Origin: Oscillospiraceae bacterium
Lineage (GTDB): Bacteria; Bacillota; Clostridia; Oscillospirales; Ruminococcaceae
Direction of reading: 5' to 3'
Length of the DNA stretch: 64,000 nt
Assembly (NCBI GenBank): GCA_017555565.1
Contig: JAFZGF010000061.1
Span: forward strand, 14,431 to 78,430
The translations under genes were made by a program, and so were the position numbers. The notes beneath the pieces were generated by a model. The model ran no database searches, was not told the origin of the DNA, and saw only the letters and a list, made by a program, of their open reading frames with translations. How positions within the stretch are numbered: the stretch's first letter is position 1; the number at the start of each line of letters is the position of its first letter. Below are positions 1 through 64,000 of this stretch, in pieces.

Positions 1-3000
1 TTCCCAACAAGGGACGCAAACGGTTGGGGTATAGATGAGGACTACGACGACTTCTTTAAATCTGCAACAGTTAGTGGTCCAAACAACGATGTAAGGACAA
101 TTTCCGACTCTGATATATACGGTTTGATGAACAGATTTATGCACCTGCTGTCAAGCAACAACCCAGATGCTGAAAGTGTTTATGCTGGTCAGGAAAGAGG
201 CACAGAAACAGATAATGAAGAAAAAGTACAATACACAGCAACAGGTCAGAAAGATCTGACCAATAACAGTTGGTCCAGCTACTATCTTGTTCCTACAACT
301 GCATCTGACCTTACATCTATCTTCCAGCAGATCAGTGATAACGCCTCTGGCGGTTCATCAGTTCCTCTGGATAAAGACGCAACTGTAGAAGATATTGTTA
401 CACCTTACTTCACGGTACCTTCCGGTGCAACAGGTGTTACAGTACAGACAGTTGACTGTATCGGCTTTTCCGGTGCTAACCCACAGTGGGCACAGACAGC
501 AACAAACCTTACTTCAAAAGAAGTAAGCTATGACAGCACAACAAATACACTTGATGTTAAAGGCTTCGATTTCGCCAACAACTTTGTTTCAAGCTTTGCT
601 AGAGATGAAGATGTTTATAATGAAACAGGCGAAATTGAAGAAGGTGACTTCAACGGTAGAAAACTGGTAATCTCCTTCGAAGTTAAACCAGGCAACTTCT
701 TCCTCGGTGGTAACGGCGTTGCAACCAACGATACAAACACTGCCCTGAAAGATAAAGACGGAAACGAAGTAGGTAAATTCGCTTACCCAGAAGTTGATGT
801 TCCTCTCCTTGGTATTGAAATAGAATGGGAAAACCAGCATATCTACAGAACAAATGCTGCAGACATTTTTGAACTTTTCAAAAATGCAAAAGTTAAGGGC
901 CGTGATGGTTCCAAACTGCCTATAGCAGAAGTTCTCAACAGTACAAACAACAAATATGTAGATGTGGACTTTACTATTACAGGTGAAGGCTTCACAGCTG
1001 AATACCATCTGGAACATGGTGAAGTATTTGATGCTTCAAAACTTGTAGTTAAATCAGGTACAGCTAACCCTGTTCTGTCAGCAGATGCCAGCTATACACT
1101 GTCCTGGCACGTAAAACCTGATACAGATGGTACAACAAAACCAGCTGAAAAACCATCTACAGTTACAGCCACAGTTTACGTTTACAACCCTGTTCTTACA
1201 TTTACAGACAGCGAAGACTGGCTGGGCGATACTCTCACATACGGTGCAGGCACTAACTTTACAGCTGATGCTGAAACATGGGTTAACCCTAATGGCGAAC
1301 CTTATGTTGCAAGTCAGATGCACGGTGAAAAACCAACAGTTTCCATCACATGTGAAGTAAACCCAACAGGTGTTGAAAACGGTATTATCGTAACAAAAGA
1401 CTACGTTCCTGTACAGGCAACAGTAACTTTTACAAATGAAGATGATGTTGTTACTACTGGTGTAGAAAATACACACTATACAGTTGTTCGCGATACAGCT
1501 TGCGGAAAATGTGAATACGATGCGGACGATACAGAAGAATTCCGTGTTCACATCAACACAGTTTCTCTCAATATTACAAAAACAGTTACAGGTACTGCAA
1601 ACTCAACTGAAAACTTTACTGTAACAGTTGAATACACAGGCGCAGACTTTGACGAAACAATTTCAGTTCTCAAAAACTCCGTTGCAACCAATTTTGCAGT
1701 AACAGATGGTAAAGCTGAACTTCAGCTTACTATCAGTCACGGCCAGACAATCAGTCTGACAAACCTGCCAGTTGGCCAGTACACAGTAACAGAAACTGTA
1801 AACGCAACACGTTACGATACAACAGTTAATGGTGATATCGGAACATCTGCAACAGTTTCCCTTGACGATGAAAATGTTTCAGGTACAGTTAAATTTGTCA
1901 ACGAACTTAAAACAGGTAGTCTGACAATCAACAAAGAAGTTGTAATGCCAGCAGGTTTTGCAATCACAGCAGGTGAAGTGTTCACATTTACTGTAACTGG
2001 CCCAGATGGTTATTCATCTAAACAGACAGTTACAGTTGACGAATATGGCCTTGGTTCTGTAACAGTTAATGACCTCGTTCGGGGCACATACACAATTACA
2101 GAAACTCCAAAAAGTCTGTACACAACAACTTACCGGCCACAGTACGCAACAGTACCTGCAGGCGGTACAGCAACTGTAAAAGCTGTTAATACAGCTAAAA
2201 AAGGCAACCTCAGCATTACAAAAACTGTAGTGGACAATGCCGATAACTATGATTCTGCAAGCGACACATTTACTGTAAGAGTAACTGTTGCAGGATACAC
2301 AGGTGCGACTCTGCCTTACACTATCAATGGTGGTGAACAGAAGTATGCAACTGTAACAGAAGGTGTTGCAGAAATCACATTGGCCCACAACCAGACAGCA
2401 TTGATTGAAGATATGCTTATGGGCTCTGACTACACAGTAACTGAATTTCTTTCTGACCCTCAGAAACTGGTATACAAAGACCCTGCATATGTAAATGAAA
2501 TGGGCACAATTGCTGCAGGTGAAACAAAACAGGCAACAATTACAAACACTGTAAAAACAGGCAGCATCATAATTGACAAAGTACTCGATCTGCCAAACGG
2601 TGTATCTGTTGCTGATGGCGAAACATTCAGATTTACAGTAACAGGTCCTAATTACAACAATGCTGATATTGTAATCACAAAAGATGGTCAAGTTACAATC
2701 GGAAATCTTCTCGTTGGCGATTATACAGTTGTAGAAAATCTTGATACATACCAGCAGAAAGTATATGCAACTACATATAGCACTGATGGCACTGCAACAG
2801 TAACAGACGGCGGAGAAGCTGTTATTACAGTAACAAACAAAGTAACAGCAGGTAAACTTGACATCACAAAACAAGTTGCTGATGTTGGCACAAATACATC
2901 TAAGTTTACAATGGAAATCACTCTTGCAGGTGACATTGTTGTTGAAAAGCTTATTGGTACAGTAGCAGGCGTTTCTACAGAAATTCCAGTAACTAACGGC

Positions 3001-3513
3001 AAAGCAATAATCGAGCTTGCACACAACGAAACAGCACAGTTTACAAATATTCCTGTAGGTATGACTTATACAGTAAAAGAAACAGGCGTTGATACAAATT
3101 ACTTCGCAGTAACTTATACTAAAGAATCTGGTACAATTTCTGTAGACACACCACTGGTTACAGTAAACAATGCAAGAAAACTTGGTAAACTTACAATCTC
3201 TAAATCTGGATTAGATATGTCTGTCGATCCAGACCAGACAGTAATGTTCAAAGTAACAGGTGCTAATGATTACGAAGCTACAGTTGCTATTCTCGGCAAC
3301 AGTACTGCTACAATCATTGACCTGCCGCTGGGTACCTATACAGTAACTGAGCTGACAGATTGGGCATGGCGTTACACAGCTGATGCAACAACTAAACCAG
3401 CTGAAATTACATCTAAAGCAGATGGCAGTGTTGCATTTGCAAACACAAGGACAAATCCATACTGGCTGGATGGCAACGATTACAATGAAAACATTTTTGC
3501 TTTTAACAACTAA
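1..3513 (+). CDS. Large secreted surface adhesin, 5'-truncated by the window edge; six tandem Cna-B/SpaA-like Ig-fold stalk repeats; no C-terminal anchor
   Basis: Frame 1 is open from nt 1, with no stop before the first listed Met at 124, so the gene starts upstream of the window. From ~nt 1560 to 3450 the product is six tandem ~85-110 aa modules. Five of them visibly open with a G-x-L-x-I-x-K strand (TGSLTINKEV, KGNLSITKTV, TGSIIIDKVL, AGKLDITKQV, LGKLTISKSG). All six close with G-x-YT(V/I)-x-E (YTVTE, YTITE, YTVVE, YTVKE), typical of prealbumin-fold stalk domains of Gram-positive adhesins. The C-terminus (...NENIFAFNN) has no LPXTG motif or TM anchor. The part before the repeats ends like a vWA-type head domain (weak). 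Confidence 0.75.
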   Translation, partial: FPTRDANGWGIDEDYDDFFKSATVSGPNNDVRTISDSDIYGLMNRFMHLLSSNNPDAESVYAGQERGTETDNEEKVQYTATGQKDLTNNSWSSYYLVPTTASDLTSIFQQISDNASGGSSVPLDKDATVEDIVTPYFTVPSGATGVTVQTVDCIGFSGANPQWAQTATNLTSKEVSYDSTTNTLDVKGFDFANNFVSSFARDEDVYNETGEIEEGDFNGRKLVISFEVKPGNFFLGGNGVATNDTNTALKDKDGNEVGKFAYPEVDVPLLGIEIEWENQHIYRTNAADIFELFKNAKVKGRDGSKLPIAEVLNSTNNKYVDVDFTITGEGFTAEYHLEHGEVFDASKLVVKSGTANPVLSADASYTLSWHVKPDTDGTTKPAEKPSTVTATVYVYNPVLTFTDSEDWLGDTLTYGAGTNFTADAETWVNPNGEPYVASQMHGEKPTVSITCEVNPTGVENGIIVTKDYVPVQATVTFTNEDDVVTTGVENTHYTVVRDTACGKCEYDADDTEEFRVHINTVSLNITKTVTGTANSTENFTVTVEYTGADFDETISVLKNSVATNFAVTDGKAELQLTISHGQTISLTNLPVGQYTVTETVNATRYDTTVNGDIGTSATVSLDDENVSGTVKFVNELKTGSLTINKEVVMPAGFAITAGEVFTFTVTGPDGYSSKQTVTVDEYGLGSVTVNDLVRGTYTITETPKSLYTTTYRPQYATVPAGGTATVKAVNTAKKGNLSITKTVVDNADNYDSASDTFTVRVTVAGYTGATLPYTINGGEQKYATVTEGVAEITLAHNQTALIEDMLMGSDYTVTEFLSDPQKLVYKDPAYVNEMGTIAAGETKQATITNTVKTGSIIIDKVLDLPNGVSVADGETFRFTVTGPNYNNADIVITKDGQVTIGNLLVGDYTVVENLDTYQQKVYATTYSTDGTATVTDGGEAVITVTNKVTAGKLDITKQVADVGTNTSKFTMEITLAGDIVVEKLIGTVAGVSTEIPVTNGKAIIELAHNETAQFTNIPVGMTYTVKETGVDTNYFAVTYTKESGTISVDTPLVTVNNARKLGKLTISKSGLDMSVDPDQTVMFKVTGANDYEATVAILGNSTATIIDLPLGTYTVTELTDWAWRYTADATTKPAEITSKADGSVAFANTRTNPYWLDGNDYNENIFAFNN

Positions 3514-3529
3514 GAAAGGAGACAGATAA

Positions 3530-4126
3530 ATGAAAGTTTATAGAGCCAATAATGGCAAAAAGAAAATTTCTGCAGTTGCAATCTGTCTTCTTCTGACAGT
3601 TGTAATGGCAGTAGGTGGCACGCTGGCTTACCTGTTTACAAACACAGACCCTGTTACAAACACATTTAAACCTGCCCAAGCACCTAATGAAATCAAGGAA
3701 ACAATGACCAACAACGTAAAATCCAATGTTTACGTTCAGGTTCCACAGAACGAGAAAAATGTAGATGTTTATCTGCGTGTTGCCGTAGTGGTTTCCTGGC
3801 AGGATAAAGATGGCAATATTGGCCCAAAGGTACCGGTTAAAGATACTGATTATGTAGTTGATATGGGCGATAGTAAGTGGGTGTTGCATAACGGCTATTA
3901 CTATTACACCGATATAGTTTCTCCAAACGAATCGACAGAATATTTGTTTGACTCTATTACAGTTGTTGATGGTGCAACACCAGAAGGGTATGCTTTAAGC
4001 GTTGAACTTCTTTCTCAGTCCATCCAGGCTGAAGGAACTAATGCTAAAGGTGAAAAACCTGTACAGCTGGCTTGGGGCGTTACAATTGCTGAGGGCAGTG
4101 TAACTGCCTATACACCACAGCCATAA
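3530..4126 (+). CDS. Small secreted protein with SipW-dependent-type signal peptide
   Basis: An aaggag RBS lies just upstream of the ATG. The N-terminus KKKISAVAICLLLTVVMAVGGTLAYLFTNTDPV matches the SipW-cognate signal peptide pattern (hydrophobic core followed by GGT-L/F-AY-F/L-T-D) known from TasA/CalY-type matrix proteins. Confidence 0.7.
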   Translation: MKVYRANNGKKKISAVAICLLLTVVMAVGGTLAYLFTNTDPVTNTFKPAQAPNEIKETMTNNVKSNVYVQVPQNEKNVDVYLRVAVVVSWQDKDGNIGPKVPVKDTDYVVDMGDSKWVLHNGYYYYTDIVSPNESTEYLFDSITVVDGATPEGYALSVELLSQSIQAEGTNAKGEKPVQLAWGVTIAEGSVTAYTPQP

Positions 4127-4140
4127 GGAGGGAATAAATT

Positions 4141-4875
4141 ATGAAACACACAACAAAACGTTTATTCTCTCTGGCGCTGGCAGTAGTGATGATGATGGGC
4201 TTGGCCCTGTCATCATCTGCTGCAGGTATCGTTACATACGAAGGCAAAAGCGGCGAAGAAAAATTTGTCCTCGCACCTGGCACAGAATATTCTGTGTCAG
4301 ACCTGTTTACAGATTTCAAAAACCTTATGCCTGGTGATAAAATCTATCAGACAATCCGTCTTGTTAACAATGGCAAAGATGGCACAACTACAAAGTTCTA
4401 TCTGAAAGCTATTGGCCCTGCATCAGCAGACAATGAAGACCTGCGCTTTAGCGGTGATAAGCTGGGCAATGGCAAAGACAACGACGGATATACAGACAAA
4501 GTGTATGACACTGCTCTGTTAGATCAGCTGAAGATGACAGTAGAAATTGTAAAGACAAATGGCAACGAAACTATCTTTGAAGCTCCTGCTGATCAGACAG
4601 CCGGTCTTTCCGACTGGGTTCTCCTTGGCAGCCTGCGTAAAGGTGGCGAAATCGACCTGGAAGTTACAATCGAAGTTCCTGCAGAAATGGGCAACGAGTT
4701 TCGGGATCTTGCAGGTGCTTTGGAATGGGCAGTTAAAATTGAAGAAATCCCAGACCCTTCAGTTCCAGACACAGGTGACAACACAGGCGCTATGATGTAC
4801 GCTGCAATGTTCGGCGTAGCAGCTATGGCACTGATCGTGATTATTATTCTTAAGAAAAGAAAAACAGAAGAATAA
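4141..4875 (+). CDS. TasA/camelysin-like beta-sandwich protein with sortase sorting signal (LPXTG variant VPDTG)
   Basis: An aaggagg RBS precedes the start. The Sec signal peptide ends ...LALSSSAAG. The NLMPGDKIYQTIRLVNNG segment resembles the N-L-x-PGD strand of the TasA/peptidase M73 family. The C-terminus is VPDTGDN + hydrophobic stretch (AMMYAAMFGVAAMALIVIIIL) + KKRKTEE, a classic cell-wall sorting signal layout. Confidence 0.65.
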   Translation: MKHTTKRLFSLALAVVMMMGLALSSSAAGIVTYEGKSGEEKFVLAPGTEYSVSDLFTDFKNLMPGDKIYQTIRLVNNGKDGTTTKFYLKAIGPASADNEDLRFSGDKLGNGKDNDGYTDKVYDTALLDQLKMTVEIVKTNGNETIFEAPADQTAGLSDWVLLGSLRKGGEIDLEVTIEVPAEMGNEFRDLAGALEWAVKIEEIPDPSVPDTGDNTGAMMYAAMFGVAAMALIVIIILKKRKTEE

Positions 4876-4900
4876 TTAGTCGCACTTGAATAACGAACTT

Positions 4901-4937
4901 ACACCCCGAAAGCGAATGCTTGCGGGGTGTATTTTTA
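4901..4937 (+). terminator. Rho-independent terminator of the adhesin/TasA-like operon
   Basis: Stem acaccccg...cggggtgt (4901-4908 / 4923-4930) with an inner aagc/gctt pairing, followed by a T-run at 4932-4936. Confidence 0.7.
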
Positions 4938-4953
4938 TATACAGAAGGAAAAT

Positions 4954-4983
4954 AAAAAAGCTCCCTGCAGGGAGCTTTTTGTG
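4954..4983 (-). terminator. Terminator of the RyR/TIR operon (bidirectional shape)
   Basis: Stem aagctccc-tgca-gggagctt flanked by an A-run on one side and a T-run on the other. It lies 11 nt beyond the stop of the TIR gene. Confidence 0.65.
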
Positions 4984-4993
4984 TATTGCTTAA

Positions 4994-7900
4994 TCAGTCG
5001 ATAAGATAGGTCTGTCTTTCGGCGGCTGTAAGCTGGCGGTCGCCCAGAATATCCCTGGCCATTTCAATAAGCTGGTCAAATGAGTAGTAAGGGTAGAAAC
5101 GGGAGTATTCATTGTCAGCAATAACGGTTGTTACACCGTTACAGGCCATACAAGGGCTGATGGTGTTCTGCAGTTTGTAAACCCCTGGGGCTACAAGATC
5201 ATACATCTGCACATTGTTGGAGATATATGCGCTTACTGTCAGTTTCGCACTCATCAGACTGTCGCCGTAGAATGAAAAATCAAGAGAACTGAATTCAGCC
5301 GTGGTTTTTTCCATTGTATATTTGCCTTCGCGCCAGTTGTAAACTTTCAGATGGTATCCGCCATCCTGCATAATTATATGGTCACTGTCTGGTGTAAAGG
5401 ATATTTCCGTACTGCCCACAATGCCAAAATCAAGGCTGTGGAGAATTTTCATTGTAGAAATGTCCAGTATTTTTATGCTTCCGTCGGTGCCGTACATATT
5501 GATAATGCTTGTATCCGGCATAATCCAGCCATCCTGGCGGTAGTAGGAAATGCCCCGTGGCATAACATCGGCAGCTTCCTGAGGCAGAGTCAGCCAGCAG
5601 TTGTTTTCCATATCCCACACTGGCATCATACCTACAGCAGGCTGTTCTTTGCCGTCCTTGTCCAGCATTACAACATCGCAAGGTATCAGCAGATATTTGC
5701 TGTCGCCGGACAGCATTGCAGATTTAACAGCGAATCTGGACAGGTTTTCGCCCATATTCAGCGCAGAAATGATTTCTTCAGTTGTAAAAGTCACAGCGTC
5801 TTCGCCGCTGGCAGCATCTTTAACCCATATAATGTTTTTAGTCGCCTTGTCAGCTGAATAGCTGAATGAACCGGCAGGAGCGTAGTTATCTGTAACTGTA
5901 AAGGCTGTTGTCAGTGTATTGTACTGATTTGCACTTATAAACAGCTCGGTATCCGGGTTGTAAATATCGGTGGCAGGATAATCTTTTACTGAAGCAGTTT
6001 CGATATCATAAACAGACAGCACAGCCTTTCCGTTTGCAGGGTAAACAAGGTATCTGTTGTTTATAATCTGTGCATTGTAGTCGTAAACTGTGGTATTTAC
6101 CGCATCATCAGCCCACAGTTCTTCTTTGGTGTTTACATCATAAAGGTGAATTTTGTCCTGATGTTCGATAAACCACATATAGTTGCTGTTTTCTGAAAAA
6201 CCGACCATTGAGGGACTTGCACCCATTGACTTGAAGTTAAAGTCGATATTGTCCTGATACCAGTGAATAGCAGAGCCGTTAAAAATATATGTTCTGTCAT
6301 TATAGCGGCATATATTTGAAATAATGCCAAGGTCGAGATAATAGGACGTACTGTTCAGCACCGGGTTGTAAACCTTGTCATCCAGTGGATTAGTTACAAA
6401 CACATAGCCGTCCTGAGTTATCATCATTATGGATGTTTTGTTTGGCAAAGGCTGTGCCAGCTTGATGGCACTGCGGTCTTCAATACGGCTGTAAATATGG
6501 CCGCTTTCCCGGTCTATCACGGCAAACACATTGCCGGCGGTAATGCCGACACATTTTCTTGTTTCACCGTTTCTGTCGTTGGCCTCAAATGACTGTATAC
6601 CGAAATTGTAGTTAAGGCTCATAGAGTTTTCTGCCACAGTCCACAGCTTTTCACCTGCGGAAATATCGTGGCAGTCCACATACCAGTTGAAGGGGTTTTC
6701 CACTATACCCATAGCGATAACAGATGTATCGTCAGAATAAACCGATATCAGTCTGTTGTTATCCAGCCAGTAAAGATGGTTAAGCCGCCAGAAAGCAGGT
6801 ACAGAATATGTGTACACAGCCTGTCCGCCATCAATGGGATAGACATAAATATGGTTTATGCCGTTTTCATCTGATTTTTCGCCGGGCTGTTGCAACTGTA
6901 TGGCTACATAGTTGCCGTCAGGGGATATGGCTACATCCTTTGTCTTCCAGCTGTCATAAAGGGATGTACCAATGTTTTTATACATATCATCAGCGTGCCA
7001 GAAAGTTGCTGTGCCGCTGGATATATCCAGGTTGTAAACCTTATGGCTGTCCAATACAGAATAATTGTATTCGTATGTAAGCTGCGGTGTGAAAATTGCT
7101 TCTTCATACCAGCGGAAGTTGGTGTTCACACAGACCAGACTGTCAGTTTTTTTGCTGTAAGCCCAGTCAAATTTGGTGGAATAACATTTTTCGCAGGCAG
7201 GGAACTGCCATTGCCACAGCAGACTGCCGTCTGTGTAGTTGATACAGTACAGACTGTCAGCGGTTTTGATAAGCAGACGGCTGTCAGATGCCAGTTTCGC
7301 TTCTTCAGCCACATAATCGCTGACTTTCAACAGAAGCGTGCCATCTTTGGCGTTCCACAGATAAACATACCCGTTAAGGTCCATTGTCATCAGTACATCA
7401 TTGGCGGCGTCATAGTCGGTAATATAGCTGCTGTCTGTGTCCATAGACATCTTCTTCACTGGGTGAAGATTGTAATAGTAGTCCATTCGGTAGGTGTACA
7501 GCGCATTTTCCAGAGCCATACGGGCCTCTGCCACATAAGGGCGGCTGTTGTCATTACTGCCCTTTGGCAGAGCTTCCAGAGCCACCAGCAAGGATGTCTC
7601 CCTGTCGCCTTTTTCCAGCAGGTCATTAGCTGTCTGGGCAAGATAACGAGACTGATTTTCCTGCTTTGCTATAAAGTTTTTGTTGATTTCAATGTTCTGT
7701 TTAATTGTAACTGCACCAAAAAGTAATGACACAGCGGCCACAATGCCGGATAATGCCGCCAGGCGGCGCATACGCCATACACGGTGGCGCTGGTACAACT
7801 CGTCATAGGTGCAGCCCAAAATAGGTGCAACCAGGCGGGACATACGCTGTTTGGCCAGCTTCAGCATTTCTTTTTCATTTGGAGCGCGCAGGTCAAGAGC

Positions 7901-8332
7901 CAGCGGTTCGCCGTTCTCCAGCAGTATATCCGGGAAAACATCATAAGGTTCCCCTTCGATGATCACAGCCAGTATGTTGTCGCGGCTGCGGTGCTTAAGA
8001 AAAGCTTCGATTTCCTTTATGCACCATTTGGACTGTTTATATCGTGGAGAAAGAACAACCACCAGATATTCCGATGATTTGATGCTGTTTTCAATCTCTG
8101 TAAACAAATCGCTGGAAGCGCCCAGTTCTTCTTCGTCTCGGAAAACACGGTTAATTTTCTTTTTACCTATTTTTTCCTGAATTTCCTTTGGGATTTTGTA
8201 GTTTTCCAGGGCCTTGTGCAGATAGGCAGCGGCCGCACTGTCCAATGGGGCGTGGCGGTAGCTGATAAACACATCAAAACGGAAATCCTGCTTTGGTTGG
8301 TTTTCGTTTAACATTTCGGGTTGATTAGTCAT
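4994..8332 (-). CDS. TIR domain - single TM - beta-propeller-repeat protein
   Basis: The N-terminus FDVFISYRHAPLDS...FRDEEEL...YLVVVLSPRYKQSKWCIKEIEAF is a TIR domain that retains the S-x-WC-x-x-E catalytic-Glu motif. The TM helix LAALSGIVAAVSLLFGAVTI is preceded by RHRVWRMRR. After it come at least 11 blade-like repeats of the form hydrophobic-Y/W-D/N-x-x-S/T-G-x-x-L-W (YLWNAKDGTLL, NYTDGSLLWQW, HDISAGEKLWTV, LYDVNTKEELWA, VYDIETASV, and others). Confidence 0.85.
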   Translation of the reverse strand: MTNQPEMLNENQPKQDFRFDVFISYRHAPLDSAAAAYLHKALENYKIPKEIQEKIGKKKINRVFRDEEELGASSDLFTEIENSIKSSEYLVVVLSPRYKQSKWCIKEIEAFLKHRSRDNILAVIIEGEPYDVFPDILLENGEPLALDLRAPNEKEMLKLAKQRMSRLVAPILGCTYDELYQRHRVWRMRRLAALSGIVAAVSLLFGAVTIKQNIEINKNFIAKQENQSRYLAQTANDLLEKGDRETSLLVALEALPKGSNDNSRPYVAEARMALENALYTYRMDYYYNLHPVKKMSMDTDSSYITDYDAANDVLMTMDLNGYVYLWNAKDGTLLLKVSDYVAEEAKLASDSRLLIKTADSLYCINYTDGSLLWQWQFPACEKCYSTKFDWAYSKKTDSLVCVNTNFRWYEEAIFTPQLTYEYNYSVLDSHKVYNLDISSGTATFWHADDMYKNIGTSLYDSWKTKDVAISPDGNYVAIQLQQPGEKSDENGINHIYVYPIDGGQAVYTYSVPAFWRLNHLYWLDNNRLISVYSDDTSVIAMGIVENPFNWYVDCHDISAGEKLWTVAENSMSLNYNFGIQSFEANDRNGETRKCVGITAGNVFAVIDRESGHIYSRIEDRSAIKLAQPLPNKTSIMMITQDGYVFVTNPLDDKVYNPVLNSTSYYLDLGIISNICRYNDRTYIFNGSAIHWYQDNIDFNFKSMGASPSMVGFSENSNYMWFIEHQDKIHLYDVNTKEELWADDAVNTTVYDYNAQIINNRYLVYPANGKAVLSVYDIETASVKDYPATDIYNPDTELFISANQYNTLTTAFTVTDNYAPAGSFSYSADKATKNIIWVKDAASGEDAVTFTTEEIISALNMGENLSRFAVKSAMLSGDSKYLLIPCDVVMLDKDGKEQPAVGMMPVWDMENNCWLTLPQEAADVMPRGISYYRQDGWIMPDTSIINMYGTDGSIKILDISTMKILHSLDFGIVGSTEISFTPDSDHIIMQDGGYHLKVYNWREGKYTMEKTTAEFSSLDFSFYGDSLMSAKLTVSAYISNNVQMYDLVAPGVYKLQNTISPCMACNGVTTVIADNEYSRFYPYYSFDQLIEMARDILGDRQLTAAERQTYLID

Positions 8333-8353
8333 ATATTTTCCTCTTGTTAGAGT

Positions 8354-9916
8354 TTATGATTTCAGAAAGCCTGCAAGCTGTTGTAACAGCTGCCAGGAAT
8401 AATCGTCCTTCTGCTGTGTGGCAGGGGTCAGTTTATCAAAAGGTACCATAGACGGATGATGGCGGCGGCTGTTGTCACGGGCTGGGTTGTATGTCCAGTT
8501 GTACAACGCGTGGAATCTCATCCAGCGGTCGTGTTCAAGATGACGGTAAAAATCCGCTTTTTCATCTTTTGTGGCTATATATTTTTCATATGCCGCCATA
8601 CAGATGTCGGCAGTAATTTCAGTGATGGTGTCATCTTCCAGCAGAATTCTGATTTTTGTCAGCAGATGGTCTGCGGCAGAAATGTTGGAAGCACGTGTAA
8701 ATGCAGAAAGTTCTTCCCAGCGTGGAGAGTCTGCACCCGTGGAGTCCAGATATATCTGATGCATTGCCTGTGCGGTTTTTACAAGGGTTGTGCGCATAAC
8801 CACATTTGCTGTGTAGATATGCCGATGGTTGCCAAAAGAGATGGTGCCCGGCATATGCTGTGACAGTCGCAGGTGAATATCTCCGTCAATTACAAAATAT
8901 TTTGTAATTGTATTATAAATCTTCAGATTTTCCCGGTCGGTTGCCTTGGCGATAATCACTCGGTCAGCCGATGTTATTATATCCGCATTGTTTTCCCAGC
9001 CGGTTGGGTAAAAAATCACGCTGTCGCAGTTATGTGATTTTTCATTTATACAAACCATAGTGGCAAGCTGTGGATGTATTTGCGCAAACAGACTGTCCTT
9101 TGCAAAGATATGATAGCAAACAGACTGCTGTGGGCTGAACAGATTCACCTGCAACCCTTGTGCCAGCAGGGTATCTGCATATTCGGCGTCTGCGATAATT
9201 GCCACATTCTTGGCTGTCTGTGGCAGTGGGGTATTGCGCCAGTAAAGACGGGCAACATTTTCAGCCATATTGAAAACTGTCAGGTCAGCAGGTTGTGTTT
9301 CGCTGTTGAAATCCGACTGGCAGTAAACCCTGTAGCCTTTGCCACAGAAATTTATTGAGTTCTTGTAATTGGCATAGCCGTCAGTATCCATAAAAAACAG
9401 ATTAATGTCTGTCGGGGCTTTTTTCAGATTCAATATGTCTTCCGTACTGCCCTTTACAAACATTGCTCCCAGCTTTTTCAGTGGTGCCGTCAGCTCTGTG
9501 CCGTCTTCTTTTGGAAACAGCAGTACAGCCTTTGGATTTTCGCTCTTTATTGACTGTGCCAGCGCACAGGTAGCATCATTGAGTGAAGAAAAAACAAACC
9601 ATTGTCCTGACTGCATAAAGCCAAGGCGGAATCGCACCCACAGCTGACCAAAAGTCATAATAATTACCACCAGCATAGCCAGTAAGCTGGTAGACAGCAG
9701 CAGAAATACACTGCCTATTATTTTGCCCATAGCGGTAACCGGTGACAGGTCGCCATATCCTACGGTGGTAAGGGTAACTACCGAATACCACAAGGCATCT
9801 TTTATTGATGTTATGGATGCATCTGGGTTGGAAGATTCGGCATATACCAGCAATGCCAGCATAACAAAATATGCCGCCAGCAGTGATATTACCGCCAAAA
9901 TGTGTTGCTTTTTCAT
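8354..9916 (-). CDS. Two-TM K+ channel with cytosolic domain and C-terminal RyR domain
   Basis: Canonical K+ selectivity filter TLTTVGYGDLSP lies between two TM helices. The C-terminal LEHDRWMRFHALYNWTYNPARDNSRRHHPSMVPFDKLTPATQQKDD fits the RyR-domain consensus (H..W...GW.y....k.hP.lvpf..L). The gene ends 21 nt upstream of the TIR gene. Confidence 0.85.
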   Translation of the reverse strand: MKKQHILAVISLLAAYFVMLALLVYAESSNPDASITSIKDALWYSVVTLTTVGYGDLSPVTAMGKIIGSVFLLLSTSLLAMLVVIIMTFGQLWVRFRLGFMQSGQWFVFSSLNDATCALAQSIKSENPKAVLLFPKEDGTELTAPLKKLGAMFVKGSTEDILNLKKAPTDINLFFMDTDGYANYKNSINFCGKGYRVYCQSDFNSETQPADLTVFNMAENVARLYWRNTPLPQTAKNVAIIADAEYADTLLAQGLQVNLFSPQQSVCYHIFAKDSLFAQIHPQLATMVCINEKSHNCDSVIFYPTGWENNADIITSADRVIIAKATDRENLKIYNTITKYFVIDGDIHLRLSQHMPGTISFGNHRHIYTANVVMRTTLVKTAQAMHQIYLDSTGADSPRWEELSAFTRASNISAADHLLTKIRILLEDDTITEITADICMAAYEKYIATKDEKADFYRHLEHDRWMRFHALYNWTYNPARDNSRRHHPSMVPFDKLTPATQQKDDYSWQLLQQLAGFLKS

Positions 9917-9927
9917 AATGTTACCTT

Positions 9928-11793
9928 TTATAAGTTGTTTTCGTTGATAAGTTTATATATGTCTTGTATTGCCAGCACATTGTTTCTGTCAGCTTGTTTA
10001 TAGTCCACATTGCCACCTGTTATTGCGTTTTCGCGCTGTGACAACGCGTCCAGCTCATCCCACGGAATAAGGCAGGCGTGCTGGCGGCTGGCTGTATCTT
10101 TGCCCACACGGATTTTGCCGTTGCCGCAAAGGGATTTTTCTTCTATAAACTGCTGTTCCCTGGCGGCATAAACATCATCCGGCATTTTTTCATATCCCAT
10201 TGCATAATGGAAAGCCATCCAGCGCAGGTGTTCTGTAACAGCCAGGTTTTCCAGCTGTGTGTCGGTCAGTGCCCACTGCTGTGCAGGGTTTTGGCCGGCT
10301 ATCAGAGCCATTGATGGCATAAAGTCAGCAGAAGCACGGCTGGACATACGGCTGAACCAGTCACACACCGCCCAGTTTTCCTGCGGCGTTTTGTCGTTTT
10401 TGCAATATCTGTTGTTCAGCGTGGTCGCCATATAATCTATTTTTCCGGTGCACAGTACATCGGTGGAAAATACAGGATACTGTTTTGGCGGAATGTTGCC
10501 GTCTGTCAGGCAGGTTATACCGCTGTAATCTGCCAGATAAACCTGGGCATCACTGCCTATTCTGGCGAGATAGCGGGTGATTTCTCCGCCGATTTCGTTG
10601 TTTGTTTTGTCACTGCCTGTGCAGATAACGATATAGTTCATATCGTCTTTTCTGGCCAGGATATAGTCGTACATACTGCGGCTGCGGCCGTCATAATCAT
10701 AGAATTTTATATTGTAGTTGTCTGTAAGGGAGCGGCAGGTGGCAGAGATATATCCGCTTACCTGCTCAAAATCCGGTGCAAAAACCGCCAGTGAAAATTC
10801 ACTGTCTTTAAACTGCCCATTCATAACCAGCTGTTTCATAACAGCCTGGCCCACCTGGCCAAAGCCGATCAGAACAGCTTCAAAATTTTCTGCAGCTGTG
10901 CAGTCTGTGGCAAAATCCATAGTTGCGGCAGGTGGGAAATGGTGCATCAGCAAACGGGCTGTAAGGCTGGCGGCGTCAAAAACAGTCACGTTTCCAAAGC
11001 CGTATTTATCCCCCAGAGCCTGCAGTGGCTCGGTGTGTAGCTCTTCTGTCCCCAGCATAACAAGATTTGTCTGGTTTGCAGGTATATGGGCTGTTTCCAG
11101 GGCATCTTTCAAAGCAAAGGCATATTTTATGTTTTTTGCCTCGTTTTTATGTAAAAGATAAAAATCATATTTTCTGTTTTTGCCCCTTATACCCAGACTG
11201 CGCAAAAAGCGTCTGTCAGGCCAGAGGGCGTTTTTGTCTTGTATTACAACACCGCCAAAAGAATTTATGGCGTTTTCCAGAGTAGAGGTCGCCTTATCGT
11301 CAACAAATACCAAATTGTTTTTGTTGTTTTCAGTCAGCTGTCGGCCAAAAGAAACGCTGTCCTCATTGATGCAGTAAATCAGCGAAAGATTGCCAAAGCA
11401 GGCCAGCCACAGACGCATACGGCGCAAAGCGCGGGTGCCGATAGCTGCAATGGCGGCGCTGGCGGTAGCGTACTGAGCCATAAAATGCACAGCCCAGAAA
11501 TACAGCACAGCGGCTTTTGATGCAAACAGCGGAGTACTGCTTACAATGGCAAAATCATTTTTGGAAACAAACATCCCCCACACAGCCATAACGCTGCGCA
11601 GAATTGCCAGGGGTGGGTTGTCAGCAAAGGCTATACCATAACCATAGCTGTATATAAACAGTCCGGAGATACCTGCCCAGGCAATGCAGAATCCCGTTAT
11701 CTTTGCGGAATTTTCCTTCTTCATTGCCAGATTAAGAATTATAGCCAGAAAAAGCACACCTGTAAAAAGTGCCACCATTGTAATACCAAACAT
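9928..11793 (-). CDS. Polytopic membrane protein with Rossmann (TrkA-N/RCK-like) domain and C-terminal RyR domain
   Basis: The N-terminal ~130 aa are hydrophobic helices with no K+ filter. A GxGxxG motif is present (VLIGFGQVGQAV). The C-terminal TEHLRWMAFHYAMGY...RQHACLIPWDELD is RyR-domain-like. There is an 11-nt gap to the K+ channel gene. Confidence 0.75.
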   Translation of the reverse strand: MFGITMVALFTGVLFLAIILNLAMKKENSAKITGFCIAWAGISGLFIYSYGYGIAFADNPPLAILRSVMAVWGMFVSKNDFAIVSSTPLFASKAAVLYFWAVHFMAQYATASAAIAAIGTRALRRMRLWLACFGNLSLIYCINEDSVSFGRQLTENNKNNLVFVDDKATSTLENAINSFGGVVIQDKNALWPDRRFLRSLGIRGKNRKYDFYLLHKNEAKNIKYAFALKDALETAHIPANQTNLVMLGTEELHTEPLQALGDKYGFGNVTVFDAASLTARLLMHHFPPAATMDFATDCTAAENFEAVLIGFGQVGQAVMKQLVMNGQFKDSEFSLAVFAPDFEQVSGYISATCRSLTDNYNIKFYDYDGRSRSMYDYILARKDDMNYIVICTGSDKTNNEIGGEITRYLARIGSDAQVYLADYSGITCLTDGNIPPKQYPVFSTDVLCTGKIDYMATTLNNRYCKNDKTPQENWAVCDWFSRMSSRASADFMPSMALIAGQNPAQQWALTDTQLENLAVTEHLRWMAFHYAMGYEKMPDDVYAAREQQFIEEKSLCGNGKIRVGKDTASRQHACLIPWDELDALSQRENAITGGNVDYKQADRNNVLAIQDIYKLINENNL

Positions 11794-12019
11794 AAACTGC
11801 CTCTATATATACATATTAATGTATTTTCAGTATAACAAAATTTTCGGGTTAACTCAATAAAATATAATGGTGACAATGCAAGAAGATTTAGAAAGATAAA
11901 TTTCGTTGTACAACATTACTAAAATTATACAATATATACTATACAAAATGCTGAAAATGCAATTTGATATTGCAATTTAAACAAATCGTGAAATTAGACA
12001 AAAAATATTTAAAAAAATT

Positions 12020-12048
12020 GTTGACATTAGCTAAAAGCTGTGGTAATA
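12020..12048 (+). promoter_or_regulatory. Sigma-A type promoter of the candidate ncRNA
   Basis: TTGACA (12020-12025), a 17-nt spacer, then TAATAT (12043-12048) preceded by TGG (extended -10 like). Confidence 0.5.
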
Positions 12049-12054
12049 TATCTA

Positions 12055-12663
12055 ACGTTGCCGAGAGATATGGCAAACGGGAAGAAGCCGAAAGGCAGAA
12101 ACCTGAAGCTGAGTAACCCGAACCTGAACGCGCAAGCGAAGGGGAGAAGGCCAAGACCCGCAAGGGAGGGCCGAGGCGCTGAGGTAGCCACTGTGAGGCG
12201 AGACAGCGAGCGGAGAAAGGAAGCGCAGTAAGCTGAGTACCAGAATCTGAAGGACGGCATGGCAACAGGCCGGCCAGAAGAGGAAGAGCGAGGGAGCCGC
12301 AAGGCGAACGGACAGCACCGAAGGAACCGCCGACAGGGGAGAACGGGAAGAAGGGAAAAGGAAGACGGAAGGCTGAGTAGTCAGAACCGAGGGTCAGCGG
12401 ACGAAAGAAAGCCAAAACAGCGGAGGTCAGAAAGCGGAAAGGAAGCGGCGATAAGCTGTGGAATGGATGGCCCAGAGAAAGCCGAAAGGCAAGGGTGAGT
12501 CGGGTGAAGCATCTGCAGAGATTGAATCCGGCGGAAGACGAAATGAAATTGCAGACGAAACTATTCGTTGAGCAGTGAGTTGAGGTCGCAAGACTGAAAC
12601 CACCGCTTGATGGAGAGTGGAGATAGATAAAGTAGCTTTGACTGTAAGGTCAAGGCTTTTTTT
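12055..12663 (+). ncRNA. Candidate large (~600 nt) structured ncRNA, strongly purine-rich, class not identified
   Basis: It is bounded by a near-consensus promoter and an intrinsic terminator. Stops occur in all frames, and the only ORFs give low-complexity R/G/E/K text. At least six minimal hairpins are capped by GNRA tetraloops: gcc-GAAA-ggc 12086-12095, cgc-GCAA-gcg 12128-12137, ccc-GCAA-ggg 12156-12165 (extended by ggcc/ggcc at 12148-51/12168-71), gcc-GCAA-ggc 12295-12304, gcc-GAAA-ggc 12480-12489, gtc-GCAA-gac 12584-12593. GCTGAGTA recurs at 12107, 12231 and 12371, with the variant GCTGAGGTA at 12177. Confidence 0.5.
12633..12663 (+). terminator. Intrinsic terminator ending the candidate ncRNA
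   Basis: Stem agctttgac / gtcaaggct (one G-U pair), loop tgtaag, followed by a T-run at 12656-12662. Confidence 0.65.
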
Positions 12664-12707
12664 GTTTTTATAGGTTCTTAACAATATTAAATTATGACAA
12701 ATTAAAA

Positions 12708-12741
12708 ACTCCTGTTCAGTTAAGAACAGGGGTTGATTATT
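12708..12741 (+). terminator. Second terminator-like hairpin
   Basis: Stem ctcctgttc / gaacagggg (9 bp, one G-U pair), then ttgattatttt. Confidence 0.45.
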
Positions 12742-12885
12742 TTCTAACATAAATGTACTGCTTGAGAACGGTGTGTTCTCTTTCTATAAAACATTTTGCA
12801 CAACATAATAAGCAGTGCCATAGATAAAATGTTACATATATCATAGAAACAAGATAATGCATCAATTTACTGAAGACGTAAGTTG

Positions 12886-12913
12886 TTGACATTATTATAT
12901 CGTAGTGTAAAAT
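12886..12913 (+). promoter_or_regulatory. Promoter of the MBOAT/glycosylation operon
   Basis: TTGACA (12886-12891), a 16-nt spacer, then TAAAAT (12908-12913), about 70 nt upstream of the MBOAT start. Confidence 0.45.
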
Positions 12914-12982
12914 ATTATATAAGATAGTTATAGTACATATTAATAATATAAAATAGAATTAGAAAAATACAAGAGGGTTATA

Positions 12983-14449
12983 ATGGAAGTAAACTCTATC
13001 AGTTTTTTTGCTTTCCTTGGGCTGAGTTCAGTTATATACAGGTATACAAAAAAAGATAATGCGGCAATAATGCTGATTGCCGTATGCAATATATTGTTTT
13101 ATTTATCAGGAGGACGGATGTATATTCCGGTGCTCCTTTTTGTCGTTGGGGCATCATATCTGGCTGCTATTCACGTTGAAAAATGTAAAGAGTCAGATAA
13201 AAAACCTCATATGGGCATTGTAATAATTCTGCTTTTGTCCCTGCTGTTGTTTTTTAAATATTATAATTTTGCGGCAGGTATTATAAATTCTGTATTCTCA
13301 CTTATAGGCGTTAAATTATCAGTTTCAAAACACAGCCTTGTATGGCCCCTTGGAATCAGTTTTTTCACTTTTACTGCCATAGGTTATGTAATAGATGTAT
13401 ATCTGAACACCACAAAGGCCAACAGGGATTTTGTAAAGCATATCGCGTTTGTGGGCTTTTTCCCTACAATTTCTTCAGGGCCTATAATGAGGTTCAATGA
13501 TTTTGACGCCCAGCTGAAAATGCCACGCAGCTTTGATTATGAGCAGGTATGTGCGGGTATGACACGTATGCTTTGGGGCTTTGTAAAAAAACTGGTTATT
13601 GCAGACAATATCGGAAAGATTGTTGACAGTATCTATTCGTCTTATAGTGATATGCCGGCGCCGTTCCTTATTTTTGCCGCATTGCTTTACACAATGCAGA
13701 TTTATGCAGACTTTTCAGGTTATTCTGAAATCGCAGTGGGTGCAGCCCAGGTTATGGGTATAAAAGTAAAGGAAAACTTTATGCGCCCTTTCCTTGCACA
13801 GAATTATAGTGATTTCTGGGCAAGATGGCACATATCTCTTACTACATGGTTTAAAGACTATGTATTTATTCCGCTTTCTTTCAACTTCAGACAGCTGGGA
13901 TTATTCAGCCTGTTTATAATTTATCCTATCAGCGGCATATGGCATGGTGCTGGTTGGTCATATATTATCTGGGGTGTACTCAATGGCCTTTTCCTGGTTT
14001 TTGCCAAGAAAACTGCAAAGAAAAGAAGAAAACTGGCAAAATCCAACCCATTTTACAAAAACCGGACTGTAAAGCATATTATTCAGTCTGCAATAGTGTA
14101 TGTGTTGTTTACGGTGACTCTGATATTTTTCAGACTGACAGATATAACCGCGGCTCTTTCAGTTTTTGCAGGTATGTTCAAAGGATGGACAAGTATTATG
14201 AACATTCCATATGTGATTTCTACCCTTAAATCCATAGGGATCGGCACTGTGTCAGGGTTGCTTCTTGTTTTCAATATGGCATTGCTTTTAGTGGTAGAAT
14301 TGAAAGAAGAAAAGGGCAAAACACATATATCAGAGATTATCCGCAATATGAAGCCTGCTGGAAGGATATCAGTCTATTATGGATTATTAATACTGATTAT
14401 TTTATTCGGAAACATGGCGCGGTCAAGCTATATTTATAACGCATTTTAG
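12983..14449 (+). CDS. MBOAT-family membrane O-acyltransferase (AlgI/DltB-like)
   Basis: Polytopic membrane protein of ~490 aa. It carries the MBOAT signature around the catalytic His (FWARWHISLTTWFKDYVFIPL) and the FFPTISSGPI segment. Confidence 0.85.
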   Translation: MEVNSISFFAFLGLSSVIYRYTKKDNAAIMLIAVCNILFYLSGGRMYIPVLLFVVGASYLAAIHVEKCKESDKKPHMGIVIILLLSLLLFFKYYNFAAGIINSVFSLIGVKLSVSKHSLVWPLGISFFTFTAIGYVIDVYLNTTKANRDFVKHIAFVGFFPTISSGPIMRFNDFDAQLKMPRSFDYEQVCAGMTRMLWGFVKKLVIADNIGKIVDSIYSSYSDMPAPFLIFAALLYTMQIYADFSGYSEIAVGAAQVMGIKVKENFMRPFLAQNYSDFWARWHISLTTWFKDYVFIPLSFNFRQLGLFSLFIIYPISGIWHGAGWSYIIWGVLNGLFLVFAKKTAKKRRKLAKSNPFYKNRTVKHIIQSAIVYVLFTVTLIFFRLTDITAALSVFAGMFKGWTSIMNIPYVISTLKSIGIGTVSGLLLVFNMALLLVVELKEEKGKTHISEIIRNMKPAGRISVYYGLLILIILFGNMARSSYIYNAF

Positions 14450-14458
14450 GGAGGAAAT

Positions 14459-15520
14459 ATGAAAAAAGTTTTAAAATCAGCTTTTGTTTTTCTTCCATTG
14501 GTAATTCTGGTTTTTGTGGTCAATATTTATGCCGACCCAGCCAGCCTGATAAACAAAACAGTAGAAAAACAGATTGCCCAGGCATTTTTAGACGGCCATA
14601 ATGCGGAAGATGTCCTTACAATAGATGACAGGGCAATGATAGAATTTTATTTTGAATTAAGAGAAGATCCTGTTGATTGTCTTGTGCTGGGGGCGTCCCG
14701 CGGTATGCAGATTTCAGCGGAAACTACCGGCATAGCAAATTCTTTTAATGCAGGTGTGACAGGCGCAGAATTCAGGGATATGGTGTCTGTCTACTATATG
14801 TATAAAGAAAAAAATAATGCGCCTGAAAATGTTATCCTGGTTCTGGAACCATGGACAGTATCCGAAACATATATCAGCAAAAGATGTATTACCAAAGGGT
14901 ACTATGATTTTTGCGAAGAGAATAATTTTACTGCTGTAAAAACCAACAACATAAAGTCTGAATTTGAGAAATGGCGCGAAATGTTCAGCATAGGTTATTT
15001 TCAGCAATCTATAAACCCTGTATTTTCAGGTGATTTCAATCTGAAAAAAGCAATGAAGGCAACCGATGAGTTTTATGGCGAAGATGATATCCGACACTGG
15101 GATGGCAGCTATTCTTATGGATACGCTTACAGAAATATGACTGAAGTGGAAAAACGGGCTGGCTTAAATGATGTGAAAACAAGTGTGCCAGACCTGATAA
15201 AAAATTATGTTTATAGTGAAAATCTGGCACACCAGCTGGATACCTTTGTTGCAAAGCTTGTCGAAGATGGCGTGAATGTAACATTTTTTATTCCACCAAT
15301 ACTGCCTGAATACTATGAGTTTGTTGTAAACAGCACCGAATACGGGAAGTGCTTTACAGATACCTGGGCATTGTATACTGGCATTGCAGATAAATACAAC
15401 ATTCAGATAATTGGCAGTTACAACCCTGTGGGATTGGCCGCAGCAAACTTTTATGATGTTTTACACCCGACCTATGAATATGTGCACCAACTTTTCGCAC
15501 CATTCAGGGAAGAAAGGTAA
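14459..15520 (+). CDS. Membrane-anchored extracytoplasmic partner of the MBOAT (DltD/AlgJ-like role inferred)
   Basis: GGAGG RBS. A single N-terminal TM anchor (FVFLPLVILVFVVNIY). It starts 10 nt after the MBOAT gene, the position where DltD/AlgX/PatB-type acyl-transfer partners normally sit. Sequence similarity to those families was not verifiable by eye. Confidence 0.45.
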   Translation: MKKVLKSAFVFLPLVILVFVVNIYADPASLINKTVEKQIAQAFLDGHNAEDVLTIDDRAMIEFYFELREDPVDCLVLGASRGMQISAETTGIANSFNAGVTGAEFRDMVSVYYMYKEKNNAPENVILVLEPWTVSETYISKRCITKGYYDFCEENNFTAVKTNNIKSEFEKWREMFSIGYFQQSINPVFSGDFNLKKAMKATDEFYGEDDIRHWDGSYSYGYAYRNMTEVEKRAGLNDVKTSVPDLIKNYVYSENLAHQLDTFVAKLVEDGVNVTFFIPPILPEYYEFVVNSTEYGKCFTDTWALYTGIADKYNIQIIGSYNPVGLAAANFYDVLHPTYEYVHQLFAPFREER

Positions 15521-15538
15521 TTTACTTGAGGAACACAA

Positions 15539-17827
15539 ATGATTAAAAACGAAAAAAAATATATAGCGTATGCTTTTTTCTTAAATTTGATACTTGGTAT
15601 TCTTCTTGTATATATAGGGTTTGCCATGGGAGATGGTACATTTTATCAGGGGCCTGATTACAATTACCAGCAGATTCCTTTTAATGCTCTGGCAAGAAAA
15701 AGTGTTTTAAGCGGCAACTTCTGGTGGTTGGATAATTTTGAACTAGGCACAAGTTTTATAGGTGCTCTCAGTTTTTATGTAATAGGAAGCCCTTTCTTTT
15801 GGATCAGTTTTTTGATTCCAAACCCGAATTATTCAGTTGTTATACCTTGTATGCTGGCTTTGAAATTTGCAGTGGCTGGTACAGGTGCATATTGTTATAT
15901 AAAACAGTATGTCAAAAAACCAGAATGGGCGTTGATTGCCAGTATGCTTTATGCATTTTCTGGGTATCAGCTGACAAATATAAACTATAATCACTTTCAC
16001 GATGTAACAGCATTATTTCCTTTTTTGCTACTTGCTCTCGATAAAAATGTAAAAGATGACAAAAAAGGCTGGTTTGCCTTTATGGTGGCGGTCATGTGTC
16101 TGACTAGTTATTTCTTTTTTGTAGGAGTAGTAGTATTTCTGGTTATTTATTTTGCTGTCAAGTTGGCAACAAAAGAATATAGGTTAACGACAAAACTTTT
16201 TATTAGACTTGCCATAGAAAGCATACTTGGCGTTGGTATGGCTATGATTTTACTGCTGCCGAATATCTTCTTCGTTCTGGAAAATCCACGTGTATCGGAC
16301 AGCATTTTTAGCATGCCTATTATGCAAATACTGTTTCTAAAACCATATCAGTATGCAGATCTTCTTCGAGCATCGCTTATACCTGCAGAAAGTATTTTTA
16401 AACGTGGAATTATTCTTGAAATGAATCCTACAGCCAGCGAAATGTACTTACCGGTGGTAGGACTAATACCGACATTTTCATATATGATAAATCACAAAAA
16501 AGACTGGTTAACAAAATTAAGTTTTGTTTGTCTTGTGTTTATGATAAATCCTGTGTTGAATAGCAGTTTTTCCATGTTTAATAGTGAGTACTATACACGA
16601 TGGTTCTATATGCCTTTATTGATTTTTACCGTAATGGCTGCGAAACATTTTGAAAATAAAAACAGCATTAAGCCAGGTATGGTCGTGTGGTTTGTTGTTG
16701 TATTGCTGTTTTTTGGCGCAAGCTTGATGTGGAAATATTATTTTCAGGTTGAATTTTGGCCAAATAGATTGCAGGCATTTGTTATGATCGTCCTGGCTTT
16801 GGTAGGTGTTGGCACAACTATGCTTGTTTATGCCTTAAGAAATAAAAAGTTTGCGGGTGTATTACTGGTTATTGCAATAATGGTGCAGACAGTTGCCTGC
16901 TTTACAATAGATACCTATTACACACACAAATATTGGGATTCAGGTTATGACAGCGCACGGAAATTCTTCAATGATGTACCGGGAGTTTTATACCCTGATG
17001 CCGATGAATACTATCGCACTGAGACAAAGGATATTTTTATAAATACCGGTGTTGTTTCGGACAAACCGTCTGCCAATATATTTGCCAGCAATATCAGCGG
17101 GAGCGTGTTTGAGTTTTATAAAGCCAATGAAATGGCCCGTTCTGTGAACAGCTTTCTTTCCCGAGATTTTTACGGCTTTTATAGTCTGCTGGGGGTTAAA
17201 TATATGATGCTGCCTCAAGGAGCTGTTCCTGGAGAAAATACAAAAGGATTTTCTGATAAGGCAGTATGGAATGATACGGGCTTTGATTTTTACGAAAATA
17301 TAAACTATATAGGCATGGGCTTTGCTTATGACAATGCAATCTCTGCTGACGAGTATGCGAAGCTTCCGAAAGAGAAAAAACACCTTGTTTCTGTGGATGC
17401 TATTGTTCTTGAAGACGATACGATGTCACTTTATAATAACCTTTTTACTATAAAAACAGCAAAGGATTATTCCGGGTTTGAATACGGTGATTTTCAGCTT
17501 TCAGCACAGAATAAACAGTCATCACGGGCAAGTAACTTTCTGTTTGACAGAAATCATTATGAATTTGACATCAACCTGGAAAAAGAAACCGTTTATTATG
17601 TGGCTGTTCCTTATGACAAAGGCTTCACCGCAATGGTAAATGGCACAAAAACAAATGTAATAAAAGTAAACAATGGGATGGTGGGCATAGTGCTTCCGGC
17701 GGGAGAATGCAGTGTACAACTGATATATTACCCACCGGGATTAAATGCAGGTATAGCTGTTTCTGCATTAAGCTTATTTATGTATTTTGGATATATAATT
17801 TTAAACAGGAGAAAGAAAAATGGATAA
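15539..17827 (+). CDS. YfhO-like large polytopic membrane protein (GT-C type glycosyltransferase candidate)
   Basis: 762 aa with many TM helices, followed by a C-terminal soluble domain and a final TM helix. This is the architecture of YfhO-family proteins. The local context (MBOAT, GT-C paralogs) is consistent. Confidence 0.55.
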   Translation: MIKNEKKYIAYAFFLNLILGILLVYIGFAMGDGTFYQGPDYNYQQIPFNALARKSVLSGNFWWLDNFELGTSFIGALSFYVIGSPFFWISFLIPNPNYSVVIPCMLALKFAVAGTGAYCYIKQYVKKPEWALIASMLYAFSGYQLTNINYNHFHDVTALFPFLLLALDKNVKDDKKGWFAFMVAVMCLTSYFFFVGVVVFLVIYFAVKLATKEYRLTTKLFIRLAIESILGVGMAMILLLPNIFFVLENPRVSDSIFSMPIMQILFLKPYQYADLLRASLIPAESIFKRGIILEMNPTASEMYLPVVGLIPTFSYMINHKKDWLTKLSFVCLVFMINPVLNSSFSMFNSEYYTRWFYMPLLIFTVMAAKHFENKNSIKPGMVVWFVVVLLFFGASLMWKYYFQVEFWPNRLQAFVMIVLALVGVGTTMLVYALRNKKFAGVLLVIAIMVQTVACFTIDTYYTHKYWDSGYDSARKFFNDVPGVLYPDADEYYRTETKDIFINTGVVSDKPSANIFASNISGSVFEFYKANEMARSVNSFLSRDFYGFYSLLGVKYMMLPQGAVPGENTKGFSDKAVWNDTGFDFYENINYIGMGFAYDNAISADEYAKLPKEKKHLVSVDAIVLEDDTMSLYNNLFTIKTAKDYSGFEYGDFQLSAQNKQSSRASNFLFDRNHYEFDINLEKETVYYVAVPYDKGFTAMVNGTKTNVIKVNNGMVGIVLPAGECSVQLIYYPPGLNAGIAVSALSLFMYFGYIILNRRKKNG

Positions 17828-19496
17828 GACTATAGCTGGAAATAAATTTTCAGGCCACAAAAAGAACATAGCCTTTCTTCTGGCTTTTGCGGTTTCTCTT
17901 TGCTGGATATTGTTTCTGCCATACACTCTGAGAACCCACGACTCCTGGTTCCACCTTGCCAGAATAGAAGCTATGGTAACAGCTTTTGAAAACGGTGATT
18001 GGTTTCCTAAGATTTTCCCATATATGTACGAAGATTTCGGCTATGCTATCAGCCTGTTTTACAGCGATTTTTTTCTGTATATACCAGCACTTCTTACGCT
18101 GTGTGGGGTGAATATACTTACAAGTTATAAAATATATAATGTTTTAATAATTGTTGCTACAGTATTTTCTGCATATTACTGTGCAAATAAGTTGTTAAAT
18201 GACAAATTTTCCGCAGTTATAACAGCTATGGTGTATGCAGGCAGCAGTTATTTTGCTGTGGATATGTTTATACGCGGTGCCCTTGGAGAAAGTCAGGCAT
18301 TTATATTTCTGCCATTTGCTTTGCTTGGAATGTACAACGCAGTTTATGGTGATGAAAATGACAGACTTCCTTTGATTATAGGCTTTGGTGGGCTGGTGCT
18401 AAGCCACAATTTAAGCCTTATGCTGACTGCCGTGCTTTTTGCAGTGTTCCTTGTTTTGAATATTGGAAAATTGCTAAAAGAACCTTCAAGAATATTCAAT
18501 ATTGCCCGCAGTAGTATTACTGTAGTGTTTACAACTGCATTCTTTCTGTTTCCAATGGTAGAACAGCTTTTAACAGAAAAATTCTTCAGTTCATATCATG
18601 CAAAGATATGGAACCCGGGCAAAGCTGCTATAAGAATAAGAAATCTGTTTGTGGGTGCGAACCTCACAGAGGAATCGGTTTTCACACCAAGCCTTGGTAT
18701 CACAATTCTTGTGGCAATAATAATATGCCTCACATTATTTTTTAAAAAGCCAAAAACTGATTTGCATAAGTTTTTTACACTTTCAATGTTGGGTCTGTTT
18801 GCTTGTCTTTTTGCTTGTACAAGCTTGTTTCCTTGGTGGCCATTGGATCCATATCTCAATATAATCCAGTTTCCAAGCAGATTTTATATGTATGTAACAT
18901 TGTTTGCTGCTTTTTGTCTGGGCATATGGTGCAGCGTGAACATAAATAAATTAAATAACAAGAAAAAAGCAGTTATTACTCTTGTTGTTGCGATTATCTG
19001 CAGCGTGCAGTTTTCTTTTACAACCTATCAGGGCTGGCAGATTGCAGTCGATGAAGGGCGTACAATCACAGATACTTCCGCACTGATTTTATGGGACGAA
19101 AATTATCTCCACGCAAATAATAACAGACAGCTATGGCGTGAAAGAGAAAACTACATCAATACTGCCCGCGGTGTAAAAAGCGATGTGGAAACAGAAATGA
19201 CAAGGGATTACTATAACAGATATATTTCCTACAGTGGAAATACTACTGACAATTCTCTTGAAATTGCTGCAATATATTTCCGTGGCTATCGTGCTGTTGA
19301 TGGAGAAACAGGACGGGAGCTTGAGGTTCACCCAAGTGCAAATGGCTGGCTGGAAGTTGATATAGGCGCAAAAGAATCAGGCACAATTGTTGTTGATTAC
19401 TATGGTACAGCTGTTCAGCATATTTCGCCATATATTACAGCAGTATCAATGGGGCTAATATTTATTGTGTTCATAAAAAAGAAACTTAATAGGTAA
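17820..19496 (+). CDS. Polytopic membrane protein, GT-C-like glycosyltransferase/polymerase candidate
   Basis: It overlaps the previous gene by 8 nt. At least 10 TM helices are predicted. An N-terminal HDSWFHLARIEAM loop motif is present, and there is a C-terminal soluble domain plus a terminal TM helix. Confidence 0.5.
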   Translation: MDKTIAGNKFSGHKKNIAFLLAFAVSLCWILFLPYTLRTHDSWFHLARIEAMVTAFENGDWFPKIFPYMYEDFGYAISLFYSDFFLYIPALLTLCGVNILTSYKIYNVLIIVATVFSAYYCANKLLNDKFSAVITAMVYAGSSYFAVDMFIRGALGESQAFIFLPFALLGMYNAVYGDENDRLPLIIGFGGLVLSHNLSLMLTAVLFAVFLVLNIGKLLKEPSRIFNIARSSITVVFTTAFFLFPMVEQLLTEKFFSSYHAKIWNPGKAAIRIRNLFVGANLTEESVFTPSLGITILVAIIICLTLFFKKPKTDLHKFFTLSMLGLFACLFACTSLFPWWPLDPYLNIIQFPSRFYMYVTLFAAFCLGIWCSVNINKLNNKKKAVITLVVAIICSVQFSFTTYQGWQIAVDEGRTITDTSALILWDENYLHANNNRQLWRERENYINTARGVKSDVETEMTRDYYNRYISYSGNTTDNSLEIAAIYFRGYRAVDGETGRELEVHPSANGWLEVDIGAKESGTIVVDYYGTAVQHISPYITAVSMGLIFIVFIKKKLNR

Positions 19497-19505
19497 GAGG
19501 AAACA

Positions 19506-21176
19506 ATGCTCAATTATTTTACATACGATTATGGGAATATATTAATAAACATTATGAAGTTTATTAATATACGGGGACTTTTGCTGATAGCAATTGTAGT
19601 TGTTATTGCACTGATAAAAAGGAATAACAGCCTTATAGCTCCGAAGTTGAAAAATAACTGTATATATATAGTATTGGCGATAGTATTGTTTATAGGAGCG
19701 GCAGTAAGGGTATTTATGCTCGGAAACATTCCTGTAGATTTGGCTCCGGATGAAGCTAGTGTGTATTATGATGCATTATGCCTTGCCAATTACGGTACCA
19801 ACAGGTTAGGTCAGGTAAACGCAGTGTATTTTAACACTTGGGAGTTTGCAGGCCAGAGTCCAGCGATGGCGACATTGGCGTCATTTTTTATTCGTATCTT
19901 TGGTAACAGTATTTTCGTGTTTAGACTCTCTCAGGCTTTGCCTGCAATAATAACAGTTCTACTTGCTTTTTTCATCGGTAAAAAGCTGGCAGATCCTCTT
20001 ACTGGTTTAATTGCTGCAGCAATACTTGCTATAAGTCCATGGCACATTATGATGAGCCGTTGGGTGCTGGATTGTAATCTGTCTGCTTTTGCTACAACTG
20101 CAGCAGTATGTGCATTGTTGTATTCCTTTGACAATAATGGCAAAATGACAAATATATTTTATCTTTATTGTATATTCGCCGGCTTGTCGCTGTATACATA
20201 TGCTCCTACAAATATAATGATGTTTATATTTACCTTGGCAGTATATATTGTGTTTTTGGCGAAGAAAAGAATAGACTATAAAATTTTTATTCCTGCCAAT
20301 ATCATTTTGTTTATAATAGCACTTCCGATGATTGGATTTGTTGTGATAAATATCTTAGGATTGCCTTCTTTTGAAAGCAATTTTCTGACTATTCCATATA
20401 TGGAATATTTCCGTTCAGACGACATAAGCGGGAATATTATCTTGAATCTTTTTGAAAATATCGGAAATCTGTATGATATTGGACAGAGAGTTGTTTTATA
20501 TCCGCAGTTTTCCGTTATGTATGTTTTTTCTATTCCACTTATTATAATGGGAATTATCGGCGCCATAAAAAAATTAAAAGATAAGTATATACTTGTTTTG
20601 TGGCTTGTTGCATCTGCGATTCAGATGGGACGGATAGGGAAAAGCGGAATGTGGGTTGTTGTAAATCTGGCGGTAACATTGCCATATTTCATCGCTATAG
20701 GAATAACGGAGACAGTAACACATATCAAGATTACAAAATGGCTTTTTATGGCGTTATATACCATAGCATTTGCTATGTTTCTGGTGTCATATTTTATTGT
20801 GATGCCGGAAACCACGGGGGTAAAAATAGGTGCAGGTCAAAAAGACGCCATAGAATATGCTCAGAGTTTAAATGTTGATAAAGTATACTTCTCAGAATAT
20901 AATGGCACCAATGACGCGTTTATATACTGTGCATTAAACAATCAGCATTCTCCATCTGAATATAAAGAAAAAACTGTGGTTAATCCAAATATAGAAAATT
21001 GGAAATATATGAAGCAGTACGACAATATTGTTTTTTTTGAAAATATTTATGATCATTCCACAGAATACAACGTGGCATTTGTCCTTTTTAACTATATAGA
21101 TAATGTGCAGTATTTTATAGATATGGGATACAATATAAGAACGTTCAGAAGTTTTTCAGTAGCATATAAAGGATAA
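19506..21176 (+). CDS. GT-C fold glycosyltransferase (ArnT/PMT family 39/83-like)
   Basis: agagga RBS. The first extracytoplasmic loop carries the acidic motif of ArnT/PMT enzymes (NIPVDLAPDEASVYYDALC). The protein is polytopic. Confidence 0.7.
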   Translation: MLNYFTYDYGNILINIMKFINIRGLLLIAIVVVIALIKRNNSLIAPKLKNNCIYIVLAIVLFIGAAVRVFMLGNIPVDLAPDEASVYYDALCLANYGTNRLGQVNAVYFNTWEFAGQSPAMATLASFFIRIFGNSIFVFRLSQALPAIITVLLAFFIGKKLADPLTGLIAAAILAISPWHIMMSRWVLDCNLSAFATTAAVCALLYSFDNNGKMTNIFYLYCIFAGLSLYTYAPTNIMMFIFTLAVYIVFLAKKRIDYKIFIPANIILFIIALPMIGFVVINILGLPSFESNFLTIPYMEYFRSDDISGNIILNLFENIGNLYDIGQRVVLYPQFSVMYVFSIPLIIMGIIGAIKKLKDKYILVLWLVASAIQMGRIGKSGMWVVVNLAVTLPYFIAIGITETVTHIKITKWLFMALYTIAFAMFLVSYFIVMPETTGVKIGAGQKDAIEYAQSLNVDKVYFSEYNGTNDAFIYCALNNQHSPSEYKEKTVVNPNIENWKYMKQYDNIVFFENIYDHSTEYNVAFVLFNYIDNVQYFIDMGYNIRTFRSFSVAYKG

Positions 21177-21181
21177 TATTA

Positions 21182-22855
21182 ATGGGCCGTTTTGAATTAT
21201 TTAGAATATGTTCTTTTCTTTTCGTAGCAGGAATATGCTTTTTTAGTATGATTCCTCCAAAAGAACAACAATCAAAAAAGAAAATAAATGTTTTATTTGA
21301 AAAATACAATTTAATAATAATTACTGCGATATTAATTGTTGGTGCGCTTGTAAGATTTTATAAATTGGCTGAACTCCCTATCGGTTTCCATGTTGACGAA
21401 GCGGCAATGGCATATGATGCGCTTTGTATAAAGGAATATGGAATGGACAGATGGCTTAATAAAAATCCTGTTTACCTTATAAACTATGGTGGCGGACAAA
21501 GTGCGCTTATGGCCTATCTGGTAAGCTTTTGTTATTCATTTTTGGGGAATGGATCGGTCTGGGCAATTCGACTGCCGACTGCTGTTATGGGCGTACTTGC
21601 AATATTAGTGGTATTTCTTCTCACAAAGAAAATAGCAGATAATACAACAGCGGTATTGGCGGCATTTTTTACAGCAATATTTCCATCGTTGATAAAAATG
21701 TCACGTTTCGCTTTGGACTGTTATCTTATGTACAGTGTTGTTATATTGGCGATATATGTACTTGTCATTGCGATAGAAAAAAAGAAAATATTCTTGTTTG
21801 CACTATCAGGTTTTTTATGGGGAATCAGTTTATACACCTACGCCATTTCCTATGTATTTGTTCCGATTTTTTTGGGAGTAACTATATTATATTTACTCTA
21901 TTTCAAGAAAATCAATTGGAGCCAGATAATAACGATGGGTATTCCTTTAGGTGTTATGGCTATGCCATTAATGTTTATGTTGGCGATAAATAGTCATATT
22001 ATCCCATATATTGAGCTTAATTTTATTACAATACCGATATTACCGTTTTATAGGGGAGGAGAAATTCGCATAGGTACAGTTGCTGACTTAGTTCATTCAA
22101 TATATAATCTGCTTGTTTTTGATGGCTGGTTATACAATTCTGACAAAATTTTCAACACAGTTTATTTAATATCCATCCCTCTTGTGTTTGTTGGTGTTAT
22201 TAAATCTTTAATAAACTTTATAAAATCTATTAAGAATAAAACGTTTGACAAGAGTATAATTATATTTTCATATATAATTTCAAGTATTGTATTATTGATT
22301 GTTGTGTCAGGTCCGTGTGTAAATAAGCTCAACGTCATATATCCGTTGCTGGCAATACTTACTGCTGTAGGAATGTTGGAGATTTTTAAAAAATCAGACA
22401 TATTGGGGCTTGCTGTTATCGGAATATATATGATATATTTCTGTGCTTTTTCTTTTTCATATTTTGTGGATGCAAATCCTATGCCGCTGTTCAGTGATAA
22501 CATAGAATTTGCTGTGGATAAGGTGGAGAAAATATGCCCAGATAAACACGTTTATATATGTGATAATATGATGGATATAAAATATGAAGCATTAGCTTTG
22601 GCGCTACAGGTGGACCCACACACCTATGTCAAAAATAAAGATGTTCAAAAAATCGGCAATTATCAGTTGAAAATACCAGTTTATTTAGATGAAAATGAAA
22701 ACCTTTGTGAAGAAATTAATGACGACTGTGTGTATGTATTGCGGAAAAGTAATATGACAGAAACTTTTGAATATATACGCACAAAATTGGACGAAAATAA
22801 CTTTATAAAAGACTCGACAACTTACTATGACATCTATTATAAGAACGCAAATTAA
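21182..22855 (+). CDS. GT-C fold glycosyltransferase (ArnT/PMT-like), paralog of 19506..21176
   Basis: Same layout and same loop motif as the neighbour (ELPIGFHVDEAAMAYDALC). Similar length (557 vs 556 aa). Confidence 0.7.
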   Translation: MGRFELFRICSFLFVAGICFFSMIPPKEQQSKKKINVLFEKYNLIIITAILIVGALVRFYKLAELPIGFHVDEAAMAYDALCIKEYGMDRWLNKNPVYLINYGGGQSALMAYLVSFCYSFLGNGSVWAIRLPTAVMGVLAILVVFLLTKKIADNTTAVLAAFFTAIFPSLIKMSRFALDCYLMYSVVILAIYVLVIAIEKKKIFLFALSGFLWGISLYTYAISYVFVPIFLGVTILYLLYFKKINWSQIITMGIPLGVMAMPLMFMLAINSHIIPYIELNFITIPILPFYRGGEIRIGTVADLVHSIYNLLVFDGWLYNSDKIFNTVYLISIPLVFVGVIKSLINFIKSIKNKTFDKSIIIFSYIISSIVLLIVVSGPCVNKLNVIYPLLAILTAVGMLEIFKKSDILGLAVIGIYMIYFCAFSFSYFVDANPMPLFSDNIEFAVDKVEKICPDKHVYICDNMMDIKYEALALALQVDPHTYVKNKDVQKIGNYQLKIPVYLDENENLCEEINDDCVYVLRKSNMTETFEYIRTKLDENNFIKDSTTYYDIYYKNAN

Positions 22856-22884
22856 TCAAAAATTCAAATTGATAATATAAGTTT

Positions 22885-22916
22885 ATGTGCCGTGATATAC
22901 ACGGCACATATTTTTA
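22885..22916 (+). terminator. Terminator of the glycosylation operon
   Basis: Stem atgtgccgtg-atatac-acggcacat followed by a T-run at 22911-22915. Confidence 0.7.
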
Positions 22917-22918
22917 TT

Positions 22919-23080
22919 GGTGTGGATGAAGGGGCTTGAATGTCATCCGTTAAAATTTTTTCCAGTAAAATAAAGTAAAATTGGCATTTAAAAACGAGCG
23001 CACCAGCGGCGTACCGAGAAATATGCTAAAGTTCGGGCGAAGATCGAGTGGAGATCGAGTGCCACTCGAGCAAATACGCT
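22919..23080. repeat. Copy A of a ~160-bp dispersed intergenic repeat family
   Basis: It aligns by eye over ~160 bp, with few mismatches, to 30713-30873. Shared blocks: ggatgaagg..cttgaatgtcatc; the hairpin with loop cagtaaaataaa; cgtacc-N-cgtaccga; and gatcgagtggagatcgagtgccactcga (8-bp stem tcgagtgg/ccactcga). Confidence 0.7.
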
Positions 23081-23220
23081 AATAATAGTATATATTAATG
23101 TAAATATAAAATTTACAAACCACCAACAAATAAATCAGACTGCCCGATTTGTTGACCGGACAGCCTGATTTATTTGTCTATTTTAAAAACCCATGAAAGG
23201 AGGATTGCAATTTATTTTTT

Positions 23221-23435
23221 TTACTTTTTACAACCGGCAAAGTTCCACGCACTGCGGCACATATCTTCAATTGTGTGGTCTGCAAACTCCAATGCTTTCA
23301 GATGACCTGTTGCCAAGTCAACAACATGCAGATAATCTCTGAGACATGTACCGTCTTTTTATGTCACGCCTTTAATTATCCAACAACGGTATGGCTTCCT
23401 ATATAGCCTGTACTGCCTGTTACCAAAACGTTCAT
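23221..23435 (-). pseudogene. galE: Decayed UDP-glucose 4-epimerase gene (internal deletions, premature stop)
   Basis: On the minus strand, 5 nt after the galT stop, the reading is ATG-MNVLVTGSTGYIGSHTVVG-stop. This is the GalE Rossmann N-terminus (GxxGxxG). It is then joined directly to ...DGTCLRDYLHVVDLATGHLKALE and FADHTIEDMCRSAWNFAGCKK-stop, which resemble the mid and C-terminal GalE segments. About 70 codons remain of a ~330-codon gene. Confidence 0.7.
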
Positions 23436-23440
23436 ACCTG

Positions 23441-24928
23441 CTACTTACTGTTTACATATTTTACAAATTTTTTAAATGCTGCAATACCTTCAGGTGTGCG
23501 TTTATAAACGCCTGCATGTTCCAAAACTTTACTGAACACCTTACCTACCTCTACCTTCAGGATTGATAATGTATTTTCATTTGTAAATGTATATTTTTCT
23601 TTAAGCTCTTCCAGCCATTCGTTGTGTTTCTGTGCTGTTTCAGAAAGAGGCTTTCCTTCGACAATTGATTTTTCCAGCTCTGCCAGTTCAGCCTTAAGGC
23701 GTGAAGGGAGCACAGCAAGCCCCATAACTTCTATTAGGCCAATGTTTTCTTTTTTGATATGATGAAGCTCGTCATGAGGATGAAAAACGCCAAGTGGATG
23801 TTCGTCGGTAGTGATATTATTTCTCAGCACCAGGTCAAGCTCGTAGTTTTCTCCCCTGCGGCGGGCAATAGGTGTTATTGTATTGTGCATAACACCATCA
23901 GTTTCGGCAAACACAAAAGCATCAATATCGGTATATTCTCTCCAGCAGGCAAGAATTTTATCGGCAAGTTTTACAAGGCGTTCTTTGTCCGCGCCATTGA
24001 GTCTGATAACGCTCATAGGCCATTTAACAATACCCGCTTTAACATCCTCAAATCCTTCAAAAGAAATTTTGTGCTCAACAGCAGCACGTTCCATAGGGAA
24101 AACATATCTGCCGCCCTGAAAATGTTCGTGGCTTAAAATGCTGCCGCCTACGATAGGCAGGTCTGCATTGCTTCCTATAAAGTAATGCGGAAAAAGAGTA
24201 ACATAATCAAGCAGCTTTTCAAAAACAGATTTATCTATAACCATCGCTTTGTGAACTTCGTTAAACACGATGCAATGCTCAGGATAGTACACATAGGGAC
24301 TGTACTGCATAAACCATTTTTCATTGCCTATGCTGACCGGAACAACGCGGTGGTTTTGTCTTGCAGGATGGTTCATTCTCCCTTCATAGCCTTCGTTTTC
24401 ACGACAAAGCTGACATTTTGGATAGTCTGTCTGAGATGCATTTTTAGCAGCTGCAATTGCTTTTGGGTCTTTTTCCGGTTTACTGAGATTTATTGTTATG
24501 TCCAGATTCCCGTATTCTGTCGAAGTTTTCCAGCGCATATCCTTCTGTATGCGGTATCTTCGTATATAATCACTGTCCTGTGAAAATTTATAAAACCAGT
24601 TTGTTGCTTCCTCAGGACTTTTTTCATACAGAAGCTTAAACCTGCTCTGAACCTCTCTTGGCATAGGTGTAAGTACACCCATTATTTTTGTGTCAAACAG
24701 GTCACGGCTTACAGTATCATCAGCACATATACCGCGCTGTACAGCATTATTTAAAAGTGCCGTAAGAATTTCTTCCAAAGATATTGGACGGCATTCTTCT
24801 TCGGTGTAGCTGTCCAGCTGTAAAACCGCAAGCAGACGATTTACGATAAACGTTTTATCGCATTCTGCAAAAAGCTCTTTGCTGATACCATAGTTAACCA
24901 AAGCAGAAATATAAGAATTTATATTCAT
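23441..24928 (-). CDS. galT: Galactose-1-phosphate uridylyltransferase, Gram-positive long type
   Basis: 495 aa. The active-site segment is GGSILSHEHFQGGRY. The overall length and layout fit type 2 GalT of Firmicutes. Confidence 0.9.
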   Translation of the reverse strand: MNINSYISALVNYGISKELFAECDKTFIVNRLLAVLQLDSYTEEECRPISLEEILTALLNNAVQRGICADDTVSRDLFDTKIMGVLTPMPREVQSRFKLLYEKSPEEATNWFYKFSQDSDYIRRYRIQKDMRWKTSTEYGNLDITINLSKPEKDPKAIAAAKNASQTDYPKCQLCRENEGYEGRMNHPARQNHRVVPVSIGNEKWFMQYSPYVYYPEHCIVFNEVHKAMVIDKSVFEKLLDYVTLFPHYFIGSNADLPIVGGSILSHEHFQGGRYVFPMERAAVEHKISFEGFEDVKAGIVKWPMSVIRLNGADKERLVKLADKILACWREYTDIDAFVFAETDGVMHNTITPIARRRGENYELDLVLRNNITTDEHPLGVFHPHDELHHIKKENIGLIEVMGLAVLPSRLKAELAELEKSIVEGKPLSETAQKHNEWLEELKEKYTFTNENTLSILKVEVGKVFSKVLEHAGVYKRTPEGIAAFKKFVKYVNSK

Positions 24929-25127
24929 AAGAATAACTCCTTATTGTACCCTTACGCCTCCGTAGGGACGAATATTAAGAATATGACAGCCATGCTGGTG
25001 GTCTGTGTGATTGCCTGCAATTTCGTGTGCACAAGCCACCGTCTGCTTTAATGCTTACTATTTAACAGGGTGTTCTGCTTGCTGTAAGGAGTGGGATACA
25101 GCAAGCAAAACAGAGATGGATATATTA

Positions 25128-26504
25128 TTATTTAGAAGGATTGTTTGTTGAAGACAGTTTTTCGTTTGCTTTTTCTACGTCAAGACGGGAAAGAATAAGT
25201 GTAACGATAACTGTCATTACAAGTGGCAGCCAGAGATATACAATATGCAGCATATTCATCGCAGAAGCTGTCTGCACTGCTGCCTGTTCGATAAATCCTG
25301 CGCTGTCAAGCAGCCAGCCGCACATTGCTGTGCCTATGCTGCCGCCCACCTTGATACCAAAAGACGAACAGGAATACATTGTGCCGTCAATTCGTTTGCC
25401 TTTTGTAAGGAATGTGTATTCGGAGCAGGATGCGATAAGAGCGTTAAGGTCGCCCTGCAATGGGCTTGTACCAAATGCAGCAACTGCTGTGAATACAAGC
25501 ATAAGAGGAATGCTGTGCATATATCCTGCCACAATTACCAGTGCTCGGCCAATAATTGCAACCACATAACCCATAAGGTTGATTTTATACATGCCGTTAA
25601 ACTTTTTAACCAGATAAGGTGTTATAAGCAAACCGATAATAAGAGGGATATTGATAGCCAGGGAGAAGTCACCCAGAAGACCTTCATCACCAAGGACATT
25701 TTTCATAAAGTACACACCCATATTAAGCATGGAAGCATAAAGCTGTGTGCCCACATAAGTGCCGCAAATCATAAGGTAATACTTGTTGGTAAACAGCATT
25801 TTCGCTGCCTGAACCATTGTGTATTTTTCTTCCTGCTCCTGCAGGTCTTTGTCATCTGTTTCATCAAGTTCTTCCGCAGAAAGTTCTTTTACGGACAAGC
25901 CGGAGATTGTATTTGTAACAAGACCGATTATTGCATATATAATAGCAACTGTCTTCCAGCCCTGTGCGCCGCCGCCAAAAAAGTTTACAGCGTCAATAGT
26001 GATATACTGGATAAGAAGTGATGTGCCGAATGCAAAGATGAAGCGGATGGAGCCAAGCTGAACACGTTCGGAGCTGTTTTTTGTTATCAGTGCTGTAAGA
26101 GATGCATATGCAATGTTGTTTGCTGTGTAGAATACAGCGTTGAGCAAAGTATATGCAACAAAGAAGTATGCATACTGTGCGGTTTCGCCCCAGGATTCCG
26201 GAACCATAAATATTGCAGCAAGTGTAACTGCACAGCCAATATAACCGTAAATCATCCAAGGACGGGCTTTACCCATTTTTGTGTGGGTTTTGTCAATCAT
26301 TGAGCCAAAGAATATGTCGGTAACACCGTCAAACAGCTTACTTGCAGCCATAAGAGTACCAACCATACCGATGTTCATACCGATTGTTTCGGTAAGATAG
26401 AACATCATAAACGTGGAAAGGAATGCATATACAACGTTACCGGCAATATCACCAGAGCCGTAGCCCACCTTGTTGTACCATTTCAAATATTTCTTTTCGG
26501 TCAT
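25128..26504 (-). CDS. Glycoside-pentoside-hexuronide (GPH) family sugar:cation symporter
   Basis: 12-TM protein. The N-terminus KVGYGSGDIAGNVVYAFLSTFMMFYLTETIGM is typical of MelB/LacS-type carriers. It lies immediately downstream of lacZ. Confidence 0.8.
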   Translation of the reverse strand: MTEKKYLKWYNKVGYGSGDIAGNVVYAFLSTFMMFYLTETIGMNIGMVGTLMAASKLFDGVTDIFFGSMIDKTHTKMGKARPWMIYGYIGCAVTLAAIFMVPESWGETAQYAYFFVAYTLLNAVFYTANNIAYASLTALITKNSSERVQLGSIRFIFAFGTSLLIQYITIDAVNFFGGGAQGWKTVAIIYAIIGLVTNTISGLSVKELSAEELDETDDKDLQEQEEKYTMVQAAKMLFTNKYYLMICGTYVGTQLYASMLNMGVYFMKNVLGDEGLLGDFSLAINIPLIIGLLITPYLVKKFNGMYKINLMGYVVAIIGRALVIVAGYMHSIPLMLVFTAVAAFGTSPLQGDLNALIASCSEYTFLTKGKRIDGTMYSCSSFGIKVGGSIGTAMCGWLLDSAGFIEQAAVQTASAMNMLHIVYLWLPLVMTVIVTLILSRLDVEKANEKLSSTNNPSK

Positions 26505-26519
26505 AATTATTCTCCTGTA

Positions 26520-29500
26520 CTATTTTGATTCAGGGATTATGCGGATTGCGAAATCTATTGTTTCGTCGTTAAGTGCGTATTTTTCCATAAGTACCGGACC
26601 ACAGCTGTTGGAGCCGATGCCGTTCTGACGGTAGTCAAGGCACAATACTGTACTGCCGCTTTCGCAAAGTTCAAAATTGTGTGCTTTTGCGGTAAGTTCT
26701 TCCTGTGTATAACGTGAAGCATTAAAGCTGAAATTTTCAGGTGCTACAGCTGTAATTCTAAGGTTTTCGCTTTCAAGAGTTACATAATCACAGTCGCCGT
26801 GAGCACCGTTTTCCTGTGGACGGATATAATCTTCATGCAGGCTGTCAACTGTATTTTCAAAAACGCTGTGGTGTGCGGCAATTCGTTTGTCCTGATAGTT
26901 TTCCATAGGTCCAAGGCCGTAGTAGCTTACCTGTTTAAGTTCTTCCGGTAAGAAAAGGCGGAGTCCGAATCTTGGCAGCTGTGGAAATTCCATATTGCGT
27001 TTTGCAAGGATATTTGCAGTTACTGCACCATTTACCGATACTGTCCAGTCAATTTCAATATCCATAAATCTCTGCACAGATGGTGCGGAGATGGAAACAT
27101 CTGAATGGATGCGGATTTCACTGTCTGCCATTACATAATGTGTACGATAAGCTCTTGTAACAGCCTTATCATATCTTGCTGCCATCCAGTGAAGCTTAAG
27201 CTTTCTGTCGTTGTCGGTAGGTGCTCTCCATATGTTAAGGTTCATTGCTTCTTTCAGGAGGTTCTTTCCTTCAAATTCCAGCTGACAAAACATACCTGTG
27301 AATTTATCATAGGTATAGTTGAAATTCGAAGTGTTTACTGAAATATAACGAGCACCTTCGTCAACATTGAGGGAGGCTTCTGTAGCAATTTTTGATTTCC
27401 AAATCTGCAAAGCTTTCTGGTTGCGGCCATCTGCGTTTTCCAGCAAAAGTTCGTCGAAGCCAAGCAGATGACCCGCTTTAAGCAGTTCGGTATCTTTTTT
27501 AAGATAATAATTTATTTTAAGATAGCATCTGCCTTTTTCCGGTACATCAATTTCCAGATGTGCTGTACCTTCTGAATGAGGAAGTACGGCAGGTATTTTT
27601 TCTATTTCTCTGTTGTATATTACATAACCGTCACAGTTAATTTCATAGGAGATTGTAAGATAATCATTGAGATTTACAAAATCCATATAGTTGTGCAAAG
27701 TTACTGTTCCTGTCTTCTGGTCAAAACATGTAACTCTTGCAGGTCTGTGAACATTTTTGTATTCCATAAGTCCTGTGTGAGGTCTGCGGTCAGGATAAAC
27801 AAGGCCATCTACACAGAAGTTGCCGTCGTGCGGATATTCCCCGTGGTCACCGCCATAGAGATATTTATCCTTTCCATTTTCAGCTTTGCCTGCATATACA
27901 GCATGGTCACACCATTCCCATACAAAACCACCGCTCATCACATCGTTTGCATTGATAAAATGCCAGTAGTCTTCAAGATCGCCAGGGCCGTTGCCCATTG
28001 CATGAGAATATTCACACATAAGATACGGTTTATCCGGATTGGAATCAACATATTCCTGCAATGTTTCCAGAGAAGGATACATATTGCTGTAAAGGTCAAT
28101 GTTGGAAAAATCGTATTTACGTTTGCGGCTGCGGTACTGTGCGCTTTCGTAATGTGTCAGTCTTGCAGGGTCAAAGTGTTTTGTCCATGCAAGTGCTGCT
28201 TCAAAGCAGCAGCCATAAGCACTTTCGTTGCCCATGGACCATGCAATAACACAAGGACGGTTTTTGTCTCTCTGTACACATTTCTGTGTGCGGTCCATAG
28301 TAGCTTCAAGGAATTCAGGGTTGTCTGCAAATGGTTCGTTCCAATGTTCAACATGGTCTTCCCAGCGGTCGTTTTCACTGCAGTAAAGTTCTGCCGCACC
28401 ATGGCTTTCGTGGTCTGCTTCGTCTATAATCAAAAATCCGTACTGGTCACAAAGCTGATAGAACATAGGTGCATTTGGATAGTGACTTGTTCTGATAGCA
28501 TTAAAGTTGTATGCCTTTATCATCTGCAGGTCACGTTTCATATGCTCAACACTGATAACCGGGCCTGTAACAGGGTCGGAGTCGTGACGGTTAACACCTC
28601 TGAATTTAATTGGATTGCCGTTGAGGTAAACCTGATTGTCTTCTATATATATTTCTCTGAATCCGATGCGGTCTGTAATAACTTCATCAGATGTTTCGAT
28701 AACCATTGTGTAAAGATATGGCTGTTCAGGATTCCAGAGAATTGGTCTGTACACATCAAATACAGCCTGGTGAGTATATGACGCACCGTCAAATGCCTGT
28801 GGCTGTGCTGTTGCAACCATCTTGTTTTTTGCATCAAACAGGGTTATTTTTACAGGAATCTCTTCTTTTTCAAATGCAAAACGCATTCTCACTGTTCCGT
28901 TATCATCACCCAAAGCAACAGTTGTAAAATAATCGCGGATAAAATTTTCAGGGCGGCTGAGGATATATACATCACGGAAGATACCCGATGTACGGAATTT
29001 ATCCTGGTCTTCAAGATAGCTGCCGTCACACCATTTAAGAACCAGTACAGCAAGAGTGTTGCTGCCTTCTCTTACAACAGATGTAATATCAAATTCACTT
29101 GTAGAGTGTGATACTTCGCTGTATCCTAAAAACTGACCATTAAGCCATACATAGAAGCAGGAGTCAACACCTTCAAAGTTTAAAAATGCTTTTGGTGCAT
29201 TTGCTTTGTGAGTATAGTCAAAGCTGCAAATGTATGCGCCGCAAGGATTGTCATAAGGTACATACGGAGGGTCTGCAGGAAACGGATATTTGATATTGGT
29301 ATACTGATGATGGTCATAGCCATGGTTCTGCCACACACTTGGCACTGGGATGTAATCCCAGTTTTCAGCATTGTAACCTTCTTCATAGAAATATTCTTCA
29401 AAGTCATGAATGCTTTCGCAGTATCTGAATTTCCAGTATCCGTTCAGAAGCTGAAATCTGTCAGAATGTTCACGGTTTTCAACCAAATCATCCATTCTTG

Positions 29501-29585
29501 CAGATGCCGGGATAAAGTATGAACGGTTAGGAGTTGTGCCCATATGGTGTGTATGCAAATCTTCGTAATATGCAGGGATAATCAT
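26520..29585 (-). CDS. lacZ: Beta-galactosidase, GH2 family
   Basis: 1021 aa. The acid/base region is WSMGNESAYG. The nucleophile region MCEYSHAMGNGPG parallels E. coli LacZ ILCEYAHAMGN. Confidence 0.92.
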   Translation of the reverse strand: MIIPAYYEDLHTHHMGTTPNRSYFIPASARMDDLVENREHSDRFQLLNGYWKFRYCESIHDFEEYFYEEGYNAENWDYIPVPSVWQNHGYDHHQYTNIKYPFPADPPYVPYDNPCGAYICSFDYTHKANAPKAFLNFEGVDSCFYVWLNGQFLGYSEVSHSTSEFDITSVVREGSNTLAVLVLKWCDGSYLEDQDKFRTSGIFRDVYILSRPENFIRDYFTTVALGDDNGTVRMRFAFEKEEIPVKITLFDAKNKMVATAQPQAFDGASYTHQAVFDVYRPILWNPEQPYLYTMVIETSDEVITDRIGFREIYIEDNQVYLNGNPIKFRGVNRHDSDPVTGPVISVEHMKRDLQMIKAYNFNAIRTSHYPNAPMFYQLCDQYGFLIIDEADHESHGAAELYCSENDRWEDHVEHWNEPFADNPEFLEATMDRTQKCVQRDKNRPCVIAWSMGNESAYGCCFEAALAWTKHFDPARLTHYESAQYRSRKRKYDFSNIDLYSNMYPSLETLQEYVDSNPDKPYLMCEYSHAMGNGPGDLEDYWHFINANDVMSGGFVWEWCDHAVYAGKAENGKDKYLYGGDHGEYPHDGNFCVDGLVYPDRRPHTGLMEYKNVHRPARVTCFDQKTGTVTLHNYMDFVNLNDYLTISYEINCDGYVIYNREIEKIPAVLPHSEGTAHLEIDVPEKGRCYLKINYYLKKDTELLKAGHLLGFDELLLENADGRNQKALQIWKSKIATEASLNVDEGARYISVNTSNFNYTYDKFTGMFCQLEFEGKNLLKEAMNLNIWRAPTDNDRKLKLHWMAARYDKAVTRAYRTHYVMADSEIRIHSDVSISAPSVQRFMDIEIDWTVSVNGAVTANILAKRNMEFPQLPRFGLRLFLPEELKQVSYYGLGPMENYQDKRIAAHHSVFENTVDSLHEDYIRPQENGAHGDCDYVTLESENLRITAVAPENFSFNASRYTQEELTAKAHNFELCESGSTVLCLDYRQNGIGSNSCGPVLMEKYALNDETIDFAIRIIPESK

Positions 29586-29686
29586 TTTATTCTCCTTTAT
29601 CTTTTTCTTTTTTACGTTACGCCCTATCTTCGATTAGATTGTAACCCAAGATTTTCCGAAAAAGAATAAACTATATTAGACAAAAC

Positions 29687-29790
29687 ATGCACAAAATGAT
29701 ACAATGGTATCAACAAAAACCACCATTTATGGCCATTTTCAGACCATTATATGCACAAAATTACACTCATTTGTCAAAGATGCACAAATA
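29687..29790. promoter_or_regulatory. Three direct repeats ATGCACAAA(A)T in the lacZ/araC divergent region (candidate AraC-type operator half-sites)
   Basis: atgcacaaaat at 29687-29697 and 29751-29761, and atgcacaaata at 29780-29790, all in the same orientation between the divergent lacZ and AraC-family genes. Confidence 0.3.
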
Positions 29791-29810
29791 CAGCAAGGAG
29801 AATTTGTTAA

Positions 29811-30665
29811 ATGTATTCAAATTCCGCTTATCTGAAAAATTCAAAAATTCCATACAAAGATAAATCCAAACCGCTTATAGTAACCTGCTGCGGCACATAC
29901 CGACTTTTCCGCAAAGAAAAGCTGCCTACCTGGAGACCTAAAGGCAGTAATGATTATCAGCTGTTATATGTTGTTGCCGGAAAAACAACTTTTTATATAA
30001 ATAAAAAACCGCATGAGGTAACTGCCGGGCAGATGGTTTTGTTCCACCCTTATCAGGAACAGCATTATGAATATTTCGGCAAGGATAAGCCGGAGGTATT
30101 CTGGGTTCATTTTACCGGCAGCAATGTAAAAAATATTCTTAAATCATATAATATTCCTATGAATAAAAATATTTTCAACTGCGGCACTTATGCAACCTAT
30201 TCCTATATTTTCAAGGAAATGATTGATGAGCTGCAGAATCGCCGAACCGGTTTTCAGGAACTGCTGGAAATGTATTTAAGACAGATATTTATCCTTATCC
30301 AGCGCAACGAAGAAAAAGAAAACACACAGGTAAGCAGTTATCTTCTGGACGAGATAGAGTATGCCAGAAAGTTTTTTACCGAGCATTACAACGAAGATAT
30401 CAATATCTCGGAATACGCACAGTCAAGGGGCATGAGTGTAAGCTGGTTTCTGAGAAATTTCAAACATATTACCAAAAAGTCCCCAATGCAGTATATTTTA
30501 AATATCCGCATAAACAACGCTGTCAGCCTGTTGGAAACTACTGACTACAATGTAACCGAGATTGCTGCTATTATCGGGTATGATAATCCTTTGTATTTCA
30601 GCCGTATTTTCCACAAACAAAAGGGTATTTCTCCATCGGAATACAGAAAAAGAGCGAAAACCTGA
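29811..30665 (+). CDS. AraC-family transcriptional regulator (cupin sensor + HTH)
   Basis: The C-terminal dual HTH reads ...SVSWFLRNFKHITKKSPMQYILNIRINNAVSLLETTDYNVTEIAAIIGYDNPLYFSRIFHKQKGISPSEYRK. It is divergent from lacZ. Confidence 0.85.
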   Translation: MYSNSAYLKNSKIPYKDKSKPLIVTCCGTYRLFRKEKLPTWRPKGSNDYQLLYVVAGKTTFYINKKPHEVTAGQMVLFHPYQEQHYEYFGKDKPEVFWVHFTGSNVKNILKSYNIPMNKNIFNCGTYATYSYIFKEMIDELQNRRTGFQELLEMYLRQIFILIQRNEEKENTQVSSYLLDEIEYARKFFTEHYNEDINISEYAQSRGMSVSWFLRNFKHITKKSPMQYILNIRINNAVSLLETTDYNVTEIAAIIGYDNPLYFSRIFHKQKGISPSEYRKRAKT

Positions 30666-30712
30666 TAATCATTCCGCATACACAGCTTCCTCTTAAATCC
30701 AAGCATAAATAT

Positions 30713-30873
30713 GGTGCGGATGAAGGGAATTGAATGTCATCTGTTAAAAATTTTCCCAGTAAAATAAAGGAAAATTGGCATTTAAAAATGTATCGTACCA
30801 GAGGCGTACCGAGGGATATGCTAAAGTCCAAGCAGTGATCGAGTGGAGATCGAGTGCCACTCGATCAAATACA
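30713..30873. repeat. Copy B of the ~160-bp dispersed repeat family
   Basis: Direct-orientation copy of 22919-23080. It contains the hairpin aattttcc(30749-56)-cagtaaaataaa-ggaaaatt(30769-76). Confidence 0.7.
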
Positions 30874-30920
30874 ATTAATATCTGTAAAGTTTATAATCGA
30901 CACATAGCTTACGTTCTAAT

Positions 30921-30986
30921 ATCTCAACCCAATCTCAATCCAATCTCAATCCAACCTCAACCCAATCTCAATCCAATCTCAATCCA
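30921..30986. repeat. Tandem repeat, 11 bp x 6 (also readable as 33 bp x 2)
   Basis: atctcaaccca atctcaatcca atctcaatcca acctcaaccca atctcaatcca atctcaatcca. Confidence 0.9.
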
Positions 30987-31058
30987 GCAACAGAATATAT
31001 TTTTCCTATATTGACCACTGTTCCTATATTTATAAGTCAAACCTTTATATAAAGTAAT

Positions 31059-31086
31059 TAGCCTCAAATTATCTTATTTGAGGCTA
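31059..31086. terminator. Hairpin terminator next to the AlbA_2 gene stop
   Basis: 11-bp stem tagcctcaaat / atttgaggcta with loop tatctt. A T-run follows on the plus side, and there are short T stretches on the minus side. Confidence 0.5.
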
Positions 31087-31090
31087 AATG

Positions 31091-32803
31091 CTATTTTTTT
31101 ATTATCCAATTACTTGTTTGTCGATTATCTGAATCTGTAACAATCACATTACTTTTTCTTAAAGATGTCAATAATGTCAGTACTTTTCGTTTCTTTTGTT
31201 TATCATCCAAAACATTAGGAAGTTTATCCCATAACAGGTCATCAAGCTGTTTTCTATTTGCTTTTCCAAACTTATTGATGTAATCGACTATCATATCTTT
31301 ATAATATTGATCATTAAAACCCTTATTTTTAATATATTTCGCCTCTTCATCAATACTTTGAGCTATTTCTGCAGACAAATACAAATTATTTATACGTCCT
31401 TCAACCAATTTGTATTTCCTCAAGTGTTCCACAGCCTCTTTACTAAGGGATTGTTTTTTTTGAACCTTATCCAACAAGTATACGGTTTCTAATGTTAGCT
31501 CTGGATGTCTAAACAACATATAGGTGTATTTTTCATCAATAATTTTACCATATACAGTCACTTCCACTTGATCATGCTTGGACAAGTCGTAGTCCGGCAT
31601 AGGAAAATATTTCTCTTTTTGAATTCGATATATTTTCTTTATACCACTTGTAGCCGTATCAATCATATGAAAATTAACCATCGCATCCGCAAGTAACCAG
31701 TTTCTATAGAACGGAGGATTATATGTTGGTTGCAATACAGTTTCAATACTTTCTGGTAAAAAATTACCAGGGTTTGTAATTGTTATACTTTCTTCAAATT
31801 CATTTACATATATTCTTCCACCTAACTGGTAATTTGAATGAGCTATACAGTTATTAATCAACTCTCTAAGTAGCCATGCATCATACTGCTGAGTTTCTTT
31901 AGGGAAGAGAGACATTTGATCTGGCATATATCTGTATGTCAGATTTCTAATTTTAGCGAATATTTTATCAACTACAGTAATAAATGGGATGGTAAAAATT
32001 GAATAATCTTTTATTGATCCATCTTTATCTATTAATCGCCACATCACAGAAGGTGGATATTGTAGCTTATAATCGTGTTCCGAACTACCTAATAAAACAA
32101 TTGCTGCATTCGTTAATTGCCCATCAATAACTAACTTTAATTTACCTAGAAATTGTTCATCACTTAAGGAATCAATTTCTTCTGCTATGTGAGCTCTATT
32201 CATTTTTTCTTTATATTTTTCACGAGCTAAAGCAATCGCATCTCTATCTAAATGTTCGATTGTCGCATTAGGTACAATTTGCTTTGACCAATCAGAGCGT
32301 TCCTGTCTTCTTATCTGGTCTATTTTGAATTGCTGTAAATTTATTAAACTTTCTCCAGCTCTAGCATAAAAAACATTTTTCCAACCCGTAGGGATCCCTA
32401 TTGCGGCCGCTGGTATTTTAAACATTAAAACACGTTTCGGCTTACCATTTACAATAGGGTAAATTTCAATAATATCTGTAAAAGTTATATTTCCTGTTGT
32501 AGACTTAGCAATTTCATACTTAAAGTTTTCTAACAGAGAAATATTACCGTTTTTAAACGATGTCCCACATATATGTTTTTTATCTTTTTCACTTACTCCT
32601 AGAATTAACCACCCATATTGTTGATTCTTGAGATTAGCTTCATTACTAATTGCAGAAAAATACTGGCCAATTTTATCTGTTGAATATTGGCCCGAAGCTT
32701 CTTTAAATTCTACAATCTCATATTCCCATCTATCTATCAGTAAGCTAAGAAGATCATAATATTCGGTATTTGGTGATTTTTTATCATAGGTGAAATATTC
32801 CAT
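31091..32803 (-). CDS. AlbA_2 (Schlafen-like) + HATPase_c_4-like + C-terminal wHTH protein
   Basis: The N-terminus EYEIVEFKEASGQ...NQQYGWLILGVSEKDKKHICGT fits the AlbA_2 divergent-AAA pattern (E..EFK ... GG.l.iGv.d.g.i.G). The middle segment LLRELINNCIAHSNYQLGGRIYVNEFEESITITNPG fits the RecG-C-terminal-like ATPase pattern (NA..HrDY...i.i..f.d.i.i.NPG). Confidence 0.65.
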   Translation of the reverse strand: MEYFTYDKKSPNTEYYDLLSLLIDRWEYEIVEFKEASGQYSTDKIGQYFSAISNEANLKNQQYGWLILGVSEKDKKHICGTSFKNGNISLLENFKYEIAKSTTGNITFTDIIEIYPIVNGKPKRVLMFKIPAAAIGIPTGWKNVFYARAGESLINLQQFKIDQIRRQERSDWSKQIVPNATIEHLDRDAIALAREKYKEKMNRAHIAEEIDSLSDEQFLGKLKLVIDGQLTNAAIVLLGSSEHDYKLQYPPSVMWRLIDKDGSIKDYSIFTIPFITVVDKIFAKIRNLTYRYMPDQMSLFPKETQQYDAWLLRELINNCIAHSNYQLGGRIYVNEFEESITITNPGNFLPESIETVLQPTYNPPFYRNWLLADAMVNFHMIDTATSGIKKIYRIQKEKYFPMPDYDLSKHDQVEVTVYGKIIDEKYTYMLFRHPELTLETVYLLDKVQKKQSLSKEAVEHLRKYKLVEGRINNLYLSAEIAQSIDEEAKYIKNKGFNDQYYKDMIVDYINKFGKANRKQLDDLLWDKLPNVLDDKQKKRKVLTLLTSLRKSNVIVTDSDNRQTSNWIIKK

Positions 32804-32967
32804 ATATCCTCCTAAGAATCAATATTTTGTCATTATCATAATGTTTATGCACATACAACAAACCTAAAATACGATAGCATTTATTAAATAAAATTTGTTT
32901 TAAACATTATAGCACATTTACACAACTATATGGTCTACAAATAATCTTCTATCCTTTTATGCACATT

Positions 32968-33070
32968 GGCAAATGAAGGGAATTATGATTCATATTCTTA
33001 ATGCCAAAAAAACGCTATTTTACTGGGTTTTCCGAACTTTGTCATATCAATCGTATCGGAAATCGTACCG
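32968..33070. repeat. Degenerate copy D of the dispersed repeat family
   Basis: Shares ggcaaatgaagggaatt (as in copy C2/B), an inverted cccagtaaaat block (ctattttactggg), and cgtatcggaaatcgtaccg (compare cgtaccggaaacgtaccg in C2). Confidence 0.45.
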
Positions 33071-33077
33071 TTTCCAT

Positions 33078-33121
33078 AAAAACAGTAAAACCAACCCTAA
33101 TGAGTCAGTTTTACTGTTTTG
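33078..33121 (-). terminator. Terminator of the HEPN-DUF3800 operon
   Basis: Stem aaacagtaaaac / gttttactgttt with a 16-nt loop. It lies 7 nt beyond the DUF3800 stop, and a T-run follows on the minus strand. Confidence 0.65.
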
Positions 33122-33127
33122 AGACAA

Positions 33128-34270
33128 TCAATATTTTAGTCTCTCCATAATTATAGTTTTAAGTCTACTGTTCATAGATATAGATTTAATAGCAATTTCC
33201 AAATTTTGTGCATAGAAGTAATTAAAACTCATATTATTTCTCAAGTGTTTCGGAAATGTAATTGAAAACATGATTCCTGTAGTTATAGTTGCTGCCCAAT
33301 CATTTAATGGAACTGTAAACTTTATCTTATTTATTGAAATATTATCAAGAACCTTTGATATTAACTTCATATCCCATTCACTACACTCAAGCCAAGGTTC
33401 TTCTTTTATGTAATGAAAAATCATTTTGTCATATGCATGACGAACAACACTCACTATATTGTCCGCAATTTGCAGCAAATCATTATCTTTACTGTCTTCA
33501 AACTTTATGTCAATCGAATAATTTTTTAGTTCTTTTCGCATTGTATCAGAAAATTCTTTGATATTGTCGTGAATATACTCAATATCCGAATTAGATTGAT
33601 TATTATCCACTTTTATAAAAGTGATTAATTCTGCCAACGCATTCATATTAATCAAATTTGTAATCTGTGGGTTATCATACCATCCAAATGTCATAAAATC
33701 TTGATAACATTTATCCGTTATATTTTCATCAAGTATTTTATTGGCCATAATTTTAGCAGCATTTTCTGGCAATTCTTCAGAATATTCGTAATTGATCAAA
33801 AAATTTAGATAGTCTATAAATTCTGTTTGACCCAAATTTTGTATATACTTTAAATATTGGACAAAAAAATCATCTTTTTGCTTAGATAAAAATGAAGCTT
33901 GGACATAGAAATGCTCTGGTATAGTCTCTTGATATTCAATACCATACAAAGATAGCAAAAGCATTGTGGATATATAAAATTTTTTATCATATAAGATGAT
34001 ATAAAAATGCTTATTATCAAAAATATGCTTTAGCATGTAGTTCAGTTCTGCATTCCTTTTTCGCACTAAAAGATCACTACCTTTTATTTCTCCTGATATT
34101 TTATATTTTCTTTTAAATGCTTGATACTTTTCTATCAATATTTTCTCGTCTTTTTCATTATTAACAACTACAGCTGCCAAAGCAAAAGTCGGTTGTGTTT
34201 GGAAATTCAGTAAATCATCTTTTTGCAACACACATCCACTTTGTCCAGATTCATCAAAATATATTTTCAT
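33128..34270 (-). CDS. DUF3800-family protein
   Basis: It starts MKIYFDESGQSG (the DUF3800 N-terminal hydrophobic-DESG motif) and carries the C-terminal LLQIADNIVSV motif (lQ.AD.ia). ATGA overlap with the upstream gene. Confidence 0.65.
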   Translation of the reverse strand: MKIYFDESGQSGCVLQKDDLLNFQTQPTFALAAVVVNNEKDEKILIEKYQAFKRKYKISGEIKGSDLLVRKRNAELNYMLKHIFDNKHFYIILYDKKFYISTMLLLSLYGIEYQETIPEHFYVQASFLSKQKDDFFVQYLKYIQNLGQTEFIDYLNFLINYEYSEELPENAAKIMANKILDENITDKCYQDFMTFGWYDNPQITNLINMNALAELITFIKVDNNQSNSDIEYIHDNIKEFSDTMRKELKNYSIDIKFEDSKDNDLLQIADNIVSVVRHAYDKMIFHYIKEEPWLECSEWDMKLISKVLDNISINKIKFTVPLNDWAATITTGIMFSITFPKHLRNNMSFNYFYAQNLEIAIKSISMNSRLKTIIMERLKY

Positions 34271-35655
34271 AATACGCCTTTATCTATAATAGATTTTCCT
34301 TGGGTTTCACTCAAAAGTTTCCAACCATTATGTGTATTTAATTCTTCTGCAATAGCATCTCGTCTATCAATTCCTAACGAAAGACAAATATGATATTCCA
34401 AAAGAACACGCAAAATATAAATAGCCTCCAAGAGTTCCTCTCCTTTTAAAGCTTTTGCCTCCTTAGATTTTCCGTAATGTGTATAGTAATGTCTTGTATC
34501 GGCAATTGTTTGTGCATATTCTTCATTTTCAATATAATATTCACAAAACAAGCCGTCGTTTTTCCCTATTAACAAATCGTTTAATCGCGATACTAGAATA
34601 ATAAAATTACAATTTTTATCCATCTGGGTTTCATTTAAAAGCAATTTATTATATCGCTCTGAATCTCCAAAACGACTCTTAACTGAGTCAACATATTTAT
34701 CCTTTTTATTACCATAGAAAAACCTCGAATGAAAAGTTTCTAAAGCCTGTACAATATTCAAAAAAACCATTTCATGTGGCATATCCTTATATTTGAATAG
34801 CGATAAGTAAAGATTAAAAACAGGTGTTAATTTTTCCAATTTATCATTTATATCTGCTTCTTCAGGTAAATCTTTAAGACTAAAATTGTAATGCCATCTT
34901 TGAATTTTTAATACATCAAGATTAGCTCCTGAAGTATATAAATAATGTTTATGATAATCTTCATATTTATTTGCTATTAAATATACATCATCGTAATCGT
35001 ACAAATATTGTTCTTCAATATTTACATTATTTTTTATAGCAAAAGAAATAAGAGACATAATCTTATCTCTTATAGAAACCAATTCTTTTACGCTACTTTT
35101 TTCAATAGTTTCTATTTCAAGTACAAGACGCTGTACAATCTTGGTTTCCTCTTCTGTAGGCAAAACAAATAGCGGATTATTTACATAGCTAGAAAATGTT
35201 ATTTTTGCTCCAAACCAATTATATGTTTTTTTGTCTATACTATTCTTGGCTTTAATGCCGTCTTCCGTTTCTTCAAATGTAGAAAAACCACTCCACGGAT
35301 ATGCATTTTTTAGAGTACATACCATTTTATTATATGATGAATCAATTCTTTCAGAGTTCGACCATACCATATAGTCTGAAATAAAAATAAGTCGTTGATT
35401 ACTAAAGGCATAGGTATGATTTTTACTGCATTTATTATTAAAAAGAGTTACTACTGCACCTGAATTCAATTTACCAATTATATATGGTAATGTACCATAA
35501 CTTTTTCCAAAAAATGACTCTGAAGAAACTTCTTTTACAAGATTTAAAAGGATTACACCTTTTTGTTTGTTGTAAATCAATTCTCCAGTTATGTGTTCAT
35601 TTAAAACTTGAAACACCCCGGTATAATGTCTGTCAACATCAATATTTTCCCACAT
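34267..35655 (-). CDS. HEPN-motif protein, ApeA-like architecture
   Basis: 462 aa. The C-terminal helical region carries an Rx4H HEPN motif (ADTRHYYTHYGKS), followed by amphipathic helices (LEAIYILRVLLEYHICLSLG). The large N-terminal domain is of unknown fold. Size and layout resemble ApeA (HEPN abortive-infection protein). Confidence 0.5.
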   Translation of the reverse strand: MWENIDVDRHYTGVFQVLNEHITGELIYNKQKGVILLNLVKEVSSESFFGKSYGTLPYIIGKLNSGAVVTLFNNKCSKNHTYAFSNQRLIFISDYMVWSNSERIDSSYNKMVCTLKNAYPWSGFSTFEETEDGIKAKNSIDKKTYNWFGAKITFSSYVNNPLFVLPTEEETKIVQRLVLEIETIEKSSVKELVSIRDKIMSLISFAIKNNVNIEEQYLYDYDDVYLIANKYEDYHKHYLYTSGANLDVLKIQRWHYNFSLKDLPEEADINDKLEKLTPVFNLYLSLFKYKDMPHEMVFLNIVQALETFHSRFFYGNKKDKYVDSVKSRFGDSERYNKLLLNETQMDKNCNFIILVSRLNDLLIGKNDGLFCEYYIENEEYAQTIADTRHYYTHYGKSKEAKALKGEELLEAIYILRVLLEYHICLSLGIDRRDAIAEELNTHNGWKLLSETQGKSIIDKGVL

Positions 35656-35767
35656 AAGTAGTGCTCCTTTTTATTTCATTCTTCACTAATATTATACCAA
35701 ATTCATTTCAATCCTCAAATAGGGAACACAGGTGCAAAACAATTTCTGTAATATCCCAAGTGTCAAA

Positions 35768-36176
35768 GTGGATAAATTGGCTTGAAGGTCATACAGCTAA
35801 AATTTCCCCAGTAAAATAAAAGAAAATTGCGTACTTTGGCAAATGAAGGTGGACTTGAAGGTCATCCACCTAAAATTTTCCCAGTAAAATAAAGGAAAAT
35901 TGGAGCTTTAGAAAGGCGCGTACCGGAAACGTACCGATAATTTATTTCGATTTTATTATTTAAAATTTCTATTAAAGCTACATATCATCATATAAAAACG
36001 GCTTGAATTCCAAATCCGTAAAGCAGAAGTCCAAAATTCTCAGTAAAATAAAGGAATTTTGGACTTTGCCTTTTTTAGAAATCAATAGTGTACTTAAATC
36101 GTACGCAATAAAATCGTACGTGGGTTTGAGCTTCGGATTTTTTTACTTTATTAGTAAAATAAGGGGATTTCGAGAT
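35768..36176. repeat. Cluster of 3-4 tandem degenerate copies (C1-C4) of the dispersed repeat family
   Basis: C1 35768-35836, C2 35837-35940, C3 36001-36120, and possibly C4 36140-36176. Each has the conserved loop (t)cagtaaaataaa(g). In C3 the stem is lengthened and differs in sequence: agtccaaaattc (36028-39) / gaattttggact (36054-65). The paired CGTAC boxes also recur (cgtaccggaaacgtaccg; tcgtacgcaataaaatcgtacg). Confidence 0.6.
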
Positions 36177-36462
36177 GATGTTTTATATACTTGCCCCTTC
36201 GTCTAGAGGGGAGTTCTCGAGAAATGTGATACAAATGTACATTTTATATACGTATATAAATCAATTTAAAAGTGTATAATTGTAGTACATTTTTAATCTT
36301 CTTGTGGGTTTTCAAATAAGCTGGATAATATATATACTAAATTGTTAACATTGGTTAAATCAATATATACGCTAATTAACAATTACAGTGTCAATGAAAG
36401 TTACAGATTTAATTTTGTACTCTTATATAATAAAGCCAAACATCAAAAAGGAGTACAAAACT

Positions 36463-36825
36463 ATGACAACTACTACATATTTCGCAACACAGCATAGCAT
36501 CGACAGAGCAATGGAAAGAATCAACCTCAATGAACGAGAAGCGATGAGGAAAATAGATATAGCATTGCAGCGTGGCAAATGCGCAGAAAATTACACATCT
36601 TCCAGAGAACGTAAATACCTTGAAAATCAAAGTCATAACGCCATAGCAGTAGCATTTGATAACTTCTGTTATCTTTTCAGTTACCAGGGAGAATGCATCA
36701 CAGTATATGCCCTTCCAGATTGGTGGGAAAGAAAGAAAATGTACAACGGCAAAGAAAAAATCCGCAGGCCTAAAAAATACTTTAGTTTCTATAATGAAGA
36801 AATGGAGGCACGCATTTATGCTTGA
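36463..36825 (+). CDS. Hypothetical small protein (120 aa)
   Basis: An aaggag RBS lies 8 nt before the ATG at 36463. I prefer this start over the listed upstream start at 36388, which lacks an RBS. No recognisable domain. Confidence 0.5.
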   Translation: MTTTTYFATQHSIDRAMERINLNEREAMRKIDIALQRGKCAENYTSSRERKYLENQSHNAIAVAFDNFCYLFSYQGECITVYALPDWWERKKMYNGKEKIRRPKKYFSFYNEEMEARIYA

Positions 36826-36964
36826 CTTCTTGGCTTTGATTATTTTAGGGGTTTTTATCCTTCCTTTTAAAGGCATAAGTATGATAATGGATGGAAACTA
36901 TAGTGCCGGTATACCAACTATGTTGTTTGGTTTCGCCCTATGGACAGTATTTTTCAACTGGTGA
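36818..36964 (+). CDS. Hypothetical 48-aa two-TM peptide
   Basis: An internal Met of the listed ORF 36656..36964 overlaps the stop of the preceding gene by 8 nt. The product MLDFLALIILGVFILPFKG...TMLFGFALWTVFFNW has two hydrophobic helices. Confidence 0.35.
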   Translation: MLDFLALIILGVFILPFKGISMIMDGNYSAGIPTMLFGFALWTVFFNW

Positions 36965-37057
36965 GAAATAGCAGGCAGATATCTTTTATCTGCCTGTATT
37001 TATTTATAAAACAATATCTGCTATAATTTTAATATATTTATCCTTTCTGGAGGACAT

Positions 37058-38182
37058 ATGAAAAGCTACACATCACAACAAGAAGATAAAATCTGGGGCC
37101 TGCCAATATACCCAGATATGTATGAAACTGATTATGAAACCATATCTTCGTTCATAAATACAACCTTTCGTTCTTTCGGTGAAAGTTTGGCTGCAGTTAT
37201 AAACAAAAAAGCCGGTAAAGTGATTGATGAACCTAAAAAGTACATAGAAGAAACATGTAAAGCTGCAAATATTGATATAAGTGAAATTGCTTCCAGAAAT
37301 ACATTCAAAAACTGGTTTTCAGCCGGAATGCGTCCTAAAAAAAGTGAATCATCCAGAAAATCTATGTTTGTACTCGCATTTGCTTTAGGTTTATCAGTAG
37401 AAGAAACTGAAGAATTATTCAGCAAAGCTTATTTAGACAGGGCATTCAATCACAGAGACTATAAGGAACTGATTTACTATTACTGTATAAACAGAGGTAT
37501 GCCATATTCTCATGCAAAACGCCTTATAGAAATGGTTAATATCGATGATTCCAACCCAACAGATGCCACAGTGTATACTATAATGATTAAATCTGATGTA
37601 GATACTATATCTGAAGACGGCGAATTACTGAAATACATTGAAAATCACAGGCACAATCTTTCTTTAAATAATAAACGGGCTTTAGAATTACTAGAAACTT
37701 ATAAAGAAAAATCATATCCTTTTGTTGAATCAAAAGATGGTATGCATGATAAATCTGCAAAATCCTTATTTGAAGCAATAACAGGACAAGAAGTAAAAGG
37801 TAAAAAAGGAACTACAACTCTTAAATTTAAAGATCGTTCCCTTCCCGATGAAATAAGAATCAATTTCCCTCAGGTGCATAACCTAACAGATAAGGAGCAG
37901 TCTTATGAGGAATTGAGAAAGACTCTTATCCTTGTATTTTCCTATTGGTTCTGGAGTAATCTTGCTGCTAACAATTATGAGTATATAGACAAAGACAACA
38001 AGCTTGCAGATGCTTTCGATGGCTATAAGGATGAATTAAATATGGTTCTTCTCGAAGCTAACATGCCGCTTTTATATTTAGGTAACCCATATGACTGGAT
38101 GTTCGCTTACTGCACCTATACAGAAGATCCGCTATACACATTTCAAGGTATAATGGACGTTGTATTTGGTTCTGAAGAGTAG
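37058..38182 (+). CDS. Hypothetical protein with possible N-terminal HTH-like segment
   Basis: ggagga RBS. The segment ISEIASRNTFKNWFSAGMRPKKSESSRKSMFVLAFALGLSVEETEELF resembles an XRE-like HTH. The rest is uncharacterised. It lies directly upstream of the kinase-STAND gene. Confidence 0.55.
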   Translation: MKSYTSQQEDKIWGLPIYPDMYETDYETISSFINTTFRSFGESLAAVINKKAGKVIDEPKKYIEETCKAANIDISEIASRNTFKNWFSAGMRPKKSESSRKSMFVLAFALGLSVEETEELFSKAYLDRAFNHRDYKELIYYYCINRGMPYSHAKRLIEMVNIDDSNPTDATVYTIMIKSDVDTISEDGELLKYIENHRHNLSLNNKRALELLETYKEKSYPFVESKDGMHDKSAKSLFEAITGQEVKGKKGTTTLKFKDRSLPDEIRINFPQVHNLTDKEQSYEELRKTLILVFSYWFWSNLAANNYEYIDKDNKLADAFDGYKDELNMVLLEANMPLLYLGNPYDWMFAYCTYTEDPLYTFQGIMDVVFGSEE

Positions 38183-38257
38183 ATGTCAATCAAAGTTACA
38201 TATAACACATCCATACACATTAGAATAAAATCACAATAAAAACAAGTGAGGAAACTA

Positions 38258-41200
38258 ATGAGAAAAAAATTAGAAATCGGCCAGCAGATAACCCTTATCT
38301 GTGACGGCACTGAAAAACAATTTACAATCAAAAAGCTTATTGGTGACGGTGCAACCTGCATTGCATATGAAGCCAGCCGTATAAACTCAAATGGCATGAC
38401 CGAACATTATCGCATCAAGGAATGCTATCCATACGATGCTGATATTTCAAGAAATGAACTTGAATTGATATGGGTAGATGAAGCTGAAAAGAAGAAATAC
38501 TTTGAAAGATTCAAATCTTCATACCAGATAACCAACCAGCTCAAATATGAAGAAACCATAGGCAACAACATAACTAACGCTATGCTTTGCGAAGGCAATG
38601 GCACAGTGTATTCGGTTATGGAAATTAACCATGCAAATGTATACAGTAATATAAAAGAAACAAGCCTTGAAAAAATATTGGATACAATACTCGTTCTTAC
38701 AAAAGTTGTTGGCAACCTTCATAAAAATGGATATTTACATCTTGATATAAAGCCAGATAATTTTCTTGTAAGTTATGAACCGAATACAAATATATGGTTA
38801 TTTGACGTAGATTCTTTAACATCTATTGCCGAACTGAAAGCTGGAAGTATTAAAAGCACACCATATTCTTTCAGCTATGCAGCTCCGGAGCAGAAATTCA
38901 ATGAGATATCAAAAATAAACTTTTCAACAGACATCTTCGCTATTGGTGCTGTTTTGTTTGAAAGAATTATGCATACTTGTATTTCTGTTGATGATATGAG
39001 TGTGTTTGCTGATTGGAACCTGGATAACAACAGTTTGTTTGACGATATCAATCCAAAAATAAAACGTTTAATTAAAAATATCTTCAGAAAAACTTTGGCA
39101 GTATCCCCTAAAAGAAGATATAAGACTACCGATGAACTTGTTGCTGCTATTGAATTGGCATTGAAAACTGTACAAGAAAAACTGTTCATTGTTTCCAATA
39201 TACCTGCCAATGCTGCACATTTTATAGGTCGTGAAACAGAACTTGCCGCCATTCACAATGAGTTTAAGTCAGGTCAGAAAGCTGTTTTCATCCATGGTTT
39301 TGGTGGTATGGGTAAAAGCTCATTGGCTGTTGCCTATGCCAACAAACATAAAGATGATTATGATACGGCAATCTTTTTGAAATATAAAGATTCCATTAAA
39401 GAACTTATAACTGAAATCAACATCCAGAACTATGAAGGTTTAGAATTCGATAAAAATAAGGTTCTGCATAAGTTGCTGGATAAAAACACCTTACTCATTA
39501 TTGATAATTTTGATGTTGAGATTGACCAGGATGAGTATCTTGATGAATTATTACAGTTAAATACAAATATTCTTTTCACCTCTCGTACTGATTTTTCTTC
39601 TGTTTATGGAGAAGATGTCACACAGATTGATATTTCAAAACTGGCAGACAATGAATTAATTAAACTGTTTAGAAATATTTCTTGTGATAATTCCTCAAGT
39701 GACAAAGATATCGTAGAGCTATTAAGCTTGGTAGAAGGACATACATATGCCGTTGAACTCCTCGCTCTGCAAATGGCTGCATCTGGTTGCTCTTTGAAAG
39801 AGTTATATAGTAAAATTGCTAATGGACTTGACGAACTTTATGGTTTTGAGAAAGTCAGAACCAGAAAAGATGGACGTATAGTTAAGAGGACAATCCCTGA
39901 AATCATTCGTGCGCTTTTTAATGTAGCCAAGCTTAATGAAGAGAGAAAGCAAGTTTTAAGAAATTTATATCTACTTAAATTTTTGTATGTGGATAAAGAT
40001 ACCTACCGCAAATATACAAAAGCAACTACAACTGAAATAAATGCATTGAATGACTTAACTGAATTAGGATGGGTAAGAACAACTAATAATCATTGGTACT
40101 CTTTACACCCTCTTGTTGAAGAACTTGTAAGCAATGATTTACACCCATCTATGGAAAACTGTGAATCTATTTATAACTATATCCAGCATGAAATAAGGAT
40201 GTGTGAATGTTTTGATATTTATTCAGAGTTAGATGAACACTCATATAACAATTCTATTTCGTTCCTTTGCACATTTTTCAACAATATCGACCTGCATGAG
40301 AAAAACAATAGAAATATACTCATAAATTGGTTGTTACAGACAATTAGAGATTATGATGATGAAAATAGTGAACTGTGTATTGGACGTAGCGAAGATAGTG
40401 TTTATACTCCTTTATACAGAAAAATTGAATTGCTTACTCAAACTATTGATTTAGAACCGATAGAGAAATTCAATATCTACTACATTCTGCTGTATTCTTG
40501 GCTGTTGGAATTTCAAATTACATATTTAGATATTGAACAGCAAAATCATCTTAACGAACTTCGTGAAAACAAACTTAAAAAGTATTTTAACCTTTCTATT
40601 TCTGTAATACAGCAATGTGATAATTCTATTACCGAGGAACTTTTAGATAAAGTTTATAGCAGCATTCTCTTTATCGCCGGCAGTATGATAATGCCATCTT
40701 TTCCAAAAGAATTCATAGTTAATCTTTATTTAGAAAGACCTCATACATGGCAACTGGGTTTAATAGCTAAAAACAGACTAGGCTTACCATTATCTGTTGA
40801 AGAACAAAAAGAAATAGATGACGTTAATGCAAATCTCCCTGATGTTTTTAAAGAAGGGTATACGGATGAAGACATTGAAGCTGAAAAAGAATTTAAATCA
40901 GCATTTTTAATGTCCAAAGATAAAGTGCAGTTTGTAAGAGAACTATCAGAGGACAGCGAATGTGCTCCTGTTACAAGAGCAAGTTTAATTGGCGATTGTA
41001 AAGAAGCTTTCTTTGGTGATTTTCAATTCTATCGTTGGTTTCTTAGTTTTTCCGATGAAGACTGGAAAACGATTCAAGATATTTTAAATATCGAAGAGTC
41101 ATTATTATTCTCTGATACTTATGAACAATCAGAATTCTACAATATTCATGATCATAATGACTTGATTTCTCAAAACAGCGTAGAACAATGCGTTGTAAGC

Positions 41201-41623
41201 GTAATGAGACAGCAATATGACATTTTTGAGAACATTATTAATAATATTTTAATATACATAAAGATTGAACTTACTGATTATGTGAATGCTGATTGGCATT
41301 GGTCTAGGATAATAGACCTCAATAATTGGCAAAGAATACATTATCGCCTTATTCGAAGCTTTATAAATATTAATAAAGCCAGTTTTATTCTCCCTTATAT
41401 TTTAAAGATTAATTCTGGCTTTTACGAATATGCCAAACTACAATCTGATTTTGATGAAAAACTGTTCTTTAATAACTACAAACTCATTTCTGAGCTTGCA
41501 CAAAGTGCGTATTTCGAGAAAAATGTGCCAGAAAAATATAAATTGGAATATATGGATATTGAGGTCGAATATGAGTGCAAGATGGATGAATTGTCCGAAA
41601 AAAATTTCATATTAAAAGTTTAA
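38258..41623 (+). CDS. Ser/Thr protein kinase domain fused to a STAND (NB-ARC/AAA16-like) NTPase and a ~650-aa helical C-terminal region
   Basis: Kinase motifs: GDGATCIAYEA (G-loop), HYRIKEC (catalytic Lys), YLHLDIKPDNFLV (HxDxKPxN catalytic loop), LFDVDS (DFG-like), YAAPEQ (APE). NTPase motifs: FIGRETELAAI..., Walker A FIHGFGGMGKSSLA, Walker B LLIIDNFD. The start is set at ATG 38258 (gagga RBS 6 nt upstream) rather than the listed GTG 38246. Confidence 0.8.
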   Translation: MRKKLEIGQQITLICDGTEKQFTIKKLIGDGATCIAYEASRINSNGMTEHYRIKECYPYDADISRNELELIWVDEAEKKKYFERFKSSYQITNQLKYEETIGNNITNAMLCEGNGTVYSVMEINHANVYSNIKETSLEKILDTILVLTKVVGNLHKNGYLHLDIKPDNFLVSYEPNTNIWLFDVDSLTSIAELKAGSIKSTPYSFSYAAPEQKFNEISKINFSTDIFAIGAVLFERIMHTCISVDDMSVFADWNLDNNSLFDDINPKIKRLIKNIFRKTLAVSPKRRYKTTDELVAAIELALKTVQEKLFIVSNIPANAAHFIGRETELAAIHNEFKSGQKAVFIHGFGGMGKSSLAVAYANKHKDDYDTAIFLKYKDSIKELITEINIQNYEGLEFDKNKVLHKLLDKNTLLIIDNFDVEIDQDEYLDELLQLNTNILFTSRTDFSSVYGEDVTQIDISKLADNELIKLFRNISCDNSSSDKDIVELLSLVEGHTYAVELLALQMAASGCSLKELYSKIANGLDELYGFEKVRTRKDGRIVKRTIPEIIRALFNVAKLNEERKQVLRNLYLLKFLYVDKDTYRKYTKATTTEINALNDLTELGWVRTTNNHWYSLHPLVEELVSNDLHPSMENCESIYNYIQHEIRMCECFDIYSELDEHSYNNSISFLCTFFNNIDLHEKNNRNILINWLLQTIRDYDDENSELCIGRSEDSVYTPLYRKIELLTQTIDLEPIEKFNIYYILLYSWLLEFQITYLDIEQQNHLNELRENKLKKYFNLSISVIQQCDNSITEELLDKVYSSILFIAGSMIMPSFPKEFIVNLYLERPHTWQLGLIAKNRLGLPLSVEEQKEIDDVNANLPDVFKEGYTDEDIEAEKEFKSAFLMSKDKVQFVRELSEDSECAPVTRASLIGDCKEAFFGDFQFYRWFLSFSDEDWKTIQDILNIEESLLFSDTYEQSEFYNIHDHNDLISQNSVEQCVVSVMRQQYDIFENIINNILIYIKIELTDYVNADWHWSRIIDLNNWQRIHYRLIRSFININKASFILPYILKINSGFYEYAKLQSDFDEKLFFNNYKLISELAQSAYFEKNVPEKYKLEYMDIEVEYECKMDELSEKNFILKV

Positions 41624-41628
41624 CTTAT

Positions 41629-41653
41629 GAGCCACTTTATCGTGGCTCTTTTT
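41629..41653 (+). terminator. Terminator after the kinase-STAND gene
   Basis: gagccac-tttatc-gtggctc followed by ttttt. Confidence 0.75.
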
Positions 41654-41763
41654 CGTTGTCAACGAAAGCTACATTTTCAATTACCCTACTATCTATAATA
41701 AACTCAAGTTCCATACTTGCTATAAACTTATGAACCAGACACAAATCAACGGAGAATTATTAT

Positions 41764-42081
41764 ATGATAAGAAAACTATTTAAATTCTTAGGAAACGCCC
41801 TAATATCTCTTTACACAACATTTTACGACATTATAGACTCCATCTTTACTGGGTTTGAACCAGATAACACAAGTGATATCCACTTACGTTCAGACATTTT
41901 TTCTTCAAATATCGTTGGAAATGAAATTTTTAAGGTATTAAAACCTATGTTAGCAGTGACCTTAACAGGAATATATCTGGCTATAATGATAAAGCTATGT
42001 GGTGTAATAATTTCTGGAATGTACACCCGTGGATATTTTTCAATGCTTCGGGAATTTATTATGGAATTCTTCAAAAGATAA
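41764..42081 (+). CDS. Hypothetical small membrane protein (105 aa)
   Basis: ggaga RBS. One clear TM helix (MLAVTLTGIYLAIMIKLCGVIISGM). No recognisable domain. Confidence 0.4.
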   Translation: MIRKLFKFLGNALISLYTTFYDIIDSIFTGFEPDNTSDIHLRSDIFSSNIVGNEIFKVLKPMLAVTLTGIYLAIMIKLCGVIISGMYTRGYFSMLREFIMEFFKR

Positions 42082-42181
42082 AACTATTTCTTTTAGTTGA
42101 TGTACCAAGTCTTAACTAGCAACTATTTTCAAATCCTATTTATCAATATACATACTGATGCTTATAACAAAACAAACCCAT

Positions 42182-42228
42182 TTTAATACCGACAGAAATG
42201 GAACCCCGGCCGAAATTGCGGTCGGGGG
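42182..42228. repeat. Left copy of a ~47-bp direct repeat bracketing the 1206-aa gene
   Basis: tttaataccgacaga-aatggaa-ccccggccgaaattgcggtcgggg. The matching copy is at 46254-46300. The 3' part is a terminator-type hairpin. Confidence 0.6.
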
Positions 42229-42254
42229 TTAAATAAGCGAATTAGTAAGGTTAC

Positions 42255-45200
42255 TTATAGATTATAAATACTTTTTTCAGAAATGTCGGAAAATAAAATC
42301 GTTTTCTGATTTTTATGATAATATTCATTACTTATTACGGGTTCGCTTAGAATAAGGATGTCGTCAACTTTCCAATTCTTTTTTGATAACTTGTAATGTT
42401 CTATAACATCATTTAGATGAGACTTTATCCAATCAACTCTGCGTTTGTGCTTGGATATGTAACATAATTTATTACCATTGTCACAAAAAACATTTAAATA
42501 TTGTTGATGCATTTCATAAGGAGACTTGGAGAAAGAAAAATCTTTGACCTCTCCTACGATTATTTTTCTTCTTCTAGTATCGATTATTAAAACATCAATA
42601 TCCCCTAATGTGTTCCTGTTTGCATCGGCAATCATCTTACCATTAATTTTTTTAACTTTTTCAGTAACGATAAGTCCCTTTATTGTATTGAGTTTTTCGG
42701 CGACAGCTGAATTAAACAGATTTCCACGACTGTTTGATAGTTTACTAATTACCTGCTTAAGCGCTGCACTTTCAGCTTTTAGTTTTCCGTCTTTGATTAA
42801 ATCATATGTAAACATCAAACAATGAAATAATTGCCTATTGCCCCAAACGATGTCTTCGTCAACCATAATAAGTGGCCTTCTAGTGAATGATAATCGCCTG
42901 TTAAATCTCCAAGGCCAAATATCGGTGTTTTTGTATCCTTTTGGAGCAGGTAAATATTCTGGTCGTTCCTTTAACGATAAGTCGTTAATTATTTTGCTGA
43001 TTTTAGATCTTTCAATTCCTGTTTTTTCAAAAATGGTTTCTAGTAACTTTGTAATATTTATTCTGCATATTTCGGATTTAATATCTTCACCGATAACGAG
43101 TAAAGAAGTCACTACTTTTGAAAAATCACCATATGAATATCCATATTCTGCAATGAAAGCGCTATTGAGATCGTCAAAATCAATATTATCATTGCCGAAA
43201 TGATACTTACTAATATGTGGATTGGAGTACTGGGTTAGTCTTTTTATCGCTGCGGAATAAGTGGACTCTGTTAGTTCGATCGGTTGTGTATTATTTATTC
43301 CTACTCGACCGGATTTTAAGATGTTCATTTCACTATCAATAATATTATAGTTAAATAAATCTCCTATCTGTGCCCAGTGAATTATTGCAGAACAAATAGT
43401 TAATATATTTTCATATTCTAATTCACCTAATAATACATTCCCTTTAGGAGGTTGAGCTGATACATACTCCATGAAGAATTTTAATGCAATAGATGATTTA
43501 TTTAATTGATTGTAAGTCGAATTTAATTTGTCAGTTTTTTCGGGATAACATGCAATATTAAAAGCATGTCTTCTTTGCGTAAGCATCATTGAGTACATAA
43601 CCTTCTCTAAATCAAGATATATTTGTTCTATTAAATTTTGTGGATTTAGAGATGCAACTAAAGTTTTTAATTTTTTGTACAAATAATCAACGATAGTTGA
43701 GCATATGGAATATTTTTCATTTTTCTTAATTTCCCCGAAAGGAACCCCTTTTTCTTTAATTAAGAAGTATCCTATTTCATCAGATAGTAGCTGTTCATAT
43801 TCAATAGACACTTTTCTAAAATCTAAATCAATTGGTTTTAGATATGGGTACTCTTGAGCGTTTAGAAAAAAAGCTTTCTTTTTCAGAGGGTTTTCAAAAA
43901 GCTTATCCACTTTATGCATGGATAACGCCTTTGTAGAGAAACATGATATGGATTCTAAAAGGAGAGTAGTTATTGCTTTTTCTTGAGAATTATTTTCGTT
44001 GCTAAATTTGAAATAAGCTTCTGGAGTCCATATAAAAGTTATAATATTGTCTAGAATTTGGATTTTTAATAAATCCTCTAAGGCACTTTCACTATAAGAT
44101 TCTGAAGAAAAATACTGCGTTAAATTACCAGTTAGTTTATGTTCAATTACTATTGAATTATTGTGAAAACTATTTCCTGTAATTATATTTTTGCATTCGG
44201 CAATCCAGTACGAACACATATCAGTAACAGTATGATAGATATCTGATGCTATTGTTGTAGACGTAGAGTCGATTAATTGCCATATGTCTATATTTGAAAA
44301 CTTGTTTAATATATATATGGTTTCTTTATTATGACTCATGTATATATTTCTAGCAGAGTCCAACCGTATCATTTCTAATAAGTATGGAGCATTTGGACAA
44401 TCAGCTAAAAATTTATTTTCACTAATTATTGCTTTGTTAAAGTAATCAATAGCATTGTCAAAACCTAAATAAAATATATCTTTCCTATAATCGAAATTAT
44501 CGTCTAAGTAAAAAGAATATCTATCACAGTAAACTGAAATGTTATAAATATCGCCATAAAGTGTAAAAGGTTCAAGCATATTATACTTGCAATCCATATA
44601 TCGTGGTATAAAGTTTCTATGGGAATGTTCATTTACAGCAATGCAATAGAGGTCAAAGGGAGATAATAATAACTGCCTAAAACTCTGTTTGATTATTGTC
44701 TTATATTGAGTGACTCTACTAAACGAACAGGAAATACAAATTTGATATATTCTATCTTGTGGATAACCTTTTAACTTTTCTTGTATGTAGGCCCACCTTT
44801 TTCCGATTTGAAAATTATTGATTTTTATCAATTCGTGCATATTTTCAAAATTATATTTATTTCCTGAATCACAGAAAAATTGTACAAACAATAAACCATT
44901 ATTCACGACATTTAACAAAACCTCTTTATATGAATCTGTACTTATCAAATCTATTTCTAGTGGTTCTACGACTATTTTTTTGTGGTCTAACTTTTTGAAC
45001 GATTCAAGGCATTGTTGAAAAATATATTCGTTATATGCTTTTATTACATCATCAAAGCAACCATACTCAGCAGCTTTTTTTAAAATATAGTTTATTAAAA
45101 ATGAGCCTAATTCTGAAGGATTTAAAACGAATAAAGTGCTTTCGCTTATTCTTAGAAAAGGTTTGTAATAAAAACGGAAATTTTCTGGATTATTAGTATG

Positions 45201-45875
45201 ATTAAACTGATTCTCTCCAAATTCTGAAATTAATTTTTCTAATTCCTCACTTTGGATAAATCTTTTAAGGAAATCAATATCAACACTTAAAGCTTGTTGT
45301 GCTTTTTTTATGTTTTGGGTGTTGGGATAGTCAATATCAGTTTTTTCGTAGTGTCCTAAAATTTGACGATCATAATGTAAATCTGCACATATTTTTGTGG
45401 AGATGGTCAAAATAGTGTGGGTTATTAGACTTGAATCGTTAATGAAATCTTGATTAAAACCATTTCCATTTTTAAATAGAATGTCTAATAAACCCTGCAA
45501 TCTATAGCCAATATCTTTGTTAATGCCAGAAAAAATCCAATGATTTCCATAAAATAGTATGCGATGGATAAATGGCATCTCAGGTGGATCAATATTCTTG
45601 GCGATAGGGAAACTCATAGAGTAATTGACAATATTTTGGAATTTGTTATTACTGATTTTGGCAGTACCAGAAAAATATGATTTTGGTTTTTCTAAAATAG
45701 AAGCGATTAAAGTATCGAAAACCAATGCTTTATTCTGATTATTAGGAAATAAATAAAGTGCAGATATTTTATTTAAAAAGTCGATGATATCATATTTTTT
45801 CAACTCGGTTGTAATTGAATTAGCGATATCATTTTTGGATGGTTTTTCTAATAATGATGGTAAGTTCTTTTTCAT
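42255..45875 (-). CDS. Large (1206 aa) uncharacterised protein with C-terminal PD-(D/E)xK nuclease motif
   Basis: No P-loop was seen anywhere. The C-terminal segment is ...NSAVAEKL...NTLGDIDVLIIDTRRRKIIVGEVKDFSFSK, i.e. the E...D...E-x-K arrangement of restriction-endonuclease-fold (NERD/Shedu/Mrr-like) domains. The preceding ~1000 aa have no recognisable motif. Confidence 0.65.
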   Translation of the reverse strand: MKKNLPSLLEKPSKNDIANSITTELKKYDIIDFLNKISALYLFPNNQNKALVFDTLIASILEKPKSYFSGTAKISNNKFQNIVNYSMSFPIAKNIDPPEMPFIHRILFYGNHWIFSGINKDIGYRLQGLLDILFKNGNGFNQDFINDSSLITHTILTISTKICADLHYDRQILGHYEKTDIDYPNTQNIKKAQQALSVDIDFLKRFIQSEELEKLISEFGENQFNHTNNPENFRFYYKPFLRISESTLFVLNPSELGSFLINYILKKAAEYGCFDDVIKAYNEYIFQQCLESFKKLDHKKIVVEPLEIDLISTDSYKEVLLNVVNNGLLFVQFFCDSGNKYNFENMHELIKINNFQIGKRWAYIQEKLKGYPQDRIYQICISCSFSRVTQYKTIIKQSFRQLLLSPFDLYCIAVNEHSHRNFIPRYMDCKYNMLEPFTLYGDIYNISVYCDRYSFYLDDNFDYRKDIFYLGFDNAIDYFNKAIISENKFLADCPNAPYLLEMIRLDSARNIYMSHNKETIYILNKFSNIDIWQLIDSTSTTIASDIYHTVTDMCSYWIAECKNIITGNSFHNNSIVIEHKLTGNLTQYFSSESYSESALEDLLKIQILDNIITFIWTPEAYFKFSNENNSQEKAITTLLLESISCFSTKALSMHKVDKLFENPLKKKAFFLNAQEYPYLKPIDLDFRKVSIEYEQLLSDEIGYFLIKEKGVPFGEIKKNEKYSICSTIVDYLYKKLKTLVASLNPQNLIEQIYLDLEKVMYSMMLTQRRHAFNIACYPEKTDKLNSTYNQLNKSSIALKFFMEYVSAQPPKGNVLLGELEYENILTICSAIIHWAQIGDLFNYNIIDSEMNILKSGRVGINNTQPIELTESTYSAAIKRLTQYSNPHISKYHFGNDNIDFDDLNSAFIAEYGYSYGDFSKVVTSLLVIGEDIKSEICRINITKLLETIFEKTGIERSKISKIINDLSLKERPEYLPAPKGYKNTDIWPWRFNRRLSFTRRPLIMVDEDIVWGNRQLFHCLMFTYDLIKDGKLKAESAALKQVISKLSNSRGNLFNSAVAEKLNTIKGLIVTEKVKKINGKMIADANRNTLGDIDVLIIDTRRRKIIVGEVKDFSFSKSPYEMHQQYLNVFCDNGNKLCYISKHKRRVDWIKSHLNDVIEHYKLSKKNWKVDDILILSEPVISNEYYHKNQKTILFSDISEKSIYNL

Positions 45876-46253
45876 AATACACCCCTTAAATGTAATTCAA
45901 AATAATATGGTTTACTACTCATTATGTCCATTGATGCTATTTATAGCTCATATGCATTGTTCTCTGTCAAAGCCTGTTTGCGACGGTTATACATACTCTT
46001 TCAATGCAAGTTGGAAAATTAGTAAAACAACACTCAAAATAAATAATGGTGGTGCCCAGCTGTCGTATTCCCGTTCTTTTTTCAGTTTCTCAACTTCTTC
46101 GGTCGAAAGGTGTTTCCTGCTGGATGAACGGCGATTTCTTACATCATTAAGAATACCATGCACCAAGTCCAAACTAACAAAAACTTTTCAAATTTTATTT
46201 ATCAGCACCCATATACATACGGGTGCTCATAACAACACAAGTAAAAAACTAAA

Positions 46254-46300
46254 TTTAATACCGACAGAGGATGGAAAAGACCGCAAATTTGCGGTCTTTT
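46254..46300. repeat. Right copy of the ~47-bp direct repeat
   Basis: tttaataccgacaga-ggatggaa-aagaccgcaaatttgcggtcttt. The first 15 nt are identical to 42182-42196, and the hairpin is homologous. Confidence 0.6.
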
Positions 46301-46451
46301 TATTATAATTGTTGTAAAATTTCTTTCAGTTCAGGCCATTCACTAGAATATTTTTCTTGTCAAATTGTTCTAATATTATGAGTTTGTTGAAATAATGATA
46401 TTGCTAATATATAATATAAGTTATAATAACAAAATAAAATGGAGGCAGAGT

Positions 46452-48536
46452 ATGGCAACTAACCATCAACCACCGATACGTACAGGATTATTGGATTTTT
46501 TCAGAAATAGTTCAGGTTGTCAATTTGTTATTCCTGTTTATCAAAGAAACTATACCTGGACAGCTGGAAAAGAAGTGAAGCAATATCTCGAAGACTTGAG
46601 AAATGTACTGGATGGAGAATATGATAATCATTTTTTAGGGATTATGATTTATCTTGATACACCCATAGATTTTTCTGCTAGAGAGTTTTCTGTTATCGAT
46701 GGCCAGCAGAGACTCACAACAACATTTTTAACTTTGTACGCTATCAAAGAATTGCTGCATCAACAGGGAGAAGAAGGTCAAATAAGCTCATTAGAAGGGC
46801 AATTTTTGACCAACCCTTATTCAACAGCCAAAATGAAATATAAGCTAAAACCTATGGTTTCGGATGACGAAGTTTATAGACTTATTGTTGAAAATAAGAT
46901 TGACGAAATTGATAACAAAAATTCCAATGTATATAAAAACTATATTTATATTATTGATTATCTCAAAAATATTATCGATAGAGGAAAAACCATAAACGAC
47001 ATCTTAATGGCAATGAATAAATTATATGTTGTCTGTGTTCCGATATCCGAAGAAGATAATGCACAGAAAATATTCGAAAGTATTAATGCGACAGGTGTTA
47101 AACTTACTGCGTCTGACCTGATTAGAAACTTCATTTTGATGGATTTACCGAGTGATATACAGGAAGACTATTATGCAAATTACTGGAGAAAGATAGAAGA
47201 ATATATTTCAAATGATTCTAAGAAACTTGAATTATTTTTCAGAATGTTTTTGGCTGTAAAAAACCTCTCGTTACCGAGTAAAAATGAAATATATCGACTT
47301 TTTGTTAAATGGTTTAAAGATTCAAATAAGACAACAAAAGAAGTTTTGGAAGAGATTGTTACCTATGCAGATGCTTACTATACAATCTATAAAAAGGATT
47401 TAAAGAAAGTTGATAGTAATCTGAGAGATGCATTAAAAGAATATCGACGAATTTTATCAGATATGCCAGCGCCTGCATTGATGGAATTTTATTTGCTGTG
47501 CAAGAATGGTAAAATCAGTGAACCTGTTTTAAGGGATACTATTAATATCATAAATACATACCTCATTAGAAGAAGCTTGTGTAATTTGGATACAAGTAGT
47601 ATTACAAGAATGTTTCCTACATTATTAAAAGATGTGCTTGAAGAATGTAATGGCAATTATATAAATATTATTGAAATATTGAAAAAATATTTGATTGCTA
47701 AAAATGTTGTTAATGCTATGTACATGCCTGATGATGTTCAAATGAAAGAACTTATGTATAATGCTAATATGTATAATTTGCGTTCCACATTGAGAATTGT
47801 TTTTGACAAAATTGAACACAAAGACAACCCAGCCCCAGTTGATTTAAATTCTGTAAATGTTGAACATCTCATGCCTCAAACTCCAACTAAAGAATGGTTA
47901 GAAACATTAGAAATAGATTTAGACACATACCAGAAAAATGTGCATCGTTTAGGCAATCTTACCTTAGCGGCCAAAATTGATAATAGCGCTATGGGCAATA
48001 AGGTATGGGAATATAAGAATAAACTTCTTAAAGAAACTAATCATTTAAATATAAATAAAGAAGTTTTGGATGCAGAAAAATGGACGATATCTGAAATTGA
48101 AAAGAGAACAGATAACTTAATTGAACAGATAATCAAGGTTTATCCATATCCAAAAATCAATAATGATATTTTGATAAAGGAAGAAATCTATATAAGAGTA
48201 AATGGTATCGTAGCGAAAGCTTTTTTCTCTTTGGACGATGGAAGTGTTGAAATAGATACAGGATCCCAGTTGTATAAATTTGAAAATGTAGAAAATTATC
48301 CAGATATAGAAGATATTCGTCAAGAGCTTTTTGACGATGGCATAATTGCTGAAATTGATGGTGTTCTTCAATTTGTAAAACCTTATATTATTTATTCTAG
48401 AATGTCGAATTATACGGCATTGAGTATGGCTGCATCTATTATTTTACATAGTAGTAGAAGTGGCTGGGCATATTGGGAAAACGCCGAAGGGAAATTAATT
48501 AGAGATATTCCTGAAATAAGAAATAAATTTTCATAA
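46452..48536 (+). CDS. GmrSD-family type IV (modification-dependent) restriction enzyme: DUF262 + DUF1524, with DUF4357-like C-terminal tail
   Basis: DUF262 motifs FVIPVYQRNYTW and DGQQRLTT. DUF1524 His-Me finger motifs VEHLMPQ and HRLGNLTLAAKIDNSAMGNK. The tail SMAASIILHSSRSGWAYWENAEGKLI fits DUF4357. The start is set at ATG 46452 (GGAGG RBS) rather than the listed 46395. Confidence 0.85.
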   Translation: MATNHQPPIRTGLLDFFRNSSGCQFVIPVYQRNYTWTAGKEVKQYLEDLRNVLDGEYDNHFLGIMIYLDTPIDFSAREFSVIDGQQRLTTTFLTLYAIKELLHQQGEEGQISSLEGQFLTNPYSTAKMKYKLKPMVSDDEVYRLIVENKIDEIDNKNSNVYKNYIYIIDYLKNIIDRGKTINDILMAMNKLYVVCVPISEEDNAQKIFESINATGVKLTASDLIRNFILMDLPSDIQEDYYANYWRKIEEYISNDSKKLELFFRMFLAVKNLSLPSKNEIYRLFVKWFKDSNKTTKEVLEEIVTYADAYYTIYKKDLKKVDSNLRDALKEYRRILSDMPAPALMEFYLLCKNGKISEPVLRDTINIINTYLIRRSLCNLDTSSITRMFPTLLKDVLEECNGNYINIIEILKKYLIAKNVVNAMYMPDDVQMKELMYNANMYNLRSTLRIVFDKIEHKDNPAPVDLNSVNVEHLMPQTPTKEWLETLEIDLDTYQKNVHRLGNLTLAAKIDNSAMGNKVWEYKNKLLKETNHLNINKEVLDAEKWTISEIEKRTDNLIEQIIKVYPYPKINNDILIKEEIYIRVNGIVAKAFFSLDDGSVEIDTGSQLYKFENVENYPDIEDIRQELFDDGIIAEIDGVLQFVKPYIIYSRMSNYTALSMAASIILHSSRSGWAYWENAEGKLIRDIPEIRNKFS

Positions 48537-48550
48537 AATTTTGTTTATTG

Positions 48551-48588
48551 AAAATAGTCTGTCGAAATTTCGACAGACTATTTTTTTA
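48551..48588 (+). terminator. Terminator after the GmrSD gene
   Basis: Perfect 14-bp stem atagtctgtcgaaa / tttcgacagactat followed by a T-run of at least 6. Confidence 0.8.
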
Positions 48589-48835
48589 TGTTATGAATTA
48601 TATTTTTATGAAAACCTATATCTTTTTGATTATAGTAATGTTAAAAATTATGTAACATATAATCTGTTTTGATACTTTTCGTTAGTTATTTATCGCTTTA
48701 AAGCTATTATTTGATTCAGACAAGAATTACTCCCAGCAAGTGGACAATTTTTTACATAGAAAACTAGTTCCGAATGATTAAAATAGCGGGATAATGTAAA
48801 AAAATACATTATCCCAACATTTTGATTGGGTGTAT

Positions 48836-48869
48836 CTATATATCGAACCGAATATGGTTCGATATATAG
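48836..48869. promoter_or_regulatory. Candidate C-box operator: perfect 14-bp inverted repeat upstream of the controller gene
   Basis: ctatatatcgaacc-gaatat-ggttcgatatatag. It ends 11 nt upstream of an extended -10 TGATATAAT (48880-48888), i.e. over the -35 position of the C/R promoter. Confidence 0.5.
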
Positions 48870-48918
48870 TAATTTTAAATGATATAATCCAAATAAATAA
48901 ACCATTTTAGATCCAGAG

Positions 48919-49173
48919 GTGAGAACAGTGCAAAAAATAAAAGGTTCAAAAGGATTAGGAGAGCACTTGAAAATGCTTCGATTGGAAGCAGGACCAGGTG
49001 TTACTGAACTTACTAGGTATATGCAATTATTGGGTTGTGACATTACCCGTGAGTGTTGGGTGAAAATTGAATCAGGTAAGCACAATATATCACCTGAACA
49101 ACTCTGGGCATTCAAAGAAGCCTTGCATATATCTTATGACAAAATTTTTGAATTTATGGAGGATAAAAAATGA
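48919..49173 (+). CDS. XRE-family HTH protein, probable R-M controller (C) protein
   Basis: 84 aa with GTG start. The HTH is LGEHLKMLRLEAGPGVTELTRYMQLLGCDITRECWVKIESGK. ATGA overlap with the downstream nuclease-like gene. Confidence 0.65.
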   Translation: MRTVQKIKGSKGLGEHLKMLRLEAGPGVTELTRYMQLLGCDITRECWVKIESGKHNISPEQLWAFKEALHISYDKIFEFMEDKK

Positions 49174-50432
49174 CAGAACATGTTGTAGCTATTTTGTATC
49201 ATAAAATTCAGGACTCGGACTTTACTAATATGTATGGTGTAAAAAAGCCTACAAGCGGAGGCGGTCAGACTTATATACAAGCAGCGGGATACAGTCGTGA
49301 AGAGCTTGATAAAATGTTTCGGGATGCAGATAATATATTTAACACTCTCGAGTTTTGGGATGAAAATCGTATTTACCCAAGGAAGAGATATACATTTCAG
49401 GCGTCCGTTGTTGGCAGTACATCTGCTGCCGATATTGAGCTTGCTCCAAGAACAGGAAGAAAGGATTATCGCATTTCAAGACAGAACTTAAAATATCGTC
49501 ATCCCGCATGGCAAACAAACAATGGGTTCCCTGAGCCCAATCGAAATAATAGCGGTGAGTATATTTATGAAAAGAATTATCCTAATATAATTGACAATCT
49601 TTTTGTTCTCATGATAAAAACCATTAGAGAGGATAACACTACACGTTTTTATGCCACTTATATAAATTCCGAGAATATTCCTTCTGATTGGCCTTCAGAT
49701 GTTGGGTTGGAAGATATTTTTTCTAAGAATAAACGTCAAGGTATTATCTTTTACGAGGAACAATATTTGCGCTTCGTCAATGACAAAAATACGCCATTTG
49801 CTATCGGTTCCGCTATTGATATTGAAATTGGAAATATTATTTTACCTACTAATTTTAACGAAACTTCTGATGACGCTGTTGAGTATGCCTCTAAGGAAAT
49901 CTCGATTACTGTGGATGTTTCCAACATAACAATCACGAAAGTAGAAGCTCCTCTGTTGAAGAAAAAGAAAACTCGTTCAGGAAAAAAATTGGGGACCAAA
50001 GATATCAACTACACAAGGCGTTATAAAAATCTCAAGAAGATCGGTGATATTGGTGAACTTTTGGCTATTGAAACGGAAAAAAGGAGGCTTGTCGCTGAAG
50101 GAAGGCCTGATTTGGCAGACCGAATAGAACATGTTGCATGTACAATTGGCGATGGATTGGGTTATGATATTTTATCATTTGAGCAAGTTGGGGCAGATTA
50201 TTGCGAAAAGTATATTGAGGTTAAATCAACAACAGGTAGCAAAAACAAGCCCTTTGATATTACTGCCAATGAAGTTGAGGTATCCGAAGAAAAAGGACAA
50301 CATTATTCTATTTATAGATTTTATGGATTAAGCAGTGCTGCTAAAGAGATGCGATACTATGAATGTCGAGGGCCTATTAAAGAAAACTTCACTTTGGAAG
50401 CTACGGCTTTTAAAGCTTATTACAAAGGATAA
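49170..50432 (+). CDS. Putative restriction endonuclease: unknown N-terminal domain + C-terminal DUF3883 (PD-(D/E)xK-like) domain
   Basis: The C-terminal IGDIGELLAIETEKRRL...GLGYDILSFEQVGADYCEKYIEVKSTTGSKNKPFDITANEVEVSEEKGQHYSIYRFY matches the DUF3883 pattern (GE...E...gyDi.s......iEVK.t......f.ls.nE...a...y.lyr). It is translationally coupled to the C protein and convergent with two MTase genes. Confidence 0.6.
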   Translation: MTEHVVAILYHKIQDSDFTNMYGVKKPTSGGGQTYIQAAGYSREELDKMFRDADNIFNTLEFWDENRIYPRKRYTFQASVVGSTSAADIELAPRTGRKDYRISRQNLKYRHPAWQTNNGFPEPNRNNSGEYIYEKNYPNIIDNLFVLMIKTIREDNTTRFYATYINSENIPSDWPSDVGLEDIFSKNKRQGIIFYEEQYLRFVNDKNTPFAIGSAIDIEIGNIILPTNFNETSDDAVEYASKEISITVDVSNITITKVEAPLLKKKKTRSGKKLGTKDINYTRRYKNLKKIGDIGELLAIETEKRRLVAEGRPDLADRIEHVACTIGDGLGYDILSFEQVGADYCEKYIEVKSTTGSKNKPFDITANEVEVSEEKGQHYSIYRFYGLSSAAKEMRYYECRGPIKENFTLEATAFKAYYKG

Positions 50433-50462
50433 AAAAGCGTGGGTTATCCCACGCTTTTTATT
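50431..50462. terminator. Bidirectional terminator shared by the convergent nuclease and methyltransferase genes
   Basis: aaaaaagcgtggg-ttat-cccacgcttttt. The last codons of the minus-strand MTase lie inside the hairpin. Confidence 0.6.
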
Positions 50463-51523
50463 TTTGTCAGAATGATAATGTATTCGTTCAATTTCTTAGA
50501 AAGGCTACTATTGTTGCTTCTAAATCTAGAGTATTCAATAGTTCTGTATGTGACATCACCAAACGAGGAAAACAGATTTATCAATTCATCTAACGATAAC
50601 AATCCATCTTCACTATAACTAATAATAAACTTGTCACAATCCATTTCGGTGATTACTTTAGAAAAAGACTCGCGAATCTTTGTTTTCGTGCAAAACTTGG
50701 AATGCTGATCCCACCAATCGCGCAACCCGCTTTTTCCTATTGTTTTAGGGAAATCTCCTCGTGCAATCGTTTCTAAGATATGATAATTAGCGGCATATTG
50801 ACGCTTTGTGTAAGGCGGATCAATATAGCATACATCTGCGGTTATGGTAGCGGCAATGTTCTCTGCAAAATCTTGAATGACCGTATTCTCTATGGTTCCT
50901 TCACTGATGAATTGGATGGGTTTTAATACAATTGCTTCTAATGATTTCGCATTAAACTTAGATAGAAAATAACCATATGTTCCAGAAATATTTGCCACAT
51001 CATTAACAGCCATAATCAAAGTATGCTTTAGAACAGATTCTTCTTCTGATGTGATTAAATCATTTTCAATCCATGCGTTGATTTGCTCCCTAATGGCGTC
51101 AATTTTTTTTGCGTTTTGAGATGTAAAGTATTTTCTGCTGGGAGAACCATTGCTAGGGGTCCCATCTGGAGAAAACTCGTTAAAGAAATAGCTTTCTTTT
51201 TCAGTCAATGAATTCAAATATTCTAATGTTGCTTCATATCCAGATAATTGGTTATTTACAATATTTAAGTGATTTTTGATCTTTTGAAAAGAAGGAGGTG
51301 CATCCAACAAGAGTTGTGTCACCAAGTGATGCTTAGAGTAAGTCATCATATCGGAAGCAATCACACGATATCCTTGTTTTCTCAAAGCAACAGACACGCT
51401 CCCTGTACCGGCCATTAAATCAACTACAGTTGCATTTCGAGGCGCTTCTTCTGAAAAAACATCCAACAAAACTGGCAGCAATTTTGTTTTGTTTCCTATA
51501 TACCTATACATATAGTTCTCCAA
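50444..51523 (-). CDS. D12-class (Dam-like) N6-adenine DNA methyltransferase
   Basis: N-terminal YRYIGNKTKLLPVLL (the Dam-family GxK motif), SAM motif VVDLMAGTGSVS, and catalytic motif CYIDPPYTKRQY (DPPY). Confidence 0.85.
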   Translation of the reverse strand: MENYMYRYIGNKTKLLPVLLDVFSEEAPRNATVVDLMAGTGSVSVALRKQGYRVIASDMMTYSKHHLVTQLLLDAPPSFQKIKNHLNIVNNQLSGYEATLEYLNSLTEKESYFFNEFSPDGTPSNGSPSRKYFTSQNAKKIDAIREQINAWIENDLITSEEESVLKHTLIMAVNDVANISGTYGYFLSKFNAKSLEAIVLKPIQFISEGTIENTVIQDFAENIAATITADVCYIDPPYTKRQYAANYHILETIARGDFPKTIGKSGLRDWWDQHSKFCTKTKIRESFSKVITEMDCDKFIISYSEDGLLSLDELINLFSSFGDVTYRTIEYSRFRSNNSSLSKKLNEYIIILTKIKSVG

Positions 51524-53183
51524 TTACTATTTTCATTTGATTAACCGCATTTAATTCTGGAAGCTTGTTAAGCTCATTAATGATAAGGTCTAATTCTTCT
51601 TGGCTTATATCATACAATCTCAAAACCAGTCTCTCTATTTCCAAATCTAGTTGGCGAGAATAGTTATTTTGGATTTTTTGTACTAATTGAGCGATTTTTT
51701 GACACACTTCTATGTTCGAATCATCTACCCTCCTAATAGGAAGTGAGAAAATGATATTCTTAGTTAAATACGGATGTGATTTCCATTCGTTTTCACCATA
51801 CTTTTTGAGGTAGTAATAGTACATAACTCGCGAATTTAAAACACCTAAATAATATTCAAGAGGTATAAGATCATCCTTTTGAATGTAGTTACACGAATAG
51901 ATTGTTTGGCTTATGTAGGTGCTTTCATAATCAATACAAGCATATATTCCTAACCCAGTTTTTCTTATCAGTACCTTGGGTGGATAATATAGCTCTGCGT
52001 TTTTATAATTGATACCATCTACATGGGGGAGTATATATCTAATACCATCAAAACTATAGCGATGTAAATTTTCCCCGACATACATAGGAAGGTATCCAGG
52101 TTTGTTGACCGTAGAAATAATCTTGAAAATATTCGATTGATTTACTGTGGTGGTTTTACCACAAAATTGGCATGTTTTATACCCTGTATCTAAGTGCTTT
52201 TTAGAGTAGCCTTGAGCTGATTCACAGTGTTGGCACTTGACTACGGCACCAGTTTTAGAGATTTCTACCCCTCTGCCAAAATGGAACAACGATTTCCAAT
52301 CAATATGATTGTTAGCGATTTTTTTCAATAAGAACTCCTCTTCCTCGCGAGCATCTATATCGAAAATAAAATTTTGATTATCTTCAAACCTTTTTTGCAA
52401 CACACAGTGCTTTTTTTGCGTATATGTCTCAAAGAGATCAAGAGCGCCTAACAAAAAATTCTTTCGATCAGTTGTGTCTAACCTATAGCATTTGGTTGAA
52501 CTATTTAATGTGGGTGCACTGTTTTTTAAGATAATAATACTCGTTGCTCGGTTGACATCTGGGAATATCTTTTCTCCTAGACGAGCAATAACTCTAATCT
52601 GGGTGTTTTTCACCAAGTATTCTCTTAGTTTCTTGTTTTCACTAGAAAAAAGAGAATCAGGGATAATAAATGCTAACATTCCACCATCTTTAGTTAGTTT
52701 TAAGCACAACTCAATGAATAATACATAGCTATCATATTGTCCTATGTAAAATTCATATCCGGCTTGAGAAAGATCGGTTTTAGAGAAAACTTTTTCAGAA
52801 CTCCAAGGAGGGTTAGCTATTACAAAAGAGATGTTTTGTAATCGGTGACGCCAATAATTTGTTGCAGTCATTTTCTCCGAAGGAATAATTGCATTCTTAC
52901 ATATAAATTGATATGTCGTATCGCTGAATATTCTTTTGTTTTGATCCACTACTCTTTTTTCAATATCCGTTCCTACGCAACAAATAGTTTGCATGTGATA
53001 ATTGTTAAACTCACGAGAGAATTCTTTTAACAGTATCCCTTCGCCACAAGCTGGATCCCAAACCGTTATAGGTTTATCGAAATCCAAAGTCTCTATATCT
53101 GTTTCACTTAACAACAACTTGGCCGTGAAATTTGCCAGCATTTGAGGAGTATACACAACACCATAACCATTTAATGGCATCAC
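51504..53183 (-). CDS. Gamma-class N6-adenine DNA methyltransferase (Eco57I/TaqI-like) with Cys4 zinc-ribbon insert
   Basis: Motif I VWDPACGEGILL. Motif IV FVIANPPWS (NPPW). CQHCES...CQFCGK zinc ribbon. TaqI_C-like target-recognition tail. It overlaps the next MTase by 20 nt. Confidence 0.85.
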   Translation of the reverse strand: MMPLNGYGVVYTPQMLANFTAKLLLSETDIETLDFDKPITVWDPACGEGILLKEFSREFNNYHMQTICCVGTDIEKRVVDQNKRIFSDTTYQFICKNAIIPSEKMTATNYWRHRLQNISFVIANPPWSSEKVFSKTDLSQAGYEFYIGQYDSYVLFIELCLKLTKDGGMLAFIIPDSLFSSENKKLREYLVKNTQIRVIARLGEKIFPDVNRATSIIILKNSAPTLNSSTKCYRLDTTDRKNFLLGALDLFETYTQKKHCVLQKRFEDNQNFIFDIDAREEEEFLLKKIANNHIDWKSLFHFGRGVEISKTGAVVKCQHCESAQGYSKKHLDTGYKTCQFCGKTTTVNQSNIFKIISTVNKPGYLPMYVGENLHRYSFDGIRYILPHVDGINYKNAELYYPPKVLIRKTGLGIYACIDYESTYISQTIYSCNYIQKDDLIPLEYYLGVLNSRVMYYYYLKKYGENEWKSHPYLTKNIIFSLPIRRVDDSNIEVCQKIAQLVQKIQNNYSRQLDLEIERLVLRLYDISQEELDLIINELNKLPELNAVNQMKIVIGELYV

Positions 53184-53410
53184 TCTTCATCACCTCCTGT
53201 AGCACAACACAAATCTATGCCCTGACTTTTCAATCGAAGATATCTTTCATAGGAAATAATGACGTTTTGAGGTTTATTTTGTTTATTAACGATAAGTATT
53301 TGGTCCTCATCTACCACTCTTTTGAACAGTCTGGCTGCTTGCCCTTTTTGAAATGATGTAATTCCTTCATATTCGGGGACAAGGATTTTAGATGTTTTAT
53401 GTTTTGCCAT
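53180..53410 (-). CDS. Phd/YefM-type antitoxin-fold protein leading the methyltransferase operon
   Basis: 76 aa. GITSFQKGQAARLFKRVVDEDQILIVNKQNKPQNVIISYERYLRL fits the Phd/YefM pattern (...v.itk.gkp.avl.s.e.Y..l). ggagg RBS. 4-nt overlap with the MTase gene. No toxin gene is adjacent. Confidence 0.55.
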   Translation of the reverse strand: MAKHKTSKILVPEYEGITSFQKGQAARLFKRVVDEDQILIVNKQNKPQNVIISYERYLRLKSQGIDLCCATGGDEE

Positions 53411-53671
53411 GCTGACCTCCGAGAAACTATATTAATGTGTATTGTATCATATATCATTATAATCGTCAATTTAATTATAGTTATTATTATAAAGATAAAA
53501 GTAATGATTTAAAAGAAAACAGTATAGATAATTCAACAAACTGATAATAAAAAGCTATTTGTAAATTTAAATAATAAGATAGGTACCTAATATGAAAATC
53601 AAATGCCCACATTAACTAAATTACATTAGTATAGCACTTAATTTATTTAATAAGCTTCAATGTTATGTGTT

Positions 53672-55168
53672 TTATAATATATTTATATTATATATGTCAT
53701 TTGTTTTTTTAAATTCAACCTCAGCCGGAAAAGGGTTCACACCTACATTTGCAAGTGCAACCATATTGAAAGACCATTCTTTCAGCTCATCTGGAAGCAA
53801 ATAACACACCGGTGTATCGTTCTCCATAATTGTTATACACGCTTTTTCGAAGTTACCAAAGAAACCAACATTTAATACAGCATATACCACTGCTTCATCT
53901 TTAATAGGTAACATTCCATGTTTACTATAATCAATATAGCATTTAGCGCCCTTTTGATTGTAATATGTGCCATCTTCTGGTATTTTCGTTGCATCAATTT
54001 TAATTTTATTTCTCATTCTTTCAAATTCGTGCTGTAGTGTTGAAACAGCCATACTATTCAACCGGATCTGATGTTTTTCGCCACTGATTTTTCTAAAATC
54101 ATTAATGTTTTCAAAAGAATCAAAGTAATGCAAAATACAGATAAGATAAATTAAATTATCAGAGTATTTACCACTATAGATTTTATCCCATACTTTATGC
54201 TGGTCAATAATTACAGTTTTCAACTTTTTATATAGCCGTAAATGTTCTGATCTAATAGTGAACCAATCCTTTTTAATAAACTGGAGTTTTTTCGTGTCTT
54301 CTGTGCTGCCATATTCAAGAGAATTCGATATTGATTTTAAAAGTGAAGAAGTTATTCCAGCAATAAAATCTGCAATTCTAAGGCCTACATATTCATCTGA
54401 TTTGCCTTCTTCACAATTTTCAAGTCCTTCGGATTTTGACGCAGCTAAAGTTTTGCCTGCACCTTCTTTATCGATAACCAAATGATAATCATTTACATCT
54501 AATTCACTCATGTACTTTTTGAAGCCTTGAAATGCGATAGAATAGTTCCAGTCGAGCACAAAATCGCTTGAATATTCATTTAAAATTATGAGTGCTTGTT
54601 CAATCGCTTGATTTTCCAATGGTCGCTTATCTTCTTTTTCGTTATCTTTATATACTTTTCCTAAAAAGATTTTAAGCTCATCAATAAAGGAATTATCGTT
54701 TCGATATACGGCATCATATACATTTTCAGGGCGGTATAATGCTACTAATTTTGATATAGAATATCGCAGATTATCAGCATCAATAATTAAAGAGTTTCTG
54801 TAATTACTTAACAACTGAAGAATTAAATATTCAAATTTATTAAACACACTTATGTATATAAAAAGCTTATTATCTATTACAATATCCAACAAATCATTTA
54901 CAAGGTTTAAATCATTCTTTTTGAAAGAAGCAAACCCAGATTTGTACTTCTTTTTTGTTATATTGGTGCTTTTAAGTTCATCTTTTACTGTAAAAAGCTT
55001 TTTATATATTTCGTCAAATTTCAAATACTGCTGCTCTATTTCCTCACGAATTTCATTAGGATATCCTACAATACAAGCGACAAAATTTTCAGAAAAATTT
55101 TCTGCTGTTATAGTGTTTTTGGTTAGTGTTCTGCTATGTTCCGATTCATCATAAAAGAAAGTGTGCAT
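53672..55168 (-). CDS. DUF3800-family protein (second copy in window)
   Basis: It starts MHTFFYDESEHS (hydrophobic-DES motif) and carries LRIADFIAGITSS (the Q/R-IAD-x-IAG motif). GGAGG RBS. It starts 24 nt after the upstream gene. Confidence 0.65.
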   Translation of the reverse strand: MHTFFYDESEHSRTLTKNTITAENFSENFVACIVGYPNEIREEIEQQYLKFDEIYKKLFTVKDELKSTNITKKKYKSGFASFKKNDLNLVNDLLDIVIDNKLFIYISVFNKFEYLILQLLSNYRNSLIIDADNLRYSISKLVALYRPENVYDAVYRNDNSFIDELKIFLGKVYKDNEKEDKRPLENQAIEQALIILNEYSSDFVLDWNYSIAFQGFKKYMSELDVNDYHLVIDKEGAGKTLAASKSEGLENCEEGKSDEYVGLRIADFIAGITSSLLKSISNSLEYGSTEDTKKLQFIKKDWFTIRSEHLRLYKKLKTVIIDQHKVWDKIYSGKYSDNLIYLICILHYFDSFENINDFRKISGEKHQIRLNSMAVSTLQHEFERMRNKIKIDATKIPEDGTYYNQKGAKCYIDYSKHGMLPIKDEAVVYAVLNVGFFGNFEKACITIMENDTPVCYLLPDELKEWSFNMVALANVGVNPFPAEVEFKKTNDIYNINIL

Positions 55169-55192
55169 TTTATACCTCCGATTCTATTATTT

Positions 55193-57229
55193 CTATGTCT
55201 CAGATTGATTCTTCTGTCTAATATATTCATTCAAATATTTAAACGGAAATGGCAACACAGTATACTGTCCATTACGTACAAACTCAACAGCAAGAAGTTT
55301 CATCAATTGCTCGAAGAATATTTCTCCACCGATAGATACTACTTCACGGATTAAACACGCATTATGCAAAGATAAATTCAAGCTTGTACTCTTAGTTCCT
55401 ACAAAGTAATATAGTTTATCATAATTATAAAAATATTTTATATCCATCAAAGAGCCAAAGTATTCTTCTTTTATTTCTTTCACTTTAGGTGTTGGGTGTA
55501 ATAATATACCTCGTGTCTGATAAAGGTAACTATTAAATTCTTTTACTACCTTTTTTCTAATGTTTATTATTTCAAGAATTTCACCAATTGTTATTTCTTC
55601 TATATTTATTTCATTCAAAACGAGATATAAATTGGACAATTCTGCTGGCATTTCTTTAGATTCTGATTGTTCCGCAAATTCCTTTAAAGCCTCAATAATA
55701 ATTTCTACATTCACAAAACCATCTTTATCAGATAACCTTAATGCTCTTGCTAAGGTATCAATTTTAGGTAGTGTTGTTTGTTCCGTTTTCATTATTACAT
55801 TTATATTAGACTTATCGTAATATACAAGACCTTCTATATTTCTATTTTTAAATTCAGAATTATACTTTTCATAGGTATCGTATATTTCGATCCATTCATC
55901 ATCTTCTGTGAACTCTTGAGAATCCCAAAAGTCAAATTTCAATAAACCATCTTTAGAAACTGACATTCTATAAAATTTATAAAACTTTTTATTCTTTTCA
56001 CCTGTGTATTTCCAATAAGTTTTCCCGCACACAAATTTTATAGCATTTCTTTCATTCCAGTTAACTAATGATAATTTTTCATCAAATATATCTCCTTTGA
56101 TAAGAAGTTCCTGAATAATTTTTTTGAGTGCGGCATCCTCATTATCATCACTTTTCAGCTTAAAATCTTCTATAGTCACATGCTGAGCAATGCTATATCT
56201 TTTTGAATTTTTGTATTTATCAGAAATATTGTTTTTTTCATAATATTCTTTGTTGTGAATAATACTGATAGCATACGCATCATCAAGATAACGGTTAACA
56301 ATGCATTCTATTCCATAAACAGCCATCATTTTATCTTTTATCAAATTGGTTAGAGCAATAGAGTCAGCATCTTTTTCTTCATCAATTATGCATACACCTT
56401 TTTCTTTTAGAGTCTTTCCATATTCTTTTTCTTCAAAAGAATCATCAGAAATATCAACGCTATTGTAAACAGAATAAGTTCCAAACCCTATTTTGATATA
56501 ATCAGATAAATAATACTTCACATCATCCATAAATTCAGCATATATACCTACTTTACAATTTTGAAATTTCTTGTAACTACTAAAGTCCAGAAAATCTATA
56601 GCATTCTTTTTATTTGGATTCATAGAACGCTTGACATATATCTCGTCGTCTGGCACATTGTCTGCTGTTAATTTTTTTCTTAATCTGCCTGAATTCTCAT
56701 CAAATAAATATTTAGCATCTTTATTTTTTCCTTTAATTTTACTCAATAAAGAAAAGGTCTCTATATTCAACTTCAAGTAATTATCTTTTGAAAGAGAAAC
56801 CAAGATTGCAAAAAAGGTGTTCTTTTTCATAAATTCTTCTCTAAAATAATAGAGTTTCCCAGAAATGTTATTGAACTTCATTTCCTTTGTAGTTGGTGAG
56901 CCAAGCGTATTAAATAATAATTGTGCTAACACATTATCATAAATACTTTTACTTTGGGTGATGTCAACTTTATTAATGATTGATTCTGGATCTTCCAGCT
57001 CTAATGCAGCTTTAAAACTAGTGTAGTTTACTGTGCCTTTATCAAACATTACATACCATTCATTTCCCCAATTATAAACGACTGATTTAGCTAAAAAATC
57101 CTGACTACTAATGTCTAAAATATTACTTTTAAAGTAATTGCCCTTCTCTTTAGAAACTCTGAATATATCAAAGTCTCTGTCAATATTTTCACGATTAAAA
57201 TCGTAATTAAGCTTATTACAATAAATCAT
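55193..57229 (-). CDS. 678-aa partner of the helicase-nuclease; DdmE-like (pAgo-like) by size and synteny only
   Basis: Its start overlaps the helicase stop (TAATG). No NTPase or nuclease motif was seen. Length and position match DdmE (~690 aa), which follows DdmD in Vibrio cholerae. The C-terminal ...QYTVLPFPFKYLNEYIRQ is reminiscent of the PIWI C-terminal P-x-P-x-x-Y-A/L segment (weak). Confidence 0.4.
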   Translation of the reverse strand: MIYCNKLNYDFNRENIDRDFDIFRVSKEKGNYFKSNILDISSQDFLAKSVVYNWGNEWYVMFDKGTVNYTSFKAALELEDPESIINKVDITQSKSIYDNVLAQLLFNTLGSPTTKEMKFNNISGKLYYFREEFMKKNTFFAILVSLSKDNYLKLNIETFSLLSKIKGKNKDAKYLFDENSGRLRKKLTADNVPDDEIYVKRSMNPNKKNAIDFLDFSSYKKFQNCKVGIYAEFMDDVKYYLSDYIKIGFGTYSVYNSVDISDDSFEEKEYGKTLKEKGVCIIDEEKDADSIALTNLIKDKMMAVYGIECIVNRYLDDAYAISIIHNKEYYEKNNISDKYKNSKRYSIAQHVTIEDFKLKSDDNEDAALKKIIQELLIKGDIFDEKLSLVNWNERNAIKFVCGKTYWKYTGEKNKKFYKFYRMSVSKDGLLKFDFWDSQEFTEDDEWIEIYDTYEKYNSEFKNRNIEGLVYYDKSNINVIMKTEQTTLPKIDTLARALRLSDKDGFVNVEIIIEALKEFAEQSESKEMPAELSNLYLVLNEINIEEITIGEILEIINIRKKVVKEFNSYLYQTRGILLHPTPKVKEIKEEYFGSLMDIKYFYNYDKLYYFVGTKSTSLNLSLHNACLIREVVSIGGEIFFEQLMKLLAVEFVRNGQYTVLPFPFKYLNEYIRQKNQSET

Positions 57230-60200
57230 TAATTTAACTCTCCTTTCAAAAATCGCATAATGTTTTTATCAACATTTCCATCTTCATCAATCAGGCGAGG
57301 AATTTCGACAATCTCACCATCGTTATATGTTCCAACACCAAATTCTTTATCAGATACAATATTAACTATATATACCTTTTTCGCTCCTATTGATTGCATT
57401 TTACTTTTTATTTCTGCGAGTTTTGTGCTTCTATCTTCTGGATATCCATATTTCCAATGTTTAAAATCAACATATATGCCGTCGCTAATCTCATAGTCAA
57501 AAAACTCAAACTTAGACGGATCTGTAATTGGTTTTAGGTCTATTCCAAATTCTTTTATAAATATATAATACCCAGCGGCTTCTCCAAGCGCTCCTTTATA
57601 TATGTTTTGGAATAATACCGGTGACATTATCATATCCCCGTTGCCAAATTTTGTGGCCCATCCATTTTCATCAAAATATGTTTTCATTCCCGGATATTTC
57701 AAAATTTGCTGTAACCTTGATGTTTCCTCGTTTACACTAGAAATAATTTTATTTTTAGTCTTAGTACTTTCACCAAAAATCGCCATGTCATTGTCGTAAT
57801 CGATAACAACATCCGAAAAGTCTCCTTTCTGCGCAAACAGATAGTTAGAATCATTATTTTTATTGGTTATATACAGAGAATTAACAATGTCTTTAAAATC
57901 CTCATTTTTGATATCTGCTGTTGGATATGATAATACACAGTTTCTCAATTGATTCCATAATTCCATACTACGGCTTGTCCAGTTTCTTGATAACATTCGC
58001 ATTATATAGTTTTTGCCTCTGGATGATATTTTTTCCGCTTTATTTATTAACGTATCATCGCAATACGCATTTGATTTACTAAAATTATTTTTCAACTCAA
58101 CAACTGCTCTCATTTCTGGACTTAAAATAATATTTTCAATCTCAGATACATCCATTTTGGACAAAAGTTCTTCAATTAAAAAAATATAAATTGTTGAATT
58201 TTTGTTGAATGTTCTGCAAATTCGTCCTATTGCCTGAATTACATCTTTTGTAACGCTTTTGGCCACACTTTTCGATTTTCTAAGCTTTTCTATTGCTGTA
58301 TTATCTCGTTCATTACTACCGGAATAAGCTTTAAAGCCTTGCTTTATCAACCTATTAAGGCAATCAAAGTTTATTTCATTATTTTGATATAGATATTCTA
58401 CGTCAAAGAAGAAATCCAACATTTCTCTTTTCCCAAAATTCTCTTTATCATACACGTTCACAACAATGTGAGTTATATCTCCAAGGAAAATAGCATCTAT
58501 ATCTTTTGACAACATTCGATTATCATTTTCTATATCAGATTTAAAGACATTTACCGTTTTCACTTCAGCAGGGATTCTATATTGCATATTTTGACCGGCA
58601 CCAATAGTCTTATATGTTGATAAAATAAATACTTTTTTTCCTTGCTCAAGTTTTTCAATAATTAATTCTTTTTCTTCTTCAAAGTTATCACTTGTTAAAC
58701 ATGCTATTTCATAATCAGCTACGTCAAATAATTTTGCAAAATAATTTGCTACATCTTCTATGAGATGTAAATCAAACGAATTTTTATTGTATCTTGGTAA
58801 AACAGAGTTCAAGCATAGAAATGATTTTATATCCTGATATTCCATAAAACTTTTTATCGCTGAAAAAATATTACAGTATCTCTGCCATATATATTTATTT
58901 CCTTCAGATATTTTCATTAACTTCATTTCGTACTTTTTACAAATATCTAAATTGTCTCCAAAAATTTCAAGTGCTCGTTTTTCTAAACTGATTTTGCCTT
59001 TATTGCAGTTAATAATTTCTGATTTTATATTAACAATACCCTTTCCATACGCGTTCCAACGCTCTTCAAGCTCTTTTCGTAATTTTTTTGCTGTTGCATC
59101 ATCCACTGTTATAAAATTTTCTTTCAGCATATCAGATAAATATTCAATATCAAAATTGCCTGTTACAGTCTTTAATGTAGCCGTTGCAGAAATACCGATC
59201 ACTTTCGCTTTAGTAGACAGCTCAAGCATTATTTTTTCTGGAGTATTAGCAACCTGTACGTAATTAAAAATCGTTTTACTCAAATGCTCATCTGCATCAA
59301 CAAATTCAAAATACTTAAATCCATTATTGTAGAATGACATATCTGGTATAATCGAGTCAGCTTCGGCTTTATTCAAATTCAAAAGTCCATTTTGCATCAG
59401 ATTAATTTGATTGTTTGATAAAGAGAACTCTTTATATATTGATGATATTGCATTTTCTAATGTAAATCTGTTTTCGTGGTCACCTCTACGTACATTTTCT
59501 TCTTCGACATATTTTTCAGCCCAATTCATTACCATTATTCTAAATTTATTAAGAAAAGAATTTATATCTCGCACAAGTCCATACACTATAATGTCTTTTT
59601 CTGATTTGTTTGAGTTATATTCTTCTTTGTTTTCAAAATATATTTCTACATGGTTTTCTTCTTTATTTGGTGTAACTCGAATATAACTTTTATCATTTCT
59701 TAACATCGTATGATACGAATTATCATTGAACAAGAAACTTTGTCTTCTATCAACTCCGTCTCCATTTGTCTTATAACTATATTGCAAACAATAGTTATTA
59801 TATATTACTTGTGCCTCCTCGCTCAGAAGCTCTAATGTTATTGGTGAATTATTTTCTAGTGTATATTTATTGTATGGACGTCTTAATGCTTGCGGCAACT
59901 CATGAGTACTAATTGTTTTAAAAATCTGCTCAAACAATTTTATATAGTCATCTTGTGTATTCATTGCATTTTCGATGATGTGGTCTTCCATAGTCGCTTT
60001 AACGGCATCAAACTCATCAATAAACACAATTGAATCTTTAACGATATCACTCTTTATAAATTCATACGACGGCTCTACTAACGTGATGTTTCTTGACAGA
60101 AATTTTTTCATGGTAAGTAAATAGATTTTATAATCGTCCATAAACACTGTAGGGTATAATTCTCCTATCCACTCGTATTGTTTAAGATTTTTTATGCAAT

Positions 60201-60708
60201 GCTTTCGCTTACTTTTACTTAATGGCAGTTCTCGTTTTATAACCGACATTATTTCTCTTCTGAATGCTGGTTCATGTTTTTCTCGTACGTCTTTCTGCAA
60301 TTCTTTTATAAACTCATTAAGCGAAGCATCTCGTCTATTTTCCAATCTTTTTATTTTAGTTATGATTTCACACAGTTCATAATATGCTGATGATTTATAT
60401 TTAGTAGGAATATCTACATCCAATAATCTTTCATAAACCAATTCATAGGCAGATTTTATAACTAACACTTCTTTTTCAAATAAGTTTTCATGTCCATTAG
60501 ATTTATATATTTTCTTTAATTCTTCTATAGGTAAATTTTTTATAAGAGGGGTAACAAAAAACACTTTTTTACTATTTCTTTTTACTCTTTCATATTCATA
60601 AATACTTTGTGCTGCAGTATAAGTTTTGCCATATCCCACCGGCATATCAATCAATAACAAACCATTTTTTGTTTTATTTTTCATAAAATTATTAATTGTT
60701 TTTTGCAT
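57229..60708 (-). CDS. SF2 helicase fused to a C-terminal PD-(D/E)xK nuclease (DdmD-like architecture)
   Basis: Motif I LLIDMPVGYGKTYTA. Motif II VFIDEFDAV. Motif III VIGISATATL. Motif VI VIQAIGRICR. C-terminal nuclease motifs are GALGEAAG ... FFDYEI ... IYVDFKHW (E...D...D-x-K). 1159 aa. Confidence 0.75.
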   Translation of the reverse strand: MQKTINNFMKNKTKNGLLLIDMPVGYGKTYTAAQSIYEYERVKRNSKKVFFVTPLIKNLPIEELKKIYKSNGHENLFEKEVLVIKSAYELVYERLLDVDIPTKYKSSAYYELCEIITKIKRLENRRDASLNEFIKELQKDVREKHEPAFRREIMSVIKRELPLSKSKRKHCIKNLKQYEWIGELYPTVFMDDYKIYLLTMKKFLSRNITLVEPSYEFIKSDIVKDSIVFIDEFDAVKATMEDHIIENAMNTQDDYIKLFEQIFKTISTHELPQALRRPYNKYTLENNSPITLELLSEEAQVIYNNYCLQYSYKTNGDGVDRRQSFLFNDNSYHTMLRNDKSYIRVTPNKEENHVEIYFENKEEYNSNKSEKDIIVYGLVRDINSFLNKFRIMVMNWAEKYVEEENVRRGDHENRFTLENAISSIYKEFSLSNNQINLMQNGLLNLNKAEADSIIPDMSFYNNGFKYFEFVDADEHLSKTIFNYVQVANTPEKIMLELSTKAKVIGISATATLKTVTGNFDIEYLSDMLKENFITVDDATAKKLRKELEERWNAYGKGIVNIKSEIINCNKGKISLEKRALEIFGDNLDICKKYEMKLMKISEGNKYIWQRYCNIFSAIKSFMEYQDIKSFLCLNSVLPRYNKNSFDLHLIEDVANYFAKLFDVADYEIACLTSDNFEEEKELIIEKLEQGKKVFILSTYKTIGAGQNMQYRIPAEVKTVNVFKSDIENDNRMLSKDIDAIFLGDITHIVVNVYDKENFGKREMLDFFFDVEYLYQNNEINFDCLNRLIKQGFKAYSGSNERDNTAIEKLRKSKSVAKSVTKDVIQAIGRICRTFNKNSTIYIFLIEELLSKMDVSEIENIILSPEMRAVVELKNNFSKSNAYCDDTLINKAEKISSRGKNYIMRMLSRNWTSRSMELWNQLRNCVLSYPTADIKNEDFKDIVNSLYITNKNNDSNYLFAQKGDFSDVVIDYDNDMAIFGESTKTKNKIISSVNEETSRLQQILKYPGMKTYFDENGWATKFGNGDMIMSPVLFQNIYKGALGEAAGYYIFIKEFGIDLKPITDPSKFEFFDYEISDGIYVDFKHWKYGYPEDRSTKLAEIKSKMQSIGAKKVYIVNIVSDKEFGVGTYNDGEIVEIPRLIDEDGNVDKNIMRFLKGELN

Positions 60709-60793
60709 AATTAAAATCCTTTCTGTTCATATTTATTAAATTAAAGTTCTTTATTTTTATGATATGCCTTTAATTGCTTAAACTCAATATGCA

Positions 60794-60831
60794 GCATTTT
60801 AATTATATAAAATTTTGTATAATTAAAATGC
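60794..60831. promoter_or_regulatory. 38-bp near-perfect palindrome just upstream of the helicase promoter (candidate WYL-regulator operator)
   Basis: gcattttaattata-taaaattttg-tataattaaaatgc has 14-bp perfect arms, and the spacer is itself nearly self-complementary. On the minus strand it lies 6 nt upstream of a TTGAGT-17-TATCAT promoter (-35 at 60782-60787), which precedes the aaagga RBS and the ATG at 60708. Confidence 0.45.
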
Positions 60832-60863
60832 TCAATTATCTAAAAAATTAGATAATTGAGCAT
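60828..60863 (-). terminator. Terminator of the WYL regulator gene
   Basis: 15-bp stem atgctcaattatcta / tagataattgagcat with an A/T loop, 5 nt after the WYL gene stop. Confidence 0.55.
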
Positions 60864-60867
60864 CAAA

Positions 60868-61860
60868 TCATATTTTTACTTTTTCAATTAATTCTCGCAT
60901 ATTTTTTCTAACGGATTCTGGAGATAGTATTTCAACATCTCCCATACCAATTATCCATCCTAAAAATATATTAGACGGCACCGCTATAAAATTCACAATT
61001 AAATATTCTTCGTTTTCTTTTTCTATTTCTATATCTATCCCGAACTGATCGATAAACGCACCCGCAAGATGTTTTTTTATTCTAACAGTTATTTCTTTTT
61101 CATCTCCAGAAAACATTTCTTTGCGTCTTGAAACATATGTGCTAGCATCAAAGTTTTTGAACTCTTTTCGCCCATCTCGACGCATAGCATCAATAATACG
61201 AATATTTTTTAATTTATCTACCCTGTAACATCTCTCTTCGACTTTTCCATTAGAATTCTTATATCCATATAAATAATATCTATCATTGGCCAAAATAAAT
61301 GCCCACGGACTAAATACTCTTAAATCATCTCCATTCTTTACAAGACGTTTATTTTCATTCCATTGAAGATATTCAAAACTAATTTGTTTATCTTGTCGTA
61401 TAGCATCTTGGATTGTATCAATATTTCTCAAAATACTTTCATTATTTGCCTTTGCGACGTTTACTCCAAAAACTGTGCGATCTAATTCATCTTGTTCATA
61501 TATACTTATAATACTTTTCAAATTTTCTATAAGTTCTTTGGATTTCTGCGGTGTAATAAAGTTAGTTGCATTTATCAAATCCACAAGAATTTTCATTTCT
61601 GTTTTTCTGATAATCCTATCGTTATCGCTGATAGAATATCCCGCATAACGCCCTCTAGAATAAATCACTTCTATACCTAATTCCCGGTTTATCTCATCAA
61701 TATAACTATGTATAGTTTGCTGACTACATTTATGTCCCGACTCTTCCATTTTTCGCAAAATTTCAGACATAGACAAGCTATGTTCCTCATCAGTTTGTTC
61801 CATTAATATTTTCAAAAGAGCGAGGATGTTGCTTTTCGTAATATTATTTGATGAAGTCAT
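60868..61860 (-). CDS. HTH + WYL domain transcriptional regulator (BrxR/CapW-like)
   Basis: N-terminal wHTH (ILALLKILMEQTDEEHSLSMSEILRKMEESGHKCSQQTIHSYIDEI). The central WYL-domain segment is RVFSPWAFILANDRYYLYGY, followed by a C-terminal WCX-like region. GGAGG RBS. Confidence 0.8.
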   Translation of the reverse strand: MTSSNNITKSNILALLKILMEQTDEEHSLSMSEILRKMEESGHKCSQQTIHSYIDEINRELGIEVIYSRGRYAGYSISDNDRIIRKTEMKILVDLINATNFITPQKSKELIENLKSIISIYEQDELDRTVFGVNVAKANNESILRNIDTIQDAIRQDKQISFEYLQWNENKRLVKNGDDLRVFSPWAFILANDRYYLYGYKNSNGKVEERCYRVDKLKNIRIIDAMRRDGRKEFKNFDASTYVSRRKEMFSGDEKEITVRIKKHLAGAFIDQFGIDIEIEKENEEYLIVNFIAVPSNIFLGWIIGMGDVEILSPESVRKNMRELIEKVKI

Positions 61861-61961
61861 ATACTAACCTCCAATATAAAGTTTTATAATGCCATATAAA
61901 TACTTTTATATATAATATATCAATATTATCCCATATAATTAGGCCTTTTACAACATAATTT

Positions 61962-61995
61962 AAAACAAGCGAGGAAATATATCCTCGCTTGTTTT
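61962..61995. terminator. Bidirectional terminator after the AAA/DUF4143 gene
   Basis: aaaacaagcgagga-aatata-tcctcgcttgtttt. Confidence 0.7.
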
Positions 61996-62009
61996 GGCTA
62001 AATTGTTAA

Positions 62010-63803
62010 TCACAAACTATTCAAATACTCTTCCACATTCAGATACTTTATACCATCAACTTCGCAGGTTTTGCCTCGGTAAATTACGTTCTTTGAAACA
62101 ATAGTTCCGTATCGGAATTCTGTTTGATTGCATTTTTCTGCATCTTCCAAGTGTCTATATTGTTGCGGTGAAATCTGGGTGCTGTGCTTGATTTCATATA
62201 TTTCGCATTCAAGTTTTTCCGGATCACAGACTACCATATCAAACTCTCCGACAGCAAATTTAAGTTGGAATACTTCTTTATTCGGATTGCTCAATTTTGT
62301 TTCCAGCAAAACAATTTCTTCCATCATTCTGCCCTTTACTTCGCTGAGAATTCTGTATGTAATTCTCTTGCGTTCCACAGCAGAAAATTTATTGAATTTT
62401 TCATCCATCATAAGACTGCGCACAAGAGTTTCTGCTTGAGTGTATCGCATACCTGGCTGGCAGATTACCGTGATTTTGTCTTTGGTATTAACGTCAGGTA
62501 AATAATTCAAATCAACTTCTTGTATTAAATCCAACAGTTGCAGATATTCTTTTATCTGCTGTGCATGGGCTGTTTCAATATCTACGGTATGTTTCTCTTT
62601 GTTGATTATATCAAGCGCACCCATAATGGATTGCGTTACGGCAGATATATCAATATTCTTGATTAAATCCACAGGATTTTCACGGTCTTTCAAAAGATTT
62701 CTCGCAGATACTGCTAAATCATTAGATTTAAAAGTTCTCTCCAACACTTCTTTTGTAAATCTGTGGTTGATATCTTCTATAACCCTGTTGATTGCGCTTG
62801 TCAGTTCATTTTTTTCATACAAATTATACAGATGTCTGAAATGGCTGCCATCATTATAGTATTTCAGAGAGTGTTGGATATTTCTAGCGATGGCACTGTC
62901 GATATATTCATCAGTGTTTGCCCGAGTAGCGAATGAGGATGTTTCGTTATAATTTATACCACTCATACTCATTGTGCCACCATACTGAATATATTCATCA
63001 ATGCCTTTAATACCGAGAACTTTTTCAAATTCACGGTATGGGATAAAGGTTGTATGAAGCATAATACAGCGGTCATACAACTGGTCGGATTTTGTAAAAG
63101 TAAACCCCAATGAATCTGTACCGGACAAGACAATTTTCATACCGCTGCTTGCATAAATATCTGAGAAAAGCGCTGCACCTTCGATAAAGTCTTCCATAAG
63201 AGTGACTTCATCAATAAATACATATTTATATCCAGTTTTCTGCAAATATTTCAGGTCGGAATTGATATCAGACAAAGTGTCGGAACTTTTCACTTGAATG
63301 AAAGCAGATTTTGCCAATTCCTCAGAGGACATATTCAGAATAATCTGCCTGATTAAAGTGGTTTTACCTGTTCTTCTCAGTCCATACAGTATAAAAACCC
63401 TATCCTGTATATTGCCAAAAACATACTCATAAAGATTTTTATAGCATTCTCTTTTTTTATAATTTTTTACGCCTTCAGAAAATGCAACAAGCTGTTCATC
63501 TATTCGCACATAAGTTCTAAATTTATAGGAGCTTTTGGAAGGTTTTTTCTTTTTTGAAGGTGCCAATTCTTTTTTCAATGCTTTAAGTTCCTTTTCAAGG
63601 AGCTTTCTCTTGGCGATATCTTTCTTGAGAATCTCTGCTTTTTCAAAGTCAACATACTCTTCCTTGCGGTCGCCATCTTTATTGATGCGGAGATAGTAGT
63701 ACTTTTTATCATTGACTTTCTTCACAGTCAGATTTCCAACAGGAAGACAGGCGATATCGCGTTCAAGTTCTTCTATTCTGTTTATAATATCTCTGTTATC
63801 CAT
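62010..63803 (-). CDS. AAA_14 ATPase + DUF4143 (PD-(D/E)xK-like) protein with coiled-coil N-terminal extension
   Basis: Walker A ILYGLRRTGKTTLIRQ. Walker B VFIDEVT. The C-terminal FAVGEFDMVVCDPEKLECEIYEIKHS gives a D...E-x-K motif. The start is moved to ATG 63803 (aggaga RBS 8 nt upstream), because the listed start at 63860 lies inside the promoter/operator palindrome. Confidence 0.7.
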   Translation of the reverse strand: MDNRDIINRIEELERDIACLPVGNLTVKKVNDKKYYYLRINKDGDRKEEYVDFEKAEILKKDIAKRKLLEKELKALKKELAPSKKKKPSKSSYKFRTYVRIDEQLVAFSEGVKNYKKRECYKNLYEYVFGNIQDRVFILYGLRRTGKTTLIRQIILNMSSEELAKSAFIQVKSSDTLSDINSDLKYLQKTGYKYVFIDEVTLMEDFIEGAALFSDIYASSGMKIVLSGTDSLGFTFTKSDQLYDRCIMLHTTFIPYREFEKVLGIKGIDEYIQYGGTMSMSGINYNETSSFATRANTDEYIDSAIARNIQHSLKYYNDGSHFRHLYNLYEKNELTSAINRVIEDINHRFTKEVLERTFKSNDLAVSARNLLKDRENPVDLIKNIDISAVTQSIMGALDIINKEKHTVDIETAHAQQIKEYLQLLDLIQEVDLNYLPDVNTKDKITVICQPGMRYTQAETLVRSLMMDEKFNKFSAVERKRITYRILSEVKGRMMEEIVLLETKLSNPNKEVFQLKFAVGEFDMVVCDPEKLECEIYEIKHSTQISPQQYRHLEDAEKCNQTEFRYGTIVSKNVIYRGKTCEVDGIKYLNVEEYLNSL

Positions 63804-63822
63804 ATAACCATCTCCTGAATTT

Positions 63823-63880
63823 ATTATACCCATTATACCCTTTCTGTACTGTTTTTTCAAGAGGGTATAATGGGTATAAT
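63823..63880. promoter_or_regulatory. Promoter flanked by a 19-bp perfect inverted repeat, each arm a tandem GGGTATAA doublet
   Basis: attatacccattataccct (63823-63841) and agggtataatgggtataat (63862-63880) are exact reverse complements. On the minus strand the region reads TTGAAA-17 nt-TATAAT-gggTATAAT-...aggaga...ATG, so one arm supplies the -10 box and the other sits just upstream of the -35. Confidence 0.55.
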
Positions 63881-63944
63881 TCTTGGTGTGGAAGGTTAAT
63901 TTTTATAGTCTGTTAGGTTTAATACTGAAACCTTTAAAGAGTAC

Positions 63945-63976
63945 AAAAAGCTCTCCTGTTATCAGGAGAGTTTTTT
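63945..63976. terminator. Bidirectional terminator at the right edge
   Basis: aaaaag-ctctcctg-ttat-caggagag-tttttt. Confidence 0.7.
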
Positions 63977-64000
63977 GTATGTCATAAGTTAAGTTGGTAT

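Follow-up and report, generated by a model that had tools for sequence, protein, structure and literature searches.

A putative two-gene NLR-like immune module: a Ser/Thr kinase-NB-ARC protein and its conserved partner P374

Introduction

A gene for a protein kinase fused to a STAND NTPase, located in a defence island of an Oscillospiraceae bacterium, raises the question of whether phosphorylation can be the output of a bacterial NLR-like immune system, and of which neighbouring genes would take part in it. An earlier note on the 64,000-nt stretch of DNA analysed here (the window) had proposed a five-gene module, composed of ORFs of 120, 48, 374, 1121 (the kinase), and 105 aa, all of which were confirmed on the + strand at the coordinates given below. 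The functional unit, however, consists of two genes and not five, namely those encoding the kinase-NB-ARC protein (hereafter kinase-STAND protein) and the 374-aa protein, P374. With a probability of about 0.5, this pair may constitute a self-contained, horizontally mobile NLR-like immune module with phosphorylation as its output, the defence role being drawn from genomic context only.

Domain architecture of the kinase-STAND protein

The kinase-STAND gene (38258..41623, + strand) starts at the ATG at 38258, with an AGGA ribosome-binding site 8 nt 5' of it, and the length of 1121 aa therefore stands. An alternative GTG start at 38246 was dropped because it falls within the ribosome-binding site. 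Residues 1-310 (38258..39187) correspond to a Hanks-type Ser/Thr kinase domain, matched by Pfam Pkinase over residues 87-294 (E 1.5e-11, exceeding the gathering score), and the closest PDB sequence match is a PknB-type kinase from S. aureus (4eqm, E 9e-9). The best-scoring profiles are those of PD-T4-6 in PADLOC (E 1e-18), and MkoA, MAD6 (mad6), and, weakly, PglW are also matched, over a span limited to approximately residues 23-320. As judged from these profile scores, the top kinase profiles are those of defence kinases; NCBIfam kinase-domain scores are all far under the family cut-offs.

The kinase motifs read GDGATCIAY, RIKE, HLDIKPDN, and AAPE. In an alignment of 48 relatives (31-95% identity), the residues G29xG31, K54, H161-L-D163-x-K165-P-x-N168, F182-D183, A209-P-E211, D225, and R287 are invariant, and no residue is assignable as the alpha-C glutamate. 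The motifs quoted in the earlier note (G-loop, catalytic Lys, HLDIKPDN, APE, and, in the NTPase, GFGGMGKSS and LLIIDNFD) are thus present and invariant, or nearly so, in this alignment, which argues for selection on enzyme activity. The kinase domain is predicted to be active.

The kinase is followed by a STAND NTPase module of the NB-ARC/AP-ATPase type (39188..40177, + strand, aa 311 to ~640), made up of a nucleotide-binding domain, a helical domain, and a winged helix. Pfam NB-ARC is matched at residues 340-493 (E 4e-7; 30 bits, the cutoff being 23.5), with weaker matches to AAA_16 and nSTAND1. Foldseek searches with an AF2 model (pLDDT 89.3, pTM 0.82) retrieved the archaeal STAND-TPR protein PH0952 (6mfv, 3.6e-10), CED-4 (1e-8), Apaf-1 (2e-7), and plant NLRs (1e-7 to 1e-5), and, lower, Avs3 (1.5e-6), Avs5 (6.5e-6), and MalT (1.4e-5); phmmer retrieved Roq1 (1e-4) and also MLA13. 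By both approaches the module is closer to CED-4, Apaf-1, and plant NLRs than to MalT.

With these best structural matches, the NTPase-helical-winged-helix region shares the P-loop, an hhhhD Walker B, a TTR-like sensor 1 (TSR/TTR), and a winged-helix histidine at the MHD position (LHP here). It differs from them by an identity of only 13-16%, by its effector, sensor, and bacterial host, and by an Asn in place of the second Walker B acidic residue. Invariant residues include GR (324-325), the Walker A residues G347..G350xG352-K353, the Walker B residues I414xD416-N417xD419, R443-T444, and H617. Since STANDs usually have a second Asp where the Walker B motif here (DN[FY]D) has an invariant Asn, NTP hydrolysis may be atypical.

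The remainder of the protein (40178..41623 including the stop codon, + strand, aa ~641-1121) is predicted by AF2 with high confidence to consist of helices only, and is presumed to be the sensor. The helical solenoid past the winged helix amounts to ~480 aa in the AF2 model and not to the ~650 aa first estimated. No match was found in Pfam or PHROG. Column conservation drops from 0.5-0.7 in the N-terminal parts to 0.33-0.43 here, and a profile of this region recognises close relatives only; in distant relatives it is replaced by TPR_12/TPR_10 repeats, and family members range from 900 to 1575 aa. In one homologue (P0008), identity is 84% in the kinase domain, 37% in the NTPase, and 19% in the C-terminal region, and the partner is 92% identical; in another (P0001), the same three regions show 99, 85, and 99%. 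Identity is thus mosaic, with the kinase domain and partner conserved and the C-terminal region swapped by modular recombination. Tandem copies occur in L004/L005 and L097. The kinase-NTPase fusion with a helical C-terminus, as first read from the sequence, is upheld by Pfam, AF2, and Foldseek; the NTPase is of the NB-ARC type and the C-terminus is variable, and this arrangement is the tripartite NLR/Avs layout.

Operon boundaries and flanking ORFs

The P374 gene (37058..38182, + strand) lies upstream of the kinase-STAND gene. It is preceded by an extended -10 promoter-like element read from the sequence, TGCTATAAT (37019..37027, + strand), and by a GGAGG ribosome-binding site (~37049-37053, + strand). 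The earlier note had described one terminator after the kinase gene. An intrinsic-terminator-like hairpin with a T-run is indeed found there (41629..41656, + strand; hairpin 41629-41648), 6 nt past the stop codon, and marks where the two-gene operon ends on its 3' side, but it is not alone. A second terminator-like hairpin with an 11-bp stem (36971..37007, + strand; hairpin 36971-36997) is placed between the 48-aa ORF and the P374 gene; it parts the unit formed by the 120-aa and 48-aa ORFs from the operon and is its 5' boundary. At a related locus (L001), the block from this terminator through TGCTATAAT is 100% identical, amid flanking coding DNA that has diverged to 65-69% protein identity.

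The remaining three genes of the proposed module lie outside these boundaries. The 120-aa gene, S120 (36463..36825, + strand), is frequently co-located with the pair, but the conserved terminator separates it. Its homologues (337, none with a Pfam domain) are found up- or downstream of the pair in some loci only, and also adjoin an unrelated CHAT-protease module lacking the kinase in conjugative-element contexts (L084, L085, L089). S120 matches phrog_16724 (E 7e-6 to 3e-9) and is not a dedicated component but probably a mobile-element backbone gene. The 48-aa ORF (36818..36964, + strand) encodes two hydrophobic segments and overlaps the 3' end of S120. L001 conserves it at 56% protein identity, it is also called in L172, its counterpart in L087 is weak at best, and in the remaining compared loci it is absent or different. 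On sequence conservation it is a genuine small gene of close relatives (56-68% identity) and not a family-wide component. The 105-aa ORF (41764..42081, + strand), with one long hydrophobic stretch, lies past the 3' terminator and is outside the system: it is shared solely with a 95%-identical relative (L174), and has no family match and no similarity to the downstream ORFs at six related loci.

Pairing of the two genes and the nature of P374

Homologues of the kinase-STAND protein number 455 at E<=1e-3, far beyond a chance match. P374 adjoins a kinase-NB-ARC gene in all 71 informative genome loci retrieved via P374, down to 23% identity, so that the 374-aa gene, already listed in the earlier note, is a true, conserved partner. 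The two genes are either co-directional or, in about a third of the pairs, divergent. P374 is also adjacent in 6/6 metagenome contexts retrieved via the kinase and in 2/2 IMG/VR contigs, and it is carried by the R. albus 7 megaplasmid. In the reverse test, intact P374 was found in 9 of the 11 intact, informative kinase-NB-ARC loci of metagenomes. Two further loci retain decayed P374 fragments (L099 and L103), and in L103 both genes have decayed together. Kinase-NB-ARC-TPR proteins without P374 also exist (L093, L096), one of them beside a radical-SAM gene, and not every relative need therefore be defensive.

P374 is an all-helical protein (AF2 pLDDT 82, pTM 0.73). Its family has no match in Pfam, PADLOC, NCBIfam, or PDB, no Pfam domain occurs in any of 403 homologues, and Foldseek searches of the model against PDB and BFVD returned nothing under E 0.3; the family is large, with 1506 clusters at 50% identity. 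Its mean column identity is 58%, compared with 41% for the kinase-STAND protein. Across 77 distinct sequences, the hallmark residues are R100, R287-K288, and G342-N-P-x-D346-W347. Invariant acidic or histidine residues are scarce, which makes P374 unlike an enzyme; no signature of a nuclease, a pore-forming protein, or an NADase is recognisable in it, and it lacks transmembrane segments. The description of P374 as HTH-like is weakly supported: residues ~37-125 may form an XRE-like HTH, with a sub-threshold match to Pfam HTH_48 (E 0.008) and a probability of 58% against a small XRE alignment (hhalign).

Genomic context and distribution

The defence island noticed earlier is real. It is dense in defence genes, including ApeA/PDC-S58, DUF3800, Schlafen-AlbA2, an Upx-like gene, GmrSD, methyltransferases, and a WYL regulator, and the GC content falls at ~30 kb. 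Elsewhere, the pair is sporadic (only 74 loci among genomes of 185,579 species), often located near integrases or defence genes and in some cases on mobile elements; neighbours include Type I R-M, AbiH, PemK, GmrSD, PIN/Phd, and a BrxL-like gene. At 22 distant loci, PADLOC models recognise roughly twelve of the 140 ORFs next to the pair, a modest defence share (~9%, a figure without a matched control), and many neighbours are housekeeping genes. They span 138 different Pfam families, phage integrase being the commonest, and hence provide no conserved target operon. Among the 25 PADLOC matches listed, none is to Avs or to another STAND defence model.

Proposed mechanism and comparison with known systems

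In the immune module that we propose, the variable C-terminal helical/TPR region would bind a trigger that is most likely a phage protein, and thereby free the NB-ARC NTPase from autoinhibition, allowing nucleotide exchange and oligomerisation. Oligomers would gather the N-terminal Ser/Thr kinase domains, which would be activated by trans-autophosphorylation, so that the output would be phosphorylation and not nuclease, NADase, or protease activity. The trigger, the oligomerisation-driven kinase activation, the phosphorylation of P374, and the anti-phage phenotype are what we infer. P374 would be the kinase's dedicated partner and, at the level of guesswork, either a substrate executing or relaying the response, an adaptor presenting host substrates, or a phosphorylation-controlled HTH-type regulator. 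Growth arrest or abortive infection would be the end result.

PknK-type proteins, which are kinase-STAND regulators, have a kinase-AAA-TPR architecture. S/T/Y kinase effectors have been catalogued in NTP-dependent conflict systems (Kaur et al. 2020, PMC7159879), Pkinase is among the bNACHT N-terminal domains (Kibby et al., bioRxiv 10.1101/2022.07.19.500537), and fungi have Pkinase-NLRs (PMC12258605). A kinase as STAND/NLR effector has thus already been noted computationally and is not new as an idea. In all these systems, as in the present one, a protein kinase is joined, by fusion or coupling, to a STAND/NLR NTPase and to TPR-like repeats, but the NTPase here is NB-ARC-like and not MalT-like or NACHT, and none of the descriptions includes a P374-like partner. 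Moreover, the conflict-system kinases of Kaur et al. are reported to be mostly catalytically disrupted and come from Actinobacteria and Chloroflexi, whereas here the motifs are intact and the hosts are gut Clostridia.

Avs1-5, Avs7-21 (Lee et al. 2026, PMC13581612), and bNACHT display the same layout of output, STAND, and variable helical/TPR-like sensor, as well as defence-island location, modular sensor swapping, and, for Avs3 and Avs5, the structural similarity given above. By contrast, their outputs are nuclease, SIR2, TIR, or protease domains, the NTPase here is closest to the NB-ARC/AP-ATPase type and not to a named Avs family, and the obligate second gene is particular to the present pair, whose phage trigger and phenotype are putative. 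A Hanks-type kinase is likewise the active component of defence systems with stand-alone kinases, namely PD-T4-6, Stk2 from Staphylococcus epidermidis, MAD6 (MADS), and PglW (BREX type 2), all without an NB-ARC switch or a P374 partner. No description of the kinase-NB-ARC and P374 pair was found in the literature.

Alternative explanations

The pair could instead serve signal transduction, the STAND-kinase sensing a metabolite or stress and phosphorylating the HTH-like P374 so as to alter transcription of cellular genes. M. tuberculosis PknK with its neighbouring regulator VirS offers a parallel, and Streptomyces AfsK/AfsR is comparable. Many transcriptional regulators are known among STAND proteins (PMC13581612; also the AfsR papers). 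The weak XRE-like signal in P374, a divergent order typical of regulator/target pairs, and P374-less relatives in non-defence settings such as that of the radical-SAM gene fit this view. We nonetheless regard it as unlikely, since there is no conserved adjoining operon (138 Pfam families among 140 neighbours), the distribution is sporadic and tied to mobile elements or islands, and the sensor is hypervariable and swapped, with tandem copies. Furthermore, the HTH call falls under every curated threshold, Foldseek finds no regulator fold, and the NTPase is not MalT-like.

A toxin-antitoxin-like addiction module, in which P374 would restrain a kinase toxin in the manner of HipB-HipA and stabilise a conjugative element or plasmid, any phage effect being secondary, is doubtful. 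The order of the genes, with the HTH-like one ahead of the kinase, recalls hipBA; the occurrence of the pair on DNA resembling conjugative elements and, next to PIN/Phd, on a megaplasmid fits as well; and a precedent is given by HipA-like kinases, whose defence role as TA-like pairs was recently validated (DS-6, PMC13092281). However, the kinase is Hanks-type and matches no HipA model in Pfam or NCBIfam, divergent transcription at many loci is unusual for TA pairs, and P374, a large protein conserved to the same degree as the kinase, does not resemble the usual labile antitoxins; a STAND switch of 1100 aa that carries a variable sensor implies gating by a ligand and not antitoxin turnover.

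Least probable is a defence system whose kinase domain acts as an integrated decoy or sensor for phage factors that attack host kinases, with P374 as the true effector, set free or switched on by the STAND: kinase domains of fungal and plant NLRs are often interpreted as decoys (PMC12258605), those of actinobacterial conflict systems are mostly catalytically dead (PMC7159879), and P374 is the most conserved element, but P374 carries none of the effector signatures looked for, it is the C-terminus and not the kinase that varies, and all catalytic kinase residues are, unlike those of a decoy, invariant throughout the family.

Domain architecture of the kinase-STAND protein

Between positions 36463 and 42081 of the window lie five ORFs, all on the + strand. 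The largest encodes the kinase-STAND protein (1121 aa) and runs from an ATG at 38258, with an AGGA ribosome-binding site 8 nt upstream, to 41623. A GTG at 38246 falls within this ribosome-binding site. Judged by its motifs, the N-terminus of the protein classifies as a Hanks-type (eukaryotic-like) Ser/Thr protein kinase. Pkinase (PF00069) matches residues 87-294 with 44.7 bits against a Pfam cutoff of 31.7 (E 1.5e-11), and the closest solved structures found by phmmer among PDB sequences are S. aureus PknB-type kinases, the best matches being the bacterial Ser/Thr kinases 4eqm and 9ymt (9e-9). The top PADLOC profile for this domain is PD-T4-6 (E 1e-18), followed by MkoA and mad6, and its NCBIfam match is MAD6; these best-scoring profiles all represent defence kinases. 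In a family alignment of 48 sequences, 31-95% identical to the window protein, the residues G29xG31, K54, H161-L-D163-x-K165-P-x-N168 and F182-D183 (at the DFG position) are invariant in 48/48, as are A209-P-E211, the alpha-F aspartate D225, and R287. The predicted alpha-C region (residues ~80-100) holds no invariant Glu in this alignment; E55, directly after K54, is invariant.

The NTPase module that follows is recognized by NB-ARC (PF00931) at residues 340-493, with 30 bits against a Pfam cutoff of 23.5, and by weaker Pfam matches to AAA_16, nSTAND1 and AAA_22. Its invariant motifs in the same 48 sequences are GFGGMGKS (Walker A), LLIIDNFD (Walker B) and TSRT (sensor-1 Arg). At the level of single residues, the invariant positions are G324-R325, G347..G350xG352-K353 in Walker A, I414xD416-N417xD419 in Walker B, R443-T444, and H617, which lies within 'LHPLVEE' and sits at the MHD position of the winged helix. 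The earlier note, made from the sequence alone, had proposed a kinase fused to a STAND NTPase, and this assignment holds: every kinase and NTPase motif that it quoted is found in the protein, and both domains exceed their Pfam cutoffs. A database search returned 455 relatives at E<=1e-3, mostly full-length (1100-1400 aa); the kinase-STAND family is therefore real and sizeable.

The Walker B motif (39497-39508, aa 414-417) reads DN[FY]D throughout the family, an invariant Asn replacing the second acidic residue. Such a second acidic residue is usual in the Walker B motif of STAND NTPases. The substitution suggests that NTP hydrolysis may be slow or absent, or that D419 may be used instead.

An AlphaFold2 model of residues 311-1121, built from the 48 sequences (pLDDT 89.3, pTM 0.82), consists of a P-loop alpha/beta domain, a helical domain and a winged helix, followed by about 480 residues of helices. 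Foldseek searches of the PDB with this model returned first the archaeal STAND-TPR protein 6mfv (E 3.6e-10), together with CED-4 (E 1e-8), Apaf-1 (E 2e-7) and plant NLR resistosomes (E 1e-7 to 1e-5), all with a probability of 1.00. They also returned Avs3 (E 1.5e-6) and Avs5 (E 6.5e-6). A phmmer search of PDB sequences with the NTPase matched plant NLR NB-ARC domains only (Roq1 at 1e-4, MLA13). Taken as a proxy for phylogeny, the Foldseek and phmmer rankings assign the module to the NB-ARC/AP-ATPase-type STAND proteins and not to the MalT type. The earlier note had regarded a grouping with MalT or PknK as evidence against its proposal; MalT (8bob) ranks 29th (E 1.4e-5), behind the NB-ARC proteins.

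Conservation along the protein is lowest in the C-terminal region, which has no match in Pfam or PHROG. Its profile matched close relatives only; in distant members the corresponding region, of 250-900 residues, either cannot be aligned or consists of TPR_12/TPR_10 repeats. Along the chain, identity to the window protein is mosaic. For the relative P0001, it amounts to 99% in the kinase, 85% in the NTPase and 99% in the C-terminus; for P0002, to 69%, 79% and 59%, with 65-67% in the partner protein; and for P0008, to 84%, 37% and 19%, with 92% in the partner. Since the partner gene is physically linked to the kinase gene at the 5' end of the latter, linkage accounts for this pattern equally well and would confound a mirror-tree comparison of the partner with the kinase domain. 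Tandem copies occur at L004/L005 and L097.

A conserved partner, P374

The gene directly upstream of the kinase-STAND gene (37058-38182, + strand) encodes a 374-aa protein, P374. The earlier note had counted this gene as part of its module, and comparison shows it to be a conserved partner. In 6/6 contigs with relatives of the large protein, a P374 homologue with 38-67% identity and many invariant residues lies immediately upstream. A search with the P374-family alignment found 74 loci from genomes of 185,579 species, and a profile scan of all ORFs detected a kinase+NTPase ORF adjoining the P374 homologue in 71/71 informative loci, L033, L075 and L076 being left out since they are cut by contig ends. 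The two genes are either co-directional, as in the window, or divergent with their 5' ends facing, and this holds down to 23% identity; in four loci, 2.6-4 kb separate the kinase gene from the P374 homologue. Both of the two IMG/VR contigs with the partner also encode the kinase gene.

The reverse test started from metagenome loci found with the kinase-STAND alignment, and an intact P374 is present in 9/11 of those that are intact and informative. The kinase-NB-ARC proteins of L093 and L096 have no P374, that of L096 being a classical kinase-NB-ARC-TPR_12 protein adjoining a radical-SAM gene. Two other loci, L099 (4687-6215) and L103 (3508-6972), retain P374 as decayed fragments only, and at L103 the P374 and kinase-STAND genes have decayed together; these fragmented genes are consistent with joint loss of the partner and the kinase-STAND gene.

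P374 itself belongs to a large family without annotation. A word-indexed search gave 403 relatives, all named 'hypothetical' and none with a Pfam domain (0/403), and an exhaustive HMM search gave 1506 clusters at 50% identity, 865 of them at E<=1e-10. The top HMM matches are all stand-alone proteins of about 120-590 aa, mostly ~370-440 aa and at most 588 aa; there is thus no fusion among them to serve as a Rosetta-stone clue to function. Nothing significant was found for P374 in Pfam, PADLOC, NCBIfam or PHROGs, and its profile had no match among PDB sequences. The AlphaFold2 model (65 sequences, pLDDT 82, pTM 0.73) is all-helical, with ~20 helices, and no Foldseek match is better than E 2 (PDB) or E 0.3 (BFVD). 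The few local matches, non-significant, are XRE/immunity-repressor proteins.

The description of P374 as 'HTH-like' is plausible but unproven, the evidence being weak. Sub-threshold HTH_48 matches were obtained at residues ~103-137 in 27/65 close members (best E 8e-4, Pfam), and 30 distant members gave no HTH match in the Pfam scan. Alignment by hhalign of residues ~72-116 with a small XRE alignment of 9 sequences, 4 of them Pfam-annotated from the loci, gave a probability of 58% (E 1e-4). The conserved core of 77 distinct sequences comprises R100, T174, S233, F270-P271, R287-K288, G342-N-P-x-D346-W347 and P358. As far as such residues can tell, it does not look like a catalytic site, and the conserved Thr and Ser, with T174, S233 and T252 as candidate residues, may serve as phospho-acceptors or just cap helices.

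Boundaries of the operon and flanking small ORFs

The pair is delimited on both sides. A terminator-like hairpin (36971-36997, + strand) lies ahead of the P374 gene and is followed by an extended -10 element, TGCTATAAT (37019-27, + strand), and then by a GGAGG site. This non-coding block shows 100% identity to that of a relative in which protein identity is only 65-69%. A second terminator is found 6 nt past the kinase-STAND stop codon. Together, the terminators and the promoter-like element define a two-gene operon, 37019-41656.

The earlier note had delineated a five-gene module with small membrane peptides as satellites, and had proposed that its neighbourhood be checked for conservation. 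The comparative loci and the two terminators cut the unit to two genes: only P374 and the kinase-STAND gene are kept, and the small ORFs are not family-wide. The 48-aa peptide (36818-36964), which has two hydrophobic segments, is conserved in two close relatives, L001 and L172 (56-68% identity); the 105-aa ORF (41764-42081), situated past the terminator, was found again in a 95%-identical relative only. What stands of the kinase-STAND defence candidate is thus its architecture and its conserved upstream partner, without the membrane-peptide satellites.

Homologues of the 120-aa ORF (36463-36825) flank the pair, on its upstream or its downstream side, in only some of the loci. They also adjoin a module built on a 1141-aa CHAT protease, without kinase, in conjugative-element DNA, and they belong to a recurring string of small genes that includes ADP-ribosylglycohydrolase and MPN635_N genes. 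The protein matches phrog_16724, a phage orthologous group whose function is not known. It was considered as a DUF4258-like toxin, for which Pfam and PDB gave no support, and as a component of the system, which was rejected on its presence in a subset of loci and beside the CHAT module. It is probably a mobile-element backbone gene flanking a cargo slot.

The 120-aa family marks an apparent cargo slot of a Clostridia conjugative/integrative element (L084, L085, L089 2546-8372; L086-L088), which holds either the P374/kinase-STAND pair or the 1141-aa CHAT protease with partners of 405 and 193 aa. Neighbours of the slot include NADAR-DarT1, TraG, Colicin-DNase and HipA. Together with its two partners, the CHAT protease resembles a further, uncharacterized defence candidate. 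Several relatives also encode, 3' of the kinase-STAND gene, a Cys-rich protein of 77-88 aa (CGYC..H.C..TVKQLK..ECLKKQCW; L001 9491-9724, L006 9459-9725, L172 10437-10670). Its gene often precedes that of an MrpR-type recombinase and is absent from the window.

Hosts and genomic context

With few exceptions, the pair is hosted by Clostridia of the gut or rumen and by other Bacillota; Ruminococcus, Acutalibacteraceae, Lachnospiraceae, Clostridium tertium, Intestinibacter bartlettii, Selenomonadaceae and Catenibacterium are represented, and a few bins belong to Bacteroidaceae. For the window itself, a Bacteroidetes origin considered on ORF sizes was rejected, as a SpaA-type pilin and the taxonomy of the homologues point to a Gram-positive host among the Clostridia. 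In the cultured type strain Ruminococcus albus 7, the pair is carried by the megaplasmid pRUMAL01 (NC_014824.1, 181489-185417; locus L175), where it adjoins a PIN/Phd toxin-antitoxin pair and a BrxL-like gene. RefSeq names its P374 homologue (WP_013483441.1) 'hypothetical protein' and its 904-aa kinase-NB-ARC protein (WP_013483440.1) 'NB-ARC domain-containing protein', the kinase domain having been missed. This megaplasmid gave the single plasmid match in a search of phage and plasmid databases, which also returned one weak phage match.

Near 30 kb, directly after a lacZ/MFS/AraC sugar locus, the GC content of the window falls from ~0.42 (range ~0.40-0.45) to ~0.30 (range ~0.29-0.34), and the whole 3' half (30000-64000) is a horizontally acquired defence island. 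Besides the pair, it contains a Schlafen-AlbA2 ATPase, DUF3800 with ApeA (PDC-S58), an Upx-like gene, GmrSD (+DUF4357), a NOV_C protein, AAA_14, a WYL-WCX regulator, a second DUF3800 with a ResIII helicase, and two methyltransferases, D12 and Eco57I-type, without obvious nuclease.

At related loci the pair neighbours Type I R-M (L006), an integrative element with AbiH (L007), IS21 and PemK (L009), GmrSD (L087), or Macro, MrpR-recombinase and ADP-ribosylglycohydrolase genes (L001, L172). Of 140 ORFs that neighbour the pair at 22 distant loci, about a dozen match PADLOC models (mREase_II, JetC, PDC-S03, PDC-M69, BnzB, mad2/3/8, AriA, AbiLi). These neighbours represent 138 different Pfam families, the commonest being phage integrase (4), AAA-ATPase_like/PDDEXK_9 (3) and NERD (3), and the rest housekeeping. 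There is thus no conserved target operon. The association of the pair with mobile elements and defence genes is moderate, on observed neighbour counts taken without a matched control.

Comparison with known systems

A number of likenesses to and differences from known systems can be noted. First, the kinase-STAND protein shares with Avs and bNACHT proteins a tripartite organization of effector, STAND NTPase and large C-terminal sensor, the sensor varying between relatives. By this analogy, it is a candidate for working as they do. No Avs model is found among the best 25 of its 29 PADLOC matches, which are all kinase-based (PD-T4-6, MkoA, mad6, C3a189), and it was therefore assigned to no named Avs family. 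Second, PD-T4-6, Stk2, MAD6 and PglW have the same kinase type but another architecture. PD-T4-6 is a single-gene kinase system, and its match covers only residues 23-320 of 1121; the window protein has ~800 further residues and a partner gene.

A kinase as STAND/NLR 'effector' is already catalogued computationally. Kinase domains have been listed in actinobacterial conflict systems, where they are mostly catalytically dead (PMC7159879), Pkinase figures among bNACHT N-terminal domains (bioRxiv 10.1101/2022.07.19.500537), and fungal NLRs also carry kinase domains (PMC12258605). In the main text of a 2026 census of 589 STAND clades, kinase effectors are unmentioned (PMC13581612). A full-text search of the published literature found no description of a kinase-NB-ARC and partner pair, nor of the P374 family. 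Judged by its sequences, the pair is a candidate two-gene module of the NLR-kinase kind, widespread yet unannotated, whose partner has an orphan fold.

A proposed immune switch and its alternatives

Of the readings considered, the one with most support, to which we give roughly even odds (about 0.5), is that the pair is an NLR-like immune switch with phosphorylation as its output. A trigger, probably a phage protein, would bind the variable C-terminal solenoid; the NB-ARC module would then oligomerize, and the kinase domains, clustered by this oligomerization, would become active. The activated kinase would phosphorylate P374 and/or host proteins, and phosphorylation would lead to arrest or abortive infection. 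The architecture, the intact catalytic motifs, the strict pairing with P374, the operon boundaries, the variability of the sensor and the genomic context were observed; all steps after trigger binding are inferred.

One alternative is that the two genes form a regulatory pair like PknK/VirS or AfsK/AfsR. This is rather unlikely: the neighbourhood is not conserved, the distribution is sporadic and mobile, and sensors are swapped between relatives. In the Pfam scan, the window protein also has no TPR_MalT match of the kind expected for MalT/PknK-type regulators. Less likely still is an addiction module like HipBA, in which the kinase would be the toxin. The kinase fold is however Hanks-type, with no HipA (PF07804) match in Pfam or NCBIfam scans, divergent gene orders occur, and a STAND switch is present; furthermore, HipBA has a small XRE antitoxin, whereas the partner here is 374 aa long with a weak HTH signal. 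Least probable is a defence function with P374 as the effector and the kinase as an integrated decoy, against which stand the invariant catalytic residues of the kinase.

Within the immune-switch reading, a more specific version is possible but doubtful: an undescribed immune pathway, widespread in gut Clostridia, in which an NLR-like sensor, oligomerizing through its NB-ARC module once the trigger is bound, would activate the kinase and the kinase would phosphorylate an obligate P374, which would execute or transmit the response. In such a kinase-substrate relay P374 may, on its predicted model, represent a new all-helical fold family, a suggestion that we hold just as tentatively.

The STAND/NLR defence proteins known from bacteria act on the cell directly, killing or arresting it through nucleases, NADases, proteases or pores. 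With a catalytically intact kinase and an obligate unannotated partner, the family would extend these outputs to signalling by phosphorylation. If this is true, the pair would be the first case of a STAND defence system that acts through phosphorylation of a cognate partner protein; it would parallel, in prokaryotes, the NLR-kinase signalling of NOD-RIPK2 and of plant NLR/kinase pairs, and would be a tractable model for kinase activation through NLR oligomerization. A large orphan family (~1500 clusters at 50% identity) without Pfam, PADLOC or PDB relative would thereby gain a role. The pair is common in human and animal gut Clostridia, in which phage defence is poorly charted, and its presence in cultured R. 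albus 7 makes it directly testable.

Other candidate defence loci in the window

Several other loci of the window deserve mention. At 33128-35655 (- strand), the ApeA gene of the island (ApeA_NTD1+HEPN_Apea, PDC-S58, E 4e-41) overlaps a downstream DUF3800 gene by 4 nt. The second DUF3800 gene (53672-55168) heads an operon with genes for a 678-aa protein of no known family and a 1159-aa ResIII helicase, near the WYL-WCX regulator (60868-61860). Two different candidate systems of the same island thus have DUF3800 as a partner.

Upx is an anti-phage protein. The 1206-aa protein encoded at 42255-45875 (- strand) matches it in its C-terminal part only (PADLOC 901-1160, NCBIfam 529-1177), with 102 bits against a cutoff of 1900, and is therefore regarded as a divergent Upx-like sensor whose N-terminal half differs.

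Finally, outside the low-GC island, the locus 4994-11793 (- strand) includes the gene for a 1112-aa protein that begins with a TIR domain (TIR_2 E 1e-14, ThsB_TIR) and gives a weak signal for a beta-propeller. This gene lies directly downstream of those for a 520-aa ion-channel (Ion_trans_2) + RyR-domain protein and a 621-aa protein without family match, and the locus may represent a distinct module for TIR-based defence or signalling.

Follow-up and report, generated by a model that had tools for sequence, protein, structure and literature searches.

The locus raises two questions: what is the large protein of 1206 residues encoded on its minus strand, and how did two direct repeats come to lie on either side of its gene? 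The preliminary description had taken the protein for an orphan nuclease and the repeats for the bounds of one inserted segment of 4.1 kb. We analysed the window, that is the whole stretch of 64,000 nucleotides, whose positions are used throughout. We consider it likely that the gene is a divergent Upx of an Oscillospiraceae clade and that the repeats are end modules of transferable units, the right copy coming from another segment. The gene and its two main regions are the following:

42255..45875, minus strand: Upx-family anti-phage defence gene, single ORF of 1206 aa (stop codon included in the coordinates)
43956..45875, minus strand: N-terminal and middle region (residues 1-640), counterpart of the NTD+MD of SeUpx, putative phage-protein sensor
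42543..42605, minus strand: catalytic core of the C-terminal PD-(D/E)xK nuclease, from G1091-D1092-I1093-D1094 to E1109-V1110-K1111

The single large gene is present as first described, and its product corresponds to the NCBI protein record MBR5874732.1, which is labelled "hypothetical protein" and originates from an Oscillospiraceae MAG. The protein is not an orphan. The Upx profile of PADLOC (PDLC02221) matches it with an E-value of 5.6e-27 and the NCBIfam profile NF042954 (Upx_antiphage) with an E-value of 9.2e-30, residues 529-1177 being aligned with positions 548-1215 of the 1240 positions of the profile. A precomputed match to the Pfam family PF28173 ("Upx-like") exists for the protein and for all 8 clade relatives. 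The sequence of SeUpx (9wuf_A) is matched with an E-value of 2e-12 as a single sequence and of 4.8e-27 with a profile, at an identity of 13-16%, and hhalign aligns residues 18-1202 with residues 30-1241 of a Upx-like protein of 1272 aa (probability 100%, 1162 aligned columns). An exhaustive search recovered 1,907 relatives, mostly of 1150-1280 aa, and a word-indexed search placed around the protein a small Bacillota sub-clade of 9 clusters at 90% identity. The score obtained with NF042954 (102.6 bits) does not reach the equivalog cutoff (1900 bits); judged on its sequence, the protein is a divergent Upx subfamily and no equivalog by the NCBI criterion. The absence of an NTPase motif, remarked on earlier, agrees with a Pfam scan (E <= 0.01, in a release without PF28173) that gave no family, NTPase or other. 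The UniRef entry of one clade member carries the source label "NERD domain-containing protein", which was not reproduced here. The protein is a further member of the known Upx family, and what mild novelty the locus has is confined to the repeated end module.

The first report of Upx is said to be the screen of Gao et al. 2020. The family was reported before 2026 (refs 17, 19 and 20 cited in PMC13601566), and its structure and mechanism were characterised in 2026 (PMC13099982, PMC13601566). Phage defence, and its activation by the large terminase of the phage or by gp16, are known only for SeUpx, HpUpx and PbUpx (PMC13601566, PMC13099982). Toxicity triggered by a terminase was described for three Upx proteins, of which the two with a stated identity share only 16% (PMC13601566), and the activating phage protein differs between the 2026 papers, gp16 in one and terminase in the other (PMC13099982, PMC13601566). 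The structure of SeUpx, its nuclease activity and its named catalytic residues were published together (PMC13099982), and the substitution E1176A abolishes defence (PMC13601566). If the 1206-residue protein acts as these homologues do, its large N-terminal and middle part would bind a phage protein, most likely the ATPase domain of the large terminase. This binding would release the Mg2+-dependent C-terminal PD-(D/E)xK nuclease, which would then degrade DNA and abort the infection. Given the 13-16% identity to SeUpx and a score far under the equivalog cutoff, the trigger and the substrate could nevertheless differ.

The C-terminal PD-(D/E)xK motif (GDIDVLIIDTRRRKIIVGEVKD) is present in the protein. 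In the 9wuf_A alignments, the residues D1094, E1109 and K1111 are aligned with D1161, E1176 and K1178 of SeUpx, with the same spacing of 15 residues between Asp and Glu, and they are invariant in 9/9 members of the clade. With Foldseek, the AF2 model of residues 600-1206 recovered 9wuf from the PDB (E = 3.4e-22, TMq 0.60) as the sole match with E <= 0.001. Triad and model both bear out the nuclease domain that had been recognized from the motif. The first ~1000 residues had been said to match nothing, which does not hold: the AF2 model of residues 1-640 (pLDDT 71.3) has 9wuf as its sole significant match in the PDB (E = 2.9e-17, TMq 0.51), the hhalign alignment covers this part, and residues 38-171 show a weak collinear profile match (8 bits) with residues 54-181 of SeUpx. 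For SeUpx, an atypical N-terminal nuclease site composed of D122, D127, R129, E147 and D173 is reported. In the weak 8-bit alignment, L107, N111, W113 and D131 are opposite to D122, D127, R129 and E147, respectively. Since D122, D127 and R129 are aligned, if weakly, with L107, N111 and W113, the "dual nuclease" feature of SeUpx is probably not shared by our protein. The N-terminal part of the hhalign alignment, read by eye, shows that the 1272-aa relative has an Asp at the position of D127 and a Leu at that of R129. The features that look family-wide are the C-terminal triad and the overall fold, and the one that looks Salmonella-specific is the N-terminal nuclease site; the addition of a very divergent Bacillota clade to Upx can help to separate these two kinds of features. 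A gene listed by NCBI as a hypothetical protein also gains a name and a testable mechanism.

The gene is preceded just upstream of its ATG by the RBS AAGGGG and, further upstream, by the following site:

45902..45930, minus strand: promoter-like site for Upx, TGGACA-17-TATTAT (consensus scan, 10/12 matches; consensus match only)

The Upx unit has its own putative signals, namely a promoter-like site, an RBS and a terminator. It stands alone in a defence island, as expected for the single-gene defence protein that had been proposed. The GC content is 0.28-0.35 in the island vs 0.40-0.45 in the adjacent lacZ/galT block, and the neighbours of Upx, in mixed orientations, include GmrSD, a kinase-STAND protein, ApeA, methyltransferases and NOV_C. 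Upx was found in at least three unrelated contexts, which indicates that it moves.

The two repeats are located as follows:

42098..42233, minus strand: left repeat copy, 3' flank module of the Upx unit (nhmmer and CM matches)
46159..46304, minus strand: right repeat copy, terminus of the GmrSD-side segment (blastn, nhmmer and CM matches; terminator scan)

Direct repeats of ~47 bp had been described. They exist, with exact copies of the 15-mer TTTAATACCGACAGA at 42182 and 46254 and with terminator hairpins, but they are about three times longer (about 136 bp for the left copy and 146-152 bp for the right copy). The module, of ~140-150 bp, begins with a terminator hairpin; its AT-rich body of ~110 bp contains a second, structurally maintained hairpin, and its end is always ...GACTTGGTRCA. 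In the left copy, a bidirectional terminator hairpin (~42203-42228) precedes a body of ~105 bp with the second hairpin at 42142-42159, and the copy ends with ...GACTTGGTACA at 42101. In the right copy, an intrinsic terminator hairpin (46274-46301) precedes a body of ~115 bp with the second hairpin at 46204-46227, and the end is ...GACTTGGTGCA at 46159. The gap-free identity between the two copies is ~82%. Using one copy as query against the window, blastn recovered the other with an E-value of 2.5e-15, and a degenerate core pattern of 25 nt gave 2 matches in the window vs 0.00 expected. Exact, pattern, nhmmer and CM scans revealed no further copy in the window. Scans of GTDB genomes, JGI metagenomes and IMG/VR with the repeat pattern, and blastn against plasmid and phage collections, gave nothing or chance matches only.

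These data bear on the reading of the repeats as generic terminators, or as chance similarities between AT-rich sequences, beside a housekeeping or orphan nuclease. The DNA is indeed AT-rich, and the terminator arms GACCGCA...TGCGGTC are also found 3' of the P0003 Upx in L005. However, the similarity continues past the hairpin for ~110 bp, the module was found in no more than three distinct copies (left, right and L004), and the protein is a Upx found in variable contexts. This reading is already refuted and retains practically no chance.

The third copy is located 3' of the P0002 Upx in L004. It displays 88-90% identity with the right copy and 82% with the left copy, the gene identity in this comparison being 77%. 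The homology between the window and L004 extends from 45883 to 42101 and stops there, i.e. at the module end. The left-copy module is not confined to the window: a 70%-identical Upx with an unrelated neighbourhood has it. Downstream of more distant Upx genes, nhmmer and CM found no module. In the strain variants L030-L032, Upx is 98-99% identical to that of the window and the left copy is present, but the right copy is absent, and the homology to the window breaks at 46159/46160, precisely where the right copy has its distal end. The Upx unit has the left copy as its own 3' end. Because L030-L032 possess only this copy and part from the window at exactly that position, the right copy lies outside the Upx unit and terminates the GmrSD-side segment next to it.

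The right junction also accounts for the small ORF:

45987..46172, minus strand: "61-codon TTG ORF", 5'-truncated remnant of a 74-codon gene

This ORF, considered doubtful until now, is present. It is identical to an intact gene of L030 (3569-3793; RBS AAGGAG, ATG start) from GILNDVRNRR... onward. The intact gene encodes a small protein of 74 aa with a hydrophobic C-terminal segment. The remnant lacks the RBS and the initial codons (about 17-18), in place of which the right repeat is found; since the right copy replaced the start of the intact gene, the ORF is a truncated remnant.

The strain comparison contradicts the view that the repeats bracket one inserted segment, in which the 4.1 kb (Upx and the small ORF) would form one cassette acquired by site-specific recombination, the repeats being either a duplicated or hybrid site resembling integron attC or a target duplication. 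The repeats are direct, in the same orientation and around a single defence gene, either copy is able to form an imperfect hairpin, and Upx is mobile, all of which fit such a cassette. It is opposed by the L030-L032 unit that carries the left copy only, by the 275-nt truncated gene between the right copy and Upx, and by the identity of the right copy, which is higher with the module of another Upx lineage (90%) than with the left copy (82%). Furthermore, no attC R''/R' consensus boxes were seen by eye in the repeats, no recombinase, transposase or integrase was detected with Pfam among the window ORFs scanned, and the search for an empty site with a single repeat copy found none. The one-cassette origin is largely refuted and appears very improbable to us.

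We therefore prefer a different origin for each copy, and the repeats are not an insertion mark of Upx, since it is the neighbouring segment that ends in the upstream copy. In this lineage, transferable units of defence genes would have the module as their downstream end. A different segment, ending in the right copy, was probably joined upstream of Upx and cut into the 74-codon gene. The right copy is probably the leftover of a second Upx cassette once in tandem, since its closest counterpart is the 3' module of another Upx lineage; a remnant of a second Upx was not detectable in the window.

The structure of the module also suggests small RNAs. The copies would be paralogous plus-strand genes of ~110-150 nt with a central stem-loop and an intrinsic terminator at the end, derived from a 3'-UTR or independent, that would regulate Upx or other genes of the island. 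The two hairpins of each copy fold better than shuffled sequences on the plus strand (z = -5.3 for the right copy and -4.5 for L004). Compensatory changes keep the stems (both sides changed in 4 pairs; 94% of cells paired), although a set of three sequences does not suffice for covariation statistics and 10/500 shuffles reach the observed values. The right-copy terminator and its T-run are located in the interval between divergent genes, a place where no mRNA is expected to terminate. The non-coding repeat equals or exceeds the neighbouring coding gene in conservation, and no conserved ORF was seen on reading the sequences. On the other hand, a scan and inspection by eye found no promoter whose sequence or spacing is kept in all three copies, the hairpins of the two strands are of similar quality, and the Rfam 15 covariance models gave 0 matches at the gathering thresholds, with sub-threshold noise only (E >= 0.6). 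DNA recombination junctions fall at the sharp distal end of the module, which suggests a feature at the DNA level. We regard the small-RNA reading as unlikely.

A bolder extension of the preferred reading is that the module is the functional end of an undescribed route by which defence genes move between loci in Oscillospiraceae, either a recombination or transposition end recognized by an enzyme encoded elsewhere, or an end doubling as a small RNA. We give this proposal only a small chance. If true, it would explain the shuffling of single-gene systems such as Upx within defence islands. The sharp end of the module corresponds to three independent recombination junctions, one of which truncates a gene, and is a small concrete clue to the gene-by-gene assembly of islands; with only three known copies, this clue is a lead and not a result.

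Compared with the characterized systems, the protein is closest to Upx. Like SeUpx (Salmonella enterica NCTC6026, PDB 9wuf), HpUpx and PbUpx, it is a single polypeptide of ~1200-1270 aa without an NTPase domain, arranged as NTD-MD-CTD in the manner of 9wuf. It shares with Upx a full-length collinear homology, the same fold in both halves, a C-terminal D...ExK triad identical in position and spacing, and a stand-alone gene in a defence island. It differs by its low identity to SeUpx, its score far under the NCBIfam cutoff, its small Bacillota sub-clade, the apparent L/N/W in place of D122/D127/R129 (weak alignment), and the conserved 3' non-coding module, which was not found after more distant Upx genes. 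With Shedu (SduA, DUF4263) and NERD proteins it has in common a C-terminal PD-(D/E)xK nuclease and a variable N-terminal region. The architecture proposed on this likeness, a large N-terminal region with a C-terminal nuclease, stands, but the nearest fold is that of Upx. DUF4263, NERD and Mrr_cat gave no Pfam match at E <= 0.01, and a Shedu/NERD-type fold was absent among the significant fold matches, the Upx structure being the sole significant PDB match for both halves. Regarding integron cassettes (ORF + attC), the module of the window lacks, by eye and in either orientation, the core sites R''(RYYYAAC)...R'(GTTRRRY), no integrase was found among the window ORFs scanned, and the neighbouring genes are in mixed and not in one orientation. 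The Upx unit further differs from these cassettes by its own promoter-like site and by a module that begins with a classical intrinsic terminator; the module has three known copies, and the right one is separated from Upx by the truncated gene. As in integron cassettes and repeat-bounded defence modules, the end of the module is sharp at recombination junctions. As in both, a structured, promoter-independent non-coding module is located at the 3' end of a transferable unit, and a gene can therefore end up between two direct copies.

The 15-mer TTTAATACCGACAGA is present without mismatch at only two positions of the window, 42182 and 46254. It belongs to two repeat copies flanking the Upx gene, whose extents were obtained by alignment, blastn, nhmmer profile and covariance model. 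The features are as follows:

about 42098-42233: left repeat copy (L), on the 3' side of the Upx gene
46153/46159-46304: right repeat copy (R), on the upstream side
45930-45902, minus strand: promoter-like site of the Upx gene, which also has its own RBS and terminator

The sole long ORF between the two copies (42255-45875, minus strand, ATG start) encodes a protein of 1206 aa, in which GDIDVLIIDTRRRKIIVGEVKD is present at the C-terminus. The preliminary description of this region was correct for the single long minus-strand ORF, the C-terminal motif and the 15-mer pair; the repeats exceed the 47 bp given there.

The protein (MBR5874732.1, annotated as "hypothetical protein" from an Oscillospiraceae MAG) matched no family of the local Pfam copy. 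It is recognized by the PADLOC Upx model (E = 5.6e-27) and by the NCBIfam model NF042954 "anti-phage protein Upx" (E = 9.2e-30, residues 529-1177), with a score of 102.6 bits that is far under the equivalog cutoff of 1900 bits. The precomputed Pfam family PF28173 "Upx-like" is assigned to it and to its eight database relatives. The only match of the PDB sequence search is 9wuf_A, the cryo-EM structure of the Salmonella enterica Upx (SeUpx), with an E-value of 2e-12 for the single sequence and 4.8e-27 for a 9-sequence profile. In this alignment, which also includes a weak collinear N-terminal stretch, the residues D1094, E1109 and K1111 correspond to SeUpx D1161, E1176 and K1178, and the three residues are invariant across the clade of the window protein. 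The comparison by hhalign with a 1272-aa Upx-like representative gave a probability of 100% (E = 9.5e-66, 1162 aligned columns). AlphaFold2 models of residues 1-640 (pLDDT 71) and 600-1206 (pLDDT 83) each have 9wuf as sole PDB match with E <= 0.001 (2.9e-17, TMq 0.51 and 3.4e-22, TMq 0.60, respectively). The C-terminal nuclease fold proposed earlier is upheld. The label "orphan" is withdrawn on the evidence of PADLOC, NCBIfam, PF28173, 9wuf and hhalign, and since the profile, structural and full-length matches cover the protein, the first ~1000 aa, said to match nothing, correspond to the N-terminal and middle domains of Upx. The window protein is a divergent new member of a known and recently well-characterized family.

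An exhaustive single-sequence phmmer search of a library of 1.84 billion representatives recovered 1,907 relatives with E <= 1e-3, of which 707 reach E <= 1e-30. Most of them comprise 1150-1280 aa and match the window protein end to end. No Upx was found in IMG/VR. Close and distant relatives have unrelated gene neighbourhoods, which indicates that Upx is transferred on its own, as one unit.

Ordinary chromosomal genes (lacZ, galT, an MFS transporter, an AraC regulator and cell-envelope glycosyltransferases) are present in the window, together with an AT-rich island that begins at about 31 kb and reaches at least 62 kb, with a GC content of 0.28-0.35 versus 0.40-0.45 in the adjacent lacZ/galT block. 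The island includes genes for SLFN/AlbA, DUF3800, ApeA, a kinase-NB-ARC STAND protein, Upx, GmrSD, NOV_C, two methyltransferases, a ResIII helicase-like protein and a WYL regulator. The ORFs scanned in the window include no integrase, recombinase or transposase. The defence role proposed for the protein is retained as an interpretation.

Several neighbours deserve description. The kinase-STAND gene (38246-41623, plus strand) encodes a 1125-aa protein in which a protein kinase and an NB-ARC/STAND NTPase are combined with an extended C-terminal part; it matches the PD-T4-6 and MkoA kinase models, and the 25 PADLOC families listed for it include no Avs. Downstream lies a 105-aa ORF (41764-42081, plus strand) that contains a hydrophobic stretch and is convergent with Upx, and both genes are linked to Upx in the two strain types described below. 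A split-TPR Avs1 is reported to accompany Upx in some cases (PMC13601566). On the other side are a GmrSD-type type IV restriction enzyme with an additional C-terminal DUF4357 (46452-48536, plus strand), a NOV_C (PDC-S36-like) protein (49170-50432, plus strand) and two adjoining DNA methyltransferases of D12 class and Eco57I/TaqI_C type (50444-53183, minus strand), with no obvious cognate endonuclease between them. Further on, a 678-aa protein without Pfam match and a 1159-aa protein whose sole match, a short one, is to a ResIII helicase (55193-60708, minus strand) adjoin a WYL/WCX (BrxR-like) regulator (60868-61860, minus strand); this group looks like an uncharacterized defence operon under WYL control. 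A second, smaller defence cluster is possible at 4994-11793 (minus strand), where a 1112-aa protein with TIR and beta-propeller (WD40-like) matches (4994-8332), a 520-aa protein that matches ion-channel and RyR domains (8354-9916) and a 621-aa protein without Pfam match (9928-11793) are encoded.

A second intergenic repeat family, unrelated to the Upx module and about 60-155 nt long, is present at 22922-23077, 30716-30872, 35768-35829, 35841-35937 and 36037-36067. It has the core TTCCCAGTAAAATAAAGGAAAATTGG preceded by a GGATGA...TCATCC hairpin, and no Rfam match. The SLFN/DUF3800/ApeA block is enclosed by the copies at 30.7 and 35.8 kb, the former located where a fall in GC content marks the left edge of the island. 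Just inside this edge, a tandem array of about 8 copies of the 11-nt unit CTCAATCCAAT (30912-30997) adjoins the 30.7-kb copy.

Concerning the repeats flanking Upx, one copy finds the other at E = 2.5e-15 (blastn against the window), and a 25-nt degenerate core pattern gives 2 matches against 0.00 expected. In the orientation of the Upx gene, the module consists of a GC-rich terminator hairpin followed by an AT-rich body of about 105-120 bp, with a second hairpin in it and ...GACTTGGT(G/A)CA as its end. Only three distinct copies are known: L, R and one in the locus L004, directly 3' of the Upx gene P0002, whose product is 70% identical and whose neighbours are unrelated to those of the window. 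The homology between the window and L004 forms one block that begins at 45883, 8 nt before the ATG, covers the ORF and the L module, and stops at 42101, the module end; L thus belongs to the Upx unit. Gap-free identities are 82% (L-R), 82% (L-L004) and 90% (R-L004), and 77% for the gene itself. The non-coding module is thus conserved at least as well as a gene whose product shows 70% amino-acid identity, which speaks for constraint or a more recent exchange. Both hairpins are maintained by two-sided pair changes (4 pairs, 94% of cells paired, 28-49% in slid controls); as 10 of 500 shuffles match these values and only three sequences are available, a structural maintenance is only suggested by the alignment. 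The terminator arms GACCGCA...TGCGGTC of R are common to the terminators following the Upx genes P0002 and P0003 (locus L005).

By reading of the sequences, the module holds no conserved small ORF, the start codon and frame not being kept in L004. A small RNA transcribed from the plus strand and ending at the module terminators is unlikely: a plausible plus-strand -35/-10 spacing exists in the left copy, only there, so that no promoter is conserved, and the module has no Rfam match. No convincing attC box, dif/Xer site or rolling-circle nick site was seen by eye. Transposon ends were also considered, and a TIR partner within the window was ruled out by the lack of an inverted copy of the terminal 18-mer. 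Beside their terminator hairpins, the two loci share a 17/18-nt match, TAATTGTTG(G)TAAAATTT, at 46308-46324 in the window and 4996-5013 in L004 (both plus strand), whose orientation is opposite to that of the module; its significance is marginal (E = 0.02 for 145 nt compared with 211 nt).

The repeats are not generic terminators. No copies were detected in GTDB genomes, JGI metagenomes, IMG/VR, or plasmid and phage collections, the last two searched with blastn. The pattern GTCGGTATT..GTATGTATA..TTTGAA had 3 matches in GTDB genomes and 4 in JGI metagenomes, all attributed to chance by nhmmer profile score, and 0 in IMG/VR, where two more patterns gave chance matches only. The flank 3' of P0003 was rejected as a diverged copy: its local alignment scores fall inside the shuffled null, as do control flanks, and its covariance model score is only 24 bits, like reverse-strand matches over the palindromic terminator; the terminator arms alone are shared.

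In the preliminary description, the repeats were said to look like the footprint of cassette insertion, or of duplication of a recombination or terminator site. Two proteins, P0159 and P0160, share the 90%-identity cluster of the window Upx and are encoded on three independent contigs (L030, L031 and L032) from the three sequencing runs SRR27608098/068/103. These contigs are 98-99% identical to the window over the STAND gene, the 105-aa gene, the L module, Upx and a 277-nt leader, up to 46160, and unrelated to it beyond, with no R copy. They thus carry the same Upx unit without R, and the reading as an insertion footprint does not hold. The R-L004 homology, an independent criterion, puts the last base of R at 46159, directly next to position 46160. 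The junction in L030 falls within an intact 74-codon gene (RBS AAGGAG, ATG start) coding for MKDFHKFGSKSSSYSHYQGILNDVRNRR..., a small protein whose C-terminal segment is hydrophobic. In the window, R takes the place of the RBS and about the first 17-18 codons, and the "61-codon TTG ORF" is the leftover of this gene. At this junction, L030 therefore shows the older state, and R came in as the end of GmrSD-side DNA. An empty site with a single repeat copy was not found, the same layout recurring in 8/8 contigs with the exact 105-aa protein and 7/7 with the exact GmrSD protein.

In the variant strains, the 74-codon gene is the last of a run of same-strand small genes (44, 73, 56 and 74 aa; L030 2968-3793) directly upstream of Upx. 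Several of these proteins have a polar N-terminus and a hydrophobic C-terminal segment, and none has a Pfam match.

The module end coincides with the junction point in three independent cases (L on the 105-aa gene side, L004 on the esterase side, and R at the truncated 74-codon gene) and is thus a discrete DNA-level boundary. L and R are the downstream ends of two separate units and not the brackets of a single inserted cassette. As a best guess, R would be the remnant of a second Upx cassette formerly in tandem. An association of Upx with a second Upx has been reported (PMC13601566); tblastn of P0001 and P0002 against the window, its own Upx masked, found no second Upx and no coding remnant of such a cassette. 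Of all the elements, only this repeated end module might open a new direction.

Phage large terminases trigger each of the characterized homologues SeUpx, HpUpx and PbUpx, of which SeUpx and HpUpx are only 16% identical; the terminase ATPase domain alone suffices, and AlphaFold 3 models suggest that the unfolded ATPase core threads through the N-terminal sensor (PMC13601566). The substitution E1176A in SeUpx abolishes both defence and toxicity (PMC13601566). SeUpx comprises an NTD (1-515), an MD (516-714) and a CTD (715-1272) and displays a Mg2+-dependent 3'-5' ssDNA exonuclease activity; an extra atypical nuclease site, activated by phage gp16, has been proposed in its NTD (PMC13099982). Judging from the weak N-terminal alignment, this second site is probably not conserved in the window protein: SeUpx has D122, D127, R129 and E147, whereas L107, N111, W113 and D131 stand opposite in the window Upx.

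Follow-up and report, generated by a model that had tools for sequence, protein, structure and literature searches.

A divergent DdmDE system with an upstream WYL regulator and a downstream DUF3800 cassette in an Oscillospiraceae bacterium

The window, by which we mean the whole 64-kb stretch of DNA analyzed here, carries a group of four ORFs, all on the minus strand. Their coordinates, as given in the first-pass annotation, were borne out by an ORF check, and the evidence on which each assignment is based is given in parentheses.

60868 to 61860, minus strand: WYL regulator gene (330 aa), HTH-WYL-WCX transcription regulator and probable ddmDE operon repressor (Pfam, PADLOC, neighbor context)
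57229 to 60708, minus strand: ddmD (1159 aa), SF2 (XPD/DinG-like) helicase with a C-terminal PD-(D/E)xK nuclease (PDB, PADLOC, residues)
55193 to 57229, minus strand: ddmE (678 aa), catalytically inactive long-C-type prokaryotic Argonaute, predicted DNA-guided sensor (PDB, AF2, Foldseek)
53672 to 55168, minus strand: DUF3800 gene (498 aa), encoding a DUF3800-family protein, a passenger cassette (Pfam DUF3800, AF2, context statistics)

The ddmD stop and the ddmE start codon share the sequence TAATG, with a GGAGA RBS ahead of the overlap. The ATG of the DUF3800 gene follows the ddmE stop after 24 nt and is preceded by a GGAGG RBS, with no terminator in between. Both the overlap and the spacing had been noticed at first reading and are as described.

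As judged from its sequence, the 1159-aa protein is a true DdmD. Its best match in the PDB is Lactobacillus casei DdmD (LcDdmD, 9ix4_A; E = 3.9e-78, residues 9 to 1146), and it matches Vibrio cholerae DdmD (VcDdmD) at 4e-32, the PADLOC DdmD model at 3.8e-32, covering only residues 254 to 1139, and Pfam ResIII at its N terminus. The helicase motifs and the C-terminal nuclease that had been read from the letters are indeed present: GYGKT (residues 25 to 29, K28), DEFD (231 to 234, D231/E232), and QAIGR (825 to 829, Q825/R829) on the helicase side, and E...E..D...DxK (E1043, E1068, D1071, D1081, K1083) on the nuclease side, with both sets of residues invariant in 52 DdmDs. The five nuclease residues align to E1059/E1082/D1085/D1100/K1102 of the V. 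cholerae protein, where they are essential, and the window protein retains every residue of Walker A/B, motif VI, and the nuclease for which V. cholerae mutants have been made. The V. cholerae system is reportedly the subject of a 2022 study by Jaskolska et al. Of 80 loci from different phyla, at least 60 have the DdmD and DdmE genes side by side.

The 678-aa protein is, on the evidence of its sequence and structural model, a true DdmE and thus a predicted catalytically inactive pAgo. A PDB sequence search matched it over its full length to LcDdmE (9iw3_A, 2.9e-19), and to VcDdmE at 2.3e-14. With its AF2 model (pLDDT 86.5, pTM 0.84) as the Foldseek query, the top six matches were all DdmE structures (TM 0.59 to 0.76, E = 2e-36 to 4e-24), the TM being 0.76 to LcDdmE and 0.68 to 0.73 to full-length VcDdmE chains. 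The canonical Argonautes hAgo2, RsAgo, TtAgo, and PfAgo came next, and the MID/PIWI fold, which the first-pass annotation could not confirm by eye, is thereby predicted. Whole-model matching gave the long-C pAgo fold (N-L1-C-APAZ-L2-MID-PIWI), although the structural-alignment identity to solved DdmE is only ~18 to 19%. The putative guide 5′-phosphate/Mg2+ pocket comprises Y339, Q349, E374, K378, K664, and E668, corresponding to V. cholerae Y363, Q376, E401, K405, K674, and E678; five of these residues are invariant in 27 homologs, while position 339 is Y or H. A DEDX tetrad was sought in the PIWI region (residues 400 to 678), where no conserved acidic tetrad was seen and the sole acidic residue invariant across the 27 homologs is E668, the Mg/5′-P ligand. 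In the PADLOC run suggested by the first-pass annotation, DdmD was the only one of the pair to be recognized; with the threshold relaxed to E ≤ 10, the DdmE model of PADLOC-DB v2 still gave no match to the 678-aa protein. We ascribe this miss to divergence from the sequences used for that model, given how clearly the protein matches DdmE in PDB sequence and fold. Pfam returned nothing for the 678-aa protein, and an NCBIfam scan of five proteins yielded nothing useful.

Genes 2 and 3 are therefore a genuine but divergent DdmDE in gut Clostridia (Oscillospiraceae), and the DdmDE-like character first proposed from size, order, and domain logic is borne out by the sequences, by the catalytic residues, and by an Argonaute-like fold prediction. 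The linkage to a WYL regulator and a DUF3800 gene in a Firmicute had been regarded as an extension of the known system, but L. casei DdmDE is a Firmicute system that is already known, with solved structures (bioRxiv 10.1101/2024.10.09.617351; PDB 9IX4, 9IW3, 9IXM). L. casei DdmDE has the same two-gene core, order, protein sizes, and helicase-nuclease plus inactive pAgo logic as the window, its host is likewise a member of the Bacillota, and it provides the best sequence and fold match for both proteins. It is nevertheless distant, as the low structural-alignment identity of DdmE shows, and the present host belongs to the Oscillospiraceae (Clostridia), not the Lactobacillaceae. V. cholerae DdmDE (see also 10.1101/2024.05.10.593530) has in common with the window the order WYL, ddmD, ddmE, and the nuclease residues of DdmD (E/E/D/D/K) and those of the MID pocket of DdmE are conserved one to one; the likeness of the regulators consists in their HTH-WYL type and upstream position. 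The difference from V. cholerae is seen in the partial PADLOC match of DdmD and the unmatched DdmE, and the window, unlike V. cholerae, has a hairpin and a separate candidate promoter between the WYL gene and ddmD.

The first gene of the group possesses WYL (1.7e-10) and WCX (1.6e-5) domains, both above the Pfam cut-off, and a weak HTH_11 match (17.2 bits, under the cut-off of 25); the PADLOC WYL match is at 1.7e-27. No sequence match of the 330-aa protein to PDB chains was obtained at E ≤ 0.01, including those of the solved regulators BrxR, CapW, and DriD. Like WYL repressors of the BrxR/CapW type, it combines HTH, WYL, and WCX, adjoins a defense operon, and has candidate palindromic operators at the promoter that it would regulate; in contrast to them, it is without a sequence match to solved WYL regulators at this threshold. 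A homologous WYL gene lies directly upstream of DdmD in loci L005, L007, L009 to L011, L014, L016, L081, and L082, and WYL is the commonest Pfam family upstream of DdmD (12 of 50 sampled loci). In V. cholerae, the WYL regulator VC1772 is located upstream of ddmDE (PMC12409362), and WYL^DE was shown experimentally to control ddmDE induction through an ssDNA-binding pocket (bioRxiv 10.1101/2025.11.13.688357). Since the upstream WYL repressor controls ddmDE in V. cholerae, and since a WYL gene adjoins DdmDE, in any position, at about 14 of the 50 sampled loci, the WYL gene is the usual DdmDE regulator and not, as had been supposed, an extra component that extends the known system.

The region ahead of the WYL gene and the interval between it and ddmD contain the following features.

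61995 to 61962: AAA_14 terminator hairpin, upstream of the WYL promoter-like site
61925 to 61953, minus strand: promoter-like site of the WYL gene, TTGTAA-17-GATAAT with TG (consensus scan; candidate)
60827 to 60864, minus strand: hairpin/palindrome directly after the WYL stop, with 16- to 17-bp arms and a 4-nt loop
60793 to 60832: inverted repeat I2, a 40-bp palindrome (95% complementary) composed of two 20-nt half-sites (TTTTGYATAATTAAAATSCT) and lying directly against the −35 of the ddmD promoter-like site
60759 to 60787, minus strand: promoter-like site of ddmD, TTGAGT-17-TATCAT (consensus scan; candidate)
60701 to 60720: one more 20-nt half-site, the third, which overlaps the RBS and start codon of ddmD

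The promoter-like site of the WYL gene is a candidate only, because such sites are not enriched over shuffles. The claim that the WYL gene has its own terminator stands in part. A hairpin is present at the expected place; its pairing is kept through two compensatory changes in L081, an 87% relative, and in L082, a 53% relative, the corresponding position is occupied by a hairpin of unrelated sequence followed by a T-tail, both of which support a terminator role. The T-tail in the window is weak, however, and a weak intrinsic terminator is plausible here rather than proven. The 20-nt half-sites around the ddmD promoter are a candidate WYL operator. The half-site pattern has three matches in the 64-kb window, all within 60701 to 60832, against 0.18 expected, a statistic that is optimistic, these very copies having served to define the pattern post hoc. 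The intergenic region of L081 is 96% alike overall, too close for operator conservation to be judged from it. We also considered the AAA_14/PDC-S01 ATPase as a fifth component and rejected it: a strong hairpin separates the ATPase from the WYL gene, and the ATPase recurs only in L012 and L081.

The 498-aa product of the last gene matches Pfam DUF3800 (PF12686) with 24.9 bits (gathering score, 21). Its N-terminal domain is RNase H2-like in predicted fold, a helical region follows, and the C terminus is a beta domain; besides the ~500-aa architecture there is a short form of ~400 aa. The motif YDESEHSR (Y6-D7-E8-S9-E10), D233/E235, and R264..D267, the last of these answering to the (Q/R)xxD motif near the C-terminal end of DUF3800, are invariant in 24 homologs. 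According to its AF2 model (pLDDT 89.5), the protein is predicted to be an RNase H2-like nuclease: the best PDB fold matches are RNase H2A/HII/H3 (probability 0.84 to 0.97, with RNase H2/HII at 0.87 to 0.97; TM on target 0.35 to 0.50, with weak E values of ~0.1 to 0.2), and the best viral fold match is a phage DUF3800 protein (probability 1.00). Matches of the C-terminal domain to OB/SSB/HIN-like folds were too weak for a claim of identity. Structured RNA motifs, DUF3800-I to -XI, are said to accompany some DUF3800 genes (Weinberg, 2017). An Rfam scan of positions 52500 to 64000 at E ≤ 1 detected none of them and gave two matches only, both far under their gathering scores; at other loci the DUF3800 gene is packed too tightly for such an RNA. 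PADLOC-DB v2 had no match for the 498-aa protein either. DUF3800 proteins occur in other defense systems, namely, retron type VII (PMC7736814) and, as TPR-DUF3800 proteins, with Cas12a2/a3 (PMC10910872, PMC13594972). These share with the window protein the DUF3800 domain, the N-terminal DE motif, the predicted RNase H2-like fold, and a defense neighborhood, while the window protein is devoid of TPR, RT fusion, and DUF3800-associated RNA motif and has helical and C-terminal beta domains of its own.

The DUF3800 gene is probably cotranscribed with ddmDE here, to judge from the 24-nt gap, the GGAGG RBS, and a junction free of terminators. The same gap, strong RBS, and missing terminator, together with the ddmE/DUF3800 junction of locus L092, which is as in the window, would also be expected of real functional coupling.

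The first-pass annotation had treated the gene as part of a four-gene arrangement, the conservation of which was to be checked, and the arrangement is not conserved. The DUF3800 family was found in none of 80 DdmE loci; conversely, among 88 DUF3800-family loci DdmE occurs in one, a 95% near-copy of the window, and DdmD in none. The DdmE relatives L082 and L084 (52 to 53% DdmE identity) have other genes downstream and no DUF3800. When the window's DUF3800, Phd-like, methyltransferase, and NOV_C proteins were compared by phmmer with the 80 DdmE loci, no conserved partner emerged, and only two methyltransferase matches were obtained. Elsewhere, the ~500-aa DUF3800 protein is encoded between hsdS and hsdR, beside Gabija-like genes (after GajB), or alone. 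Its neighbors fall into 93 clusters, of which 73 are singletons and the recurrent ones are HsdS/HsdR, GajB/GajA-like, and HEPN. The DUF3800 gene is thus an unrelated, roaming defense-island gene that moves independently between defense loci, and not a DdmDE component.

We read the locus, with good confidence, as a DdmDE system under WYL control that is directed against plasmids and possibly phages, and into whose operon an unrelated, single-gene DUF3800 cassette has been inserted at the 3′ end. That it eliminates plasmids, loads guides, and is subject to repression is predicted from its homologs.

Other roles of the DUF3800 gene were weighed. One that we think unlikely is that the ~500-aa protein, with its RNase H2-like core and possibly OB-like C-terminal beta domain, is a hitherto undescribed defense module specialized in riding in DNA-targeting helicase/nuclease operons (type I R-M, Gabija, DdmDE). 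It would act there as a guard or second-layer nuclease, for which PrrC, encoded within the hsd operon of EcoprrI, offers a comparison. Such a nuclease might be triggered, for example, by inhibition of the host system, or might act on RNA:DNA or ssDNA intermediates.

Less probable again is a true four-gene system in which the nuclease is a DdmDE accessory, engaged in guide making or trimming, in R-loop/D-loop processing, or, should DdmDE be inhibited, in stepping in as a back-up effector. Likely cotranscription and the shared L092 junction would suit it, as would the habitual presence of the family inside DNA-targeting helicase/nuclease operons (hsdS-hsdR, after GajB) and the TPR-DUF3800 proteins that accompany Cas12a2/a3, sometimes with UvrD (PMC10910872, PMC13594972). 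Against it stand the zero count in the DdmE loci, the sole DdmE-bearing DUF3800 locus being a near-copy and hence not independent, and the relatives at 52 to 53% DdmE identity that do without the gene. The systems with solved structures, those of V. cholerae and L. casei, moreover, function as two proteins, and the DUF3800 family is also found alone.

We give little credence to the idea of a selfish mobile element with an RNase H fold, transposase-like or homing, that enters operons and has no defense role. RNase H-like folds do include DDE transposases, the contexts are many and unrelated (93 neighbor clusters), and recombinase, MobL, and Toprim genes are close by at some loci; but structurally it is RNase H2/HII, and not transposases, that match best, the contexts are overwhelmingly defense genes, and the overlap of ~23 to 26 nt with hsdS and the mere 33 nt ahead of hsdR leave terminal repeats no space. 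Finally, that genes 2 and 3 are an undescribed helicase-nuclease system, DdmDE-like in size and order only, as the first-pass annotation had allowed, has a negligible chance of being right: the 678-aa protein does lack PADLOC and Pfam matches and has low identity to solved DdmE, but the significant full-length matches to solved DdmD and DdmE, the fold match (TM 0.76, E = 2e-36), and the retention of every functional residue speak decisively against it.

If the WYL-regulated DdmDE works as its V. cholerae and L. casei homologs do, DdmE would load short 5′-phosphorylated DNA guides in its MID pocket and bind complementary invader DNA. It would then recruit an auto-inhibited DdmD dimer, which dissociates, and the DdmD monomer would load on the displaced strand, translocate 5′ to 3′ with ATP, and degrade DNA by means of its PD-(D/E)xK domain. 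By extension from V. cholerae WYL^DE and the local palindromes, the HTH-WYL-WCX protein may repress the operon by binding the 20-nt half-sites at the ddmD promoter and RBS, repression being lifted once the WYL domain binds a signal that stems from infection, for example ssDNA. The DUF3800 protein would be a self-contained defense or accessory nuclease whose gene would borrow the ddmDE promoter here, and it may thus be induced along with DdmDE.

The result is practical more than conceptual. A tempting but false four-gene system is struck from the candidates, and the DUF3800 cassette is the only uncharacterized part of a locus whose DdmDE and WYL regulator are of an already known kind. The DUF3800 family itself, a predicted nuclease, is compact and widespread (~800 representative clusters) and is repeatedly embedded in other defense operons. 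A search of the literature for the distribution of DdmDE among taxa yielded no relevant paper. A highly divergent DdmDE, WYL switch included, is present in gut Clostridia, and because, of the two PADLOC-DB v2 models, the one for DdmE fails to match it, counts of DdmDE in anaerobes and archaea may be too low.

Within a cluster of four minus-strand genes, the second and third genes are ddmD and ddmE, and the DdmDE found here is a divergent copy of an already known system. The four open reading frames of the first-pass annotation were confirmed exactly, with these coordinates and lengths:

60868-61860, minus strand: WYL gene, 330 aa
57229-60708, minus strand: ddmD, helicase-nuclease gene, 1159 aa
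55193-57229, minus strand: ddmE, Argonaute-like gene, 678 aa
53672-55168, minus strand: DUF3800 gene, 498 aa

The annotated overlap of the ddmD stop with the ddmE start (TAATG) was confirmed and has a GGAGA ribosome-binding site in front, as was the 24-nt spacing between the ddmE stop and the start of the DUF3800 gene, which is preceded by GGAGG. No terminator-like structure was found in this 24-nt gap, and the DUF3800 gene is probably co-transcribed with ddmDE as the last gene of the operon. The G+C content of the region is ~28-31%, and its strongly negative GC skew agrees with minus-strand coding. The cluster lies in the terminal part of a defence island, at about 38-64 kb of the window, which also holds genes for a PD-T4-6-like kinase protein, Upx-like, DUF262/Orf5/HEC-06-type and NOV_C/PDC-S36 proteins, two adenine methyltransferases, and an AAA_14/PDC-S01 ATPase. 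Elsewhere in the window are housekeeping genes (lacZ-like, galT, YfhO, MBOAT) and another small cluster, which includes a TIR protein.

The 1159-aa protein matches the PADLOC DdmD model (3.8e-32). In a search against solved structures, its residues 9-1146 align with Lactobacillus casei DdmD (E 3.9e-78), and Vibrio cholerae DdmD is matched at 4e-32. V. cholerae DdmD requires E1059, E1082, D1085, D1100, and K1102 (Loeff et al., 10.1101/2024.05.10.593530). In a HMMER alignment these correspond to E1043, E1068, D1071, D1081, and K1083, which are invariant among 52 aligned DdmDs, as are Walker A K28, DEFD 231-234, and motif VI Q825/R829.

The 678-aa protein, 100% identical to a hypothetical protein from an Oscillospiraceae MAG, had no match in Pfam, NCBIfam, or PADLOC, while a direct search of PDB sequences matched it to L. 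casei DdmE over its full length (2.9e-19) and to V. cholerae DdmE (2.3e-14). An AlphaFold2 model built from an alignment of 27 homologs was confident (pLDDT 86.5, pTM 0.84). Its six top PDB matches are DdmE structures throughout (TM 0.59-0.76, E 2e-36 to 4e-24), followed by human Ago2/Ago3 and Rhodobacter, Thermus, and Pyrococcus Argonautes (E 1e-7 to 3e-4), so that the Argonaute-like fold that could not be judged by eye is borne out. In V. cholerae DdmE, Y363 and K405 hold the guide 5′-end, where Q376, E401, K674, and E678 contact Mg2+ (10.1101/2024.05.10.593530). The six residues Y363/Q376/E401/K405/K674/E678 align (HMMER) with Y339/Q349/E374/K378/K664/E668; among 27 DdmEs, the last five are invariant and position 339 is Y or H. 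Since the Mg ligand E668 is the sole invariant acidic residue within residues 400-678 of these proteins, the aligned sequences hold no conserved DEDX tetrad, as expected of the inactive long-C pAgo clade. The initial DdmDE-like assignment, based on size, order, and domain logic, is therefore confirmed, and is strengthened by matches to solved proteins, fold, and functional residues.

Intact adjacent DdmD-DdmE pairs were also observed in methanogenic archaea (sampled loci L018-L020, L025), cyanobacteria (L027, L047, L071), Bacteroidota (L022-L024, L038-L046), and Fibrobacter (L055, L069). The L. casei paper names two families, Vibrionaceae and Lactobacillaceae; the pairs seen here reach well beyond these, into archaea among others, and a discussion of such wide spread was not found in the literature searched.

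The first-pass annotation regarded the WYL and DUF3800 genes as two extra components of the system, which is not supported. For WYL, the pairing with ddmDE is already known: the HTH-WYL gene VC1772 lies upstream of ddmDE in V. cholerae (PMC12409362), and mutation of the predicted ssDNA pocket of WYL^DE abolished ddmDE induction during restricted phage infection (10.1101/2025.11.13.688357). WYL and WCX domains were identified in the 330-aa protein, together with a sub-threshold HTH. In a sample of 80 DdmE loci from representative genomes, WYL was the most frequent Pfam family directly upstream of DdmD (12/50), and an iterated HMM placed a WYL gene adjacent in about 14/50 loci (7 upstream on the same strand, 4 upstream and divergent, 3 directly after DdmE). 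The WYL-DdmD-DdmE order is kept in the close relatives L081 (87% DdmE identity) and L082 (53%). The position of the regulator is fluid, as a WYL-type gene of ~300 aa lies directly downstream of DdmE, not upstream of DdmD, in Saccharicrinis and Carboxylicivirga (Bacteroidota; L022-L024), and is upstream but divergent in L048, L055, L069, and L073.

A hairpin (60864-60827) follows the WYL stop. Its pairing is preserved by two compensatory changes in L081, and L082 has an unrelated hairpin with a T-tail in its place; thus, the terminator originally ascribed to the WYL gene is plausible despite the weak T-tail here. Two 20-nt half-sites form a 40-bp palindrome between this hairpin and a promoter-like site of ddmD, and a third half-site spans the ddmD ribosome-binding site and start codon. 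The half-site pattern matches only these three copies in the 64-kb window (0.18 expected); because it was derived from the same copies, they are candidate WYL operators only.

Directly upstream of the WYL gene is the 616-aa AAA_14 ATPase gene (62010-63860, minus strand; PADLOC candidate PDC-S01, 5e-11). A strong hairpin with a 14-bp stem (61995-61962) closes this gene, and a separate terminator-like site lies upstream of it (63970-63951). The gene likewise precedes WYL-DdmDE in L081, and in L012 a homolog immediately precedes DdmD, without WYL; it shows no conservation with DdmDE beyond these cases. On the other side of the cluster, a 76-aa open reading frame (53180-53410, minus strand) has a weak Phd/YefM-like match and its own promoter-like site and ribosome-binding site; it possibly encodes a controller or an antitoxin-like regulator. 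A 559-aa Eco57I/N6_Mtase/TaqI_C methyltransferase gene, whose GTG start overlaps the stop of this reading frame, and the D12-class adenine methyltransferase gene that follows lie within 50444-53183 (minus strand). No cognate restriction endonuclease was recognised. The defence-island run at 38246-50432 includes a 1125-aa protein with a PD-T4-6-like kinase N-terminus, a 1206-aa protein lacking Pfam domains whose C-terminus matches PADLOC Upx (5.6e-27), a 713-aa DUF262/Orf5/HEC-06/SspE-like protein (3.5e-105), and a 420-aa NOV_C/PDC-S36 protein. A possible TIR-based defence cluster that includes a membrane effector consists of three consecutive minus-strand genes (4994-11793). They encode a 1112-aa TIR protein that may contain a beta-propeller, a 520-aa ion-channel (Ion_trans_2) protein whose C-terminus is RyR-like, and a 621-aa protein without Pfam or PADLOC matches. 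A 570-aa Schlafen AlbA_2 and HATPase_c_4 protein is encoded at 31091-32803 (minus strand); this architecture also flanks a DUF3800/Gabija-like island in L085-L088.

The 498-aa protein belongs to a well-conserved ~500-aa DUF3800 family that numbers about 800 representative clusters, of which 212 reach E<=1e-30; at least 401 relatives occur in a metagenome collection. Invariant features are an N-terminal YDESEHSR, D233/E235, and R264..D267; the first and last correspond to the DE and (Q)xxD motifs reported for this domain (PMC7736814). The confident model (pLDDT 89.5) gave RNase H2A, RNase HII, and RNase H3 as best PDB matches (prob 0.84-0.97, TM on target 0.35-0.50, weak E-values of 0.1-0.2) and a phage DUF3800 protein as best viral match. 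Its last ~100 residues form a beta domain with weak OB/SSB/HIN-like resemblance, which is a modular add-on, since many relatives (among P0118-P0253) are ~390-420 aa, end at profile position ~385, and lack it. DUF3800-associated RNA motifs are known (Weinberg 2017), and none is present at the locus. In the literature found, DUF3800 figures solely as a partner of type VII retrons and, in the form of TPR-DUF3800, beside Cas12a2/a3; papers testing the stand-alone ~500-aa architecture were not found in the literature searched.

Homology, residue conservation, gene order, and context statistics are what is shown here; the mechanism that follows is inferred. By homology with the solved systems, DdmE would load short 5′-P DNA guides and bind complementary invader DNA; target-bound DdmE would recruit the auto-inhibited DdmD dimer, which would dissociate, move 5′-3′ along the displaced strand, and degrade DNA. 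For the WYL protein, the most likely role is to repress the ddmD promoter via the candidate half-sites until it is released by an infection-derived cue such as ssDNA, and the predicted DUF3800 nuclease would be co-induced with ddmDE.

The DUF3800 gene is not part of DdmDE but an independent passenger. Relatives of its product occur in 0/80 DdmE loci (phmmer and family HMM), a listing of Pfam families in the 45 genes that come right after DdmE does not include DUF3800, and relatives at 52-53% DdmE identity have other genes there. Conversely, among 88 DUF3800-family loci, the DdmD HMM matches none and the DdmE HMM one (L092), whose DUF3800 protein is 95% identical to that of the window, indicating the same element; the four-gene arrangement is thus not conserved. 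The immediate neighbours of DUF3800 genes fall into 93 clusters, 73 of them singletons. Recurrent ones are HsdS upstream (13) and HsdR downstream (11), placing the gene inside type I restriction-modification operons, a UvrD-type GajB-like helicase upstream (6), an OLD/TOPRIM GajA-like ATPase downstream (5), a HEPN protein (3), and Toprim or HTH genes; some members are solitary, next to MobL or recombinase genes. These scattered contexts and the lack of DdmDE co-occurrence indicate an autonomous cassette roaming defence islands.

Type I operons with the embedded ~500-aa gene include L107, L110, L118, L122, and about 10 more of L093-L172; the gene overlaps the hsdS 3′ end by about 23-26 nt and stops 33 nt before hsdR, a position reminiscent of PrrC in the EcoprrI operon. 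On human-gut contigs (L085-L088, L093-L098), a 53-56% identical DUF3800 protein is encoded either 24-40 nt downstream of a Gabija-like pair of OLD-TOPRIM ATPase and UvrD helicase genes or immediately ahead of a GajA-like gene, and its cluster appears in 222 index blocks of the collection. What remains novel is the DUF3800 cassette, which is uncharacterised and tends to embed in the operons of other defence systems.
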